A stretch of 64,000 nt of DNA from Cellvibrionales bacterium (GCA_014323765.1 JACONM010000036.1:97-64096), one strand, 5' to 3'. Positions 1 through 64,000 are shown, counted from the first letter of the stretch. Notes: generated by a model from the letters alone, not told the origin. Numbers and translations: made by a program.

Positions 1-135
1 CGAGATCACGGAAGTTGAGTAATGGCCTTATCTCGGTTTTTATGTAATCTAAATACTAGGTATTCTACAATGGCAGGATAAAATCTGAATGAGTTAGAAA
101 GACAGATAATCCGATAACCCGACCGAATAGGCTCT

Positions 136-423
136 CTATCCCTCATCCCCCAACAACCCCTCAATCCGATCCATAATATCATTCATCCGCCGCACCGTCG
201 CCCGATAAGGCTCCGGGCTCGCCATATCCAATCCAGCCTCCAATAAAATACGGTAAGCGTAATCCGACCCGCCCGCCTTCAGCGCATCGATAAAAGCCCG
301 CCGTACATCTTCATCCCCGGCCAATAACTTCTCCGCAAACCAGATACCCCCCGCCATCGAAGTCGAGTATTGAAAGACATAAAAATCGTAAAAAATAAAG
401 GGGCCGCACCAGACAACCCCCAA
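136..423 (-). pseudogene. C-terminal remnant of an M3-family oligoendopeptidase F (PepF-like)
   Basis: The 95-aa ORF reads ...FYVFQYSTSMAGGIWFAEKLL...FIDALKAGGSDYAYRILLEAGLDMASPEPY..., which matches only the last ~90 aa of PepF-type peptidases. The N-terminal ~500 aa are absent and the ORF abuts the IS fragment. Confidence 0.55.
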
Positions 424-424
424 G

Positions 425-893
425 GTGCTATTAGAAAGCGTGAGAAAGAGTCACCTTAGTTGGCACAAACAGAGTCGCCCGCACCAGATTATTGCATTGG
501 AAGCCGAGGCCGAAAGTGCGGCGATGTTCAGTGGTGAAGTAGAGGTCGATGAGAGTTACTTCGGCGGACACAGGAAGGGTAAGCGCGGACGGGGCGTGGC
601 GGGCAAGCCCCGTGTTTGTCTTGCTCAAACGGGGCGGCAAGGTCTATGTCAAGGTCATCCCGGACAACATCATCTATAGCGACAGATGGGAGGTTGCAAT
701 GCCCTTGATTCTTTCGCATTCAAGCACTTGTGCGCCAACTATTCACAGTGATTCGCACACACCCGCAACCGTATCAACGGTATCTCCAAGCACCGATTCC
801 CACTCTATTTCAAAGAATGCGAGTGGCGATTCAACCACTCTGACCCAAAACGCCATCTATCGCAGTTATCACAATGGGTTAGGGAGAGTATGA
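425..893 (+). mobile_element. Decayed IS1595-family (ISXO2-like) transposase fragment
   Basis: Transposase motifs EVDESYFGGHRKGKRGRG, LLKRGGKVYVKVIPD, IYSDRW, NALDSFAFKH, RINGI and LYFKECEWRFNH are spread over three reading frames, with stops and internal deletions. Confidence 0.6.
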
Positions 894-921
894 GGCTAGT
901 TATCTAGGACAGCCCCGTTTT

Positions 922-2181
922 TTATTTGCGGCGCATGGCGACGAAGAATTCGTCGTTGGTTTTGAAGTCTTTGAGTTTTTCTAGGAGGAATTCGGCGGCG
1001 GGGAGGTCTTCCATGTCGTGGAGTAGGCGGCGTAGGATTAGGACGCGCTGCATTTCGCCGTCGGTCATTAGCAGGTCTTCGCGGCGGGTGCCGGATTGGC
1101 GGACGTTGATGGCGGGGAAGACGTATTTTTCGGCGATTTTGCGGTCGAGGTGCAATTCTAGATTGCCGGTGCCTTTGAACTCCTCGTAGATGACCTCATC
1201 CATTTTGGAGCCGGTGTTGACCAGGGCGGTGGCGACGATGGTCAGCGAGCCGCTTTCCTCCAGATTGCGGGCTGCGCCGAAGAAACGCTTGGGGCGTTCT
1301 AGGGCGTGGGCGTCGACACCGCCAGTGAGCACTTTGCCGGAGGACGGCTGCACCGTGTTGAAAGCGCGGGCTAGGCGGGTGATGGAGTCGAGCAGGATGA
1401 CCACATCTTTTTTGTGTTCGACCAGCCGCTTGGCTTTTTCGATCACCATATCGGCCACTTGCACGTGGCGGGAGGGCGGTTCATCGAAGGTGGAGGCGAC
1501 CACCTCGCCGCGCACGGTGCGCTGCATCTCGGTGACTTCCTCGGGGCGTTCGTCGATAAGTAGGACGATGAGGTAGATTTCGGGGTTGTTGCGCACCATG
1601 GCTTGGGCGATGTGCTGCATCATTATGGTTTTGCCGGCCTTGGGCGGGGCGACAATCAGCCCGCGCTGGCCTTTGCCGACTGGGGAGACTAGGTCGATGA
1701 TGCGCCCGGTCAGATCTTCCGAGCTGCCGTTGCCGGATTCGAGCTTGAGGCGTTCATCGGGGAATAGCGGGGTGAGGTTTTCGAACAGGATTTTGTTCTT
1801 GGAGTTTTCCGGCGCATCGTAGTTGATGGTGTCGACCTTCAGGGTGGCGAAGTAGCGCTCGTTGTCGCGCGGTGGGCGGATGGTGCAGGCGATGCTGTCG
1901 CCGCGGCGCAGGTTGAAGCGACGGATCTGGCTGGGCGAGACGTAAATATCGTCGGGGCCGGCTAGGTAGGAGCTGTCTGCCGAGCGCAGGAAGCCGAAGC
2001 CGTCGGACATGATTTCCAGCACCCCGTCGCCGCGGATGTCTTCGCCGCTTTTGGCGTGACGTTTGAGGATGGAGAAAATGATGTCTTGCTTGCGGTTGCG
2101 GGCGACATTTTCCAGCCCCATGGAGGCTGCGATGGCGAGCAGCTCGCCGATCGGCTTGCGTTTTAGGTCGGTGAGGTTCAT
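922..2181 (-). CDS. rho: Transcription termination factor Rho
   Basis: 419 aa from [16 protein letters not shown]-terminal RNA-binding region, Walker [16 protein letters not shown] and the typical C-terminus. The ATG at 2181 was verified in the sequence. Confidence 0.97.
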
Positions 2182-2418
2182 AAGCGGAGAGTTCTTTTGG
2201 GGTTGCAGGGTGGCGGGGGAGGCCCGCCGCAATGGGCGCAGGCGGGCAGGATTGAAATTGGCTAGGAACGTTCAGCCGCACGGTCGGTACGGCGGGCAGG
2301 AATGTTTGAAGGTTGCCTTAGAGGTTGGCTTAGAAATTGAGAGCTCTGGCGAGTGCCAGCGCGTGAAGTATAGGGCTATTTGCCACGACTGCAAGCGGTT
2401 ATTTGCGCGGTTTTGCGG

Positions 2419-2745
2419 CTAGATGGCACTGTCGATGAAGGCGGCCAGCTGCTTGCGCGATAGGGCACCGACTTTCATGGATTCTACCTTGCCGTCCTTG
2501 AAGATGATGAGGGTTGGGATGCCGCGCACTTGGTACTTCATGGGGGTTTCGCGGTTGGCATCGACGTCCATCTTGCAGATCTTGAGTTTGCCGGCGTATT
2601 CGGTGGCCAGCTCGGCGAGGATGGGGGCGATCATCTTGCAGGGGCCGCACCAATCGGCCCAGAAGTCGACCAGCACCGGTACTTCGGCGGTGTCTAGGGT
2701 GTGCTGAAAATCGGCATCGGTCAGATGCGTTATGGGGTCGCTCAT
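2419..2745 (-). CDS. trxA: Thioredoxin
   Basis: 108 aa with the WCGPC active site. Full-length thioredoxin pattern (VLVDFWADWCGPCKMIAP). Confidence 0.96.
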   Translation of the reverse strand: MSDPITHLTDADFQHTLDTAEVPVLVDFWADWCGPCKMIAPILAELATEYAGKLKICKMDVDANRETPMKYQVRGIPTLIIFKDGKVESMKVGALSRKQLAAFIDSAI

Positions 2746-2943
2746 GCCAGTCTCCGGCGGATGGGGCGGTGGAAAAGCCGCTGTAAAGGGAAGGGGCGCA
2801 CAGGCGCAGGGGAGCGGCTATTATTGAGGCTGAATGCGGCGGTTGCAACCGCTGGCGGGTAAAAATTTGAGTCGTCGCTGTTCGTCGCTAGGGTTGGGAA
2901 GCGGTGCGAGCGGGCAGAAAGAGTGCGGAGGGGGCAGGGGCGG

Positions 2944-3432
2944 ATGGTTTCATTTGGGCGGGCGGTGCGCTTTTGTTGCGGGGCGGGCTATGTGCGCTTT
3001 GGCGGGCGGGCGGCGCGTTCGGAATATTGGTGGTTTAAGCTGTTTTGCGCGTTGCTGTTGGCGGCGGCTGTTTTGCTCGAGCGGGGGCTGTTTCTGATTT
3101 TTCCGGAGATTCTGGCTGCGATTGGTTTTCCAAACATCGATGACTTAGGGGTGCTGTCCATCGCAGTGTGGCTGGGGGTGTTGCTGCCTTATTTGGCGGT
3201 CATGGTGCGCCGTTTGCACGATGTTGGGCTTGGCGGTTACTGGCTGGCGGTGTTTTGGCTCGCCTTCCCCGCGGTCTATGTTTTTGCTAGTATGGACAGC
3301 CCCCTCACTTGGGGTTTTATCGCCCTAGCGATCGGTAGCGGTGCGTTGGTTCTGGTTGCGCCGCTCTGGCCCGGTACCCGCGGGCCCAATCGCTTTGGTG
3401 CCGACCCGCTCGCCCCCGCCACTGACCGCTGA
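2944..3432 (+). CDS. DUF805 family inner-membrane protein
   Basis: GRAARSEYWWFKLF and VRRLHDVGLGGYW motifs plus several TM segments. The start is uncertain (ATG 2944 chosen; the ORF opens at 2923). Confidence 0.7.
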   Translation: MVSFGRAVRFCCGAGYVRFGGRAARSEYWWFKLFCALLLAAAVLLERGLFLIFPEILAAIGFPNIDDLGVLSIAVWLGVLLPYLAVMVRRLHDVGLGGYWLAVFWLAFPAVYVFASMDSPLTWGFIALAIGSGALVLVAPLWPGTRGPNRFGADPLAPATDR

Positions 3433-3444
3433 AGGCTAACCGCT

Positions 3445-3879
3445 ATGAACCGAAAACTGCCTATTCTCTGGAAGCCGCTCCTGTTAGCCGCACTGATTGG
3501 ACTGTCGGCGACGGTGCTGGCCAATCAGCAAAAACGCGAGGCGCAGATCGCCGCCCGTCTGGCCCCGGTCGGTGCCCTTTGCATGGCGGGCGAGCCTTGC
3601 GCCGCCGCGGCACCGGGGGCGGTCGCGGCAGGCGAGGCTCGGGAGCCGCAGCAGATCTACGACACCTATTGCATGGCCTGCCACACCACCGGGGCCGCTG
3701 GTTCACCGGTGCTCGGCGATGCGGATGCTTGGGCGGTGCGCTTGGAAAAGGGGCTGGATAGCCTTTATCAAAATGCCATCAACGGCATTGGGGCCATGCC
3801 GGCCAAGGGGCTGTGCATGGACTGTAGCGAGGCGGATATTCAGGCTACGATTGACTATATTTTGGAAAAGTCTGGGTAG
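3445..3879 (+). CDS. Membrane-anchored cytochrome c5-type monohaem cytochrome
   Basis: N-terminal hydrophobic anchor, CMACH haem-binding site, and a downstream AINGIGAMPAKGLCMDCS segment typical of the c5 family. Confidence 0.85.
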   Translation: MNRKLPILWKPLLLAALIGLSATVLANQQKREAQIAARLAPVGALCMAGEPCAAAAPGAVAAGEAREPQQIYDTYCMACHTTGAAGSPVLGDADAWAVRLEKGLDSLYQNAINGIGAMPAKGLCMDCSEADIQATIDYILEKSG

Positions 3880-3884
3880 AGGTC

Positions 3885-3907
3885 AGGCGGGTTGCCGCCG
3901 CCTTTTG
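3885..3907 (+). terminator. Rho-independent terminator after cytochrome c5
   Basis: AGGCGG-gttgccg-CCGCCT hairpin followed by TTTT, 6 nt after the stop codon. Confidence 0.55.
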
Positions 3908-3913
3908 CCTGCT

Positions 3914-5422
3914 TTATATCGACAATGCGTTGTCGTCGGGGTCGGGGAAGCGGTAGCCTAGGGCTTCTTTGAAGTGGTTGGCGGTTAGGGGTTGCTCGGC
4001 TAGGTCGGCGATGGTGTGGGCGGTGCGTAGGGTGCGGTGTAGGGCGCGTACGCTGAGTTTGAAATTGCGCAGGGCCCGCTCGGCCAGTGCGGTGAGTTCG
4101 CCCTCTTCTGCCAGCAATTTGCTTAGCTGTGCCGCATCGAGGGCACTGTTTAGCACCCCTTGGCGTTCTAGCTGGCGGTTGCGGCAGGCGACCACTCGTT
4201 GGCGGATCTGGGTGCTGCCCTCTTCGTCTGCCTGCTGAGGGGTGCCGAGCAGCATGTCGGGTTTGGCGCGGCGGATTTTTAGGTACATATCGATGCGGTC
4301 TAGCACCGGGCCGGAGATGCGGTTGCGGTAGCGCAGGATGCGGTCCGGGGAACAGCCGCAGCGCGACTCGCCGGCGTAGCCGCAGGGGCAGGGGTTCATG
4401 GCGGCGATCAGCTGAAAGCGGCAGGGGAAGCGCGATTTGAAGGCCGCCCGAGAAATTAAAATCTCGCCGCTTTCGATCGGCTGGCGGAGCACTTCCAGCA
4501 CTTTGACCGGAAATTCCGGCAATTCATCCAAAAATAGCACGCCGCAGTGTGCCAGGCTGATCTCGCCCGGGGCCGGGTGGCTGCCGCCGCCGACTAGGGC
4601 CACCGAGGATGAGGTGTGGTGCGGGGCGCGAAAGGGGGCACTGTAAAAGTCGGGTCGCTCGAGTTTGGCGACCGAATAGATGCGCGCTACATCGATGGCT
4701 TGCTCGGTGGTGAGCGGCGGCAGGATGCCCGGAATGCGCGCTGCCAGCATGGTTTTGCCCACCCCGGGCGGGCCTTCGAACAGCAGGCTATGACCCCCGG
4801 CGGCGGCCAGTTCCAGCGCCCGGCGGGCCTGCGGCTGGCCGCGCACTTGGGAGATGCAGGGGGCCTGGGCGGCGGGCGGCGGGTCGGTCGGTTGTGGGCT
4901 GGGCAGGGGATTGTCGCCGCTCAGGTGGGCGCAGGTTTCGGTCAGCAGTCTGGCGGCGCAGCAGTTTTGCTGGGGCAGGACGGCCAGTTCCGCGCAATTT
5001 TCCGCCGGTAAAATGAGCTGCCGATGCTCGCGCTGGCTTTGAATGGCCATGGGTAGCGCGCCGGAAATGGGGCGGATCTGCCCGGAGAGGGACAACTCGC
5101 CGGCCAGCGCAAAACTTTCGAGCCGCTCGCAGTTCATTTGGCCGCTGGCGTGCAGGATGCCGATGGCGATCGGTAGGTCGAAGCCCGCGCCCTGCTTGGG
5201 CAGATCGGCCGGGGCGAGGTTGACGGTAATGCGTCGGGCGGGGTATTCGAAGCCGCTGTTGAGGATGGCGCTGCGCACCCGGTCTTTGCTCTCTTTGACG
5301 CTGGCCTCTGGCAAGCCGACGATGGACAGGCTGGGCAGGCCGTTGGCGATGTGGACTTCGATCTGGATGGGGCGGGCTTCGATGCCGGTGATGGCGTAGC
5401 TGCTGACGGAGGAAAGTTTCAT
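3914..5422 (-). CDS. comM: YifB/ComM family Mg-chelatase-like ATPase
   Basis: 502 aa. Lon-like N-terminal domain, Walker A GPPGVGKT, and the LFLDELPEF box. Confidence 0.93.
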   Translation of the reverse strand: MKLSSVSSYAITGIEARPIQIEVHIANGLPSLSIVGLPEASVKESKDRVRSAILNSGFEYPARRITVNLAPADLPKQGAGFDLPIAIGILHASGQMNCERLESFALAGELSLSGQIRPISGALPMAIQSQREHRQLILPAENCAELAVLPQQNCCAARLLTETCAHLSGDNPLPSPQPTDPPPAAQAPCISQVRGQPQARRALELAAAGGHSLLFEGPPGVGKTMLAARIPGILPPLTTEQAIDVARIYSVAKLERPDFYSAPFRAPHHTSSSVALVGGGSHPAPGEISLAHCGVLFLDELPEFPVKVLEVLRQPIESGEILISRAAFKSRFPCRFQLIAAMNPCPCGYAGESRCGCSPDRILRYRNRISGPVLDRIDMYLKIRRAKPDMLLGTPQQADEEGSTQIRQRVVACRNRQLERQGVLNSALDAAQLSKLLAEEGELTALAERALRNFKLSVRALHRTLRTAHTIADLAEQPLTANHFKEALGYRFPDPDDNALSI

Positions 5423-5712
5423 CGGCGGCGTTTAGGGGCTTTCGGTAGCGTTGGGGGCGCAGGCGGCGGCACTGCGGTCGGTTTTGGAGCGGCGGCGAGC
5501 TGGGCTTCCAGCTTTGCTAGGCGGTCGTTGGCGCGGTCTAGCGAGGCGCGCAGGGCATCGAATTCGGCGCGGGTGATTAGCCCCATTTGTTCGATCTGCG
5601 CATCCAGCAGGGTGCGTAGCTGGTCTCGCGCTTCCGTCTTGAGGCTGGCAAAGAGCGGGGAGCTTTGTTGCAAAATGTCGGCGAGTTGATCGCTGAGACG
5701 GTCGGCGGACAT
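5419..5712 (-). CDS. ubiK: UbiK/YqiC family accessory protein (BMFP)
   Basis: 97 aa coiled-coil protein. The TRAEFDALRASLDRANDRLAKLEAQL pattern is typical of the family. 4-nt overlap with comM. Confidence 0.75.
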   Translation of the reverse strand: MSADRLSDQLADILQQSSPLFASLKTEARDQLRTLLDAQIEQMGLITRAEFDALRASLDRANDRLAKLEAQLAAAPKPTAVPPPAPPTLPKAPKRRR

Positions 5713-5777
5713 GGGGCATTTCCTGCATGGCGGGCGGCTATTTTACTGCTTAGCGGCGGTGTTTTTGGCGGTGGCGA

Positions 5778-5794
5778 TGCACCAGATTGGTGCA
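5778..5794. promoter_or_regulatory. NtrC (NRI) enhancer site
   Basis: TGCACCAGATTGGTGCA is a perfect match to the TGCACC-N5-GGTGCA palindrome. It lies ~115 bp upstream of the sigma54 promoter element. Confidence 0.7.
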
Positions 5795-5892
5795 AAAACA
5801 CCCGGTCGGGCGCGATGTAGGGCGGTGGGCGGGGCGACCAGAGACCGGAGATTTATTCTTAAATCATTGTATTAAAAAGAATAATTTTGTTT

Positions 5893-5908
5893 TGGCACAG
5901 TCTGTGCT
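5893..5908 (+). promoter_or_regulatory. Sigma54 (-24/-12) promoter
   Basis: TGGCACagtctGTGCT has GG and GC at the canonical 10-nt spacing. It sits ~70 bp upstream of the porin start codon. An AT-rich spacer with an IHF-like AATCATtgtaTTA lies between it and the enhancer. Confidence 0.7.
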
Positions 5909-5977
5909 TTGTTTCTTGGCAGGTGTCGGCTTCACGCCCGCACCGCAACCTATTCACTGCCAATTTGGAGAATTGCC

Positions 5978-6709
5978 ATGCCTGCCTTGTACAAAACCCT
6001 GCTCGTCGCTGCCCTGCTTGCCGCCATCGCCCCGGTGCGGGCGGAACTGGCCGCCAATATTGGGGTGACCTCGGATTATATCTGGCGCGGGGTGTCGCAA
6101 AGCGGCGAATCTGCCTCGGTGTCCGGCGGGATCGACTATTCGAGCGAGGGCGGTTTTTACGCCGGGACTTGGGTGGGGTCGCTTGACAATGGGGAGGAGG
6201 ATTTCAATGGCTCGGAAGTGGATCTCTATTTGGGGTTTGCGGGCGAGGTCGCCGAACTTAGCTATGACTTGGGTTATATCTATTACGCCTATCCCTCCAA
6301 TGATGATATCGACTTCGGTGAGATCTACGCCAGTTTGGGCTGGGGCGATTTTACCGCTGGGGTGGCTTATACCGTTAACAATGCCGAGGGCAATGATTTT
6401 GCCGAAGTGGGTGGCGGTGCCGGTTTCGAATCGGGCGACCTTTACGCCCATCTCGGCTACGCCGCAGAGTTGGAGGATGACTGGAGTCTGGGACTAACTC
6501 TTGGTGCCTATGCCTTTGATGCCGATGGCAAGGCATACAAAGCAAATGCGACGGATACGGAATCACTCACCGTAGATATCGACTATTTGCACTACGCCAT
6601 CGACTTCACCAAAACCACCGAGATGGGCGATTTTACTTTCACTCTGTCAGATACCGATCAGGACGATGACGACCCGCGGGCGGTGGTTTCTTGGGGTTTA
6701 AGTTTCTGA
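5978..6709 (+). CDS. TorF-family (TIGR02001-like) outer-membrane porin
   Basis: Signal peptide MPALYKTLLVAALLAAIAPVRA, the GVTSDYIWRGVSQS motif, alternating beta-strand pattern and a C-terminal F. Confidence 0.8.
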   Translation: MPALYKTLLVAALLAAIAPVRAELAANIGVTSDYIWRGVSQSGESASVSGGIDYSSEGGFYAGTWVGSLDNGEEDFNGSEVDLYLGFAGEVAELSYDLGYIYYAYPSNDDIDFGEIYASLGWGDFTAGVAYTVNNAEGNDFAEVGGGAGFESGDLYAHLGYAAELEDDWSLGLTLGAYAFDADGKAYKANATDTESLTVDIDYLHYAIDFTKTTEMGDFTFTLSDTDQDDDDPRAVVSWGLSF

Positions 6710-6750
6710 GCCGGTCCGCCGCCGCTATTCCTGCAACGCCCGCAATTTAG

Positions 6751-7098
<348 letters not shown>

Positions 7099-7160
7099 CC
7101 GCTCGTTGGCAATCTCGCTTAGCTGTCTTTTAACCGTTTTTACTTTTCTGGAGACCCCTG

Positions 7161-8824
<1,664 letters not shown>

Positions 8825-8902
8825 AGGGTGCGGTCTGCTGCGCCACACCGCTCTTCCATCGGCGGCGGTGCCCGCCGCATCGCCCTATCTTCATCCTTCG
8901 TT

Positions 8903-10099
8903 TTATCCGTCGCCCGCGGGATCTTGGGCCCGCTGTAAGGCGATCTCTTCCTGTTTTTGCCATAACAAACGGGTCGTCCGGTCCACCGCCACCATGGCGT
9001 GGAGGGCGGGCGCATCCGCTAAGGGTTTGTGCCGCACCTGTATGCCGCTGGGCGCAAGCAGGGCGGCGGTCGGCTCGCTGAGGTGCGCATGCCAGCGGCT
9101 GGTGCGAATAGCGGCTTGCTGGTCGGGGGCGATGGCGTTCAGGGCGCGATGCGGATAGCTGCCCGGCGGTAGCCGGCTGTGGTGGAGCAGGGTTTTTAGA
9201 TCGATTCGATATTGCCGCTGCCCGTGGGGAAATAGCAGGCGGTGCCCGCTGCCCCAGGTGAAGGTCAGGGCTTGGCGCAGGCTGGCGCGGGCACTGGCCG
9301 GGTCTTTGCCGAGCGGCAGGCGGCACAGCTGGCACTCGCTGGATAGGCTGAGCGTCTGGCCGCCGTAAAAGCGCAGGTGGCCCTCTATTTTTTGATAGAG
9401 GCGGTCGAGGCACTGGCGCAATAGTTCAGGTTCGTCGCGTAGGGAGGCATCGGCGCAGGGGTAGAGGTAGAGCAGCAGTGCCTCTTCGGTGCCGTCTTCC
9501 GTCGTTCCTGTCATGGCGGGCGGCAGTGCTAACTCGCTCGTCCGCTGGCGACCCCATCGCCGTGCGGCCCACCCGCCGATACTCCAGAGCAACCCGCCGA
9601 ATACGGTTAGGGCGGCGGCATTGCGCATCATTAGGAGCCACATCTGCCAGCGACCGGGCGGCGGTGTGCGGGCAGCGGCCAGCATCTCGACCTGCACTGT
9701 GCCGGCCAGCGCACCTTGAAATCGCACCGGAAAATCGGCGCGAGTCGCCGCCGGCGTGGCACTGGCGGCGTGATTCATGGCGCGGGCGAGCGGTTGCTGG
9801 TCGATGTCGACGATGGCCACTTGGCGGATGCGCGAGCCTTGGATCAGGCTTTCCAAACGGCGGGCTGCTGCTTGGCGATCGCGGGGCTCGCGGGCCAAAA
9901 AGATGGGCATCGCCGCATTGTGGATCAGGCGGATCTGGCTTTTTTGCGAGGGGTCCACCGCGTCATCCGCCGCCAGTGTCCCCAAATGCCCCAGTAACTG
10001 TGCACTGATCAGCAAGATAAAAATGCCGCTCCAAACTGCGGCGGCAGTTAGAGCATGGGCCCGGGTAGTGGGCAGCAAGTGGCGCAATGGCGGCGGCAT
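8903..10099 (-). CDS. Hypothetical two-TM membrane protein with a possible degenerate GGDEF-like cytoplasmic domain
   Basis: Two hydrophobic segments bracket a ~130-aa periplasmic region. The C-terminal part contains ...LLYLYPCAD...LRFYGGQTLSLS..., which resembles a GGDEF fold with the motif replaced. Confidence 0.45.
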   Translation of the reverse strand: MPPPLRHLLPTTRAHALTAAAVWSGIFILLISAQLLGHLGTLAADDAVDPSQKSQIRLIHNAAMPIFLAREPRDRQAAARRLESLIQGSRIRQVAIVDIDQQPLARAMNHAASATPAATRADFPVRFQGALAGTVQVEMLAAARTPPPGRWQMWLLMMRNAAALTVFGGLLWSIGGWAARRWGRQRTSELALPPAMTGTTEDGTEEALLLYLYPCADASLRDEPELLRQCLDRLYQKIEGHLRFYGGQTLSLSSECQLCRLPLGKDPASARASLRQALTFTWGSGHRLLFPHGQRQYRIDLKTLLHHSRLPPGSYPHRALNAIAPDQQAAIRTSRWHAHLSEPTAALLAPSGIQVRHKPLADAPALHAMVAVDRTTRLLWQKQEEIALQRAQDPAGDG

Positions 10100-10318
10100 G
10101 GGGCGGTCAATGGGCGAAAAATACGCAAAAATTGTAGAGCAATCGGTCGCGCTGGCGCATGCTTTATTCGGTTATTCGGCCCTTTTATCCGGCGGCGCAA
10201 GCTGGCTGCAATCCGCTTTTGATGCGCTGCTCAATGCGCCCGTGGCGGGCGGGTCGGTGGGGCGGGGCCGTGCTATCCCAATTCGGGGCGGCGGGGCGGC
10301 GGGCTATAATTGAAGCCC

Positions 10319-11530
10319 ATGAGCGCGCAAATTTTTCTGCTGACCATCGCCGGCGACAACCGCCCCGGCATGTGTACGCGGATTGCCGCAGAGCTGGCCG
10401 AGCGCGGTGCCTCGGTGCTCGACATCGGCCAGGCGGTCATCCACAACACCCTTTCGCTCGGGTTGATGGTCAGCCTGCCCGCCGGGGCCTGCATGGAAGA
10501 ATTAGCCGGTGCGATCGAATCCGCCCTGGCCGATTGCGACATCCGCATGAAAACCGCGCCCGTGAGTGCCGCCGATTACAGCGATTGGGTGGCGGGGCAC
10601 GGACAGCCCAAACACATCATCACCCTGATTGGCCGCACCCTCTCGGCCTGCACCATCGCCGCGGTCAGCGCGGTGTTGGCGCGGCACGGGCTGGACATTT
10701 ACCACATCACCCGCTTGACTGGGCGCATCCCCATCGACCGCATCGCCGCGCAGACGCAAGCCTCGGTGGAGTTTATCGCCCGCGGTGAGGTGGCCTCTTT
10801 GCTGGCATTGAAAACTGAGCTTATGTCACTCGGCTCCAAATTGCAGGTGGACCTAGCCTATCAGGAGGACAACGCCTACCGCCGCAACCGCCGCTTGGTG
10901 GCGTTCGATATGGATTCGACTTTGATCCGCGAAGAGGTCATCGATGAGCTGGCGGCAGAGGCTGGCGTGGGGGGCGAGGTGGCGCAGATTACTGCCGCGG
11001 CCATGCGCGGTGAACTGGACTTTGCGCAGAGCCTGCGGCGGCGGGTCGGGCTACTCAAGGGATTGCCCGCCGCGGTGTTGGAACAGGTCGCCCAGCGGCT
11101 TACTCTGAATGAAGGGGCCGGTCGGCTGGTGAGTCGGCTGCGCGAGCTAGGCTGTAAAACTGCCATTCTGTCCGGCGGCTTCGATTATTTTGGCAATTAC
11201 CTCAGCGAGCGGTTAAACATCGACCATGTTTATGCCAACCAGCTGGAAATAATGGATGACAAGCTAACCGGTCGCCTACAAGGCGAGATTATCGATGCCG
11301 AGCGCAAGGCCACCCTGCTGCGCATGCTGGCTAAACAACAGGGGCTAACCCTGCAACAGACCATCGCGGTGGGCGACGGCGCCAACGACCTGCAAATGCT
11401 CAGCATCGCCGGCATGGGGGTCGCCTTCCACGCCCGCCCCCTAGTGCGCGAATCCGCCGACTACGCACTCGACACTCTAGGGCTAGATGCCATCCTTTAT
11501 TTGCTCGGCTATCATGACCGCGACTCTTAA
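10319..11530 (+). CDS. serB: Phosphoserine phosphatase SerB with N-terminal ACT-like domains
   Basis: HAD motifs VAFDMDSTLI and GDGANDL. ATG at 10319; the ORF-finder start at 10310 is a TTG. Confidence 0.92.
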   Translation: MSAQIFLLTIAGDNRPGMCTRIAAELAERGASVLDIGQAVIHNTLSLGLMVSLPAGACMEELAGAIESALADCDIRMKTAPVSAADYSDWVAGHGQPKHIITLIGRTLSACTIAAVSAVLARHGLDIYHITRLTGRIPIDRIAAQTQASVEFIARGEVASLLALKTELMSLGSKLQVDLAYQEDNAYRRNRRLVAFDMDSTLIREEVIDELAAEAGVGGEVAQITAAAMRGELDFAQSLRRRVGLLKGLPAAVLEQVAQRLTLNEGAGRLVSRLRELGCKTAILSGGFDYFGNYLSERLNIDHVYANQLEIMDDKLTGRLQGEIIDAERKATLLRMLAKQQGLTLQQTIAVGDGANDLQMLSIAGMGVAFHARPLVRESADYALDTLGLDAILYLLGYHDRDS

Positions 11531-11588
11531 CCGCGATTCGGTATAATTGCCGATCAATTACGTGTAGCCACTATTTAAGGCACCTGCT

Positions 11589-12704
11589 ATGAGAATAGAA
11601 TTCATACGCTTACAAAACTTTAAGAGTTTCAAGGATGTCACGATGAAAGATATTCCCGATTACTGCGTAGTGGTCGGGGTCAATGGCAGCGGCAAGAGCA
11701 CCCTTTTTGATGTCTTTGGGTTTCTTAAAGATTGCCTGACCTACAATGTGCAGCGGGCGTTGCAAACCAGAGGGGGCTTTACCGAAGTAATTACTCGCGG
11801 GGCCGCCAAGGATGCCGTGATATCGATTGAAATAAAATTTCGCATGGAAATTGCCAACGCCAATCGACGGGTAACCTATATTGTGAATATCGGTAAAAAA
11901 CACAACAAACCCGTGGTGACTAAAGAGATATTGCGCTACAAGCGGAGCCGGTATGGTTCCCCCTATCACTTTCTGAATTTTGCCGATGGCCGCGGCTACG
12001 CCATTACCAATGAAGAGGATTTTAATCGGCCGGACGAGGAACTCGACCGAGAGGAACAAACCGTTGGTCGTGACGTTCTGGCAATCAAAGGCTTGGGACA
12101 GTTTGAACGATTCAAGGCCGCCAGTGCCTTCCGAGAGCTTATTGAAAACTGGCATGTGTCCGATTTTCATATCAATCTGGCTAGGGGTAGCAAGGATGCC
12201 GCCGGGTTTGATGAGCACCTTTCAGTAACCGGGGATAACCTGCAACTGGTCGCCCGTAATATCTATGAAAACCATCGGGATATTTTTAATAAAATTGTCG
12301 ATGCCATGCAACGGCGGGTGCCCGGCATTAGCAAAATTGAACCGATTGCCACTCAGGACGGACGCCTATTGCTGAGCTTTCAGGACGGAAGTTTTAAAGA
12401 TCCCTTTATCGATAAATATGTCTCGGACGGCACCATCAAAATGTTTGCCTATTTAGTGTTGCTTTACGACCCGGAGCCGCACCCGTTACTCTGTGTGGAA
12501 GAGCCGGAAAACCAGCTTTATCCTATGCTTCAAGAGCATCTGGCCGAGGAGTTTCGCCGCTATACGCAAACGGGTAAAGATAGCCAGGTCTTTGTCTCTA
12601 CCCATTCCCCTGATTTTCTCAATGCTGCGGAACTGGATGAAGTCTTCTGGCTGGTTAAGTCAAAGGGTTACACCGCCATCAAGCGGGCTCGCGATAATGA
12701 GTAG
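11589..12704 (+). CDS. ABC/AAA_21-type ATPase (OLD/PARIS-AriA-like fold), ended prematurely by an in-frame TAG
   Basis: N-terminal IRLQNFKSFKD...VVGVNGSGKSTLFD (Walker A), and LLCVEEPENQLYP (Walker B/D-loop). The reading frame continues after TAG 12702-12704 for 25 more codons, to a TGA at 12780-12782 that overlaps the next ATG. Confidence 0.8.
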   Translation: MRIEFIRLQNFKSFKDVTMKDIPDYCVVVGVNGSGKSTLFDVFGFLKDCLTYNVQRALQTRGGFTEVITRGAAKDAVISIEIKFRMEIANANRRVTYIVNIGKKHNKPVVTKEILRYKRSRYGSPYHFLNFADGRGYAITNEEDFNRPDEELDREEQTVGRDVLAIKGLGQFERFKAASAFRELIENWHVSDFHINLARGSKDAAGFDEHLSVTGDNLQLVARNIYENHRDIFNKIVDAMQRRVPGISKIEPIATQDGRLLLSFQDGSFKDPFIDKYVSDGTIKMFAYLVLLYDPEPHPLLCVEEPENQLYPMLQEHLAEEFRRYTQTGKDSQVFVSTHSPDFLNAAELDEVFWLVKSKGYTAIKRARDNE

Positions 12705-12778
12705 GTCAAGGCATTTATGGAAAACGGCGATCAAATGGGCTACCTGTGGAAGCAGGGCTTTTTTACCGGGGCGGATCC

Positions 12779-13365
12779 ATGAAAGCGGAAACACGGGAGT
12801 TAGTCTTTTTCTGGAAGAACGCTCGGCAAAAGAAATGCTAGATCGGCTATTGCCGAAACTGCTCGACAAAAATATATACCATCGCTGCATCTCTTTTGAA
12901 GGGAAACAGCATCTTGAACAGCAACTACCAAAGCGTTTGCGCAGCTGATGCAATCCCCATGCTTGTTTTGTGGTGTTGCGGGATCAAGATAGTGCGGACT
13001 GTATTGCAGTGAAGGAGAAACTGATGGATATTTGCCGGCAAGCCGGCAAACCAGACACAGTGGTGCGTATTATCTGCCGGGAGCTGGAAAGCTGGTATCT
13101 AGGTGACCTTCAGGCCGTTGAAAAAGGATTGCAAATAAAGAGGTTATCCGACTAGCAACGGAAAAGAAAATTTCGAGATCCGGACCGGCTACGTAACGCT
13201 AAACAAGAATTAAAGAAACTGACGAAAAATCGTTATCAGCCGATAGCGGGTTCACGGGAAATTGGCGGCCATATGTTGCTGGATGGAAACTGTTCCCACA
13301 GTTTTAAGGTTTTTATTCGGGGTGTTAGGCAGATAATAGATCGAGACACTGCATGCAATATATAA
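12779..13365 (+). pseudogene. DUF4276 family protein gene, disrupted
   Basis: Family-like segments are MKAETRELVFF/LEERSAKEMLDRLLPKLL, FVVLRDQDSADC, RIICRELESWYLGDL and NCSHSFKVFIRGV. They are interrupted by a frameshift in the T5 run at 12806-12810 and by in-frame TGA 12946-12948 and TAG 13153-13155. Confidence 0.7.
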
Positions 13366-13443
13366 AAATTATCGAGGGCAGATGGCTAATTATTTTGGGG
13401 GAAGCTGGCCATTATCGGCTATCATGTGCGCGATTCTTAACCA

Positions 13444-14667
13444 TTGTCCGCTAACTCTGTGGAGCCGTCCGTGCAGCTGGCCCATCAACTAAAAAACCTT
13501 GGTACTGAGACGGTCTTTGCGGTCTCGGCAGCGGCATCGGCGCATGCGGCGGCTGGCCATAAGGTCTATCCCTTTCACCTCGGCGACCTGAATCTGCCGA
13601 CCCCGGCCAACATCGTTGCTGCTGCCGAGCGGGCGATGGCGCAGGGGCACACTGGTTACTGCCCGCCCAATGGCATCGCTGCATTGCGCGAGGCCCTAGC
13701 GGCCCACCTCGGTGCGGCGCGGGGGGTGGATTACGGCGCGGATAATGTGTCGGTGCAGCCGGGCGGCAAGCCGGTGATCCCGAAGTTTTTGCAGGCGGTC
13801 ATGAATCCGGGCGATGAGGTGCTGTATCCCCATCCGGGCTTTCCCATTTACGAGTCGCAAATCGGTTTTCAGGGCGGGGTGCCGGTGGCTTATCGGTATG
13901 TGGAGGCGGCGGACGGCAAATTTGTGCTGGATCTGGATGCGCTAAAAAACAGTATTACCCGCCGCACCCGCATCCTTATTTACAACAATTACCACAACCC
14001 CACCGGGGCTGCCGCCACGCCCGCGGAGATGGCGGAATTGGCGGAATTGGCGGTGACGCACAATCTGTGGGTGCTGGCGGATGAAGCCTATTTCGATATT
14101 CAATACGGCGGCACACCGCGCTCTATCGTCAGCTTGGCCGGTATGCCGGAGCGCACGGTCATTTTGTACACCTATTCCAAACGCTTCGCTATGACCGGCT
14201 GGCGGGTGGGGGCGGCCATTGGGCCGGCCTCGATCATCGCCATTTTCGACAAGCTGAATGTCAACAGCGAATCCTGCACCAACCACTTTGTGCAGCATGC
14301 TGCGCTGGAAGCCTTGCAGGGCGGGGACGCGGGGGCGTGGCAGATTTTGGCGGAGTTGCGCCGCCGCCGCGATGCCGCCGTGGCCGGCTTAAACGCCATC
14401 GATGGCATTGCGGTGACGCCCCCCGACAGTGCGTTTTACCTCTATCCTAAGGTGAGCGCGATACTTGAGCGCAAGGGGCTGACCGATGTCAACCAGCTGA
14501 TGGAACGCGCCTTACAGCAGGCGGATGTGTCTTTTTGCACCAGTAAGCATTATGGCCCGGACCTGCCCGGGCCCGCCGACCCCCATATTCGGCTGGCCTT
14601 CTCGGGGCTGGATCTGCCGGATATTGAAGCGGGGCTCGCCCGCCTCAAGGTGTTTTTTGAATCCTGA
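13444..14667 (+). CDS. Class I/II PLP-dependent aminotransferase (aspartate aminotransferase-like)
   Basis: The YSKRFAMTGWRVG lysine motif and NNYHNPTG. The start is uncertain (TTG 13444, GTG 13459 or GTG 13471). Confidence 0.88.
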   Translation: MSANSVEPSVQLAHQLKNLGTETVFAVSAAASAHAAAGHKVYPFHLGDLNLPTPANIVAAAERAMAQGHTGYCPPNGIAALREALAAHLGAARGVDYGADNVSVQPGGKPVIPKFLQAVMNPGDEVLYPHPGFPIYESQIGFQGGVPVAYRYVEAADGKFVLDLDALKNSITRRTRILIYNNYHNPTGAAATPAEMAELAELAVTHNLWVLADEAYFDIQYGGTPRSIVSLAGMPERTVILYTYSKRFAMTGWRVGAAIGPASIIAIFDKLNVNSESCTNHFVQHAALEALQGGDAGAWQILAELRRRRDAAVAGLNAIDGIAVTPPDSAFYLYPKVSAILERKGLTDVNQLMERALQQADVSFCTSKHYGPDLPGPADPHIRLAFSGLDLPDIEAGLARLKVFFES

Positions 14668-14680
14668 TTCTGGGGCGGAA

Positions 14681-16744
14681 CTAAAACTGATGGTCCATTT
14701 TCGCGCTCGGCCCGCCCACGTAACCGCCCTGAATATAGGCGGCACCGGATTCCCAGAGCACTGGCAGGATGGCGACATCGTCCACCCCCGGTACCAATGC
14801 CACGATTTTTTGGGCGGCCAGCTGCCTCAATAGTTTTTGCAGGGCTGCGCCCTTGTCTTGCTGCGCTTTGGCGGCGAAGGATTCATCCAATCTGACGTGA
14901 TCGAAGGGGATCTGTTGCAGCAGTTTCGGCGACTGCGCACGGGTGCCGAACCCGGTGAGGACCGCGCCGCAACCGCAGGCCCGCAGATGCTTGACTAGGG
15001 TTGCGGCGGCTTTGATGCTGGTGGCGGCATCTTGTTCGCGTAACTGGACACAGATCTGCGCTGGGTTCACTGCGGCTTTTTTGCATGCCGATGCCAGCCA
15101 TGCGGCGCACTCGGAATTTTGCAGTGATTGGCGACCGAGCGGCACATGCAGGCGTTCATCGCCTGTGCAATCGGTCTTTTTTGCCAGCTTTTGCAGGCTG
15201 GTCAGGATGGCGCAGCGGTCGATGTCTGGCTGGTCGCCGACCGCCAGCGGCCCGGCGGTGAAGCTGGCCGGGTAGTGCTCGCGATGGGCCGGAGCGATGC
15301 CGATTAGCAGTTCGTAATTTTTATCCGGGCCGCCCTGCAGGCGCATTAGCGGTTGAAACAGCGGCTGCAGGTGGGCGTTCTTGAAGGCTTGGCGCAACAG
15401 GCTGGCTGTATCGGTGTTCGTGCTGACCTGTTCCGGCTGGTACAGCTGGGCGGTGCTTTTTTCGCCGCCTGCCTTGCTGCTTTCTCCGCTGCGGGTGCGG
15501 GACTCGCGGCACTGCTCGCAGGCGCGCATGCTTTGCTGCAGGACGCTGTCGCTGTGGGTGCTGGCTGCATCGATGGGGGCCACGCCGATGGTGGCAGTTA
15601 CCTGCTGGCTGTGCTCGCCGAACTCGAAAAGCTGGCCGTCAATGGCGCGGCCTAGTTGCTCGGCATGCGCCAGGGCCGCCGCCGCTTCAGTGTCGGCCAG
15701 TAGCACCAATACGCGGTTGGATTCGAAGTCGCTGAGCGGCTGGCCGGCGAAATGTTGGGCGATAAAATCGGCAAATTGGGCCGCAAAGTCTTCGGTCGCG
15801 GTCAGCCCTAGATTGCGTTGCAAGGCGGCAAAGTCATCGACCTCGATGCACAGCAGGCAGCTAGAGCCGCCGCCGGCCTGTGCGCTGCGGAGGCACTCGG
15901 CCAGCCGCTCCAACAGCCCGCGGCGCGAGCTGGTCGCGCTCTCGGCAGGCGGGGGCGGGGGCGGCTCTTCTGGCTGGGGGCGGACGCGCAGCTGCAAGCA
16001 GTGCGCCCCGTTGTAGCGCACTGCCGCGCAGTCCATCTCCGCCCGGGCATCGCTGGCGGCCAGGCGGGTGCTGAGCACGGTGGCGGAGAATTGCTGCGGG
16101 GCACTGGCAAACTGCCGATGGAGGGCCTCGTAGTCCGCCTGCGCTGTGGTATCGAGGATGTCTTTGACCGACAGGGCGGCAGCTTCTTCCGGGTCTATGC
16201 CGAACAGTTCGCAGAACGCCTCGCCCGCCATGACAAACATGGAATCGTGGACGATGGCCGATAGCGGTGCATCGCGTAGCAGCTGTTGGCAGTGGTCTTC
16301 GGCGACGGCTAGGCGTTGCGCTAGGTCCTGTCCGGCGCGCCGCTCGGCACTGGTTTCTAGCTCGCGCCCGACCACGGCGATTAGGTGCTGATCCTCATCC
16401 ATGGCCAATAGATCGCGGGCCCCCATGCGGATGCCCGCCGCCACCTCCGCCCCGCTGGGCGCATTCTGCTGCAACAGAATCACCGGCACCGCTTGTCGCT
16501 GTCCGCCGAGTGCGCGTAGCACTTGCGCCGCAGTTGGGGTGCCATTGCCATCGCGTTGCGCCAGAATTAGGTCGATGTCCGCGCCGCTTTTCAGCCGTTC
16601 ATCCAACGCTTTGCGCGAGTCTAGGTGCCGTACTTTGGCGGTAAAGCCGCTGCCGTTGAGCACGCTGCCGAGCCGCTCGGCTTCGTCCGCTCGCTCGCTG
16701 GCGATCAGCACCGATAGTTTGTTTTTGGTGGGTTTTTTGGCCAT
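14681..16744 (-). CDS. REC-PAS-GGDEF-EAL signalling protein with degenerate GGDEF and EAL motifs
   Basis: N-terminal receiver-like fold (IDLILAQ). FESNRV occupies the GGDEF position. The EAL region retains YELL, but has LTGFGT in place of DDFGTG and VPGVDD in place of AEGVE. Confidence 0.8.
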   Translation of the reverse strand: MAKKPTKNKLSVLIASERADEAERLGSVLNGSGFTAKVRHLDSRKALDERLKSGADIDLILAQRDGNGTPTAAQVLRALGGQRQAVPVILLQQNAPSGAEVAAGIRMGARDLLAMDEDQHLIAVVGRELETSAERRAGQDLAQRLAVAEDHCQQLLRDAPLSAIVHDSMFVMAGEAFCELFGIDPEEAAALSVKDILDTTAQADYEALHRQFASAPQQFSATVLSTRLAASDARAEMDCAAVRYNGAHCLQLRVRPQPEEPPPPPPAESATSSRRGLLERLAECLRSAQAGGGSSCLLCIEVDDFAALQRNLGLTATEDFAAQFADFIAQHFAGQPLSDFESNRVLVLLADTEAAAALAHAEQLGRAIDGQLFEFGEHSQQVTATIGVAPIDAASTHSDSVLQQSMRACEQCRESRTRSGESSKAGGEKSTAQLYQPEQVSTNTDTASLLRQAFKNAHLQPLFQPLMRLQGGPDKNYELLIGIAPAHREHYPASFTAGPLAVGDQPDIDRCAILTSLQKLAKKTDCTGDERLHVPLGRQSLQNSECAAWLASACKKAAVNPAQICVQLREQDAATSIKAAATLVKHLRACGCGAVLTGFGTRAQSPKLLQQIPFDHVRLDESFAAKAQQDKGAALQKLLRQLAAQKIVALVPGVDDVAILPVLWESGAAYIQGGYVGGPSAKMDHQF

Positions 16745-16814
16745 GGTTAAGAGTGCGGGCGATTTGTTGGATTTTTGCGGCGCAGTGGGCAGTATAGCAG
16801 GCGGGCGGGCATTC

Positions 16815-17852
16815 TTAGCCCAGCAGGGTTTTGCTTTGCTGCCCGGCCTCCTCGATCGCTAGGCGCGGGACCAGATAGCCGGGCAGACGCTGGCGCAGGC
16901 CCCGCACCAATTCTAGGGCGCGATGGCGCGGCACGGCGTAGTGTGCTGCGCCCTGCACCCGGTCTAGGCAAAACAGGTAATAGGGTAGCACCCCGGCCGC
17001 GTAGGCGCGCTCTTGCAGATTGGCGAGGGTGTCCAGATCATCGTTCACCCCGGCCAGTAGTACCGATTGATTCAGGCAGGGGCCGATCGCCCGCAACCGT
17101 TGCAGGGCGCGGGCTAGGGCTGGGCTTATTTCATTCGGGTGGTTGATGTGTAACACCATTTGGATTTGCAGGCGGGTTGCGGTTAGCCAGGCGAGCAGCG
17201 CGGCATCGATGCGTTGCGGAATCACCACCGGCAGGCGGGTGTGGATGCGCAGCCTTTGCAGGTGCGGGATTTGCTCCAGTCGCTCGCACAGCCAGCGTAG
17301 CTGGGTGTCCGGGGCGCTTAGTGGGTCGCCGCCGCTAAAAATTACCTCGTGCAGGCTGGAATCCGCGGCCAGATAATCCAATGCGGGCTGCCAGTTCTGG
17401 CGGCCGGGGTTGTTGGCGGCGTAGGGGAAATGGCGGCGGAAGCAATAGCGGCAGTGAATGGCGCATTTGCCGCTGACGATCAGCAGGGCGCGGCCGGGGT
17501 ATTTGTGCAGCAGGCCGGGCAGCGGGTTGTAGGCGGCTTCATCGAGGGGGTCGGGGCCGTAGCCGTCTTGATGGCGGTCTTCCAGTGCGGAATTGAGCAC
17601 TTGTAACAGTAGCGGGTCGGCGGGGTCGCGCTTGGCCATCAGCCCGACGAAGGCGCGGGGCACCTGCACCGGAAACTGCTGCGCCGCCTGCGCGGAGAGC
17701 GCGACCTGTTGCGGGCGCAATTCCAGCAGCTGGCATAGCTCGGCCCCGCTGCGCACCGCATCGCGCAGTTGCGCCTGCCAGCTTGGTTCTATCTGGGGGG
17801 CGATTTGGGGGTCGATCGGGTCGGCTCCGGGGCGGTCGGTCTGCGGTATCAT
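16815..17852 (-). CDS. epmB: EF-P beta-lysylation protein EpmB (lysine 2,3-aminomutase family, radical SAM)
   Basis: [11 protein letters not shown] radical-SAM CxxxCxxC motif and a YjeK-like length. ATG at 17852; the ORF opens at a TTG at 17882. Confidence 0.9.
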
Positions 17853-17886
17853 TGCGCCCCTTTGCAGTATCGGGAGAACCAACCCT

Positions 17887-18456
17887 GTGGCAAGCTATTC
17901 TACCAATGAATTTCGCGGCGGGCTAAAGGTCATGCTGGATGGCGACCCGTGCGCCATTGTCGAAAATGAGTTCGTCAAGCCCGGCAAGGGGCAGGCGTTC
18001 AACCGCGTCAAGCTGAAAAACCTGAAAACCGGGCGCATCTGGGAGCGCACCTTTAAATCCGGTGAGAGCATCGAGGCGGCGGATGTGCTGGACACCAGCA
18101 TGCAGTATCTCTACAACGATGGCGAGTACTGGCACTTTATGGACCCGGTCACCTTCGAGCAGCAGCAGGCGGATGCCCGTGCGGTGGGCGATGCGGCGCA
18201 GTGGTTGCGCGAGCAGGATACTTGCGTGGTGACGCTGTATAACGGGGTGCCGCTGGGGGTCGCGCCGCCCAATCACGTCGAATTGGCGATTACGGAGACC
18301 GACCCCGGGGTGCGCGGCGATACGGCGACGGGCGGCACTAAACCAGCGACCTTGGCGACTGGGGCGGTGGTCAAGGTGCCGCTGTTTTTGGAACAGGGGG
18401 AGGTGATCCGCGTGGATACGCGCACTGGGGAATATTTGGGGCGGGCGCGGGATTGA
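17887..18456 (+). CDS. efp: Elongation factor P
   Basis: 189 aa from GTG: [22 protein letters not shown]...[16 protein letters not shown], with the conserved lysine loop. Confidence 0.95.
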
Positions 18457-18688
18457 AGGGGGTTGCCGGGGCGGGCGCGATATTTTCCGGTTCCGGAGGC
18501 TCGCCGAATGGGCGGGGGTGCGGTGTCGGAGAAGACAGTTGTGGGTGTCGCCGATTCTGCTGGCCGGGTGCAAAGTGCGGGCTAATTTCCATTTCGATTT
18601 TTATAAATTCGACGGCGGCCCGCTGGCTGGTCGCGTGGTTTAGTGCCGCAGCGGTCGATTTCCGGTTGGGACTTGAGTGGTAGACGCG

Positions 18689-19633
18689 ATGGCTGAGGAT
18701 TTACCGCTGGATTCTATTTGTCGCCGGGCGGATCTTTATCGGCAGTTGCGGGCGTATTTTGCGGCGCAGGGGGTTTTGGAGGTGGAGGTGCCGCTGTTGG
18801 GGCGGGCGGGGGGGACGGACTTGCAAATCGCCCTGATGGAGGTCGTGGCGGCGGGCGGCGATGAGCGGCTTTATTTGCAGCCTTCGCCGGAGCTGTTTAT
18901 GAAGCGGCTGTTGGCGGCGGGCAGTGGGCCGATTTTTTATCTAGGCAAATGCTTTCGCGGTGGCGAACAGGGGGGGCGGCACAATCCCGAATTCAGCATG
19001 CTGGAATGGTATCGGCCCGGTTTTTGTTTGGAGCGGCTGATGGCCGATGTGGCGGCACTTATGCAGCGGTTGGTGCCTGGCTTGGCGATGGCTAGTCGCC
19101 CCTATGCGGAGTTGTTTGCCGAGCATTGCGGGGTGGATCCGCATCGGTGTTCGGATGCGGAATTGGATGCGCTTGTCGCCGAGCGCACTCGTTACCGGGG
19201 GCAACTAAATCGCGATGCGGCCCTTAGTCTGCTGTTTGCCGAGTTGGTCGAGCCGCATTTGGGGGCGGGTGGGTTTTTTGTGGTCGATTACCCGGCGGGT
19301 CAGGCGGCGATGGCGCAGTTGGTGGAGCGCGATGGGGTCGCGGTGGCGGAGCGGTTTGAGTTTTATTTGGAGGGGGTGGAATTGGCTAACGGGTATTTGG
19401 AGTTGACCGATGCCGCCGAACAGCGGGCGCGTTTTCAGGCGGATAATCGCGAGCGGCGGGCGCGGGGGCTGGCGGAAATGCCCGTGGATGAAAAATTCTT
19501 GGCTGCGCTGGAAGCGGGTCTGCCTGCCTGTGCTGGGGTTGCATTGGGGGTCGATCGGCTGCTTGGGCTGTTGCGTGAGGGGGGGGCGGCGGATATTGCC
19601 GATGATCTGCTGTTTGCTTGGGATCGGCTTTAG
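18689..19633 (+). CDS. epmA: EF-P-(R)-beta-lysine ligase EpmA (PoxA/GenX)
   Basis: Class II lysyl-tRNA-synthetase-like core lacking the anticodon domain (HNPEFSMLEWY, ELANGY). Confidence 0.9.
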   Translation: MAEDLPLDSICRRADLYRQLRAYFAAQGVLEVEVPLLGRAGGTDLQIALMEVVAAGGDERLYLQPSPELFMKRLLAAGSGPIFYLGKCFRGGEQGGRHNPEFSMLEWYRPGFCLERLMADVAALMQRLVPGLAMASRPYAELFAEHCGVDPHRCSDAELDALVAERTRYRGQLNRDAALSLLFAELVEPHLGAGGFFVVDYPAGQAAMAQLVERDGVAVAERFEFYLEGVELANGYLELTDAAEQRARFQADNRERRARGLAEMPVDEKFLAALEAGLPACAGVALGVDRLLGLLREGGAADIADDLLFAWDRL

Positions 19634-19822
19634 GTGGAATGCTGGGGTGGGCTAGGCGACGGTGTATTGGCTGCAATTTTCTCGCCCTATCGCCGTAACG
19701 GGCTTTGTTGCGCGGGGGCTGCCGGAGATCCGCCCTTGTTTGGGGGCAACCGCCGTCCATCCTTCAGCTGCCGAGGCGGTGTGTGGTTCCAGAGACCGGG
19801 GGCGGGCGAGGGTTTGCTAGGG

Positions 19823-20557
19823 TCAGCCCTTGGCGCGGGCTAGGCTCCATGCTTGCACCTCGCTGGCACCGGCGGCTAACAGGGCTTTGGCGGCGGCGTT
19901 CATGGTGGCACCGGTGGTCATCACATCGTCAAAGAGGGCGATGCGTTTGCCTTGCACTGCGGGCGCGGCCTGGAAGCAGTCGGCGCGGATATTGGCGATG
20001 CGCTCGCGCCGCGATAGCCCCTGTTGCGAGCGGGTGGGGTGGGTTCTGGCGAGCCATTGCGGGCACACCGGTAGGCCGAGGTGCTGGCCGATGGGGTGCG
20101 CTAAGGCTAGGCTTTGGTTGAAGCCGCGCCGTAACTGTCGCCGCCAATGTAGCGGGATGGGCACTAGGGCGTCGGGCGGAGGCTCGGGGTGTGCCTGCCA
20201 TTGGGTTTGCAGGTGGTCGACGAACAGCTGGCTTAGGGCGCGAATGGGCGGTAGGTTTTTGCCGCGTTTGAGACTCAGAATCAGTTCGCTGATCGGCGTT
20301 TGGTAGGGCAATGCGCTGTGACTGCGGGCAAAGGCGGGGCGGTTTTTTAGACAGTCGCCGCACAGGTCGCTGGCCGCCGCCAACGGCAGTGCGCAACGCC
20401 GGCAGCCGGCCCGCAGCGGTTTGCATTGGCTGCGGCAAGCGGCGCATAGGCCAGTGTCGCCTTCGTTGTGACGCAACGCCCGCCGGCACAGCAGGCAATC
20501 CTGCGCCACCCATTTGGCGAGTAGAGTGGCGATTTTTTCGAGGATCGGGCGGGGCAT
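19823..20557 (-). CDS. comF: ComF family phosphoribosyltransferase-like protein
   Basis: N-terminal Cys-rich zinc-finger region and C-terminal PRT motif IALFDDVMTTGATM. Confidence 0.88.
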   Translation of the reverse strand: MPRPILEKIATLLAKWVAQDCLLCRRALRHNEGDTGLCAACRSQCKPLRAGCRRCALPLAAASDLCGDCLKNRPAFARSHSALPYQTPISELILSLKRGKNLPPIRALSQLFVDHLQTQWQAHPEPPPDALVPIPLHWRRQLRRGFNQSLALAHPIGQHLGLPVCPQWLARTHPTRSQQGLSRRERIANIRADCFQAAPAVQGKRIALFDDVMTTGATMNAAAKALLAAGASEVQAWSLARAKG

Positions 20558-20705
20558 GGTGTGGATTGTGGTGGGCGGATTGAGATTAGGATTGGCACCG
20601 GTGCTTTTTGCACCGGCGGGCGGGCGAGGGCGGGGATCGCGGTCGGCAACTGCGCTCGCCCCTTGCTATATAGTAGCGGCAATTTTCATTTGCTAGGTGT
20701 GTGCC

Positions 20706-20888
20706 ATGCCAGCCAACCGCCTTTCCGCCGAAGATCAGGCCCGCGTCGAGCAGGTCCTGCACAGCGGCTATAACCGCACCGAGCGCAAGCCCTTCCGCCC
20801 CCTGCGCCTGCTGGGGATTCTTTGGGTGATCGTCACCGCTTTGGGGGTGTTGTCTTGGGGGTATGCTCGTTATCATGGGTTGGTTTAG
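20706..20888 (+). CDS. Small DUF3094-like membrane protein
   Basis: 60 aa: LSAEDQARVEQVL...ERKPFRP followed by one TM helix. Confidence 0.6.
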   Translation: MPANRLSAEDQARVEQVLHSGYNRTERKPFRPLRLLGILWVIVTALGVLSWGYARYHGLV

Positions 20889-21899
20889 TTGATGTTGGGG
20901 TGTAAGCAGGCGATGGGTAGCAATATGCAGCAGAATCGTGCGCCGAGGAACCGGACGCTGGATTGCTCGGATGCAGAGATCGCTCTTTTTTCCGATCAGC
21001 TTTTATGCTTGAAGAAGCGTACGAATACGAAGGTAATTACCAATCAAGTTATCTGCGGCGATAGTCTGGAGATTGCCCGCTTTCTACCGCGTAACTTTGT
21101 TGATCTGCTAATCTTAGATCCGCCTTACAACTTAAATAAGGAATATAACGGTACAAAATTTCGGCAAAAACGAGGTGAAAAATACGCGATCTGGTTTGCT
21201 GATCTATTGAAACGTCTCATGCCTTTATTAAAACCGGATGCATCCGCTTATATTTGTTCCGACTGGCAAACATCTTGCATCATCGCGCCGGTTTTGACGG
21301 AATTTTTTAAGGTACAGAATCGCATTACTTGGGAGCGGGAAAAAGGCCGGGGGGCAAAGCGTAACTGGAAAAATAATTGTGAGGATATTTGGTTTTGCAC
21401 GCTGAACAATTCCTATTATTTTGATATGAATAAAGTAAAGATCAAACGCCGGGTTATCGCCCCCTATAAAGAAAATGGCGCACCTAAAGATTGGGCGGCA
21501 GAGACGGGCGGAAATTTCAGACTGACTCACCCTGCAAATTTGTGGACCGATATATCCGTACCTTTTTGGTCGATGCCGGAAAATACGGACCACCCGACCC
21601 AAAAACCAGAAAAGCTCATTGCTAAGCTGATCTTAGCAAGCTGCCCCGAAGGTGGCTTGGTATTTGACCCATTTTTGGGAAGCGGTACAAGCTCTGTAGT
21701 TGCAGCTAAGCTAGGTCGTCGGCACTGCGGCGTAGAGCGGGATAAAACCTATTGTTGCTGGGCAAAAAAGCGTCTACATTCGGCGGCAACTGATGGTACT
21801 ATTCAGGGCTATACGGGCGGCGTATTCTGGGAGCGCAACACGCAACCGCAGAGACTGCCAGGACAACGCAACAAGCATCAAGAGGAAATGTTTAGATGA
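20889..21899 (+). CDS. Beta-class DNA methyltransferase (N6_N4_Mtase family; the DPPY motif favours N6-adenine)
   Basis: Motif IV LILDPPYN precedes motif I FDPFLGSGTS, plus HPTQKPEKL. AT-rich relative to the flanks. The start is ambiguous (ATG 20892, 20913 or 20925). Confidence 0.88.
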   Translation: MMLGCKQAMGSNMQQNRAPRNRTLDCSDAEIALFSDQLLCLKKRTNTKVITNQVICGDSLEIARFLPRNFVDLLILDPPYNLNKEYNGTKFRQKRGEKYAIWFADLLKRLMPLLKPDASAYICSDWQTSCIIAPVLTEFFKVQNRITWEREKGRGAKRNWKNNCEDIWFCTLNNSYYFDMNKVKIKRRVIAPYKENGAPKDWAAETGGNFRLTHPANLWTDISVPFWSMPENTDHPTQKPEKLIAKLILASCPEGGLVFDPFLGSGTSSVVAAKLGRRHCGVERDKTYCCWAKKRLHSAATDGTIQGYTGGVFWERNTQPQRLPGQRNKHQEEMFR

Positions 21900-22567
21900 A
21901 ATCCAATTTTTACTACAGCAATGCCTGCCGGCGCATCGCGACAGGTCTAAAAGATATTCTGAACAGTCAGGAGAATGTTTTGCCACCGTCCGTATCCAAT
22001 AGCCCGCGGGCGGCTGGAGATGCACTGGAAAATTTAGTATCTGGTAGCCTTTGCTCTCTTCTAGGTGATTGGTGCAAGGATTTTTCCAGTGATTTTGCAA
22101 GACGCGCAATGGCTGATCTTTCTTTTATCGATAAAGAGGGTGTTTGTTTTCTGGTTGATGTAAAAACACATCGAGAAAACACCGGTTTCAATATGCCTAA
22201 CCTTACTTCCGTGGAAAGACTCTCAAGGCTTTACGAATCAGATAAAGATATTTTTTCAATAATTATACTTAAATATCGTATCGACAAAAATCATTGTATA
22301 AAAGTTACGGATATTCTGTTCGCTCCCATAGAGTTTTTCGACTGGTCTTGTTTGACTATTGGCGCGCTTGGTTGGGGGCAAATACAAATATCTAATTCAA
22401 ATAATATTCATATAAATCAAGGGTATTCACGTAAAGATTGGATGCTTGAGTTTTGCGATAGAATGGAAGTTTTTTATCCAAAAGAAATAGAAAAAATAGG
22501 CGAACGATTACAGCGTTTTAAGGACGTTCGTACTTATTGGGAAAATAAGAATGACATTTGGAAATAA
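21896..22567 (+). CDS. Putative type II restriction endonuclease (PD-(D/E)xK candidate)
   Basis: ATGA start/stop overlap with the methyltransferase, and the same low-GC composition. Candidate catalytic D...VDVK motif (ADLSF...FLVDVKTH). I recognise no family. Confidence 0.55.
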   Translation: MKSNFYYSNACRRIATGLKDILNSQENVLPPSVSNSPRAAGDALENLVSGSLCSLLGDWCKDFSSDFARRAMADLSFIDKEGVCFLVDVKTHRENTGFNMPNLTSVERLSRLYESDKDIFSIIILKYRIDKNHCIKVTDILFAPIEFFDWSCLTIGALGWGQIQISNSNNIHINQGYSRKDWMLEFCDRMEVFYPKEIEKIGERLQRFKDVRTYWENKNDIWK

Positions 22568-22594
22568 ATGGCTTGTTTAGGGCACGGAAATATT

Positions 22595-23725
22595 ATGCAG
22601 TCTTTTTTTAATTCCCTGCGTAGCTGGCTGGTGGTGCTTGGGTTGGTTTATTTGCTGTTGGTGGCGGTGGCGGTTATTGGGGGGGGGTTTAAGTTGGCGG
22701 CGGGCGGGGCGGCGGCGGAGTTGTTTGGGTTTGCGGGGAACCCTATTGCGGGGGTGGTGGTGGGGATGTTGGCGACTGCGCTTATTCAGTCTTCTAGCAC
22801 GGTGACTTCGATTATTGTCGGGCTGGTGGCGGGCGGGTTGCCGGTGAGTTTGGCGGTGCCTATGGTGATGGGGGCGAATATTGGGACTACGGTTACCAAT
22901 ACCATCGTTAGCCTTGGACATATTCGCCGCGGGGAGGAGTTTCGGCGGGCTTTTGCGGCGGCGACTGTGCATGATTTTTTCAATTTGCTGGCGGTGTTGG
23001 TGTTTTTGCCGTTGGAAATTGCGTTTGATCTGTTGGAGCGGGCCGGGGTGTGGCTTTCGCATTTGCTGGCGGGGGGCGAGTCGGTGTCGGTGGCGGGATT
23101 TAATTTTATGAAAGCTGCGGTGAGTCCGCCGGTGGATTTATTGAAAAGCGTGCTGGGCGGTGTGCCGGAGGGGGGGGCTGGGGTACTTATGATTGCGCTG
23201 GGGGTTGTTTTTATTTTTATCGCCATTGCGGGGATTGGGCGGTTATTACGGGTGCTGATGGTCGGGCGGGCGCGGCGGATTTTGCATACGGCGGTGGGGC
23301 GCGGGCCGCTGGCGGGCATTGCCTCTGGCACTTTGGTTACTGTGCTGGTGCAGTCGTCGTCGACCACCACTAGTTTAATTGTGCCGCTGGCCGGGACCGG
23401 GGTGTTTAGTTTGCGGCAGGTTTATCCTTTTACGCTTGGCGCCAATATCGGGACCTGTATTACGGGGCTGTTGGCGGCGACGGCGATTAGCGGTGATAAC
23501 GCCATTTTTGCGCTGCAAATTGCGTTGATTCATTTGCTTTACAATAGTTTGGCGGTGGGTCTTATTTATAGCCTGCCGGTGTTGCGTGGTTTGCCGTTGG
23601 GGGCGGCGGATTGGTTGGCTGGGTTGGCGGAGCGTAATAAAATGTATGTGGCGGGGTATTTGGCCGGGGTTTTTGTGGGGCTGCCGATCCTGTTGTTGGC
23701 GGGTGGCCGGGTTATTGGTTTTTAA
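22595..23725 (+). CDS. Na/Pi cotransporter family protein
   Basis: Duplicated QSSSTVTS / QSSSTTTS motifs in a polytopic membrane protein. Confidence 0.88.
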   Translation: MQSFFNSLRSWLVVLGLVYLLLVAVAVIGGGFKLAAGGAAAELFGFAGNPIAGVVVGMLATALIQSSSTVTSIIVGLVAGGLPVSLAVPMVMGANIGTTVTNTIVSLGHIRRGEEFRRAFAAATVHDFFNLLAVLVFLPLEIAFDLLERAGVWLSHLLAGGESVSVAGFNFMKAAVSPPVDLLKSVLGGVPEGGAGVLMIALGVVFIFIAIAGIGRLLRVLMVGRARRILHTAVGRGPLAGIASGTLVTVLVQSSSTTTSLIVPLAGTGVFSLRQVYPFTLGANIGTCITGLLAATAISGDNAIFALQIALIHLLYNSLAVGLIYSLPVLRGLPLGAADWLAGLAERNKMYVAGYLAGVFVGLPILLLAGGRVIGF

Positions 23726-24696
23726 TTTGTTGCGCGTTGGCGCTTTTTATTGCGCCGTTCTGTCATGATATTTGCTGCTTCTTCGCCGAGGTGCGATTCG
23801 TTGCGCTGGCGGGCGAGGCGGATTTGTTTGGCGCGTTCGGCGAAGCTGGCTTGCCGGGCGGGGGGGTGGAGACCGTGGCAGTGCGGGCAGCTTATGCCGC
23901 GGCGGTAAAGGGGGTTTTGGCGGTCGTTTTCTGTGAGCGGGTGGCGGCAGGCGTGGCATTGGGTGTGGGTGCCGGGTTCTAGGCGGTGGTTGACGGCGAC
24001 GCGCTCGTCAAAAACGAAGCATTCGCCTTGCCATTTGGATTCTTTTGCGGGGACGCGGGCGAGGTAATTTAATATGCCGCCGCGGAGTTGGTGGACTGTG
24101 GGGAAGCCTTGCTGTTTTAAGTAGGCGGTGGATTTTTCACAGCGGATGCCGCCGGTGCAAAACATGGCGATTTTGCGGTGTTTGCGGGGGTCGAGGTGGG
24201 CGGCGACGAAGGCGGGAAAATCGCGGAAATTTTTGGTGCGCGGGTTGATGGCACCTTTGAAGCTGCCGATGGCGACTTCGTAGTGGTTGCGGGTGTCGAT
24301 GAGGGTGAGGTCGGGGTCGGCTAATAGGGCGTTCCAGTCGGCGGGGTCGATGTGGGTGCCGGTGGCCTGCTGCGGGTCGATATTGGCGATGCCCATGGTG
24401 ACGATTTCGCGGCGGAGCTTGACGCGGGCGCGGTTGAAGGGGGGGGTTTCGCACCAGGCGCGTTGGCAGTCGATGGGGGCGAGACGGGGGTCGGCGTTTA
24501 ATTGGGCGAGGACCTGTTCTAGGTGCTTGGGCGGGCCGGCGAGGGTGCCGTTTATGCCTTCGGGGGCGAGGATTAGGGTGCCGCGGACGTGGTTTTGGCG
24601 CAGCGTGGCGAGTAGCGGGCCGCGCATGGCGGCGGGGTCGGCGAGGGGGGTGAATTTGTAGAGGGCGCAGACTAGGTAGCGCGGGGGGTCGGCCAT
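23722..24696 (-). CDS. trhO: Rhodanese-domain tRNA U34 hydroxylase TrhO (YceA/UPF0176)
   Basis: FCTGGIRCEKS active-site loop and a C-terminal CxxC...CPHC zinc ribbon. Confidence 0.88.
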   Translation of the reverse strand: MADPPRYLVCALYKFTPLADPAAMRGPLLATLRQNHVRGTLILAPEGINGTLAGPPKHLEQVLAQLNADPRLAPIDCQRAWCETPPFNRARVKLRREIVTMGIANIDPQQATGTHIDPADWNALLADPDLTLIDTRNHYEVAIGSFKGAINPRTKNFRDFPAFVAAHLDPRKHRKIAMFCTGGIRCEKSTAYLKQQGFPTVHQLRGGILNYLARVPAKESKWQGECFVFDERVAVNHRLEPGTHTQCHACRHPLTENDRQNPLYRRGISCPHCHGLHPPARQASFAERAKQIRLARQRNESHLGEEAANIMTERRNKKRQRATN

Positions 24697-24754
24697 GGTT
24701 TTGTGGGCGGTTTGGGCGGGGCGGAGACGGGGTATTTTAGCCTGTGCGCCGATG

Positions 24755-25819
24755 CTAGAACGAGTGCTGATAGCCTAGGGTGAAATTTAGGTTCTCGGCC
24801 AGCTGCGGGCCTTGCAGGTCATGCCAGAAGGGGTGGCTGAGTTCGGCGGCTAGGCGGTGGGTGCCCCAGACGATGTTGGTGCCGAGGGCGATGTCGGCTT
24901 GTTTGCCGGCGCGCAAGGAGGGGTTGACCGTGGGGACTGTGTTGGCGTTTGCTGTGACGTTGAATAGCGGTAGCGGCTGGCGGCGATCGCGGTCGCTGTA
25001 GTTGCCCCAGCGTTGCAGCCCTAAGCGGGCGGATAGGCTGAGGTTGGGGCGGAGTGGCCAGGCATGCCAGGCGGTGAGCTGGTAGCGATGGCCTGGGCGG
25101 TAGCCGTTGGAGTTGCTGTCGAGACGGAGGCGGGCACTGGCTTGTGCGCCCCAGGAGCGGGTGGGGTGCATGCGGCGATAGGTTAGGCCGGGTAGCAGGT
25201 CGTGGGTGCCGGAACCGAGTTGCATGGGGAAGGGCAGTTGTGCGGGTGACTCCGGGTTGATTGGCGGCACTGTGTCGGTTTTGTCGATGGAGCCGGTCGG
25301 CAGGCTCAACCCTAGATTTAGCAGCCATTGCGCTCCGCCTTGCTGGTGCAGCCGGTAGGTGCCGCCGATGCGGGTATCGCCTAGACCGCTGGAGCCGGTG
25401 GTGAAGCGCAGCCCGTTGCGGGCTTGGTGGTCCATGGACATGTCCTGATAATTGGCCATCCCCATGAGCGTCAGCCGCTCGGTGGGGGCGTACATCAGGC
25501 CCAGCATGTGCATTTGCATGGTCATTTTCTGCGGCGCGACTAGGTAGTTGCTTTGGGCGGGGTCGAGGATTTGGGCGGGGCTGAGAGGGCGGTTGCCGTC
25601 TAGGTTTTCGTCCATTGCCATGTGCATTGCCCGGTAGGAAAGCATCCATTTGCCTTTGTGGTGTGCGTGGTCGCCCATCAGGCGGATCGGCGCATGCATG
25701 TCGGGGCGGTGGGCGAGTGCGGGCGGGGTTAGGGCTAGGCTGAGTAGCAGGGCGAGCAGCGGGCCGGCGACTGGCAGCGGGCGAGCGGGCCGGATGCTGG
25801 GTGTGGATTTGACGGGCAT
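24755..25819 (-). CDS. Outer-membrane beta-barrel protein (transporter/MetA-pathway-like), Met/His-rich N-terminal part
   Basis: Signal peptide ending ALA, alternating beta-strand pattern, and C-terminal YQHSF. The N-terminal HRPDMHAPIRLMGDHAHHKGKWM...MTMQMHML segment is rich in Met and His. Confidence 0.65.
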   Translation of the reverse strand: MPVKSTPSIRPARPLPVAGPLLALLLSLALTPPALAHRPDMHAPIRLMGDHAHHKGKWMLSYRAMHMAMDENLDGNRPLSPAQILDPAQSNYLVAPQKMTMQMHMLGLMYAPTERLTLMGMANYQDMSMDHQARNGLRFTTGSSGLGDTRIGGTYRLHQQGGAQWLLNLGLSLPTGSIDKTDTVPPINPESPAQLPFPMQLGSGTHDLLPGLTYRRMHPTRSWGAQASARLRLDSNSNGYRPGHRYQLTAWHAWPLRPNLSLSARLGLQRWGNYSDRDRRQPLPLFNVTANANTVPTVNPSLRAGKQADIALGTNIVWGTHRLAAELSHPFWHDLQGPQLAENLNFTLGYQHSF

Positions 25820-25839
25820 GAAGGGAGGTTTTTAGGGGG

Positions 25840-26403
25840 TTATTTTGGGCGCCATTTTATGGAGCAGCCTGCGGCGTGTTTTTGGGTGGTGGGGCCTTTG
25901 CCGGTTTTGGCTATTTGTAGCATGGCTTGGGCCATGTCGCGGGGGGCGTTTGGGGGGGCGGGGGAGTTGGGGCGGGTGGCGTCTATTTGGCCGCGGTATT
26001 GGAGGCCGCCGGGGCCAGCTGCGAAGCCGAAAACGTCGGGGGTGCAGACGGCACCGTAGGCGCGGGCGACTTCTTGGGTTTCGTCGATCAGGTAGGGGAA
26101 GGTGAAGCCGTGGTCGGCGGCGAAGGTGCGCATGTTTTCGAAGGAGTCGGCGGGGTAGGCGGCGGTGTCGTTGGGCATTATGGCGACGAGGCCGACTCCG
26201 GCGGTGGCGAGGCGGCGGGCGTCGGCTTCGAGAGTGGGGGCGACGGCTTTGACGAAGGGGCAGTGGTTGCAGATGAAGAGGACCACGACCCCTTTGGGGC
26301 CTTGGGCTTGCTCGAGGCTCCAGGTGCGGTCGTCGATGCCGCGCAGTTGGAAGTCCGGGGCGGGGCGACCGGGCTCGAGGGGCGGGGTGGTAATCATGGC
26401 CAT
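25840..26403 (-). CDS. Thioredoxin-fold thiol-disulfide oxidoreductase (AhpC/TSA-like)
   Basis: VVLFICNHCPFV CxxC motif. 187 aa. Confidence 0.8.
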   Translation of the reverse strand: MAMITTPPLEPGRPAPDFQLRGIDDRTWSLEQAQGPKGVVVLFICNHCPFVKAVAPTLEADARRLATAGVGLVAIMPNDTAAYPADSFENMRTFAADHGFTFPYLIDETQEVARAYGAVCTPDVFGFAAGPGGLQYRGQIDATRPNSPAPPNAPRDMAQAMLQIAKTGKGPTTQKHAAGCSIKWRPK

Positions 26404-26570
26404 GCGCCCATGGTGGCACTGGTTGGCGTTTGGTGCAAGTGGGGCGGTTAGGTTTTGGGGATCGGTTTGGGGGGGTGGGTGCGGTGGTGACCGGAGATCT
26501 GATGGGCGGGCGGCGGGTTTGACTGCTAGACTGCCGGCTTTGCTTTGCCGTTTTTGCTGCCGTTAGTGCG

Positions 26571-27521
26571 ATGACTGATTCGCCTGTTGATTTGCCTGCC
26601 GATTCTAATCCGCTTGAGGGGGCCGTCCGGCAGGTTGGACGGGTGTTGCTGGGCAAGGCCCATGCGGTGCGCTTGGCGGTTACTTGTTTGGTGGCGCGGG
26701 GGCATTTGTTGATCGAGGATTTGCCGGGGTTGGGGAAAACCACGCTGGCGCAGGCGTTGGCGCAGGTGACGGGATTGGCGTATCGGCGGGTGCAGTTCAC
26801 CAGCGATATGTTGCCGGCGGATTTGACTGGGTTTGCCATGTTTGACAAGGCGGCGGGGCGGTTTGAGTTTCAGCGGGGGCCGCTGTTTTGCCAGTTTTTG
26901 CTGGCCGATGAGATCAATCGGTGTAGCCCGAAGACGCAGTCGGCGTTGTTGGAGGCGATGGAAGAGCGGCAGGTGTCGGTCGATGGGGTCTCGCATGCGT
27001 TGCCGGTGCCGTTTTTTGTGATCGCCACGCAAAATCCGCACAGTTTGGCGGGCACTTTTCCCTTGCCGGAATCGCAGCTCGATCGGTTTTTACTGCGCAT
27101 CTCTCTGGGTTATCCGGATGCGGGGGCGGAACGCGATCTGTTGGCTGGCAGCAACCCGCGGGCGCGGTTGGCGGAGATCGAACCCGCGTTGGATGCGGCG
27201 AGTTTGCTGGCTTTGCAGGCGCGGGCGGAACAGGTTCGCGCCAGTGCTGCGGTGCTCGATTATGTGCAGCGGCTGTTGCGGGCCACTCGCGAGGGCGGCG
27301 ATTTTGTGCATGGCATTTCGCCGCGTGGGGGGTTGGCTCTGTTGCAGGCGGCGCGCGCTTGGGCCTTGCTGGGCGGGCGCGATTATCTGAGCCCGGATGA
27401 TGTGCAGGCGGTGGCGGCACCGGTGTTTAGCCATCGGCTTTGCCACCGTAGTAGCGGGGCGCAGGCGGGCGTGGATGCGTTGCAGCAGTGGGTCGAGTCC
27501 ATCGATGTTTTGGCCGACTAG
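26571..27521 (+). CDS. MoxR-family AAA+ ATPase
   Basis: Walker A GLPGLGKT, Walker B LLADEINR, and FFVIATQNP. Confidence 0.93.
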   Translation: MTDSPVDLPADSNPLEGAVRQVGRVLLGKAHAVRLAVTCLVARGHLLIEDLPGLGKTTLAQALAQVTGLAYRRVQFTSDMLPADLTGFAMFDKAAGRFEFQRGPLFCQFLLADEINRCSPKTQSALLEAMEERQVSVDGVSHALPVPFFVIATQNPHSLAGTFPLPESQLDRFLLRISLGYPDAGAERDLLAGSNPRARLAEIEPALDAASLLALQARAEQVRASAAVLDYVQRLLRATREGGDFVHGISPRGGLALLQAARAWALLGGRDYLSPDDVQAVAAPVFSHRLCHRSSGAQAGVDALQQWVESIDVLAD

Positions 27522-28479
27522 CGCGGCTGCGGGCGGGTCGCCGTGGCGGCGGTGGGCGGGCCGCTGGCTGGACCGCCGCCAGCCGGAAACGGCGCGGGAG
27601 ACGTTGTCGCGCCGCAATCTTTATATTCTGCCGGCCGGTCAATTTGCTGGCTTTGCGACTGTGCTGGGGTTGATGTGGCTGGCGGGCACGAATTATGAAA
27701 ATAATTTGATTTTGGCTTTGGCGTTTTTGCTGTTGGCGGTGTTTGTCAGCGCGATCTTTGCCACCCATGCCAATCTTTCTGGCCTGCGTATTGCGGTGCG
27801 GGGGGGTGAGTCGGCGTTTGCGGGGGAGCCGCTTAGCGTTCATTTGCATCTGGAAAATCCCTCGGCGACCGACCGCTTTGCCTTGGTTTTGAAGTGGGGT
27901 GGGGCGGTGCAGCGGGTGGATGTGGCGGCGGGGGCGACGCTGGCGGTGCAGATGGCATTGCCGACTGAAAAGCGCGGCTGGCTGCGGCCGGGGCGGCTGT
28001 TGATCGAAACTCGCTATCCGCTGGGGCTGTTGCGGGCTTGGAGCTGTCCGCGGCTGCGGGTGCGGGCGTTGGTTTATCCGCGTCCGGTCCCGGCGGAGGC
28101 TGGCGGTGGTGCGCTGGCGGATGGCGGGGCCGGGCAGTCGCCGCAGCGGGGGATGGATGATTTTGCTGGGTTGGATGAATGGCGGCCCGGCACCGCGCCG
28201 CAGCGCATCGCTTGGAAGCCTTATTCGGCCGGGCGGGGGTTGTTGGAGAAAACCTTCGAGGCGCAGAGCATGAACCCGGAGTGGCTGGATTGGCAGCATT
28301 ATCCGGGGTTGGGGGTCGAGGCGCGGTTGAGTGCTTTGTGCGCCAAAATTATCGAGATGCAGGGCCTGGGGCAGTGTTACGGGCTGCGTTTGCCAGGGCG
28401 GGTTTTTGCGCCGGCGCAGGGCGAGGCGCATAGGCACCGGCTGTTGACGGCGTTGGCTACTTTTGGGTTGGAGGACTAA
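27505..28479 (+). CDS. DUF58 domain protein (MoxR partner)
   Basis: Two N-terminal TM helices and a DDFAGLDEWRPG motif. The start is uncertain (ATG 27505 chosen; the ORF opens at 27397). Confidence 0.8.
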   Translation: MFWPTSAAAGGSPWRRWAGRWLDRRQPETARETLSRRNLYILPAGQFAGFATVLGLMWLAGTNYENNLILALAFLLLAVFVSAIFATHANLSGLRIAVRGGESAFAGEPLSVHLHLENPSATDRFALVLKWGGAVQRVDVAAGATLAVQMALPTEKRGWLRPGRLLIETRYPLGLLRAWSCPRLRVRALVYPRPVPAEAGGGALADGGAGQSPQRGMDDFAGLDEWRPGTAPQRIAWKPYSAGRGLLEKTFEAQSMNPEWLDWQHYPGLGVEARLSALCAKIIEMQGLGQCYGLRLPGRVFAPAQGEAHRHRLLTALATFGLED

Positions 28480-28481
28480 CG

Positions 28482-30500
28482 GTGGGGCGGTTGGCGGCGG
28501 GGTTGCCGCTCTCGCGGGTGCAGCAATGTTGGTTGTTGTTGGCGCAGGCGGTGGCGGCGGTGCCGCTGTGGTGGCGGTTACCGTTTTGGGTGACGCTGGT
28601 TTGTTTGGGGGCGCTGGGCTGGCGGGCGTGGATGCTTTGGAGCGGCAGGATGCGGGTGTCGCGCTGGCTGACGGTGGGGCTGCTCGGCGGGCTGTGTTTT
28701 GGCTTGGTGGCGCAGTGGGGCAATCCCGCCCGGTTGGAGCCGATGATCGCCTTGCTGCTGGGGTGCTGCGCTTTTAAGTGTTTGGAGATGCGGCGCATTC
28801 GCGAGGCGCGGACGGTGCTGTTTTTGGGTTATTTCATCGCTGCGGTCGGGCTTATTTTTGAGCAGCGGGTGCTGGATTTTTGCCTGGCGGTGGCGGCGGT
28901 GTTGGTGACGTTGGCGGCGCAAAATATGGCCGAGCGCGACCCTTGGCGGCAGTATTCGCTGCGTGGGTTTTCGCTGGCCCCGCTGCGCTCGGTGGGGCGG
29001 CTGGCGGTGCTTTCCATCCCTCTGACTTTGCTGATTTTTGTGTTTGCGCCGCGTCTGCCGTCTTTCTGGACCATTCCGTTGCCGGATGAGCGGCAGGCGC
29101 AGAGTGGGGTGTCGGACCGCCTGAATCCGGGGTCGATTAGTGCCCTGACCCGCTCTGGCAAGTTGGCGTTTCGCGTCGGCTTTGAAGGGCCGGTGCCGCC
29201 GGCTCGTGAGCTGTATTGGCGGGCTTTGGTGCTGAGCGATTTTGATGGGGCGACTTGGGGGCAGCGTGGAACGGCTATTTTGCAGGACGGGGCACCCATT
29301 CATTGGGCGGGGCCGCGCCGCCCGGCGCCGGATTGGAGGCGGCAAGTTCGCTATCGGGGTGAGCCGCTGCGCTATCGGGTTTATCAAGAGCCGAGCGGCC
29401 AGCATTGGTTGTTTGCGATTGCCGCGCCGGTTAGCGACGAGTTTGGCATCGGTCATACGGCTGGGTTGCGGTTGGTGAGTCGGCAGCCGGTGACGCAGCG
29501 GGTGATGTATCAGGTGCGGAGTTACCCGGATTATCGGCTGGACCCGGTGCGGCTCGGCGCCGCCGCGCGGGCGCGTAATCTTTATTTGCCGGCGGGGTCG
29601 AATCCGCAGACTCGCGCCTTGGCGGCCTCCTGGCGGGCTGAAGGGTTGGGGGCGGCGGCGATCGTTGCGCGGCTGTTTGCGCAATTTGGGCGCGAGTATC
29701 GCTATACGCTGAGCCCGGGCGAGTACGGGCGGCATGCGGTGGATGAATTTTTGTTGGTGGGCAAGCGGGGGTTTTGCGAGCATTTTGCGGCGGCGACGGT
29801 GTTGCTGTTGCGGGCGGCGGGGGTGCCGGCGCGGGTGGTGGTGGGTTATCAGGGCGGCGAGTTGAACCCGGAGGGCAATTATTTGCTGGTGCATCAATAC
29901 GATGCGCATGCTTGGGGCGAATACTGGGAGGATAGGCGCGGCTGGGTGCGGATCGACCCGACGGCGGCGGTGGCTCCGGAGCGCATCGAATACGGGGCGC
30001 GGCCGCTGTTGGTGGATGAGCCGGCGTTTTTGGCGGATGAGTTTTTTTCGTTGAATCAGGTGCGGCATGTGGCGGTGTTGAATTGGTTACGGCTGAATAT
30101 GGACAATTTGAATTATTTGTGGTTGAGCTGGGTTTTGGGCTATGACAGCGGGCGGCAGACGGCGTTTTTTGGGCGGGTGTTTGGGGTGTTTTTTGCTTAT
30201 CCGTGGTTGTGGTTGGTGCTGCTGGGGTCGGGGTTGGTTCTGGTTTTGGCGGTGCTCTGTTGGCGCGGGCCGCGGCGGCGACGGTCGCGGATTGAGCGGT
30301 TATTTTTGCGGTTGCGGCGGGGGCTGGTGCGGCGTGGGTTGGTGGTGCGTCCGGGGCATTCCCCGGCGCGGCTGGCGGTGTTGAGTGAGCGGGCGGGGCT
30401 GGTGCGGGCGGCGGAGATCTGTCGGCTATTTGACCGCCATCTGTACGCGAATCGCGAGTGCGAGCGGCAGATTCGCCGACGGTTGCGGGGCTGGCGATGA
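28482..30500 (+). CDS. Transglutaminase-like membrane protein (TgpA/DUF3488 type)
   Basis: N-terminal multi-TM region. Transglutaminase core GFCEHFAAATVLLLRAAGVPARVVVGY...HAW. Confidence 0.88.
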   Translation: MGRLAAGLPLSRVQQCWLLLAQAVAAVPLWWRLPFWVTLVCLGALGWRAWMLWSGRMRVSRWLTVGLLGGLCFGLVAQWGNPARLEPMIALLLGCCAFKCLEMRRIREARTVLFLGYFIAAVGLIFEQRVLDFCLAVAAVLVTLAAQNMAERDPWRQYSLRGFSLAPLRSVGRLAVLSIPLTLLIFVFAPRLPSFWTIPLPDERQAQSGVSDRLNPGSISALTRSGKLAFRVGFEGPVPPARELYWRALVLSDFDGATWGQRGTAILQDGAPIHWAGPRRPAPDWRRQVRYRGEPLRYRVYQEPSGQHWLFAIAAPVSDEFGIGHTAGLRLVSRQPVTQRVMYQVRSYPDYRLDPVRLGAAARARNLYLPAGSNPQTRALAASWRAEGLGAAAIVARLFAQFGREYRYTLSPGEYGRHAVDEFLLVGKRGFCEHFAAATVLLLRAAGVPARVVVGYQGGELNPEGNYLLVHQYDAHAWGEYWEDRRGWVRIDPTAAVAPERIEYGARPLLVDEPAFLADEFFSLNQVRHVAVLNWLRLNMDNLNYLWLSWVLGYDSGRQTAFFGRVFGVFFAYPWLWLVLLGSGLVLVLAVLCWRGPRRRRSRIERLFLRLRRGLVRRGLVVRPGHSPARLAVLSERAGLVRAAEICRLFDRHLYANRECERQIRRRLRGWR

Positions 30501-31732
30501 ATTCCGTCGCGCTGCGGTTGGGGGTGCGCTATGCCTGCGGCAAGCAGCGCAGCCGGTTTGGTGGGCTGGTGTCCGCCTTTGCGCTGGCTGGGATGGCGGT
30601 GGGCGTGGCGGCGTTGATTATCGTGCTGGCGGTGATGAATGGTTTTGAGCGGGAGATCGCGCAGCGGTTTTTGCGGGTGACGCCGCACTTGAGTCTGTTG
30701 CCCGTTGCGGGCGATTTGGGGGCGACTGGGGCGGCGGATCTGGATTGGGCGGACTATCCGCAAGTGCGCGCTTGGGCCCCTTTTTTGGAAAGTCATGCCC
30801 TGCTGATTGGGGGGCGGGCGCAGGTGCCGGTGCGTTTGCAGGGCATTGAGCCGGCTTTGGATGCGGCGGTGGTGGACCTGCCTGCCACCATGCTTTATGG
30901 GCGACCTGCGGAGTTGCAGCCGGGGCGTTTTGCGCTGTTGCTGGGGGCGCAGTTGGCGCGGCAGTTGGAAGTTGCGCCGGGGGAGTCTTTGCAGCTGGCG
31001 TTGCCGCAGGTGCAGGTGACCCCGGCGGGGATCTATCCGCGGCAGAAAACCGTGACTGTGGCTGGGGTGTTTCAGAGCGGGTCGCAAAAGGATGCGGAGT
31101 TGGCTTTCGTCCACTTTGAGGATGCGCGCACCCTGTTGCGGGCTGGGGCGGCGGATAATGGGTGGCGATTGCGGCTGGATTCGGTCGATTCGGTCGCGGC
31201 GGTGGGGGGGCGGTTGGCGGCGCAGGGTGGCTGGCAGGTGTACGATTGGAGAGCCAATTACGAGTCGCTGTTTCGCGCTATGCGGATGGAAAAGGTTACG
31301 GTGGCGGTGTTGTTGGGGGTCATTATTTTGGTCGCCGCTTTTAATATCGTCAGCGGGCTGGTGATGATTGTGGCCGATAAGCGGGCGGCGATGGCGGTGA
31401 TGTGCGCTTTGGGGGCTGGGCGTGGCACTGTGGTGCGCATTTTTATGATTCAGGGCTTGGTGCTGGGGGTGGCGGGCATTGTTATCGGGGGCGTGGGGGG
31501 GTCGCTGGTGGCGGTGTATTTGCCGGAAATGGTGGCTTTTTTTGAGGCGTTGTTTGGCGGCAATGTGTTCGACCCGCAGGTGTTTTATGTGCGCTCGGTG
31601 CCTGCCGAGTGGCGGTTAGGCGATTTTTTGCGGGTGGTGGGTGCCGCTTTGATGCTGACCTTTTTGGCGACTTTGGGGCCGGCCTGGCAGGCGGCACAGA
31701 TCGTGCCGAGCGAGGCCCTTGATGGCAAATAG
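30497..31732 (+). CDS. lolC: Lipoprotein-releasing ABC transporter permease
   Basis: MacB-like FtsX permease. ATGA overlap with the preceding gene. ...MNGFEREI... motif. Confidence 0.9.
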   Translation: MNSVALRLGVRYACGKQRSRFGGLVSAFALAGMAVGVAALIIVLAVMNGFEREIAQRFLRVTPHLSLLPVAGDLGATGAADLDWADYPQVRAWAPFLESHALLIGGRAQVPVRLQGIEPALDAAVVDLPATMLYGRPAELQPGRFALLLGAQLARQLEVAPGESLQLALPQVQVTPAGIYPRQKTVTVAGVFQSGSQKDAELAFVHFEDARTLLRAGAADNGWRLRLDSVDSVAAVGGRLAAQGGWQVYDWRANYESLFRAMRMEKVTVAVLLGVIILVAAFNIVSGLVMIVADKRAAMAVMCALGAGRGTVVRIFMIQGLVLGVAGIVIGGVGGSLVAVYLPEMVAFFEALFGGNVFDPQVFYVRSVPAEWRLGDFLRVVGAALMLTFLATLGPAWQAAQIVPSEALDGK

Positions 31733-31775
31733 CATGGCAAATGGTGCGGGGCGGGACTGCGCTAGAATCCCGCTT

Positions 31776-32474
31776 ATGCCAACGCCCGCCGATGCCGCCT
31801 GTCCTGCGCTGGAATGCCGCGGGCTGCGGCGTGCCTATCAGCTTGGCCCGGAGCGGCTGGAGATTCTTAAGGGCGTGGATTTGACGGTGCGGGCCGGCGA
31901 GAGTATCGCGATTATGGGGGCTTCTGGGTCCGGTAAATCGACCCTGTTGCACCTGCTTGGGCTGCTGGATGTGGCGGACGCGGGGGAGATCTGTATTGCG
32001 GGGCGGACGTTGGAGGGGCTGAGTGAGGCGGCGCGGGCGACTCTGCGCAACCGGATGCTGGGGTTTGTCTTTCAATTTCACCATTTGCTGCCGGAATTCA
32101 GTGCTTTGGAAAATGTCAGCATGCCGCTTTGGTTGCGGGGGTTGGGCGGTCGGCAGGCACGGGTGCGGGCGGCGGCGGTGTTGGAACAGGTCGGCTTGGC
32201 GGAGCGGGCGGCGCATCGACCGGCGGAATTGTCCGGCGGTGAGCGGCAGCGGGTGGCGATTGCCCGCGCTTTGGCTGGGGAGCCGGCGTTGCTGCTGATG
32301 GACGAGCCGACTGGCAACCTGGACAAGGCCAATGCTTGGCGCATTTTGGAGCTGATCGAGCGGCTCAATCGGCAGGGTGGGGCGGCTTTGGTGTTGGTGA
32401 CTCACGATGCCGAGATTGCGGCGCGGATGGGGCGGCGGTTGGGTCTGCGCGATGGGCGCCTGCATCCGCTCTAA
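31776..32474 (+). CDS. lolD: Lipoprotein-releasing ABC transporter ATP-binding protein
   Basis: GASGSGKST, LSGGERQRVAIARAL, LLMDEPTGNLD. The start was chosen to give ~232 aa. Confidence 0.92.
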   Translation: MPTPADAACPALECRGLRRAYQLGPERLEILKGVDLTVRAGESIAIMGASGSGKSTLLHLLGLLDVADAGEICIAGRTLEGLSEAARATLRNRMLGFVFQFHHLLPEFSALENVSMPLWLRGLGGRQARVRAAAVLEQVGLAERAAHRPAELSGGERQRVAIARALAGEPALLLMDEPTGNLDKANAWRILELIERLNRQGGAALVLVTHDAEIAARMGRRLGLRDGRLHPL

Positions 32475-32524
32475 TGTCTTGATATTTTTGTGAATAATGG
32501 CGCGAATAGGGGTTTAGCGGCGCG

Positions 32525-33808
32525 ATGAATCTGGCGTTGGAATTCACTCTGGCGGTGCGTTATAGCCTGGGCCAGCAGCGTAGCCGGGGGGGTCGTTTTA
32601 TTACCATGCTGGCGGTGTTGGGGCTGGTGTTGGGCACGGCGTTGCTGATTGCGGTGTTTGCGGTGATGAACGGTTTTGAGCGGGAGATGCGCGAGCGTAT
32701 TTTGGCGTTGGTGCCGCATATTCGCCTTGAGGTTGCGGGGGCTGCGAGGGTCGGGCCGGGCGAGTTGGTGGCGGGGGACGGCGGCATTGGTGCCGAGTGG
32801 CGTGGGTGGATGCGGCAGATTAGTGCCCATCCGCAGGTTCGCTCAGTGAGCCCTTATCGCGAGCTTACGGTGCTGTATCGGCATCGTGGGCGGGTTGAGC
32901 CGGGGATATTGTTTGCGCTGGATTCTGAGCATGAAGCTGGGCAGCAAACCGCTTTTGCGCGGGCGGTTGGGGGGGAATTGCTGGCGCGTTTGCATCGGGC
33001 GCCGGGCGGTGGGGTGATCTTGGGGCGGGGGCTGGCGGAGCGGTTGGGGCTGGCGGTCGGCGAGCGGGTGCGGGTGTTGGTGTTTGGCGAAGGGCGGGGG
33101 GCGTTGCGGGGGGCGAGTTTTCCGATTTTGGGGCTGTTGCGCTCTGGCACCGAGCTGGACCAGAGTTTGGGGCTGGTTCATTTTGCCGGGTTGGCGGCGA
33201 TTCCACGGCAGGCGACTGGCCCGGCGGGGCTGCGGGTGCAGGTGGATGAGGTCTTCGCGGCGCGGGCGGTGGGGCGGGAATTGCGGGCGGGGTTGCCGGC
33301 GGGTTTTGCGCTGGAGACTTGGCAGCAGCGGTACGGCAATTTGTACGAGGCGATTGAGATGTCGCGCTCTTTGGTTAGCTTGATCGTGCTGTTGATCTTG
33401 GCCATCGCGGCGTTTAATTTGGTCGCTACCCTGATGATTGCGGCGGCGGACCGGCAGGGCGAGGTGGCGATGCTGAAAGCATTGGGGGCTGGGCCTGCGA
33501 GTCTGGCGCGGGTTTTTGCTCTGCAGGGGTTGTTGACTGGGCTGGCGGGTGGGGTGGCCGGCGGGGTTTTGGGGGTGATTTTGGCCCTCAATTTGCGCGA
33601 ACTGGCGGCGGCGGTGCAGGCGTGGGCTGGGGTGCAGCTGTTGGATTCTGCCGTCTATCCCATCGACTATTTGCCCGCCGATTTGCATTGGGGGCAGGCG
33701 GCGGCGATCGTGGGGGTTGCCGTGGTGTTGAGCGGGCTGGCGGCGCTTTATCCGGCGGGGCGGGTGGCGCGGTTGGCCCCGGCGCAGGTGTTGCGCTACG
33801 AATATTGA
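32525..33808 (+). CDS. lolE: Lipoprotein-releasing ABC transporter permease
   Basis: Paralogue of lolC, flanking lolD. Confidence 0.9.
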   Translation: MNLALEFTLAVRYSLGQQRSRGGRFITMLAVLGLVLGTALLIAVFAVMNGFEREMRERILALVPHIRLEVAGAARVGPGELVAGDGGIGAEWRGWMRQISAHPQVRSVSPYRELTVLYRHRGRVEPGILFALDSEHEAGQQTAFARAVGGELLARLHRAPGGGVILGRGLAERLGLAVGERVRVLVFGEGRGALRGASFPILGLLRSGTELDQSLGLVHFAGLAAIPRQATGPAGLRVQVDEVFAARAVGRELRAGLPAGFALETWQQRYGNLYEAIEMSRSLVSLIVLLILAIAAFNLVATLMIAAADRQGEVAMLKALGAGPASLARVFALQGLLTGLAGGVAGGVLGVILALNLRELAAAVQAWAGVQLLDSAVYPIDYLPADLHWGQAAAIVGVAVVLSGLAALYPAGRVARLAPAQVLRYEY

Positions 33809-33955
33809 GCGGCCGGTGTGCCGTTGCGCGTTTCCGTGTCCGTCTGCCCGCGGGGCCGGGATGGGTGAGCTGTGGCCCGTTGCGGTGTTCGGTGGGCGGG
33901 TTCAGGCAGCGGGGGTGGGTCGGGCAGCGATGGCGGCGGGCGGGAGAGGCGGGCG

Positions 33956-36292
33956 ATGAAGCAGAGCGCGATCTTGTTGGCTTTTGCGGTCGGCGTTTTT
34001 TGTCCCAATTTTTTCCCTGCGCTGCCGGATTTTGCCTATTTTCTTGGCGTTGGGATTCCGCTGGCGGTGGTGGCTGGCTGGCGGCGTTGGTTTTGGTTGC
34101 TGGGGTTGGTGGTGGGGTTGGGGGTTGGCCTGCACAGTGCGCAACAATTTGCCGATGGTCTGTGGCCGGAGCGGCTGAATGGCGCGGCGTATCGGATGGA
34201 AGGGCGGGTGGCCGGCGTGGTGCGACAGCGTGAGCGGAGTTGGCGGTTTGATTTTGTGCCGACGCGGATGGTTGCGCTGGATTCGACTGTGGCCGGGGCG
34301 GAACCGGGGTTGCCGCGGCGGGTGCGGTTGGCTTATTACGGGCACGATCGTGCGGATGGGTTGGCGGGGTTGCCGGTGGTGCAGCCGGGGCAGGAATTGG
34401 TATTGGTGGCTCGGTTGCGCCGTCCGCACGGGCTGATGAACCCGGGGCTGTTCGACTATCAGCGCTGGATGATTGGCAAGGGGTACGGTGCCGGCGGGTC
34501 GGTTCGAAAATTGGAGCGGGTGGGGAAGCTTGGCGGCGGGATTCAGGGGCGCATTGACCGCTGGCGAGCCGGGTTGGCGGAGCGGTTATACGGGGCCGAT
34601 GTGCCGCGGGCGTCCATGCAGGCGGCCCTGTTGGTGGGGGTGTTGGCGGGGCTGGATGAGCAGACCCGCGAGGTGTTTGTCGCCACCGGCACTGTGCATT
34701 TGTTGGTGATTTCCGGCTTGCATGTCGGCTTGATTGCGCTGCTTGGTTGGGTGGCCGGGCGTTGGTTGCTGTCGTTGGTCTCGCCAGTTAGCGGACTCAA
34801 TGCGGTGCGCTGGGCCAATTTTGCGGCCTTGGCATTGGCGGGGGCCTATGCGGCGGCGGGGGGGTTTTCCTTGCCGACCTTGCGTGCTCTGCTCATGCTG
34901 GCGGCGGTGTTGTTGCCGCGGCTGTTTTTTCTGCGGGTCTGGCCTTGGTGGAGTTTTTGTTTGGCGTTGGCGGCGGTGGCGCTGTTTGAGCCGCGGGCGG
35001 TGTTGACTCAGGGTTTCTGGCTTTCTTTTGGGGCGGTGGCGGTGATCTTTCTGGGGCTGACGGGTCGCGCCGTGCAAAATCATGGCTGGGTGGTGGCGCT
35101 GGTGCGCACGCAGATGCTGTTTTTGTTTGGCTTTGCCGCTATGTTGGCGTTGTTTCAGGGCAGTTTTAACCCGCTGAGTTTCGTGGCCAATTTGTTTGCC
35201 GTGCCGCTGACTACTTTGGTGGTTGTGCCGCTGGAATTTTTTGGGCTGCTGGTCTTTGCGGTGTATGAGCAGGCGGGTTTGGGAGTCTGGCGGTTGGTCG
35301 GCAGGCTGTTGGATTTTGAGGTGTGGGTGTTGGCCTGGTTGGCGCAGCAGCGGGCGTTGGAATTGGTTATGGCGGCGGTGCCGACTTGGGTCGCGCTGGT
35401 TTCGGTCACCGCTGGGTTTGTTTTGATCAGCCCCGTCCGGCTATGGATGCGGGCGGTCGCCGCGCTCTTGGTGTTGCCGCTGTTTATTAGCCCGGGGCGG
35501 GGCGATTATCTGTTGGAGGTGCGGGTGTTTGATGTCGGCCAGGGGCTGGCAGTGCTGGTGCGGCAGCCGGGCTACAGCATGCTGTACGACACCGGGCCGC
35601 GGTTTAGCGAGCAGTTTGATGCCGGGGCGGATATCCTCGCGCCTAGCCTGCGGCGGCTACGGGTGCGGGCTATCGATGACCTGATTATTAGCCACCCGGA
35701 CATTGACCATGCTGGTGGTTTTGCGGGGCTGCTTCGGCGGATTGAGGTGCGGCGGTTGTGGGCGGGGCGCATCGACTCCGCTTGGGCCGAGCACGGGCCG
35801 CGCCCCTGTCACGCTGGCGTTAGTTGGCGGCAAGGCGCGGTCCGCTATGCCTTTTTGCACCCGCGCATGGTGGACCCGGGCGAGCGGCGGCAGCCGGACA
35901 ACGAGAGATCCTGTGTGCTGAGCATCCGCTTTGGCGACCAGCATCTGCTGATCCCGGGCGACATCAGCCATACTGTGGAACGCGACTTGGTGGCGCAATT
36001 TGGGCGCGATCTGCGGGCTACGCTGGTCTTGGTGCCGCACCACGGCAGCCGTTTTTCATCGACCGCGCCTTTTGTGCGCGCCACTGCGCCGGAGTACGCC
36101 ATCGCCAGTGCTGGCTATTTCAATCAGTTCGGTCATCCGCACCCGCAAGTGGTGGCCCGCTACCGTAATCAGGGGGCGCAGTTTTACCGCACAGATCAAC
36201 ATGGCATGGTCCGCCTGCGCTGGGCGCAAGATGCCGAGCTAGAGGGAATTTTTACCGAAGATTCCCGCCGGGTTTTTTGGTGGCAGAGGTGA
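33956..36292 (+). CDS. comEC: DNA internalization-related competence protein ComEC/Rec2
   Basis: Polytopic competence domain plus a C-terminal metallo-beta-lactamase domain (ISHPDIDHAGG, VPHHGS). Confidence 0.92.
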   Translation: MKQSAILLAFAVGVFCPNFFPALPDFAYFLGVGIPLAVVAGWRRWFWLLGLVVGLGVGLHSAQQFADGLWPERLNGAAYRMEGRVAGVVRQRERSWRFDFVPTRMVALDSTVAGAEPGLPRRVRLAYYGHDRADGLAGLPVVQPGQELVLVARLRRPHGLMNPGLFDYQRWMIGKGYGAGGSVRKLERVGKLGGGIQGRIDRWRAGLAERLYGADVPRASMQAALLVGVLAGLDEQTREVFVATGTVHLLVISGLHVGLIALLGWVAGRWLLSLVSPVSGLNAVRWANFAALALAGAYAAAGGFSLPTLRALLMLAAVLLPRLFFLRVWPWWSFCLALAAVALFEPRAVLTQGFWLSFGAVAVIFLGLTGRAVQNHGWVVALVRTQMLFLFGFAAMLALFQGSFNPLSFVANLFAVPLTTLVVVPLEFFGLLVFAVYEQAGLGVWRLVGRLLDFEVWVLAWLAQQRALELVMAAVPTWVALVSVTAGFVLISPVRLWMRAVAALLVLPLFISPGRGDYLLEVRVFDVGQGLAVLVRQPGYSMLYDTGPRFSEQFDAGADILAPSLRRLRVRAIDDLIISHPDIDHAGGFAGLLRRIEVRRLWAGRIDSAWAEHGPRPCHAGVSWRQGAVRYAFLHPRMVDPGERRQPDNERSCVLSIRFGDQHLLIPGDISHTVERDLVAQFGRDLRATLVLVPHHGSRFSSTAPFVRATAPEYAIASAGYFNQFGHPHPQVVARYRNQGAQFYRTDQHGMVRLRWAQDAELEGIFTEDSRRVFWWQR

Positions 36293-36414
36293 GGGTGATG
36301 CATAGCCCGGTTGCTCCGTATTTTGTCTTGCGCTGTCCAGGGCTTGCCATGAAATTTGGTGCGCATTGCGGTACCCTCACAGGTTTCTAACTGGTATGAA
36401 GAGAGGCGCGAACC

Positions 36415-37155
36415 GTGTATGACCTAGTGGTGGCCGGGGGCTGGTTGATGCTGCCGATTTTGCTTTGTTCGCTGGTGTCGGTCGCCATTGTTATCGAGCG
36501 GTTTTGGTCGCTGAACCGCCGTAAAATCCTGCCCGCCGGGCTGCTCAAAAACGCTTGGGAGATGCACCAAGCCGGCCCGCTCAGCCCGGAACGCATTGCC
36601 GCGTTGCGCAATCAGAGCCCGCTCGGCGAGGTCTTTGCGGCGGGGCTTGTCAACCAAGCGCACGGGCGCGAGACCATGAAAGATGCCATGGAAGAAGCCG
36701 GCAGCAAGGTCGTCCACGACATGGAATGCTTCCTGCCAGCACTCGGCACCATCGCGGCGGTCGCACCCTTGCTGGGTTTGCTCGGCACCGTGCTCGGCAT
36801 GATCGAAGTATTTAGCGAGATCATGCTGAGCGGCACCGGCGACACCGCTCGCCTCGCGGGGGGCATTTCCACTGCGCTGATCACTACCGCCGCCGGATTA
36901 GTGGTGGCGATTCCCTCCATGATTTTTCACCGCTACTTTGAACGCCAAGTCGACGACCTAGCCGCCCATTTGCAACACCAAAGCTCGCGCCTGCTCGATG
37001 CCCTGTTCAGTGGCAAGGCATTGCATGAGAGCCTCGATGCGCCCGATGCAGAAGTCGAAGCAGAGACCGATTCTGCCCCCTCCGACATCAATGACACGGA
37101 GACCGACCCGGCGGCGGCACCAGTGCTGGCCACCCCCGCGGCGGACCGCCGGTGA
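36415..37155 (+). CDS. exbB: MotA/TolQ/ExbB proton-channel family protein
   Basis: Three TM helices, LGLLGTVLGMI and TALITTAAGL motifs. GTG start. Confidence 0.9.
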   Translation: MYDLVVAGGWLMLPILLCSLVSVAIVIERFWSLNRRKILPAGLLKNAWEMHQAGPLSPERIAALRNQSPLGEVFAAGLVNQAHGRETMKDAMEEAGSKVVHDMECFLPALGTIAAVAPLLGLLGTVLGMIEVFSEIMLSGTGDTARLAGGISTALITTAAGLVVAIPSMIFHRYFERQVDDLAAHLQHQSSRLLDALFSGKALHESLDAPDAEVEAETDSAPSDINDTETDPAAAPVLATPAADRR

Positions 37156-37574
37156 GGTTCCGCCAACGCCGCCGCGAGGCCCTGCCGGTCAATTTGACCC
37201 CACTGATCGATGTGGTCTTTCTGCTATTGATTTTCTTTATGGTATCGACCAGCTTCAGCCGCGAAAACCAATTACAGATAAACCTGCCGACCAGCAGCAC
37301 CGAAGCCGCCCCCGCCCCCGCACCGGGCCTGTCGCTGAGCATCCACCAAGACGGCAGCTACGCGCTCAACGGGCGGGTGCTGAGTAATGCCCGCCCGCAA
37401 ACCCTGCTCAAGGCGTTGCGGCAGGAAGCGGGCGGCGACCTAGAACAACCGCTGCTGATCATCGCCGACTCGGAAGCCCGCCATCAGGCGGTGGTCAGTG
37501 CCCTCGATGCCGCCGCGCAGCTGGGGTTGGGGCAGGTCCGCCTAGCGACCCAAACCCCGCCCGCACCCCCGTAG
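37152..37574 (+). CDS. exbD: ExbD/TolR biopolymer transport protein
   Basis: NLTPLIDVVFLLLIFFM anchor. 4-nt overlap with exbB. Confidence 0.9.
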   Translation: MRFRQRRREALPVNLTPLIDVVFLLLIFFMVSTSFSRENQLQINLPTSSTEAAPAPAPGLSLSIHQDGSYALNGRVLSNARPQTLLKALRQEAGGDLEQPLLIIADSEARHQAVVSALDAAAQLGLGQVRLATQTPPAPP

Positions 37575-37580
37575 CGGTCC

Positions 37581-38693
37581 ATGCGCTGGTCGCAATGCAT
37601 CGCCGCCGCTTGGTATGGCGACCGGACTTGGATCCGTGCCCTCTGGCCGCTAACACTCGCCTATCGAGGTGCCCTGCGCCAACATCGCCGCCGCGGGCAA
37701 GTGCAGGCCCAGGCGCAGATCAAGCGGCACGGTCGCCTAGCCGCGCCCGTGGTGGTGATCGGCAACATCACCGCCGGTGGCACCGGCAAAACACCGCTAC
37801 TGCTGCATCTGGCCGCCCGCTTGCGGTCCGCTGGCATTCGCGTGGGGGCCATAGCGCGTGGCTACGGCGGTCGCGCACGGCATTATCCGCATCGGGTTTG
37901 CGCAGCCGACTCCCCGCAAACAGTCGGCGACGAGCCGCTCTTAATCGCCCAATATGGTCTGCCGATAGTGATCGACCCCGATCGCTACGCGGCGGCGAAA
38001 CATCTGTTGTGCCAGACATCTGTGGACCTCATCCTCAGCGATGACGGCCTGCAACACCACGCCCTGCCCCGCGCTCTGGAAATCCTAGTGGTGGACGGCC
38101 AGCGTCAGTTCGGCAATGGCATGCTGCTACCGGCCGGCCCACTGCGCGAGCCACTGGCACGCCTGCATCAGGTGGATTTTTGCCTGCTGAACGGGGCTCC
38201 CGATAATGATGATTCTGGCGATAATTCTGGTGCTGGCGATGAAAACGATAACCCCCTACACCCAGAATTAGCCCGCGCCCTAGATGGCCACTTCCATCTA
38301 CAGCCGCGCCACTGGCTACAGCTGGCACCCAATACCCAGATCGCAATCGATGCCCTGCCCGCCGCCCGCACCGTGCATGCCATCGCCGCCATCGGCAACC
38401 CGCAGCGGTTTTTCGCCACCCTCGCCAGTCTAGGATTGCGCCCCCACCACTGCCACCCGCTCGCCGACCACGCCCCCATCTCGGCGGAACACCTGCGCCG
38501 CCTAGGGGCAAACGACCCGGCCACCCAAATCCTAATGACCACCAAAGATGCCGTAAAATGCCGCCAAACCATCGCCGCGCATGACTGGCGCAACTGCTGG
38601 GCACTGGAGGTCGGCGTGACCATGCAGGCAGAGCTAGAAAACCGCCTACTGGCCGCCATCAAGGCAACCTTGACCACCCGCCGCGGCACTTGA
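37581..38693 (+). CDS. lpxK: Tetraacyldisaccharide 4'-kinase
   Basis: GNITAGGTGKTP P-loop. Contains an acidic Asp/Asn/Gly-rich insertion (PDNDDSGDNSGAGDENDN). Confidence 0.92.
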   Translation: MRWSQCIAAAWYGDRTWIRALWPLTLAYRGALRQHRRRGQVQAQAQIKRHGRLAAPVVVIGNITAGGTGKTPLLLHLAARLRSAGIRVGAIARGYGGRARHYPHRVCAADSPQTVGDEPLLIAQYGLPIVIDPDRYAAAKHLLCQTSVDLILSDDGLQHHALPRALEILVVDGQRQFGNGMLLPAGPLREPLARLHQVDFCLLNGAPDNDDSGDNSGAGDENDNPLHPELARALDGHFHLQPRHWLQLAPNTQIAIDALPAARTVHAIAAIGNPQRFFATLASLGLRPHHCHPLADHAPISAEHLRRLGANDPATQILMTTKDAVKCRQTIAAHDWRNCWALEVGVTMQAELENRLLAAIKATLTTRRGT

Positions 38694-38740
38694 CCGCCCG
38701 CCTAGCCCACCACCACCGCCCCACCGCAAACCCAAAACCC

Positions 38741-39556
38741 ATGAACTTTCGCGTCATTATCCCCGCCCGCCGCGGCTCCACCCGCCTAGCGCACAAACCC
38801 CTCGCCGATATTGCCGGCCAGCCCATGATCTGGCGCACTGTCCAACGCGCCCGCCAATCGACCGCCACCGAAGTCCTAGTCGCCACCGACTGCCCCGAAA
38901 TCCACCGCGTGGTAACCGCAGCCGGCGGCGTAGCTCTGATGACCTCCAGCAAACACCGCTCCGGCACCGACCGCCTAGCCGAAGTAGCCGACCTCAAAAA
39001 CCTAGACGACCACGCCATTCTGGTGAATCTGCAAGGCGACGAGCCCCTAATGCCGCCGCCACTCATCGACCAAGTCGCCCAAGCCCTACACCGCAACCCA
39101 CACTGCGACTGCGCCACCCTCTGCACCCCAATCCGCACCAAGGGCACTTTCTTCGACCCCGCGGCGGTAAAAGTAACCCGCACCGAATCCGCCGAAGCCC
39201 TCTATTTCAGCCGCGCCCCCATCCCCTTCCCCCGCGACCAAATGCCACAGCTAACCACCCTAGCCGACGATGCCCCCCTGCCGCCGGGCCTAACCGCCTA
39301 CCGGCACATCGGCCTCTACGCCTACCGCGTGGCCCTGCTGCGCCGCTTCACCGCCTGGCCGCCAGCGACATCTGAACGCACCGAATCGCTAGAACAGCTA
39401 CGCATCCTAGCCCACGGCGGGCGCATCCATGTGGCGCAAGCCGCACTGCCAGCACCCGCCGGGGTGGACACGGCAGAAGACCTAGAACGCATCCGCCGCC
39501 TATTCACCAGCGGTCAAGCCGCCACCGCTCAGGCCGCCAACCCAGCAAATCAATAA
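38741..39556 (+). CDS. kdsB: 3-deoxy-manno-octulosonate cytidylyltransferase
   Basis: MNFRVIIPARRGSTRLAHKPL... and VNLQGDEP motif. Confidence 0.93.
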   Translation: MNFRVIIPARRGSTRLAHKPLADIAGQPMIWRTVQRARQSTATEVLVATDCPEIHRVVTAAGGVALMTSSKHRSGTDRLAEVADLKNLDDHAILVNLQGDEPLMPPPLIDQVAQALHRNPHCDCATLCTPIRTKGTFFDPAAVKVTRTESAEALYFSRAPIPFPRDQMPQLTTLADDAPLPPGLTAYRHIGLYAYRVALLRRFTAWPPATSERTESLEQLRILAHGGRIHVAQAALPAPAGVDTAEDLERIRRLFTSGQAATAQAANPANQ

Positions 39557-39572
39557 CTCAACAGATCGACCC

Positions 39573-40121
39573 ATGCCGCAAAATCAGCAAAACCAGCAAA
39601 TCCCCCACCGGCCGGACGCCCCACCAAAAACCGCCGTCCTATTCGTCTGCCTCGGCAACATCTGCCGCTCGCCCACCGCGCACGGGGTATTCACCCAACA
39701 GGTCGCCGCCGCGGGCCTAAGCCACGCCATCCGAACAGACTCCGCCGGCACTGGCGACTGGCACCTCGGCGAACCGCCAGACCGCCGCACCCAACACCAC
39801 GCCCAGCAGCGCAACATCGACCTATCCGCCCTGCGCGCCCGCCAAGTCCGCCCCGCCGACTTCCGCGAATTCGATTACATCCTCGCCATGGACCGCCAAA
39901 ACCTGCGCGACCTGCAAGCCATGCGCCCGCCCACCTACGCCGGCACCCTCGCCCTCTTTCTCGACTATCTAAACCCCGAAAACGCCGGCAAAAAACCAAA
40001 ACACCAGCGCGAAGTGCCCGACCCCTACTACGGCGGCGCAGACGGCTTCGAGCAAGTGCTAGACCTAGTCGAGCAGGCCGCCCGCAACCTACTCCGCGAA
40101 ATCGCCGCCCAACTACGCTGA
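39573..40121 (+). CDS. Low-molecular-weight protein-tyrosine phosphatase
   Basis: VLFVCLGNICRSP CX5R(S) motif and DPYY. Confidence 0.92.
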   Translation: MPQNQQNQQIPHRPDAPPKTAVLFVCLGNICRSPTAHGVFTQQVAAAGLSHAIRTDSAGTGDWHLGEPPDRRTQHHAQQRNIDLSALRARQVRPADFREFDYILAMDRQNLRDLQAMRPPTYAGTLALFLDYLNPENAGKKPKHQREVPDPYYGGADGFEQVLDLVEQAARNLLREIAAQLR

Positions 40122-40136
40122 CAGTGCCCGCCCACC

Positions 40137-41162
40137 ATGCCCCTCCACTACCAACCCAACCACCCCCTCCTAGCGCACAACAGCCTAGGCATACCGGCCC
40201 GCTGCCACACCTACGTCGAAGCGCACACCCCAACCCAGATACGCGCAGCATGCGCCCACGCCCACACCCAAAACCTGCCCATTTTCGTGCTCGGCGACGG
40301 CACCAACCTCGTCATCGCCGCCGACTACCCCGGCCTAGTACTCCGCCCCCGCATCGGCGGCATCGAGAGACTGGCAGAAACGGCAAACACCGTCGATCTT
40401 GCCATCGGAGCCGGCGAAAACTGGCATAAATTCGTGCGCTGGACTCTCGAACAGAATCTCCACGGGCTGGAAAACCTAGCCCTAATCCCCGGCAGCTGCG
40501 GCGCCGCCCCAGTGCAAAATATCGGCGCCTACGGGGTGGAACTCGCCCCACGAGTGCGCTGGGTGGAATATATCGAGATCGCTTCCGGCCAAACCACGCG
40601 CCGCCCCGCCGCCGACTGCCAATTCAGCTACCGCGACAGCCTCTTCAAAGGCGACCTAGCAGGCAAAGTCGCCATCACCCGCCTCGCCCTGCGCCTGCAA
40701 AAACGCTTCCAACCGCAAACCCACTACCCAGCCCTAGCCGAATTCCTAGCCGACCTACCCACGCCACCCTCCGCCCGCCAAGTTTTCCAAGCCGTCTGCA
40801 CGATCCGCCGCCGCAAACTCCCCGATCCGGCCACAACCCCCAACGCCGGCAGCTTCTTCCAAAACCCGCAGATCCTCCGCCCCCACTACGACCAACTACG
40901 CCAACACCACCCCGACCTCCCCGGCTTCCCGCAAACGGACGGCACGATAAAAATCCCCGCCGCCTGGCTCATCGACCAACTCGGCTGGAAAGGCCGCCAG
41001 CAAAACGGCATCGGCATCCACGCCCGCCACGCCCTCATCCTCACCAACCCCGGCCACCGCCGCGGCCCCCAAGTGCTGGAATTCGCCGCGCAGATCGCCG
41101 CCGCCGTCCGCACCGCCTACGGCATCGACCTAAAAATAGAACCCCACATCCTCACCGCCTAA
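40137..41162 (+). CDS. murB: UDP-N-acetylenolpyruvoylglucosamine reductase
   Basis: FAD-binding PCMH domain and NAGSFFQNP motif. 341 aa. Confidence 0.93.
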   Translation: MPLHYQPNHPLLAHNSLGIPARCHTYVEAHTPTQIRAACAHAHTQNLPIFVLGDGTNLVIAADYPGLVLRPRIGGIERLAETANTVDLAIGAGENWHKFVRWTLEQNLHGLENLALIPGSCGAAPVQNIGAYGVELAPRVRWVEYIEIASGQTTRRPAADCQFSYRDSLFKGDLAGKVAITRLALRLQKRFQPQTHYPALAEFLADLPTPPSARQVFQAVCTIRRRKLPDPATTPNAGSFFQNPQILRPHYDQLRQHHPDLPGFPQTDGTIKIPAAWLIDQLGWKGRQQNGIGIHARHALILTNPGHRRGPQVLEFAAQIAAAVRTAYGIDLKIEPHILTA

Positions 41163-41212
41163 ACCCCCCACCGCCGCCCCGCAAAAAAACCAGTTGAAAT
41201 GAAGATGAAAAG

Positions 41213-41225
41213 CATTATCATTCCC
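41213..41225. promoter_or_regulatory. Fur-box-like element upstream of bfd
   Basis: CATTATCATTCCC lies within GATGAAAAGCATTATCATT, ~45 nt upstream of the bfd ATG. The same 13-mer recurs upstream of bfr. Confidence 0.45.
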
Positions 41226-41267
41226 ACCTCTCCACCGCATGCCCGCATGCCACCGCCCCGCCCGCCC

Positions 41268-41462
41268 ATGATCGTCTGCATCTGCCACAACATCAACGCC
41301 GCCCAAATCGCCGAACTGGCCGAGCGGCACCCCTGCACCCTCGAAGAAGTCATCGACTGCACCGGCGCCGGCACCTGCTGCGGCAAGTGCCAATGGCGCA
41401 TCCAAGCCGCCTTACAAGAGCCGCCCCCCGCCGAGTTTTACGAAGCCACCGCCTGCGCCTAA
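41268..41462 (+). CDS. bfd: Bacterioferritin-associated ferredoxin
   Basis: 64 aa from MIVCICHNI... with the C-x-C...C-x-x-C [2Fe-2S] pattern (CICH...CCGKC). Confidence 0.88.
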   Translation: MIVCICHNINAAQIAELAERHPCTLEEVIDCTGAGTCCGKCQWRIQAALQEPPPAEFYEATACA

Positions 41463-41587
41463 TCTCCAATCGCCGCCGACATCCCCCCGCGCCACCCACC
41501 AAAAATCCACCCGCCCACCAAATCCGCCCCTCACCCCTTAACTTAAACGCCCCACCCCCCAACGCAAACAAAAGCCTTTCTCATTCC

Positions 41588-41606
41588 AATTATCATTATC
41601 ATTCCC
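41588..41606. promoter_or_regulatory. Fur box upstream of bfr
   Basis: AATTATCATTATCATTCCC. The reverse complement contains GATAATGATAAT, the first 12 nt of the GATAATGATAATCATTATC consensus. Confidence 0.55.
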
Positions 41607-41693
41607 TTTTAATATCAATAACTTAGGCTTGCACCGCGCCCCCAACAAGGGCATACTCCCCACCCGCAACCGCAACCACCGCCGGAGCCCACC

Positions 41694-42182
41694 ATGAAAG
41701 GGAACGCCAAAATCATCGAGCACCTCAACAAAGTGCTCGGCAACGAGCTCATCGCCATCAACCAGTACTTCCTCCATGCGCGCATGTACAAAGACTGGGG
41801 CATGCAAAACATCGCCGACTACGAATACCGCGAATCGATCGAGGAAATGCAGCACGCCGACCAGCTGATCGAACGCATCCTGTTCCTCGAAGGGCTACCC
41901 AACCTCCAAGACCTCGGCACCCTCCGCATCGGCGAAAACACCGAAGAAATGCTCCGCTGCGACCTCGCCCTAGAAATGGACGCCATCCCCGACCTCCGCA
42001 CCGGCATCGCCCACTGCGAACAACAGCAAGACTTCGTCAGCCGCGACCTGCTACAGCAGATCCTAGAGGCAGAAGAAGAACACGTCGACTGGCTAGAAAC
42101 CCAACTCGGCCTAATCACCAAAATGGGCCTAGAAAACTACACCCAAGCCCAGATTGTCAAAAAAGCAGAAAAGGCCGACTAA
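41694..42182 (+). CDS. bfr: Bacterioferritin
   Basis: [31 protein letters not shown]... is a full-length Bfr pattern with ferroxidase ligands. Confidence 0.95.
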
Positions 42183-42243
42183 GCCCCCCTAACAAGAGGG
42201 AGAGATCGAAGCCCCCCTGACAAGGGGGGTTTGGGGGGTTGGA
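42181..42243. repeat. REP-like double hairpin element, copy A
   Basis: GCCCCCC-taacaa-GAGGG is followed by GCCCCCC-tgacaa-GGGGGG-tttGGGGGG. Positions 42208-42243 are identical to 45049-45084. Confidence 0.8.
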
Positions 42244-42361
42244 AGTGGGGGGAGTCGGAAGTGGAGAAAGGGGAGCTCGAAGGTTTTCTGATTGGAGTCC
42301 CCCAAAACCTCTATGATAGCCCCAACTCTCAACCCCACCCCAACCCGGAGAACCCAAAAAA

Positions 42362-43549
42362 ATGCGCCACCCACTACCCCTAACCCTAGCCCTACTCCTA
42401 ACCGCCACCCTAACCCAAGCCGACATATCGACCGTAGTCCCCCCAGACCTACCGACCTCCGCCGGCCCAGTCCAAATAGAACCAGCAGTCCGCGACCTAA
42501 AAACCCCCTGGGCCCTAACCTTCCTCCCCGACGGCACCTTCCTAGTCACCGAACGCGGCGGCACCCTCTGGCACTTCGACGGGCGCCTCGACAGCTCGTC
42601 AGTCGATGCCCCAAATGACCTTCTTCAAATCCCGCCACGCCGGTCCCCCGTCGCCGGCATCCCCACAGTAGCCGCCCACGGCCAAGGCGGACTTCTGGAC
42701 ATCCAAGCGGCACAAGACTTCGCCACCACCCGCGACCTCTTCTTCACCTTCGCCAAACCACAAGAAAACGGCGGCGCCGGCACCGCCCTAGCCCGCGCCA
42801 AACTCTCCGCCGACAACACCCAACTAACCGACCTGCGCATACTTTTCGAAATGGCCCCCGGCTCCAGCGGCGGCCGCCACTTCGGCTCCCGCGTACTAGA
42901 AGCCCCCGACGGCTCCCTCTACCTCACCCTCGGCGACCGCGCCGACCGCCCCAGTGCCCAAGACCTCAGCAACCACAACGGCGCAATAATCCGCCTAACT
43001 CGCGACGGCGGCCTGCACCCCGACGCCCCCTTCCGCACCACCCCCGGCGCCCGCCCAGAAATCTGGTCCTACGGCCACCGCAACCCACAAGGTGCCGCCC
43101 TCGACCGCCACGGACGACTCTGGATATCCGAACACGGCGCCCGCGGCGGCGATGAGATCAACCTCATTAAACGCGGCGCCAACTACGGCTGGCCCATCAT
43201 CAGCTACGGCCGCCACTATTCCGGCCGCAAAATCGGCGAAGGCACCGCCAAACCGGGGATGGAACAACCCAACCACTATTGGGACCCCTCCATCGCCCCC
43301 TCCGGCATGCTCATCTACCAAGGCAAAATGTTCCCCGAATGGCAGGGCGACATCTTCATCGGCTCCCTAAAATTCGGCCAGATCGAGCGGCTAGAAGTGA
43401 ACGGCACCCAAGTCACCCCAGCCGAAATCATCAAATCAGCAGTCACCGCCCGCATCCGCGACCTACGCGAAGCCCCAGACGGTGCCATCTGGTTCCTATC
43501 CGAAAGCCGCGGCGCCATCTACCGACTGTCCCGCCCTCCTCCCCCTTAA
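42362..43549 (+). CDS. PQQ-dependent soluble sugar (aldose) dehydrogenase, YliI-like
   Basis: Signal peptide, a beta-propeller pattern, and GHRNPQG and ANYGWP motifs. Confidence 0.88.
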   Translation: MRHPLPLTLALLLTATLTQADISTVVPPDLPTSAGPVQIEPAVRDLKTPWALTFLPDGTFLVTERGGTLWHFDGRLDSSSVDAPNDLLQIPPRRSPVAGIPTVAAHGQGGLLDIQAAQDFATTRDLFFTFAKPQENGGAGTALARAKLSADNTQLTDLRILFEMAPGSSGGRHFGSRVLEAPDGSLYLTLGDRADRPSAQDLSNHNGAIIRLTRDGGLHPDAPFRTTPGARPEIWSYGHRNPQGAALDRHGRLWISEHGARGGDEINLIKRGANYGWPIISYGRHYSGRKIGEGTAKPGMEQPNHYWDPSIAPSGMLIYQGKMFPEWQGDIFIGSLKFGQIERLEVNGTQVTPAEIIKSAVTARIRDLREAPDGAIWFLSESRGAIYRLSRPPPP

Positions 43550-43638
43550 AAAAACTCAAAAATCCGCTTGACCCCCCCCCCCGACGGCGTATTGTCCCCC
43601 CACTGCTCGCCCATCGAGCCATCACAGAGGACACAATC

Positions 43639-45021
43639 ATGTCTAAATCAATCCTACACTGGCTACCCGCCACTCTCTGCCTAACCCTCAGCCTAGCCCT
43701 CACCCCGGTCGCCCTAGCAAAGCGCGCGGACGGCGGCCCCATGGAAGGCACTGATACTGCCGACACCCTCAATGGCACCACAAACAACGATCTCATAAAC
43801 GGTCGTGGCGGTGACGACACCATTAGCGGCGGCAAGGGCCAAGACCGCCTCCGCGGCAATCGGGGCAACGACACCCTGCGCGGTGATAGGGCCAAAGATA
43901 AACTCCGCGGCGGGCCGGGCGACGACATGTTGTACGGTGGTGCTCAAAACGATTTCCTCTGGGGCGGTGCCGGCGACGACACCCTGCGCGGCGGCACGCA
44001 CAACGATGCCTTGTACGGTGGCACCGGCGACGACCGCCTAGTCGGCGGCCCCGGCCACGACCGCCTGTTCGGCGATGAAGACGACGACATCCTTAAGGGC
44101 TGGCGAGGCAACGACCGCCTAATGGGTGGCTCCGGCGACGACCGCCTGAAGGGCGGCAAGGGCGACGACATTCTCAACGGCGGCGAAGACAAAGACACCT
44201 TAGTCGGTGACGAGGGCAATGACCAATTTCACCTGCTCGACCCAGAAGCGAATGCCGCCGATGCCGACCGCGTCAACGACTTTAGACCTGCCGACGATGT
44301 CCTAGTCCTCCCCGATGGTGTCACCGAAGTCAGCTACTTCCAAACCCGCCCCGCAAGGAAAAGAACCCGCAGCACCATCCTCCAAAGTGCCGATGGCAGC
44401 CAGACCTACGCCGCCCTCCGCGGCCACCACGACCTAGCCAACACCGCCACCGTCCGTGCGGAAGCGATCCAAGACTCATCTGAGAACAACATCACCACCC
44501 GAACCCTCCGCCAACCCACGCTCACCCTAACCCGCGTCGAAGGCAGCGGCAATGAATCTCGCACCGTCACCGCCGACGACGACGGCAACAACAACGCCGC
44601 CACAGTGGACGAAGCCGCCGCCGGTTCCAACCAAACCAACCTATTCCTCACCAGCAGCACCCGCCCGGCCACGCCAGCCATCTTCCGCGCCTTCTTCAGC
44701 GGCGAAGGCGTAACCTTCGTCGCCGGCACCCCCACCGACGACAACTGGGGCGGTGCCGCCATCAATCCCGACGATTTGTCAGCAACCGCCCTAACCGTAG
44801 ACAAAGACAACGCCTACGTCGACTTCACAATTCCCTCTGACAGCGACTGCAACCCCTGCCAACTGCTACGCATCATTGCCCCGACCGAAACCGGCGTACA
44901 CCAAGATGCCGACGACGATGATGAAGCCATCAGAATCGCAATCCGCCCCCGCAACGACGCCGCCCGCAACTATGACCGAAACCCGAATCGCTACACCATC
45001 ACCTTCGACGACGACGAATAA
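43639..45021 (+). CDS. Secreted calcium-binding RTX-repeat protein
   Basis: Sec-type signal peptide MSKSILHWLPATLCLTLSLALTPVALA, then about 14 GGxGxDxL nonapeptide repeats. The ORF-finder N-terminal extension to 43279 was rejected. Confidence 0.85.
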   Translation: MSKSILHWLPATLCLTLSLALTPVALAKRADGGPMEGTDTADTLNGTTNNDLINGRGGDDTISGGKGQDRLRGNRGNDTLRGDRAKDKLRGGPGDDMLYGGAQNDFLWGGAGDDTLRGGTHNDALYGGTGDDRLVGGPGHDRLFGDEDDDILKGWRGNDRLMGGSGDDRLKGGKGDDILNGGEDKDTLVGDEGNDQFHLLDPEANAADADRVNDFRPADDVLVLPDGVTEVSYFQTRPARKRTRSTILQSADGSQTYAALRGHHDLANTATVRAEAIQDSSENNITTRTLRQPTLTLTRVEGSGNESRTVTADDDGNNNAATVDEAAAGSNQTNLFLTSSTRPATPAIFRAFFSGEGVTFVAGTPTDDNWGGAAINPDDLSATALTVDKDNAYVDFTIPSDSDCNPCQLLRIIAPTETGVHQDADDDDEAIRIAIRPRNDAARNYDRNPNRYTITFDDDE

Positions 45022-45023
45022 AA

Positions 45024-45084
45024 AAGCCCCCCCCGACAAGGGGGTTCTGAAGCCCCCCTGACAAGGGGGGTTTGGGGGGTTGGA
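45024..45084. repeat. REP-like double hairpin element, copy B
   Basis: GCCCCCCC-cgacaa-GGGGG is followed by GCCCCCC-tgacaa-GGGGGG-tttGGGGGG. Shares a 36-bp identity with copy A. Confidence 0.8.
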
Positions 45085-45177
45085 TATGGAAAAGAGGCTT
45101 GAGGGCTCCCAGCACAGCGAAGGTTTGCCCGCAACACAAAAGCCTACGGGCGTTTTTTTGCGGGGCGTTTGTGGTGG

Positions 45178-45600
45178 CTATTTGACCACCCGTAGGGTTG
45201 GGCGGCGGGGTTTTGTGGGCTTGGTTGCGCTGCCCGGGGCGGGTTTGGAATCGACGGGTTTGGGGGGCGGCGGGGTTGGGTCGGGCTGGTTTTCTTCTCC
45301 GGCGAACATCATGCCGCGGCCGTTTTCTTTGGCGTAGATGCCGAGCACCGCCTCCAGCGGCACGCTAATATCTGTGGGGATGCCGCGAAAGCGGGCACTG
45401 AAGCACAGCCAATCGTTGCCCAGTGACAGGTCGGCGACCGCATCGGGCGCAATGTTCAGGATGATTTGCCCGTCCGTGACGTAATCTTGAGGCACACGCA
45501 CTTCCGGGTGCAGGGCGTTGACCAAAATGTGCGGGGTGGCGCGGTTGTCGAGAATCCACTCGTGGACGGCGCGCAACAGATAGGGGCGGCTTGGAGTCAT
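45178..45600 (-). CDS. sspB: ClpXP adaptor stringent starvation protein B
   Basis: MTPSRPYLLRAVHEWILDN... and a C-terminal ...RPTLRVVK ClpX-binding tail. Confidence 0.93.
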   Translation of the reverse strand: MTPSRPYLLRAVHEWILDNRATPHILVNALHPEVRVPQDYVTDGQIILNIAPDAVADLSLGNDWLCFSARFRGIPTDISVPLEAVLGIYAKENGRGMMFAGEENQPDPTPPPPKPVDSKPAPGSATKPTKPRRPTLRVVK

Positions 45601-45650
45601 GGGGTTCACTTGCGCGGCTGCCAACAATCCGGCTTAAGGCGCAACCCGCC

Positions 45651-46274
45651 CTAACCCGCCGCCATCTCTTGCTCGCAGAGCGACAGGCTGCGCTGGAAGG
45701 ACTCGCGCTGGACCAGCCTTTTCATGTAGGCGATCAGCACCTTGCCCTGGCGGGTTTTGGGCAGCTTCAGCCCCATCCGCTTATGGCGCCAGAGGATGGC
45801 GGCTAGACAGCAGTCGACTAGAGTCAACTCGGTGCTCAGAAAATAGTCCTGCTCGGCAAAAACCTGCGCGAGGCTGAGCAGGTTTTCGGTCATCGCCTTG
45901 GCATCGTCGCCGCTGTCCTGCCCCTGCATCAGACGATCGATCAACGGCCCCCAATCGCGCTCGATGCGCTGCATCCACAGTCGCGCTTGGGCGCGCACCA
46001 CCGGGTAGACCGGCAACAGCGGCGGGTGGGGGAAGCGCTCATCGAGGTATTCCATCACCACCCGCGAGTCGTACAGCACCAGATCCTGGTCGAGCAACGT
46101 GGGCAGCGAGCCATTAGGGTTGACCTCGGCCAGCTCGGCGGGCACCGTTTGCGGTGTGTATTCTTCCACCGTGCAGGTAACGCCCTTTTCCGCCAGCACT
46201 ATGCGCACCCAGTGCGAATAATGGCAGCAGGGGTCGGAGAACAGCGTAAGTTGGGCGCGGTTCAGCGGTTTCAT
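45651..46274 (-). CDS. sspA: Stringent starvation protein A (GST-like)
   Basis: 207 aa GST fold, directly upstream of sspB. Confidence 0.93.
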   Translation of the reverse strand: MKPLNRAQLTLFSDPCCHYSHWVRIVLAEKGVTCTVEEYTPQTVPAELAEVNPNGSLPTLLDQDLVLYDSRVVMEYLDERFPHPPLLPVYPVVRAQARLWMQRIERDWGPLIDRLMQGQDSGDDAKAMTENLLSLAQVFAEQDYFLSTELTLVDCCLAAILWRHKRMGLKLPKTRQGKVLIAYMKRLVQRESFQRSLSLCEQEMAAG

Positions 46275-46325
46275 GGCAACCGATTCAAGGTAGAGGGCGG
46301 GGGCGGAGTAGCGTAGCGGCGGGAA

Positions 46326-48365
46326 TCAGTGAATATCGCGCCAGTACTCGCGGTTGAGCAGCCATGCGAATACAAAAAAGATACCCAGAAAAATCAGCAC
46401 CCCGGTGCCAATCTGCACCCGCTGTTCGGCGTAAGGCTCGCCCATGTAGACCAGAAAATTGGTCAGATCGTAGGCGGCTTGGTCGAACTCGGCCGGCGAC
46501 AATGCGCCCGCATCGGCGGGCAGGATTTGCAATTCGCAATGGTCGCCCTGGTCGCCATGCCCCGCCCCCGCCACACTGGAGACATCGGACGCACAGGTCG
46601 GCAGCCCTTGCAGGTCGAGCAGCGCATGCGGCATGCCGACATCTTTGAAGACCAGATTATTGACCCCAAGCGGGCGCGCATCATCGGCGTAAAAACTGCG
46701 CAAATAGGTATAGACCCATTCGGGTTTGCGAGCGCGGGCGACCAGCGTCAGGTCCGGCGGCGCGACCCCGAAAGCGGCTTTGGCACTGTCTTCCGGGTAG
46801 GCGATGGTCATCAGATCGCCGATTTTTTGCTCGGTGAACACCAGGTTTTCCAGCGCGATCTGGTGCGGAATGCCAAGGTCATCCGCCACCCGCTCGAAAC
46901 GGGCGTACTTGGTGGAATGGCAGCCGTAGCAATAATTCATATACCACTTGGCTCCGCGCTGTAGCGATGCCTTGTCGCCGATGTCCGCCTTGAATTTTGC
47001 ACAGGGAATCTGCCCGCAATCGTATTTGCCCTCGGCTCCGACCACCTGAATCGGAATAAAGGTCAGCAGTAAGACCACCGCCAGCCCTTTGCAGAAAGGC
47101 CAAAGTCCCAAGCCGCCCGCCGTGGTGACGCGCTGCGGTGGGGTTTTGTATTTATCGAGTTTCGACCAGAAGGGCATCCCCAAAAAGAACACAAAATAAA
47201 ACAGGGTGGCGATTTGCGCCAGCAGGGTGCGCGCCGGGGTCGGTGCCTTGACCCCCAAAATCCCCAAAATAATAAAAGAGGCGGCGAACAGCAGGATCAT
47301 GGTGTGCCAAATATTGCCTTTGTAGCGAATAGAGCGCACCGGGCTTTTATCCAGCCAGGGCAGTACAAACAGGATGGCGATGGCCGCCGCCATGACGATA
47401 AAGCCGCCGAGCTTGGAACTGATGGGGCCGACATCAAAGGTCACCGCCCGCAACATGGAATAAAAAGGCGTGAAATACCAGACCGGGGCGATGTGTTCTG
47501 GCGTTTTTAGCGGGTTGGCTTCCTCAAAATTGGCGTATTCCAGAAAATAGCCGCCCATCTCAGGGGCGAAAAACATGATGGCGCAAAACACAAACAGGAA
47601 CACGATGATGGGCAGCAGATCGTGAACCGGCAGGTAATAGGGGAAGAAGGGCACCCCATCGAGCGGCACCCCGCGCTCGTCCTTAGTGGCTTTGATTTCC
47701 ACCCCATCGGGGTTGTTGGAGCCGACCTCGTGCAACGCCAGAATGTGTAACACCACCAGGGCCAGCAGAATGATCGGCAGGGCGACCACATGCAGCGACA
47801 TAAAGCGGTTCAGGGTGATACCGGAAATCAAATAATCGCCGCGAATCCATTCGACAATCCCCTCGCCCCAGAACGGAATAGCCCCGAACAGCGAGATGAT
47901 CACCTGCGCACCCCAGTAGGACATTTGCCCCCAAGGCAACACATAGCCCAAAAACGCCTCGGCCATGAGCACCACATAGATGGTCATGCCGAAGATCCAT
48001 ACTAGCTCCCGCGGCGCACGGTAGGAGCCGTAAATCAGCCCGCGGAACATGTGCATGTAGACCACAAAAAAGAACGCCGAGGCACCGGTGGAGTGCATGT
48101 AGCGGATCAGCCAGCCCATCTCCACATCGCGCATGATGTATTCGACCGAGGCAAAGGCGCGCTCGGCGGAAGCCTCGTAGCTCATCAGCAGCCAGATGCC
48201 AGTGCCCAGCTGAATCACCAGCACCAGCAGCGAGAGCACCCCGAAGAAATACCAGAAGTTGAAGTTTTTCGGCGCATAGTACTCCGCCATGTGGTACTTC
48301 CACTGGTGCTTTAGGCCCGGCATGCGGGCATCGAACCAGCCCCAGAGGGATTTGAGCGCATTCAT
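46326..48365 (-). CDS. Fused cytochrome b / cytochrome c1 of the bc1 complex
   Basis: One uninterrupted 679-aa ORF. The N-terminal ~410 aa are cytochrome b. A signal-anchor-like segment follows, then c1 with the CYGCHS haem site and a C-terminal TM anchor. Confidence 0.9.
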   Translation of the reverse strand: MNALKSLWGWFDARMPGLKHQWKYHMAEYYAPKNFNFWYFFGVLSLLVLVIQLGTGIWLLMSYEASAERAFASVEYIMRDVEMGWLIRYMHSTGASAFFFVVYMHMFRGLIYGSYRAPRELVWIFGMTIYVVLMAEAFLGYVLPWGQMSYWGAQVIISLFGAIPFWGEGIVEWIRGDYLISGITLNRFMSLHVVALPIILLALVVLHILALHEVGSNNPDGVEIKATKDERGVPLDGVPFFPYYLPVHDLLPIIVFLFVFCAIMFFAPEMGGYFLEYANFEEANPLKTPEHIAPVWYFTPFYSMLRAVTFDVGPISSKLGGFIVMAAAIAILFVLPWLDKSPVRSIRYKGNIWHTMILLFAASFIILGILGVKAPTPARTLLAQIATLFYFVFFLGMPFWSKLDKYKTPPQRVTTAGGLGLWPFCKGLAVVLLLTFIPIQVVGAEGKYDCGQIPCAKFKADIGDKASLQRGAKWYMNYCYGCHSTKYARFERVADDLGIPHQIALENLVFTEQKIGDLMTIAYPEDSAKAAFGVAPPDLTLVARARKPEWVYTYLRSFYADDARPLGVNNLVFKDVGMPHALLDLQGLPTCASDVSSVAGAGHGDQGDHCELQILPADAGALSPAEFDQAAYDLTNFLVYMGEPYAEQRVQIGTGVLIFLGIFFVFAWLLNREYWRDIH

Positions 48366-48967
48366 TAGGCGGTCTCCTGATCTTCGCCGATGACAATCAG
48401 GGTATCGGATACGAAACGGTAGGGCGGCACCTCCAAGTTGGACGGTGCGGGGACGCTTTTATAGACCCGCCCGGACAGGTCGAATTTGGAGCCATGGCAA
48501 GGGCAGAAAAAACCGCCGAGCCATTCGGCACCGCCCAGATCCCGGGCACCGACATCCGGGCGATATTTGGGGGCGCAACCCAGATGGGTGCAAAGGCCGA
48601 CTGTGACCAGAAATTCTTCGTGCCCGGCAATGGCGCGGGCATCGCCGCCCACGTAGGCCGGGCGGATGTCGTCTTTCGAGTCCGGATCGGCGACTAGGGC
48701 GCGCATGCGGGTGGCGAGCTGCTCTAGGGCTTCCGGCGTGCGGCGGACGATGTAGACCGGCTTGCCGCGCCATTCGACGGTAATCATTTGGCCGGGTTCA
48801 ATTTTGCCGATGTTGGCCTGCACTGGGGCCCCAGCGGCGCGGGCTTTGGCACTCGGCACCCAAGATTTGACGAAGGGCACCGCCGCCCCGGCCACGCCGA
48901 GTGCGCCCACCACACTGGTGGCACCAGTCAAAAATTTGCGGCGCCCGCGGTTCACAGTATCAGCCAT
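48365..48967 (-). CDS. petA: Ubiquinol-cytochrome c reductase Rieske iron-sulfur subunit
   Basis: CTHLGC and CPCHGS boxes and a Tat-like RRKFL N-terminus. TAATG overlap with the downstream gene. Confidence 0.95.
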   Translation of the reverse strand: MADTVNRGRRKFLTGATSVVGALGVAGAAVPFVKSWVPSAKARAAGAPVQANIGKIEPGQMITVEWRGKPVYIVRRTPEALEQLATRMRALVADPDSKDDIRPAYVGGDARAIAGHEEFLVTVGLCTHLGCAPKYRPDVGARDLGGAEWLGGFFCPCHGSKFDLSGRVYKSVPAPSNLEVPPYRFVSDTLIVIGEDQETA

Positions 48968-49225
48968 TTAGAACTCCGCATGATTTCGGGCACTGTCGTT
49001 GCGACCGGGAAAGGAGGTAGATGGCGGCGCAATATGGAGCGGTTGGAAAATATCACAGTGACGAGACAGGCTAGGGCTAGACAGGGCGGCGGCAAGCAAA
49101 GCGGGTGCCATTCTAGTGAAGGGCACCTAGATAAGCAAGCCGCCGTTCGCGTTGGCGGCATGTTATGTGCCTCATGACTAATCTAGCGGGTCGCATTTCG
49201 CCCCCCGTGGGTGGGTTGATAAAAA

Positions 49226-49855
49226 TTAGGGCTCCCTGCAAATAGCCGTCGCCTGCGACACGGCTGCGCGGGAGCCTGCTAAGTTGAACTCAAAATAAGC
49301 GTTGCCTCCACTGTCGTCAGGCACTTCAATGAGTGCGGTGTTACCCATTAAGAATGCATTCGTAAGCTCTGGACTGATGTAGCGCAGGTGAGCAATTCCA
49401 AAGTTGTATCTGCCCGCCCATCTAGTAGAGAACAGCTTCTCGTCCACTTTGGTGCGCAACTCAAAAAATACTAACTCCCCATATCTACCCTCCCCATCTG
49501 TCACATCCGTATCAAAGCGCATACCGGACAACGTTAGGCCAAACCTTGGTTTATCCTCGCCTGTATCGCAAATCGCAGACAGTTTTGCTGAAGCCTTGCC
49601 AAACCGCCCAGCAGTCGGGTCAGCCGCTGTGGGTGAATACGCAAGTGCGCCCGTCACCTCGCCCGTCATGCGGTCTTTAGAGGTATGCACCTGCCAGCGA
49701 TCGCCCGATTCCTGCGAGCTGGCCTCGGCTCGCGCAGGGGTTATGGATACGATGATAAACAGCCAAATCGCCACAAATGCTATTGGGGCGGCGGTTGTGC
49801 CTGCTGCGATGGCAAGTGCGCCTGGTAGGAAAGCGCGGGTTTGGTGCTGTTTCAT
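49226..49855 (-). CDS. Hypothetical exported/anchored protein (orphan)
   Basis: 209-aa ORF with an N-terminal hydrophobic region, visibly lower GC than its neighbours. I recognise no family. Confidence 0.5.
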   Translation of the reverse strand: MKQHQTRAFLPGALAIAAGTTAAPIAFVAIWLFIIVSITPARAEASSQESGDRWQVHTSKDRMTGEVTGALAYSPTAADPTAGRFGKASAKLSAICDTGEDKPRFGLTLSGMRFDTDVTDGEGRYGELVFFELRTKVDEKLFSTRWAGRYNFGIAHLRYISPELTNAFLMGNTALIEVPDDSGGNAYFEFNLAGSRAAVSQATAICREP

Positions 49856-50028
49856 GTTGCGCCTCCGGGGGTAGGCTGGGTTAGCTGCTCAATAGAATCG
49901 GCGGATTTCAGCTTCGACAGACCTTGCATTGATGAAACGCTCGATGAGGGGTTGCTCGGTATCCTAAAAGTCTGCCGAGTGCGGGATGGAGTCGACTTGG
50001 TTTGGTCGCCACGCGGCCCGCTGGGGAC

Positions 50029-50418
50029 CTAGCGTTTGGAGTATTGCGGGCGTTTGCGGGCTTTGTGCAGGCCGACTTTTTTGCGCTCAACCTCGCGGGC
50101 ATCGCGGGTGACGAAGCCGGCCTCGCGCAGCGGGCGACGTAACCCCTCATCCTGCTTTAACAGGGCGCGGGTGATGCCGTGGCGCAGGGCCCCGGCCTGC
50201 CCGAAGCTGCCGCCGCCTTTGACGGTGGCGCGGATGTCGAAGCGGTCGGTGGCTTCCGCCACTTCTAACGCCTGGCGGACGATCATGCGGGCGACTTCGC
50301 GGCCAAAATAGGCATCGAGGGGGCGGCCATTGATCTCGATTTGCCCGGAGCCGGGGCGTAGAAACACCCGTGCGGTGGCGGTTTTGCGGCGCCCGGTGCC
50401 GTAGTGGATCGCGTTCAT
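50029..50418 (-). CDS. rpsI: 30S ribosomal protein S9
   Basis: 129 aa ending ...[11 protein letters not shown]. Confidence 0.97.
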
Positions 50419-50430
50419 CGTTTTTAGCCC

Positions 50431-50859
50431 TTAGAGTGGTAGCGGTTGCGGTTGCTGGGCCGCGTGGGGGTGCTCGCTGTCCGCGTAGATTTTCAGCTTG
50501 CGCAGCATGGCCCGACCGAGCGGACCGCGTGGCAGCATGCCCTTCACGGCTAGGCGCAGGGGGCGGTCGGGGTGCTCGGCGAGCATTTTGGCGAAGTGGG
50601 TGGATTTTAGTCCGCCGGGGTAGCCGCTGTGCCGGTAGTAGGTTTTCTTGGTTGCCTTGGCACCGGTGACCTGTACCTGGCCGGCATTGACCACTACGAT
50701 GTAGTCGCCGGTGTCGACATGCGGGGTGTATTCGGGTTTGTGTTTGCCGCGCAGGCGGCTGGCGATCTGCGCCGCTAGGCGGCCTAGAGTTTGGCCGGCT
50801 GCATCGACGACAAACCAGTCGCGCTTGACGGTAGCCGGGTTGGCGCTGAAGGTTTTCAT
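50431..50859 (-). CDS. rplM: 50S ribosomal protein L13
   Basis: 142 aa from [20 protein letters not shown]. Confidence 0.97.
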
Positions 50860-50958
50860 TTTGTCCTGTGGCGAGCTTGGTGGAAACGGGGGCCGCGAGA
50901 GGGACGCGATTCTAAAAGTCTTTGCGGGGGAAAGCAAGCATGGGGACGCTCTGAAAAT

Positions 50959-52047
50959 TCAGGGGCGATGGGGGCGGGTGAGGTAGTCGGCGGAGCGCAT
51001 TTCCAGCAGGCGGCTGCGGGCGCGGGCAAATTCAAACTGCAGCCGCCCGGCCACGTAGAGGTCCTCTAGGGGCACCGCTGCGCCCAAAATTAAATTGACA
51101 TTGCGGTCGTAAAACTCATCGATCAGGTGGATGAAACGCCGCGCTAGGTCATCCTGCCGGTCGAAAGCTGGCACCCCGCCGACCAGCACCGAGTGGAATT
51201 CATGGGCTATTTCGATGTAGTCGTTTTGGTTGCGGGGGCCGCCGCAGAGCGCGTCAAAATCGAACCATGCCACGCCCTCAGCCTGGGCCCGCAGGGGGAT
51301 GCGCCGTTCGGCGATCCGCAGCGAGCGACCGCATAACACTTGGCCATCGCCCACTAGGCGGCGGAAATTTGCCGCCATCGCCCGCCGTGCCGCCGCATCC
51401 CAGGGGTGGTGGTAGATCTCCACCTGTTCTAGGGCGCGCAGGCGGTAGTCGGTGCCCTGGCCGAGGTCGATGGTTTGGGTGTGGGTTTGTAGCAGGTCGA
51501 TGGCGGGCAGAAAGCGGGCGCGTTGCAGGCCATCGCGGTAGAGTTCTGCCGGGGGGATATTAGAGGTGGCGACTAGGGTGACGCCGCGGGCGAAAAGGGC
51601 CTGCAGGGTGTTGGCGAGAATCATGGCATCGGCGATATCGCTGACAAAAAACTCATCGAAGCAAAGCACTCGCGCCTGGGCCGCGAGGCGGGCGGCGACC
51701 TTGTCCAGTGGGTTTTTTGCCCCGCGGCAGCGTTTCAGGTCCGCATGCATGCGGCGCATGAAGCGGTGGAAGTGCAGGCGGAGCTTGTTGCCGCTGGGTA
51801 GGCTGGCGAAAAACATGTCCATCAGATGGGTTTTGCCGCGCCCTACTCCGCCGTGCAGGTAGAGACCGCGCACTGGAACCCGCGTCCGATTCCGCCCGAA
51901 TAGCCGGGCGGGCCAGCGGGGTTTGGGGGCACTGAGGAGCCGCTCGTACAGGGCTTGCAGCTGCTCGATGGCGCGTTGTTGCGCCGGGTCGGGCAAGAAA
52001 TCGGCGCGGGCCAGCTCGGCGCGGTAGCGGTCGATGGGGGCGGACAA
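50959..52047 (-). CDS. zapE: Cell division protein ZapE (AFG1-like ATPase)
   Basis: GGVGRGKTHLMD Walker A and LCFDEFFV Walker B. Conserved position next to rplM. Confidence 0.92.
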   Translation of the reverse strand: MSAPIDRYRAELARADFLPDPAQQRAIEQLQALYERLLSAPKPRWPARLFGRNRTRVPVRGLYLHGGVGRGKTHLMDMFFASLPSGNKLRLHFHRFMRRMHADLKRCRGAKNPLDKVAARLAAQARVLCFDEFFVSDIADAMILANTLQALFARGVTLVATSNIPPAELYRDGLQRARFLPAIDLLQTHTQTIDLGQGTDYRLRALEQVEIYHHPWDAAARRAMAANFRRLVGDGQVLCGRSLRIAERRIPLRAQAEGVAWFDFDALCGGPRNQNDYIEIAHEFHSVLVGGVPAFDRQDDLARRFIHLIDEFYDRNVNLILGAAVPLEDLYVAGRLQFEFARARSRLLEMRSADYLTRPHRP

Positions 52048-52178
52048 ATTAGGCTCCGCGGCGGCTTGGTTGAGTGGGTGAGAGATCGAAGGTCATGGCG
52101 TTTGCGGGCGAGTACTCTTGATACGCTACACGGTTCAGAGCTCTGAGCTATGGGGGGATTTGACGGCTTGAGCGGAGT

Positions 52179-52516
52179 CTACCGCCCTGCCGGGCCAGCG
52201 TACTGACGCTCGACTTTCGCTATGCGCAGGCTGTACTGGCGGTACCAGCGTTCCTTGCCCAATTTTTGCGCCAGCAGGTGTTCGGCTGCCTGCTTCCATG
52301 CCTTGACTGCGGCTTCATCCGCCCAATAGCTGACCGTGATCCCTAGCCCGGTAGCAGCGCGGGCGGATTCGATGCCGATATAGCCGGGCTGCTGGGCGGC
52401 CAGATCGAGCATGCGGTCGCGGCCATCGCGCCGTAGCCCTGATCGCCGCTGGTGCGCTGCGTCGTGAAAATCACGGCGTAATAGGGCGGCTTGGGCAGGG
52501 GGGCGAAATCGGGCAT
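52179..52516 (-). pseudogene. Antibiotic-biosynthesis-monooxygenase (ABM) domain gene with a frameshift
   Basis: MPDFAPLPKPPYYAVIFTTQRTSGDQGYGAMA (one frame) continues as DRMLDLAAQQPGYIGIESAR...VSYW... in another frame. The junction lies at ~52418-52421. The 338-nt length is not a multiple of 3. Confidence 0.65.
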
Positions 52517-52656
52517 GGAAAAGGGGGAGGGGCAGTGATGGCCGGGTACACCCATTATCGCAGTCTCTGTAGATGAGTCTGCCCGCAAGGTATCGGGTAA
52601 TATCGCGCTGGTTGCGGGCGGGCGATTATACAAAAGCGCGGCGGGTGGTATACGGT

Positions 52657-53820
52657 ATGAAAAAAACACGAGGGATGCGCTGGCGGCGCGTTGCGATGGA
52701 TTATTTTTGGCCGAGCCTTTGCGGGCTGTTGGTTGCCGTTTTGGTGAGTTTGCTGGCACCCGACTGGCTGGCGGGGAATAAACGGGCGAATGATGCGGCG
52801 GCGGGGCCGCGGTTGGAGGCCCCGGTCGGCCCGGTTTCCTACGCGGCGGCGGTGCGGCGGGCGGCACCTTCGGTGGTCAATGTCTATACCACTAAAACGG
52901 TGGCTGGCACCCCTAATCCGTTGTTGGAGGACCCGTTCTTCCGCCGCTTTTTCGACCGCTCGCCACAGGCGCACACCCGTCAGCAACGCTCGCTGGGTTC
53001 GGGGGTGATTATCAGCGCGGCCGGGCAGATCCTTACTAATGCGCATGTCATCGCCGGGGCCGAGCAGATTTTGGTTTTGCTGGCCGATGGGCGGCAGGCG
53101 GTGGCGCAGTTGGTGGGGGTGGATCGGGAAACGGATCTGGCGGTGCTGAGCATCGAATTGGACGGTCTGCAGGCCATTCCCATCGGCGACCCCAATAGGG
53201 CGCAGGTGGGGGATGCGGTGCTGGCCATCGGCAACCCTTTCGGCTTCGGGCAGACGGTGACGCAGGGCATTATCAGTGCCACCGGGCGGGATCTGGTGGA
53301 CCTCAGCAGCCTGGTCAGCTTTTTGCAGACCGATGCGGCGATTAACGATGGCAGCTCCGGCGGCGCGCTGATCGATGCCTACGGCAACCTGCTCGGCATC
53401 AATTCGCGCAAGTTGCAAAGCGACGGCGGGGTGGGTTTGGGCTTCGCCATTCCCGCCGACATTGCGCTGAAAGTGGTGCGTGATCTGGTCGATCTTGGTG
53501 CGGTGGTGCGCGGCTGGCTGGGGGTGGAGGCGCAGCCGATCTCGGCGCAGGCGGCCAGCGAACTGGGGCTGGATACGGCGGCGGGGATGCTGATCACCGG
53601 CCTGCACCCGTCCGGCCCGGCGCACCGGGCGGGACTGGAGGTGGGCGATCTGATCCTGCGGGTGAACGAGCGTGAGGTGCGCGACCCCCGTCAGCTGATC
53701 AATCGCATCGCCAACAGTGCGCCCGGGGCGCGGCTGAATGTTGCCATTCTGCGCGCTGGCCAGCCGCTGACGGTGATTGCCGAACTGGATGCGCGTCCCG
53801 AGCCTGAGCAGCCGCTTTAG
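52657..53820 (+). CDS. degS: DegS/AlgW-type periplasmic serine endoprotease (S1C, single PDZ)
   Basis: N-terminal anchor, catalytic TNAHV...D...GSSGGAL, and one PDZ domain. The start is uncertain (52657, 52675 or 52696). Confidence 0.85.
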   Translation: MKKTRGMRWRRVAMDYFWPSLCGLLVAVLVSLLAPDWLAGNKRANDAAAGPRLEAPVGPVSYAAAVRRAAPSVVNVYTTKTVAGTPNPLLEDPFFRRFFDRSPQAHTRQQRSLGSGVIISAAGQILTNAHVIAGAEQILVLLADGRQAVAQLVGVDRETDLAVLSIELDGLQAIPIGDPNRAQVGDAVLAIGNPFGFGQTVTQGIISATGRDLVDLSSLVSFLQTDAAINDGSSGGALIDAYGNLLGINSRKLQSDGGVGLGFAIPADIALKVVRDLVDLGAVVRGWLGVEAQPISAQAASELGLDTAAGMLITGLHPSGPAHRAGLEVGDLILRVNEREVRDPRQLINRIANSAPGARLNVAILRAGQPLTVIAELDARPEPEQPL

Positions 53821-53839
53821 TTTTCTTTTCGGCCTTCTT

Positions 53840-55168
53840 CTAACTCGAGGCAGACCGCCGCTCGGCGGCGAGTGCGTGGGCTTGTAATCCTTCGGCGTGT
53901 GCCAAAGTGGCCGCTATTTTTGCCAGTTCCTGTGCGCCGCTCGGTGAGCAGCCGATGATTGATGAGCGTTTCTGAAAATCGTCCACTCCCAGCGGCGAGG
54001 CGAAGCGGGCGGTGCCTGCAGTCGGTAGCACATGGTTGGGGCCGGCGCAGTAATCGCCGAATGCCTCGGGCGTGTGCGGGCCTAAAAAGATTGCCCCGGC
54101 GTTTTGCACTTGCGGCAGGTAGGACTCGGCATTGGCCAGCGATAGCTCTAAATGCTCGGGGGCTAGGCGGTTGGCGAGGGCGATGGCTTCGTCCAAATTT
54201 TCGCTGCGAATTAGCGCGCCGTGCGCCTGCAAACTCTGGCGAATGATGGCGGCGCGGTGCATTTTCGGCAGCAGGTCTTGCATGGCTGCTGCCACCTGAT
54301 CGAGGAAGGGCGCGTCCGGGCTTATCAAAATCGCTTGCGCTTGCTCATCGTGCTCGGCTTGGGAAAACAGGTCTAGGGCGATCCAATCCGGCGGAGTGTG
54401 GCCGTCGCAAATAATCAGGATTTCCGAGGGGCCGGCCAGCATGTCGATGCCCACGGTGCCGTACAGCAGCTGTTTGGCGGTGGCCACGTAGATATTGCCG
54501 GGCCCCACAATTTTGTCCACCGCGGGCAGGCTGGCGGTGCCGTAGGCGAGGGCGGCCACCGCCTGGGCCCCGCCGATCTGGAACACCCGGTCCACCCCCA
54601 CCAAATGCGCCGCGGCGAGAACCGCCGGATTGGGAGTGCCATTTGGGGCTGGGCTGACCATGATGATTTCGTCCACCCCGGCTACCCGCGCCGGAATAGC
54701 GTTCATCAGCACTGAGGAGGGGTAGCTGGCTTTGCCGCCGGGCACGTAGATGCCGACCCGTGCCAGTGCCCGCACCTGCTGGCCGAGTCGGTTGCCGCTG
54801 TTATCGCGATAGCTCCAGGATTGCTGTAATTGGCGGCGGTGAAAATCCTCGATGCGCTGGGTGGCCTGTTGCAGGGCGCGGCGCAGGTCGGGATCTAATT
54901 GGGCGGCTGCCGCGGCCAGCTGGTCGGGCGGCACTTCCAGTTCGGCGATGCTGGCGGCAGTGTGGCGGTCGTGCTGGCGGCTGTATTCCAGCAGGGCCGC
55001 ATCGCCGCGCTGGCGGACTTGGTGCAGAATTTCGGCGACTGTTTGCGCCACTTCTGGCGGGGCGAGCGCGTCTTGGCTGCGCAGGGCTTGCAGGTCGCGG
55101 GCGAAGTGGGGGTTGCGGCTGTCGAGCCTGGCGATCTGGAGTTTGGGCGGGGTCGGGGGCATAGTCAT
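53840..55168 (-). CDS. hisD: Histidinol dehydrogenase
   Basis: 442 aa with a conserved HisD pattern ([26 protein letters not shown]). Confidence 0.95.
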
Positions 55169-55176
55169 GGGTCAGG

Positions 55177-55812
55177 TCATGAGTCGGCGCGGTCTTTTAG
55201 AGCCTGTTCGATGCGCTCAAGCAAGGTGCTGAGTTCGGCGTGTTTGAGCTTGAGCGAGGCGCGGCCCACAATCAGGCGGGAGGAGATGTCCGCCAGCAGG
55301 TCGAGCGGTTCCAGCCCGTTGGCTTCGAGGGTGTTGCCGGTGTCGACGATATCGACAATTTCATCGGCTAGGTTCATCACCGCGGCCAATTCCATGCCGC
55401 CGTATAGCTGGATGATGTCGGCCTGTTGCCCCTTGGCGGCGTAGTGCTGGCGGGCTAGGCGTACATATTTGGTGGCCACCCGCAGGCGTCCGGTTATCGG
55501 TGTACGGCCCTTGGCGGCGGCGGTCATCAGGCGGCAGCGGGCCAGCCGCAAGTCCAGCCATTCGTAGTAGGCATCGCTGGCGTATTCCAGCAAGCAATCT
55601 TTACCCGCCACGCCGAGGTCTGCGGCCCCGTAGCGGACGTAGGTGGGTACGTCCACGCCGCGTAGGACGAGCAGGCGTAGGGCGGGCAGGTTGCTGGCAA
55701 AAATCAGCTTGCGGCTGGCGCGGATGTCTTCGGCGGGCACAATGCCGGCCTCGGCCAACAGCGGCAAGGTTTCATCCAGGATCCGCCCTTTGGTTAGTGC
55801 GAGGGTTAACAT
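55177..55812 (-). CDS. hisG: ATP phosphoribosyltransferase, short form
   Basis: 211 aa from MLTLALTKGRILDETLPLL. The ORF-finder extension to 55911 was rejected. Confidence 0.93.
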   Translation of the reverse strand: MLTLALTKGRILDETLPLLAEAGIVPAEDIRASRKLIFASNLPALRLLVLRGVDVPTYVRYGAADLGVAGKDCLLEYASDAYYEWLDLRLARCRLMTAAAKGRTPITGRLRVATKYVRLARQHYAAKGQQADIIQLYGGMELAAVMNLADEIVDIVDTGNTLEANGLEPLDLLADISSRLIVGRASLKLKHAELSTLLERIEQALKDRADS

Positions 55813-55961
55813 TGGGCTGGGCTGGTGGGTTGGTAATGGAGTGCGGGCACTGGCGGGTTCCGCTGGCGGTCGGCGGGGGTGGATTGTGTCTGTGGGCGAC
55901 GGTAAAAGCAACTGCTAAGCCGCTACTATGGGGCGGGGGTGCGGGTTCGCCCCTGGGTCGC

Positions 55962-57512
55962 TTAAGTCTGTTCTGGCAGGCGTAGGCTGAGTGTGGCGGC
56001 TAGTAGCATGCTTAGGCCGGCGATTATGAAGGCGTAGATGGTTTGGCCGCCGAAAAAAGTGCTTATTAAAAAGCCTAGGATGCTGGCTGCTAGAATTTGC
56101 GGTAGCACGATGAAGAAATTAAAGATGCCCATGTATAGCCCCATTTTGTCGTAGGGCAGGGCATTGGCGAGTAGCGCGTAGGGTAGGGCCAGAATTGAGG
56201 CCCAGGCAATCCCGATGGCGAGCATGGGCGCGACCAGCCAAGCAGGGTCGCGGATGAATAGGAAAGAGAGGAAAGCCAGGCCGCCGAGGGCGAGGTTTAG
56301 GCCGTGGGCGCGGTGAGTCTTGAGTAGGCGTACTAGCACCGGCAGGGCGCAGGCGGCGGCGACTGCGGCGAGGTTGTAGACTGAGAAGAGCACGCCGACC
56401 CAGTCGGCTCCTTGGTTGTAAATCTCGCTGCTGGGGTCGCTGGTGCCGTAGTGGTGGGCCGTGATGGCGATGGTGGCGGAGGTCCACAGGCAGAAGAAGG
56501 GGAACCAGCTGAAGAATTGCACCACTGCCAGTTTGCGCATTTGGGTGGGCATGTTTAATAGATCTGCCATGACGATCAGTAGCCCGTTATCGCGGCGGTT
56601 GCACTGTTGCAATCCGCCGGCGAGCAGCATCAGCAGCCCGAAAAATATCCCTAAACCGCCGAGTAGGAAGAGGTTTTTGTCTAGGTGTTCGATAAAACGG
56701 TGGATTAGTGCGCTGGCGGCGAGTCCTAGAACTAGCGAGACTCCGCCGATAGTGAAATAGGTGCGGGCCGGGCGTTGGCCGGCGTTTGGGGCGGGGTCGA
56801 CCTCTTCGCCGTCGGCGGCGGCGAAGGCGCGGAGCTGGGCGGGCGGGTATTCGCGCACCGATAGCACGGTCCAAAGCACTGCCAGAAAGAAGATCGCGCC
56901 GCCGCAGTAGAAGGCGACCTTGACCGAATCGGGGACGGTGCCGGGGGCGGCGGTGTTCGCTACGCCGAACCAGTTGGCCATCAACCAGGGCAGGGCCGAG
57001 GCGACCACTGCGCCGATGCCGATAAACAGGCTCTGGCAGGCGTAGCCCAGCGAGCGTTGGGTGCGCGGTAGCATGTCACCGACGAAGGCGCGCATGGGTT
57101 CCATGGACAGGTTGATGGAGGCATCCATTATCCAGAGCATGCCGGCGGCGATCCACAGGGTGGGGGAGTTGGGCATGACGAACAGGGCCAAGCTGGCACA
57201 GACTGCGCCGATCAGAAAATATGGGCGGCGACGGCCTAGCCAGCCCCACCAAGTGCGGTCGCTGAAATAGCCGACGATCGGCTGGACGATCAGCCCGGTG
57301 ATGGGCGCGGCGACCCAGAGCAGGGTCATGTTGCTGTAATCGGCTCCTAGGGTTTGGAAAATGCGGCTGACGTTGGCACTTTGCAGGGCGAAGCCGAATT
57401 GGATGCCCATGAAACCGACGCACATGTTCAGGATGTGAAAGACGCTTAGGTTGGGGCGGCCGCGCTCCATGGGTTGGGCTGCAGTTGGGGGGGTGCTGGG
57501 GGGTGGTTTCAT
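55962..57512 (-). CDS. MFS/GPH-type (SLC45-like) oligosaccharide:H+ symporter
   Basis: 12-TM protein with DRTWWGWLGRRRPY motif. Its ATG overlaps the stop of the upstream GH13 gene (ATGA), and GGAGAAG lies upstream as an RBS. Confidence 0.85.
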   Translation of the reverse strand: MKPPPSTPPTAAQPMERGRPNLSVFHILNMCVGFMGIQFGFALQSANVSRIFQTLGADYSNMTLLWVAAPITGLIVQPIVGYFSDRTWWGWLGRRRPYFLIGAVCASLALFVMPNSPTLWIAAGMLWIMDASINLSMEPMRAFVGDMLPRTQRSLGYACQSLFIGIGAVVASALPWLMANWFGVANTAAPGTVPDSVKVAFYCGGAIFFLAVLWTVLSVREYPPAQLRAFAAADGEEVDPAPNAGQRPARTYFTIGGVSLVLGLAASALIHRFIEHLDKNLFLLGGLGIFFGLLMLLAGGLQQCNRRDNGLLIVMADLLNMPTQMRKLAVVQFFSWFPFFCLWTSATIAITAHHYGTSDPSSEIYNQGADWVGVLFSVYNLAAVAAACALPVLVRLLKTHRAHGLNLALGGLAFLSFLFIRDPAWLVAPMLAIGIAWASILALPYALLANALPYDKMGLYMGIFNFFIVLPQILAASILGFLISTFFGGQTIYAFIIAGLSMLLAATLSLRLPEQT

Positions 57513-58951
57513 TTTTGCTTCTCCAAAATGACCCATTGGTGGGGGGCGAGGGTTAGGCTGGCGGTGGTCCGTTCGGCGGTGCCGTGTAGGGTTTTTGGGT
57601 ATGTCTCTAGCCCTTGTGCAAAGTCCAGATTGGCGGGTGCGGCGGAAAAGTTCAGTGCGACCAGTACGCCGCTGCCGTCTGCCGCGGTGCGGGTGAAGGC
57701 GTAGGCGCGTTCGTTATCGCTGCGGTGGTCGATGGGGGCAAACCTGCCGCCTGTTGCGCCGGCTAAAAGAGCGGGGGTTTGCGCTCGTAGGGTTAGCAGG
57801 TCGCGATAAAAATCTGCCAGCCGGTAGTCGCCCCAGTCGATCGGGTCGCGCTCAAAAAAGCGTAGGCGGCGGTCTAGGCCGGCTTCCTGCCCGGAATACA
57901 GCAGGGGCACTCCGTCTAGGGTGAAGGCGAGCACGGCCCAGGCTTTGTGCGCTGCGCCGTAGCGTTCGAACACGGTGCCGTTCCAGGAATTTTCATCGTG
58001 GTTGGTGGTGAACATTAGTAGCGGGTGGTCGGCGTTGAATTGGGTTTGTCGCTCTTGCATGTAGGAGTCGAAAACGGTGGCGGGTTGGCGGCCTTGGGCG
58101 ACTTCGTTGGTTAGGTGGTGGAAGTGCCAGCCGTAGGACAGGTCGAAGCTGGCTTGCAGTTCGGTCTCTTCCGCTTCGGCGAGCATGAAAAGCGGTTTGA
58201 TTTGGCGCAGGCGGGGGAGGGCGAATTCCCAGAAAGCGGCGGGCACTTCCGAGGCCACATCGCAGCGGAAGCCATCGATGTTGGCTTCTTGGATCCAGAA
58301 AGCCATCTCTGCGGTCATGGCTTCCCAGAGGGCGCGGTTTTCGTAGTTGAGGTCGGCGACATCGGTCCAGCCCCAGCTTTTGCCGTCTTTGCCGATCGGG
58401 TCGATGATTTTGCCGGCGGCGTTGCGGGTGTAGCGGTCGGGGTGTTCGGTGATCCAGGCGTGGTCCCAGGCGGTGTGGTTGGCGACCCAGTCGAGGATGA
58501 CCAGCATTTCTAGTTCGTGGGCGCGGCGTACTAGTTGGCGGAGGTCGTCTAGGGTGCCGAATTCGGGGTTTATTGCGCGGTAGTCGCGCACTGAGTAGTA
58601 GCTGCCGAGCTCGCCCTTGCGGTTTTTTATTCCGATGGGGTGGATGGGCATTAGCCAGAGGACGTTGACGCCTAGATCACGGATGCGTGGCAGATCTTGG
58701 GTGACGGCCGCTAGGGTGCCGGAGTCGGAGAATTGGCGCACGTTGACTTCGTAGATTACGGCGCGGCTGCGGAAGTTGGCATCTGGGGTTGGGGCGGTGG
58801 GCGGTGCGGCGGTGGGCGGTGCGGCGGCTGGGGTGGCTGGCGCAGCTTGCTGGTCGGGGCCCTTGGGGGCGGGGGTGCAGCCGGCTAGGGTTGCCAGTAG
58901 CAGGGCGGTGGTCAATCGGTGGGGCTTGGTGCTGGGCATTGCGTGGTTCAT
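57509..58951 (-). CDS. GH13 alpha-amylase family lipoprotein
   Basis: Lipobox LATLAGC. GH13 regions DWVANH, GFRCDVASEVP, MLAEAEE and FTTNHDEN. The start at 58951 is preceded by GGAGGA. Confidence 0.88.
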   Translation of the reverse strand: MNHAMPSTKPHRLTTALLLATLAGCTPAPKGPDQQAAPATPAAAPPTAAPPTAPTPDANFRSRAVIYEVNVRQFSDSGTLAAVTQDLPRIRDLGVNVLWLMPIHPIGIKNRKGELGSYYSVRDYRAINPEFGTLDDLRQLVRRAHELEMLVILDWVANHTAWDHAWITEHPDRYTRNAAGKIIDPIGKDGKSWGWTDVADLNYENRALWEAMTAEMAFWIQEANIDGFRCDVASEVPAAFWEFALPRLRQIKPLFMLAEAEETELQASFDLSYGWHFHHLTNEVAQGRQPATVFDSYMQERQTQFNADHPLLMFTTNHDENSWNGTVFERYGAAHKAWAVLAFTLDGVPLLYSGQEAGLDRRLRFFERDPIDWGDYRLADFYRDLLTLRAQTPALLAGATGGRFAPIDHRSDNERAYAFTRTAADGSGVLVALNFSAAPANLDFAQGLETYPKTLHGTAERTTASLTLAPHQWVILEKQK

Positions 58952-58965
58952 GGGAGTTCCTCCAT

Positions 58966-61386
58966 TTAGCGAATGACTAGTTCCATCTCTGGCTGCTGCC
59001 AAGTTAGGGCGAGCTGCAGTGTTTTTGCGCGGCGGTCGAAGTGCAGGTCGGCGGGCGGGAGCGGTTGGCCGTCGACTAGGACGGATTTGGGGCGGCGGGG
59101 CCAGTTGTGGATCTGGAGGTTTAGCTGGCGGCTTTTTGGGGTGCCGGGGTAGCCTTTGCCGGTGCGTTCTAGGCGTAGAGTTAGCGAGCGATCTTTAGGC
59201 GTGGCGTGGAACCGTAGTAATTCAAAGGCCCCGTCCGCGATGCTGGTGCGGCTGTGGCCATCGTCTTCGAACATTTGGGCGGTGGTGGGGCCGGCTTTGC
59301 GGTCGGCGTAGTAGTGCAGGCTGAGCTGTTCGCTGCTGTAGTCGTCCAGCGATTGGAACACTGGCACTAGGGGGATGAAAGTGCCAGCGCGGACGAATAC
59401 CGGCAGGCTGTCCAGATTGGTGGGGGTGCGGTGGGTGCGCCCGCCGCTGTAGCGTTTTTTGGTTTGGAAATCGAACCAGATGCCTTTGGGGAAATAGGTG
59501 TCGACGGCGGTGACTCCCGGTGCGGTGACCGGGCGGACTAGGAGGGCGTCGCCCCAGAGGAAGGAATCGGTGCGGTCGATGAGATTGGGGTCGTTCTCGT
59601 CTTCGAAAAATAGGGGGCGGGCGAGCGGCATGCCGGTGGTGCTGTTTTGCCAGGCGAGAGTGTAGAGGTAGGGGGTTAGGCGGTAGCGGAGCTCGATGAT
59701 GTTGCGCGCTCGGGCTAGGGTGTCGGGGTCGTGGAATACGGGTTCGGGCGGGATATGTTCTTGGGCGTGGGGGCGGAAGATCGGTTGGAATATGCCGAAT
59801 TGGAGCCAGCGGAGGTAAAGTTCCCGGTCGAAGGTCTCGCCGCCAGCGAAGCCGCCTAGATCGGAGTGGGTGTAGGCCAATCCTAGCAGGCCCATCTGGA
59901 GATTTAGTTCGACCTGCGATTGCAGCCCGCCCCAGGAGCGGTCGACATCGCCGGTCCAGGGGATCATGCCGTAGCGTTGGGAGCCGGCGAAGCCGGAGCG
60001 CATCAGAATTAGCGGGCGGCGGGCGGGGTAGTCGCGGGTGTGGCGTTGGAAGATCAGCTCCGCCCAGCGGTGGCCGTAGGCGTTGTGGACGGCATCGGCG
60101 GGGCCGGCGGTGTGGAGGGCATCCCAAGGGTGGACTTCTGGCTCGCCGAGGTCGCCCCAAACGCCGGCGACTCCTTGCGCGAATTGCTGGCGGTAGAATT
60201 GCCAGAACCAGTCGGCGGCTTTGTCGTCAAAAAGATCCAGCAGGCCGGTGTTGCCGAAGTAGAAATCGAAGGTTTTGGGGGTGCCTTGCAGGTTGCGGGC
60301 TAGGACTCCGGCGGCGACTGCGGGTTGCCAGTTTTTGGAGCTGGTGAGGATGAAGGGTTCGGTGACTAGCAGGGTTTTGATGCCTTGTTTGCGGAGGTCG
60401 GCGATCATTTTCTCGGGTTGTGGGAAGGCGCGGCGGTCCCAGTCGAGATTGCCCATGTGGCCTTGGATGTCGGGACCGAACCAGTAGATGTCGATGACCA
60501 GCGCGTCTAACGGTATCTGCGCTTGGCGGAATTTGGCGGCGACCGCGCGGACTTGTTTGGCGTTGCGGTAGCCGAAGCGGGAGGCGTAATTGCCGAGGGC
60601 CCAGCGCGGTGGTAGGGGTTGTTTGCCGGTGATTTTTACGTAGTTTTCGATGAGCTGCGGGTAGGTGGGGGCGGCGATGACTAGGTAAGCGGTGCGCCCG
60701 GCGACGGCTTCGAACTGCAGGATGTCGGGGTCGGTTTTGCCTAGATCTAGTGCGCCTTTGGCACTGTTGTCGAACAATAGGATGTATTTTTTGCTGGATA
60801 GGACGGCGGGTAGGCCGTAGTACATTTGGTCGGATTCGGTGTTGTAGCCATAGTGGGGGCGGTTGTAGAGGGGGAGGCGGTGGCCGCGGCGGTCCATGCC
60901 GAGTACGCGCTGGCCGCCGCCCATGAGTTTTTCATCTTGGCTGAGGTGGAAGCGGAAACCGCGTTTGTGTTCTAGGGCAAAAAAGCCGGTTTCTTCGCGG
61001 AGGAGGGGTTGGTCGTTGTGGGCGTAGGATAGACGGAAGGGGGATTTTTGGATTTCGGCGGTGAGGCTTTTGGTGGTGAAAATTAGGCGGTCTTTTTCCT
61101 CGCGCAGGGTGACTTTGGTGGGTTCGAGTGGTTCGCCGATGGCGAAGGAAGGCATTTGGCGAATGCGGTCGGTTTGGTAGTGGACCTCGAAGGCGTTTTG
61201 GTGGCGGGCGGTGAGGCGGACTTCGAATTCAGTGGTGCGCAGGTGGAGGGATTGGTCGTCTAGGCGGTGGCTGAGATAGTCGGCGGCGGGGAGGGCGGGG
61301 GCGGTGAATAGGGCGGCAAAAAGTGCGGCCCAATAGGCGGCTAAGCGGGGCAGCGGGGCGGGGAATGCGCGGGTGGGGCGGCTCAC
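58966..61386 (-). CDS. GH31 alpha-glucosidase / alpha-transglucosylase-like enzyme
   Basis: 806 aa with a signal peptide. GH31 core around GVWGDLGEPE and WTGDVDRSW. GTGA overlap with the upstream gene. Confidence 0.85.
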   Translation of the reverse strand: MSRPTRAFPAPLPRLAAYWAALFAALFTAPALPAADYLSHRLDDQSLHLRTTEFEVRLTARHQNAFEVHYQTDRIRQMPSFAIGEPLEPTKVTLREEKDRLIFTTKSLTAEIQKSPFRLSYAHNDQPLLREETGFFALEHKRGFRFHLSQDEKLMGGGQRVLGMDRRGHRLPLYNRPHYGYNTESDQMYYGLPAVLSSKKYILLFDNSAKGALDLGKTDPDILQFEAVAGRTAYLVIAAPTYPQLIENYVKITGKQPLPPRWALGNYASRFGYRNAKQVRAVAAKFRQAQIPLDALVIDIYWFGPDIQGHMGNLDWDRRAFPQPEKMIADLRKQGIKTLLVTEPFILTSSKNWQPAVAAGVLARNLQGTPKTFDFYFGNTGLLDLFDDKAADWFWQFYRQQFAQGVAGVWGDLGEPEVHPWDALHTAGPADAVHNAYGHRWAELIFQRHTRDYPARRPLILMRSGFAGSQRYGMIPWTGDVDRSWGGLQSQVELNLQMGLLGLAYTHSDLGGFAGGETFDRELYLRWLQFGIFQPIFRPHAQEHIPPEPVFHDPDTLARARNIIELRYRLTPYLYTLAWQNSTTGMPLARPLFFEDENDPNLIDRTDSFLWGDALLVRPVTAPGVTAVDTYFPKGIWFDFQTKKRYSGGRTHRTPTNLDSLPVFVRAGTFIPLVPVFQSLDDYSSEQLSLHYYADRKAGPTTAQMFEDDGHSRTSIADGAFELLRFHATPKDRSLTLRLERTGKGYPGTPKSRQLNLQIHNWPRRPKSVLVDGQPLPPADLHFDRRAKTLQLALTWQQPEMELVIR

Positions 61387-63266
61387 CTGGTGTCCAGCAG
61401 TTCGAGGATCTGGGCGCTTTTGGGGGGCAGTTTTAGGGTGGCTAGGGTGACTTTTTTGTCTGCCAGAACATTGCGGGCGCGGGTGGTGCCGGCGAGGTTG
61501 GCTTTGAGGCGGTCGGTGTCCAGCTGGCGCGGTTCAGAGGTGTTGTTTAGGGCGACTAGGATGCGCTGTTCGGCGGTTTCGCGGAAGTAGACGTAGACCC
61601 CGTCGACGGGGGCGTATTGGGTTAGGGTGCCGTGGTGGATGGCTTTTGCGGTTTTGCGCCAGCCGAGTAGTTGGCGGAAGAATTTTTGCATTTGTTTTTG
61701 TTCGGCGGTTAAGCCGCGGCCGGTGAAGGCGTTTATCTGGTCGCCGCGCCAGCCGCCGGGGTAGTCGCTGCGGATGACGCCGTGGTCGTCGCTGCCGGCG
61801 TTGGACATGAGGATTTCGGTGCCGTAGAGAATTTGCGGGATGCCGCGGGTGGTGAAGAGCAGGGTGAGGGCCATGCGGAGTCGATCTGGACGTTCGCCGA
61901 GTTGGGTGAAGAGGCGGCTCATGTCGTGGTTGTCGCCCTTGGTGACGAGGCCGAAGGGGTCGGGGTAGAGGAAGTCGCTGGCGAGGGTTTGGTAGATGCG
62001 GATTAGGCCGCCGTCCCAGGTTTCTTTTTCGGCGTTGAGCGCGTCTATGACCGCTTGTTGCAGGGGGAAGTCGAACAGGGTGGGGAGGGTGGAGCGGTAG
62101 CCGTCGGCGTTTTGTCCGCCGCGTTGCCAGTAGGCGAGGAGGGCGGGGTTTAGGGACCATTCTTCGCCGACGATGTTGAGGTTGGGGTATTCGCGCAGGA
62201 TGCCGGCGGTCCACCAGGCCATGAAATGTTTGTCGCCGTAGGGCCAGGTGTCGACGCGCAGGCCGCTGAGGTTGGCGGTCTCGATCCACCAGATGGCGTT
62301 TTGCAGGAGGTAGGTGGCGAGCTGGGGGTGGTCGTGGTTGAGGTCGGGCATGGATTCGTGGAACCAGCCGCGCTTCATTAGTTCGCGGTCGACTTCGGCG
62401 GCGTGGGGGTCTTGGATGCTTTCGCGGCTGTGGTTGGTGACTTGGAATTTGCCGTTTTGTTCTTTGGGGTTGAGCCAGTCGGATGCGGGGGGGTTGCGCA
62501 CCCAGGGGTGGTTGGAGTCGACGAAATTTGGGACCAGGTCTTTGATTAGCCCGATGCCGCGTTGGCGGGCGGCGGCGGACAATTCTAGATAGGCGGCGGT
62601 GCCGCCGAAGCGGGCGTCTACTTCATAGAGGTCGGTGGCGGCGTAGCCGTGGTAGGAAAAGTCCAGTCGGTTTTTTTGGAGTACGGGGTTTAGCCATAGC
62701 TGGGTGAAACCGAGGTCGGCGAGGTAGTCTAGGTTTGCAGTGATGCCTTGCAGGTCGCCGCCGTGGCGGCCTTGGGGGGCGGTGCGGTCGGGTTTATCGA
62801 GAAAGCCGGGCGGGGCATCGTTGCTGGGGTCGGCGTTGGCGAAGCGGTCTGGGGTGATTAGGTAGATGACATCTGCCGTGGTGAAGCCTTGGCGGTTTGC
62901 TGAGCCGGGTTGGCGGGTTTTGAGGGGGTAGTCCCATTGGGCGATGAGTTGGTCGCCGCGGTAGAAGCGCAGCGGGAGGTTGGCCTGCGTGGTGGCAGGG
63001 TCTATATGGAGGCCGAGAAAGAGGTAATCCGGGCTTTCTAGGCGGGTGGTGCTGCGGAGGCTTGCGGCGGGGTGATCGAGCTCGACGCGGAGGTTGGCGA
63101 TGCCTTCGCCTTGCACCATGAGCTGCAAGTTTGGATTTTGCATGCCGGCCCACCAGTTTGGGGGGTCGATGCGTTGGGGGTCGGCGGTGGCGGGGAGGGC
63201 GATTAGCAGGGCGGCGGCGCAGATTGCGTGCAGGGTCTGGCGGAGGGCGGGGGCGTTAGCTGTCAT
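61383..63266 (-). CDS. GH13 alpha-amylase / cyclomaltodextrinase-type enzyme with Cyc-maltodext_N domain
   Basis: Signal peptide, IDPPNWWAGMQNPNLQLMVQG N-domain, and GH13 regions DLVPNF, GLRVDTWPY, VGEEW and GDNHDM. Confidence 0.88.
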   Translation of the reverse strand: MTANAPALRQTLHAICAAALLIALPATADPQRIDPPNWWAGMQNPNLQLMVQGEGIANLRVELDHPAASLRSTTRLESPDYLFLGLHIDPATTQANLPLRFYRGDQLIAQWDYPLKTRQPGSANRQGFTTADVIYLITPDRFANADPSNDAPPGFLDKPDRTAPQGRHGGDLQGITANLDYLADLGFTQLWLNPVLQKNRLDFSYHGYAATDLYEVDARFGGTAAYLELSAAARQRGIGLIKDLVPNFVDSNHPWVRNPPASDWLNPKEQNGKFQVTNHSRESIQDPHAAEVDRELMKRGWFHESMPDLNHDHPQLATYLLQNAIWWIETANLSGLRVDTWPYGDKHFMAWWTAGILREYPNLNIVGEEWSLNPALLAYWQRGGQNADGYRSTLPTLFDFPLQQAVIDALNAEKETWDGGLIRIYQTLASDFLYPDPFGLVTKGDNHDMSRLFTQLGERPDRLRMALTLLFTTRGIPQILYGTEILMSNAGSDDHGVIRSDYPGGWRGDQINAFTGRGLTAEQKQMQKFFRQLLGWRKTAKAIHHGTLTQYAPVDGVYVYFRETAEQRILVALNNTSEPRQLDTDRLKANLAGTTRARNVLADKKVTLATLKLPPKSAQILELLDTR

Positions 63267-64000
63267 GGTTGGCTCCTAGTAAAAATGTTAGGGGAATGTG
63301 GAGGCGATCTTGCCAAGCCTGCTCATCGTGGGTTTGGCCGGGGAAGACTAGCGAGAGGGAGTCGGCGGCGGTGTAGCCTTTGGTTTGCAGTAGTTGGTCG
63401 ACTTGTTTTTGGTAGGGGGCGTAGTTGGCATCTAGGTCTTGATCGCCGTGGTCAAAATATAGGCGGTGGTGGCCGGCGGGGGGGAGATGGGCGGTTAGGT
63501 AGGCGAGGATCGCGGCGAGGGTTTGCGATTCTTGTGGCGGGGCTAAGCTGGCGGGCCAGTGGGTCGATAGGCAGGCGGCACCGGCGAAGAGGTGGGGGTA
63601 TTCGGTGAGTGCGTAGAGGGAAATCAATGCGCCCATGCTGGAACCCATTAGCCATGCGGAGTCGCGCTGGATGGCAAATTCGCGCTCGATGAAGGGCATG
63701 AGTTCTTCGGTTAGGAAGCGCAGGTAGGCGGCGGATTGGGGTGGGTGGCTGGCGGCTTGCAGGGTGGCGGGTAGGGCGACGAAGGGTTTTTGCGGGAAGT
63801 ATTCGGCATTGCGGCGGGTGGGGCCGCCGTTGTCTATGCCGACGGCGATGAAGGGCGGCACTTGGCCGGCGGCGATTAGTTTGGCGGCGACCTCATCTAT
63901 GCCCCATTCTTGGCCGTTCCATGTGGTGCGGGCATCGAACAGCATTTGGCCGTCTTGCAGGTAGAGGACCGGCAATTTGTGGCCTTGCTGGCGTAATTCG
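63256..64000 (-). CDS. Alpha/beta hydrolase (putative esterase family), 5' end probably beyond the window
   Basis: GSSMGALISLY nucleophile elbow, and PVLYLQDG near the present N-terminus. The ORF is open to the window edge. Confidence 0.7.
   Translation of the reverse strand, partial: ELRQQGHKLPVLYLQDGQMLFDARTTWNGQEWGIDEVAAKLIAAGQVPPFIAVGIDNGGPTRRNAEYFPQKPFVALPATLQAASHPPQSAAYLRFLTEELMPFIEREFAIQRDSAWLMGSSMGALISLYALTEYPHLFAGAACLSTHWPASLAPPQESQTLAAILAYLTAHLPPAGHHRLYFDHGDQDLDANYAPYQKQVDQLLQTKGYTAADSLSLVFPGQTHDEQAWQDRLHIPLTFLLGANHDS

Follow-up and report, generated by a model that had tools for sequence, protein, structure and literature searches.

A 6.9-kb tract of mirror-image strand composition inside a colinear gene block of a sponge symbiont chromosome

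In a 64-kb stretch of DNA (the window) from an uncultured sponge symbiont with a reduced genome, whose DNA strand bias is unusually strong, a tract of 6.9 kb with ordinary housekeeping genes is written in the dialect native to the other strand and lies inside an ancestral colinear gene block. We infer that the host lineage is probably the Cellvibrionales MAG GM7GCV1, from Lamellodysidea herbacea. The analysis covers the 64 kb of this window. The tract is tentatively read as an allelic replacement, by homologous recombination, from a sister lineage that replicates the locus in the opposite direction.

C-to-T and A-to-G changes accumulate on one strand, on which third codon positions are ~80% G+T, so that genes use one of two codon "dialects", set by their strand. 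In the block at 22,270-35,767, whose state is termed PLUS, the plus strand is G/T-rich for both gene orientations, with a four-fold keto (G+T) fraction of 0.80-0.82. This block holds the genes for a Na/Pi cotransporter and a porin, trhO, an ahpC-like gene, moxR, a DUF58-like gene, tgpA, lolC, lolD, lolE, and comEC up to codon 633. Four-fold sites of the PLUS flanks show, on the plus strand, G.66-.68, C.15-.19, T.14, and A.02-.04. An earlier note, made by reading the sequence, had described the plus strand as G/T-rich at ~22.5-35.6 kb whatever the gene orientation; the third-position plus-strand GC skew of genes at 22.5-35.6 kb, +0.43 to +0.77 on either gene strand, bears this out, and all seven of its hand counts of 60-nt lines are exact on recount. 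The windowed-skew check that it proposed reveals the sign change: in 1-kb steps, GC skew of the plus strand lies between +0.22 and +0.37 over 22-36 kb, turns to -0.23 to -0.38 over 38-45 kb, is ~0 over 45-50 kb, and reaches +0.11 to +0.41 over 50-64 kb. Everywhere in the window, AT skew takes the opposite sign to GC skew.

The reversed core, termed MINUS, extends over ~38,237-45,021 (plus strand). It comprises the 3' part of lpxK, kdsB, a low-molecular-weight tyrosine phosphatase gene (ptp), murB, bfd, bfr, and the genes of a glucose/sorbosone dehydrogenase (GSDH) and of an RTX-repeat protein. Its four-fold sites (G.12, C.69, T.04, A.15 on the plus strand) are a quantitative mirror of the PLUS state, and plus-strand GC3 skew ranges per gene from -0.52 to -0.78 between kdsB and the RTX gene. 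The values of T/(C+T), 0.03-0.08, and of A/(A+G), 0.51-0.65, both match mirrored PLUS values. Codon usage (RSCU) of the core correlates with that of minus-strand genes lying in PLUS DNA of the same window at r=0.98 and 0.96, vs r=-0.13 with flank plus-strand genes. The mirror effect reaches the proteins, which are shifted to P/T/H/Q/N/K relative to their orthologues. GC content in the mirror tract, 0.60-0.66, is the same as in the flanks. No drift back to the flank composition is observed, the core being either a recent import or at steady state. Thus, the mirror composition that the earlier note placed at ~36.6-45.0 kb is real, and stronger than described there, although it is fully reversed only at 38.24-45.02 kb.

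The left boundary is formed by two steps enclosing a plateau, and not by the gradient that had been proposed. Maximum-likelihood change points are located at 35,770 (2-lnL support 35,758-35,776), within comEC, and at ~38,237-38,252 (support 38,234-38,441), within lpxK; across them, the third-position keto fraction falls from 0.80 to 0.48 and then to 0.19. This two-step model is better than one change point by 63 lnL and than a linear ramp by 7.4 lnL. Both genes that contain a step are intact: comEC (33,872-36,292, plus strand), in which the TIGR00361 match reaches the profile end, and lpxK (37,581-38,693, plus strand), encoding an essential lipid A kinase (TIGR00682, 1.3e-67, residues 46-352). 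The plateau (35,770-38,234, plus strand; ~2.5 kb) contains the comEC 3' end, exbB, exbD, and the first ~220 lpxK codons. This unskewed state, termed MID, has a four-fold composition of G.38, C.45, T.09, and A.08, and its T/(C+T) of 0.17 and A/(A+G) of 0.18 are those of a 50:50 PLUS/MINUS mix; autocorrelation was tested in the plateau and none was found. The two-step fit thus makes exbB and exbD unskewed rather than reversed, as it does the first 60% of lpxK. The list of ten plus-strand genes from exbB to the RTX gene given earlier is right, but the description of all ten as C/A-rich does not hold for exbB, exbD, and this part of lpxK.

The order and orientation of lolCDE-comEC-exbB-exbD-lpxK-kdsB-ptp-murB-bfd-bfr are kept in outgroups L009, L051, and L052, while L008 is devoid of comEC-exbBD; in the four loci, colinearity runs from tgpA/lolC to bfr. 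The co-directional order from lolCDE to murB, which the earlier note likened to that of Pseudomonas, is hence confirmed with four distant relatives. Six of the eight core genes belong to this syntenic set, and only those for GSDH and the RTX-repeat protein are absent from the outgroups. In the two relatives of the four for which it was computed, skew is uniform and weakly positive along the block. Amino-acid identity to the outgroups, relative to that between outgroups, is 0.77-0.99 and the same for the PLUS, MID, and MINUS parts. MurB and ExbB have an identical set of nearest relatives, the next MurB being 52% and the next ExbB 76% identical. Among 5.8 billion proteins, neither a G/T-rich kdsB-RTX allele nor a C/A-rich lolCDE allele was found.

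The right boundary is sharp (45,021-45,193) and coincides with a tandem hairpin element, as had been claimed for a REP-like element at this place. The RTX-repeat gene and sspB converge on this copy (45,025-45,089, plus strand); another copy (42,181-42,248, plus strand) immediately follows bfr and shares 36 nt, 100% identical, with 45,049-45,084. A terminator-like site is predicted on the minus strand at 45,044-45,027. In the four outgroup loci, this position is occupied by bfr-uvrC-pgsA, making the boundary a synteny break relative to the outgroups, which the earlier note had missed. Directly to its right, a short PLUS patch (45,193-45,343, minus strand) covers the sspB 3' end, with a keto fraction of 0.82 at third positions (n=55) and of 0.91 at four-fold sites (n=32). 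It is followed by a second unskewed tract (45,346-49,772, minus strand) with the 5' part of sspB, sspA, a fused petB-petC gene, petA, and a hypothetical gene (four-fold G.44, C.41, T.07, A.09; T/(C+T)=0.15, A/(A+G)=0.17). The remaining DNA (49,778-64,000) is PLUS and intermediate, and its genes, almost all in minus orientation, are rpsI, rplM, zapE, degS (plus strand), hisD, hisG, and those for an MFS transporter, three glycosidases, and an esterase. Its keto fraction drops from 0.77 to 0.64 at 51.9-55.3 kb and rises to 0.83 from 55.3 kb. The G/T richness announced for 45.1-64 kb is therefore not uniform: the skew is strong only from 55.3 kb, 45,346-49,772 being unskewed and 51.9-55.3 kb intermediate.

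Such changes of state are common and form a window-wide mosaic that the earlier note had overlooked. A three-state HMM delineates unskewed tracts, at least 8-12 in number and 0.4-10 kb long, that alternate with strongly skewed DNA and amount to ~35% of the window; the result is the same whether the model is run on all third positions or restricted to four-fold sites. Edges of these tracts lie inside comM, comEC, and zapE, and also inside hisD in the third-position run. The two unskewed tracts flanking the core are exactly symmetric, whereas the others are shifted to PLUS. The population undergoes recombination: against an otherwise near-identical background, differences to five other assemblies cluster in tracts of 40-460 bp that diverge by 5-7%. 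The first left step is itself polymorphic among strains; in strain L004/L006, SNP direction flips at 35,770, from 14:3 to 3:10 (Fisher p=0.002). The window carries the competence genes comEC, comF, and comM, and type IV pili have been reported for the MAG (PMC7313196).

Allelic replacement is the best supported, if unproven, of the three causes put forward in the earlier note; we favor it with less than even confidence. A large, old inversion in a sister lineage would have made the replication fork cross the locus the other way. DNA of this lineage would then have been taken up, and the resident alleles replaced by homologous recombination. The left crossover may have occurred in or beside the unskewed stretch at 35.77-38.24 kb which, being its own mirror image, can stay similar between lineages and act as a homology anchor. 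The right end would lie at the hairpin element after the RTX-repeat gene, presumably the last shared sequence before gene order changes. The event would be recent, as the tract shows no drift back to the flanking composition. The other unskewed tracts with boundaries inside genes may stem from like exchanges, some older and partly re-equilibrated. As in mosaic replacement, the block is colinear, breakpoints fall inside genes, and the population recombines. The mirror composition is exact and native, the colinearity of the left side rules out rearrangement there, state changes without rearrangement are common, and replication signals (dif, DnaA-box cluster) are missing from the window. Against this, alleles in mirror states should differ at most third positions, by our estimate at ~20-30% of nucleotides, which implies a severe barrier to RecA-dependent exchange, and no donor is known among the 5.8 billion proteins. 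Furthermore, a right boundary at a synteny break is a natural rearrangement junction and, under replacement, needs donor homology ending there; the origin of the unskewed tracts is left unexplained by replacement.

The coincidence of the right boundary with a synteny break keeps alive the main rival, a replication terminus combined with an adjacent inversion, which we consider unlikely. The switch at 35.8-38.2 kb would be the terminus zone, formed without rearrangement, its plateau either marking where forks meet or being an unskewed tract of unrelated origin, and the core would be the other replichore at equilibrium. The anomalous part would then be the DNA to the right of 45.05 kb, at least 19 kb of it, recently inverted with one endpoint at the hairpins. 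This accounts for the left colinearity, for a sharp right boundary where synteny with the four outgroups breaks, and for a core devoid of any relaxation; read from left to right, the left switch goes from G-rich to C-rich, the polarity of a terminus. The inversion would also have left rpsI-rplM and other minus-strand genes co-oriented with replication, and genome reduction could have shifted the fork-meeting point into the block. However, the window would have to contain, by coincidence, both a terminus and, only 7-9 kb from it, the endpoint of an inversion, and the two relatives in which skew was computed, of the four, are uniformly and weakly positive along the block. The C-rich state ends at 45.05 kb, being G-rich or neutral beyond, which requires the extra inversion; since the distal right-hand DNA is skewed as strongly as the left flank, this inversion would have to be very recent, its genes, including rpsI-rplM, having been long head-on before. 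Finally, dif-like sites are missing from the 64 kb: against six proteobacterial dif sequences, the window has no match with 9 or fewer mismatches and a single chance match with 10, and the ATAA-N6-TTAT core is absent from the whole window.

Explanations by inversion of the tract itself fare worse. A recent simple inversion is rejected, as gene order is unchanged, the left steps are intragenic, and only the right boundary is intergenic, without flanking repeats. The earlier note had already held a simple inversion inadequate, in agreement with the match of gene order and orientation to four outgroup loci and with the position of the left steps inside intact comEC and lpxK. The successive inversions that it proposed are disfavored, their breakpoints falling inside lpxK and comEC and no inverted repeats flanking the tract. 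In one form, the exbB-RTX segment would have been inverted long ago, equilibrated, and recently re-inverted at the same two spacers, with an unrelated unskewed recombination tract now blurring the left junction. We judge this sequence of events quite improbable. It fits an intergenic right boundary at a hairpin element and a tract equilibrated on the other strand down to its protein composition, and the unskewed tracts are abundant enough to overlie a junction by chance. Nevertheless, the same two short spacers would have to serve two independent inversions, and the steps at 35,770 and 38,250 lie inside comEC and lpxK instead of at the 122-nt comEC-exbB spacer. Inverted repeats are absent from both ends: none flank the tract, the hairpin element is not repeated near 36.3 kb, and neither long inverted repeats nor tRNA genes are found in the window.

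Less probable still is a stable local reversal of replication, with leftward forks from a zone at 45-50 kb arrested at 38.2 and 35.8 kb. On this reading, with neither rearrangement nor import in its past, the tract would not be a relic but sit at mutational equilibrium in a 7-14-kb "mini-replichore" served by an initiation zone free of DnaA boxes. The profile of states (1, 0.5, 0, 0.5, 1) is that expected from two alternative stop and two alternative start sites, and the core and both flanking unskewed tracts are without relaxation. Conversely, the 150-nt strongly G/T-rich patch at the sspB 3' end misfits this profile, no replication zone can account for the 0.4-kb unskewed tracts elsewhere, and 45-50 kb harbors neither a DnaA-box cluster nor an AT-rich unwinding stretch. 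Perfect DnaA boxes are absent from the window; its six boxes with one mismatch, where chance predicts 6.4, all lie outside 45-50 kb. We know of no bacterial chromosome described with such an arrangement; if true, a mini-replichore would imply almost unidirectional replication of the symbiont chromosome. An oriC at 45.05 kb is rejected for want of the same DnaA-box cluster and AT-rich unwinding element, although the skew polarity there, C-rich to G-rich, is as expected of an origin. An assembly or binning chimera fusing two co-occurring strains, the third cause listed earlier, is rejected as hardly credible: contigs of one sample begin at 35,565, near the first step, and the Logan assembly breaks near 38.75 kb, but a second MurB variant is absent from the database and five independent assemblies (ENA, JGI, Logan), colinear across all boundaries at 99.0-99.8% identity to the window, reproduce the junctions, which are crossed by at least five independent contigs (both left steps by L003, L005, and L048-L050, from at least three samples and different assemblers; the second left step and right boundary by L003, L004, and L006). 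A horizontally acquired genomic island is dismissed, in view of GC content as in the flanks, the native minus-strand dialect, the lack of tRNA, integrase, and transposase genes, and six of eight genes being syntenic core.

Among known systems, mosaic alleles produced by transformation and recombination are exemplified by pneumococcal pbp2x/pbp2b and Neisseria penA. The tract resembles them in its proposed colinear replacement, breakpoints inside genes, strongly differing blocks, naturally competent background, and clustered recombination tracts. In contrast to these mosaics, its import would be a strand-mirror of the resident composition and not a species-level divergence, and it spans eight genes, with no evident selective agent and an unsampled donor. 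As at a terminus/dif switch, the G-rich to C-rich change needs no rearrangement and the transition may be graded or stepped, but here the 64 kb are devoid of a dif-like sequence and the DNA is G-rich again after 7-9 kb. Amelioration of horizontally acquired DNA, a concept of Lawrence & Ochman, offers another parallel, since a non-equilibrium composition can date an arrival and the older unskewed tracts of the window are shifted to the local state; in the present tract, however, GC content and codon dialect are native and only the strand is wrong. GC-skew indices have been reviewed (PMC3269016, PMC2804667), and GC skew has been used as a record of past orientation (Merrikh & Merrikh 2018, PMC6220195), an approach criticized by Liu & Zhang 2022 (PMC9098844). 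As in skew-reversed inversions, local sign reversal points to a long time in the other fork orientation; unlike them, gene order is unchanged relative to four outgroups, the left edges lie inside comEC and lpxK, and flanking repeats are lacking. Mitochondrial strand asymmetry is reversed after inversion of the control region, in isopods for instance (PMC6601869). There as here, a mirror-image mutational pressure reshapes synonymous sites and protein composition, but in isopods it affects a whole small genome, and in the symbiont a 6.9-kb tract inside a bacterial chromosome.

Plus-strand GC skew, taken in 1-kb windows, ranges from +0.22 to +0.37 at 22-36 kb, from -0.23 to -0.38 at 38-45 kb, lies about 0 at 45-50 kb, and returns to +0.11 to +0.41 at 50-64 kb, and the sign of the AT skew is opposite in every region of the window. 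The sign change described in the earlier note is thus present, and its seven 60-nt hand counts are all exact on recount; its description of the DNA from 45.1 to 64 kb as G/T-rich holds at 50-64 kb, but not at 45-50 kb. Third-position GC skew per gene, read on the plus strand, is +0.43 to +0.77 at 22.5-35.6 kb in either gene orientation and -0.52 to -0.78 from kdsB to the RTX-repeat gene. This C/A-rich tract (the "core", 38,237-45,021) is a genuine and striking compositional feature, and a quantitative mirror image of its flanks. At four-fold degenerate sites, the flanks have G.66-.68, C.15-.19, T.14 and A.02-.04, and the core G.12, C.69, T.04 and A.15. Codon usage of the core genes correlates with that of the window's own minus-strand genes (r=0.98 and 0.96), as against r=-0.13 with left-flank plus-strand genes; the genome therefore possesses two codon dialects, and that of the core is "wrong" for the strand it occupies. 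The bias, which brings third positions to about 80% G+T, extends into protein composition. An index contrasting G/V/W/F/C/L with P/T/H/Q/N/K, relative to outgroup orthologues, is shifted by +0.13 to +0.22 in left-flank proteins and by -0.17 to -0.33 in core proteins.

The bias is probably replication-driven, since it is independent of gene orientation and couples G>C with T>A, the standard signature of single-strand deamination. Transcription-driven asymmetry is ruled out by the plus-strand bias common to genes of both strands in the flanks; furthermore, a terminator at 45.03 kb stops leftward read-through. Codon-usage selection or expression level, the latter named in the earlier note as something such patches might track, is rejected as the cause of the reversal because the boundaries lie inside genes and four-fold sites yield the same map. 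If the G/T-rich strand is the leading one, as in the usual polarity, the C/A-rich, lagging-type strand carries about two thirds of the genes with strong skew. They include rho, rpsI-rplM, hisGD and a glycosidase cluster (922-2232, 50029-50859, 53840-63975, and others), a placement unusual for ribosomal protein genes. The rho protein, as delimited here, had no matching record. A reversed polarity, with a leading C/A-rich strand, was considered from the placement of these genes, rho and rpsI-rplM among them, and was not adopted because of the same deamination signature.

The left boundary, previously described as graded, is instead a plateau between two steps. Maximum likelihood on third-position keto (G+T) content places the change points at 35,770 (support 35,758-35,776), around codon 633 of comEC, and at 38,252 (38,234-38,441), around codon 220 of lpxK, with keto fractions of 0.80, 0.48 and 0.19 across them. 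This model is better than a single change point by 63 lnL and than a linear ramp by 7.4 lnL, and both genes are intact despite their internal change points. The right boundary is sharp, as had been noticed, and is confined to 45,021-45,193, at a tandem hairpin element (45025-45089) between the convergent RTX-repeat gene and sspB. Another copy of this element lies in direct orientation 3' of bfr (42181-42248); the two share 36 identical nt (from 42,208 in the copy after bfr), with the core GAAGCCCCCCTGACAAGGGGGGTTTGGGGGGTTGGA. They bracket the GSDH and RTX-repeat genes, both absent from the loci of four outgroups, which would fit the insertion of a cassette at the bfr terminator. A hairpin probe found 33 loci in metagenome contigs, all in unrelated organisms with ordinary skew, and these occurrences of the hairpin 21-mer are due to chance. 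Upstream of bfr, an AT-rich sequence beginning with AATTATCATTATCATT (41588-41630) resembles what we take to be a putative Fur box. Neither a dif-like site, nor a DnaA-box cluster, tRNA gene, long inverted repeat or mobility gene is found within the 64-kb window, and these searches, like a self-BLAST of the window, return nothing at the boundaries. The first two results exclude a replication origin, or a terminus with dif, in the window.

A three-state HMM reveals that the window is a mosaic, whether all third positions or four-fold sites only are used: strongly G/T-rich stretches (keto ~0.8) are interspersed with unskewed tracts, in which keto is ~0.5, G=C and T=A. The latter are 0.4-10 kb long and cover about a third of the window, as exemplified by 4433-5021, 8351-18505, 34465-34846, 45346-49772 and 51040-51421, all balanced at four-fold sites (G=C, T=A). 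Several of them start and end within genes (comM, comEC, zapE and, for all third positions, hisD). Of mirror tracts, just one is substantial; a further mirror call of 14 codons (20,471-20,510) appears in the third-position run only. The composition of every unskewed tract can be fitted as a linear mix of the two extremes. Those flanking the core (35,770-38,234 and 45,346-49,772) are exactly symmetric, with T/(C+T)=0.15-0.17 and A/(A+G)=0.17-0.18. The remaining ones have moved towards the G/T-rich state (T/(C+T) 0.20-0.25, A/(A+G) 0.07-0.14) and look older and partly re-equilibrated. The core displays no shift in these transition-driven ratios. Half-relaxed mirror DNA is disfavoured as the source of the two core-flanking tracts because their transition-driven ratios are not ahead of the purine fraction, unlike those of the older tracts.

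The order and orientation tgpA-lolCDE-(DUF2062)-comEC-exbB-exbD-lpxK-kdsB-ptp-murB-bfd-bfr are common to four distant relatives (47-79% amino-acid identity), two of which, profiled for skew, are ordinary and uniform at +0.05 to +0.15. The left steps therefore lie within ancestral synteny and intact genes, one of them essential, and a simple inversion, already judged inadequate, is ruled out. In the relatives, bfr is followed by uvrC-pgsA, and the right boundary is thus a synteny break. The core is not foreign, being native in GC content and codon dialect; a genomic island is rejected on the same grounds and by the absence of mobility genes and tRNA in the window. Amino-acid identity to the outgroups, relative to that between outgroups, does not differ among G/T-rich, unskewed and mirror parts (0.77-0.99), and the nearest relatives are the same for MurB (core, 52%) and ExbB (plateau, 76%), so that a foreign origin of the plateau is not supported either. 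A MurB peptide scan of species-representative genomes found relatives at 37-40% only. Two low-GC insertions, an N6/N4 DNA methylase with an ORF of unknown function (20889-22567, GC 0.45, GC3 0.33-0.49) and an AAA_21/Abi-like ATPase (11589-12704, GC3 0.55), probably came from outside as restriction-modification or defence genes. Elsewhere, petB and petC are fused in one 679-aa ORF with cytochrome b and cytochrome c1 domains (46326-48365, minus strand), downstream of the Rieske subunit gene, and amtB (7161-8387) lies between two P-II genes (6757-7098 and 8345-8824) that are 74% identical in DNA.

As far as can be seen, intragenic steps in intact colinear genes can arise by two routes only: homologous replacement by differently composed alleles, or a change of replication direction without local rearrangement. 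The mirror tract may tentatively be ascribed to allelic replacement from a sister lineage replicating the locus in the opposite direction. The many small unskewed tracts call for replacement in any case, and the mirror tract is most economically another such tract, of about 6.9 kb. The donor would be a lineage, presumably in existence, in which the locus had long replicated in the other direction. The right end of the import would be the last shared sequence before the rearrangement junction, and its left end would be anchored in unskewed DNA, which could serve as an anchor because it is its own mirror image. This reading, among those proposed earlier, is the best-supported and fits the intragenic colinear steps, but it is plausible rather than proven: the donor is unsampled, the origin of the unskewed tracts is unexplained, and mirror alleles are expected, by our own estimate, to differ at roughly 20-30% of nucleotides.

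In the chief alternative, the left switch would mark the terminus zone, and the DNA beyond the right boundary would have inverted recently, with one end of the inversion at that boundary. This neatly accounts for the colinearity and the right-hand synteny break, but requires two coincidences and a terminus with no dif site in the window, and is rather unlikely. An exact flip followed by a flip-back is improbable, and a permanent local reversal of fork direction still more so. Misassembly, the chimera once envisaged, is hardly credible: ENA (two samples, two assemblers), JGI and Logan all supply contigs that match the window colinearly at 99.0-99.8% identity, and as a set these repeatedly span the two left steps and the right boundary. 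The readings given here do not use up the whole probability.

The sequence originates from Lamellodysidea herbacea sponge metagenomes (PRJNA320446), and GM7GCV1 is a 1.9-Mb, 61% GC Cellvibrionales MAG whose description does not mention skew (PMC7313196). Extension through other assemblies gained about 1.3 kb, on the right side only. Among contigs from other assemblies, L004 and L006 begin at 35,565 and L050/L007 break near 38.75 kb, close to the two left steps; strain-variable tracts there are the likely cause. Differences between the window and other assemblies are clustered: tracts of 40-460 bp diverge by 5-7%, and the sequence around them is nearly identical, a pattern typical of homologous recombination. 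Such tracts inside the core retain its C/A-rich composition. In the strain represented by L004 and L006, one such tract spans the step at 35,770, and exactly there its differences switch direction (keto-to-amino changes 14:3 vs 3:10 on the two sides, Fisher p=0.002). Three competence-related genes, comM (3914-5422), comF (19823-20557) and comEC (33872-36292), occur within this one 64-kb window of a reduced genome.

A bias of this strength, bending protein composition as well, is a built-in record of the strand on which each tract lived, so that a single sequence can reveal exchanges among close relatives that would otherwise go unseen, as well as earlier switches in replication direction. If the import is real, genes flow between lineages differing in chromosome arrangement. 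Strand bias by itself would then drive homologous alleles 20-30% apart, raising a barrier to recombination that is of mutational origin only, and unskewed tracts would be possible bridges across it. If the terminus explanation holds, replication would end inside an essential lipid A and cell-wall gene cluster of a reduced genome. Either way, this lineage offers a useful natural setting in which to study how rapidly skew arises and disappears. Mosaic alleles are known, as is skew that records orientation; the present case adds a variation on both, in an organism with exceptionally strong strand bias.
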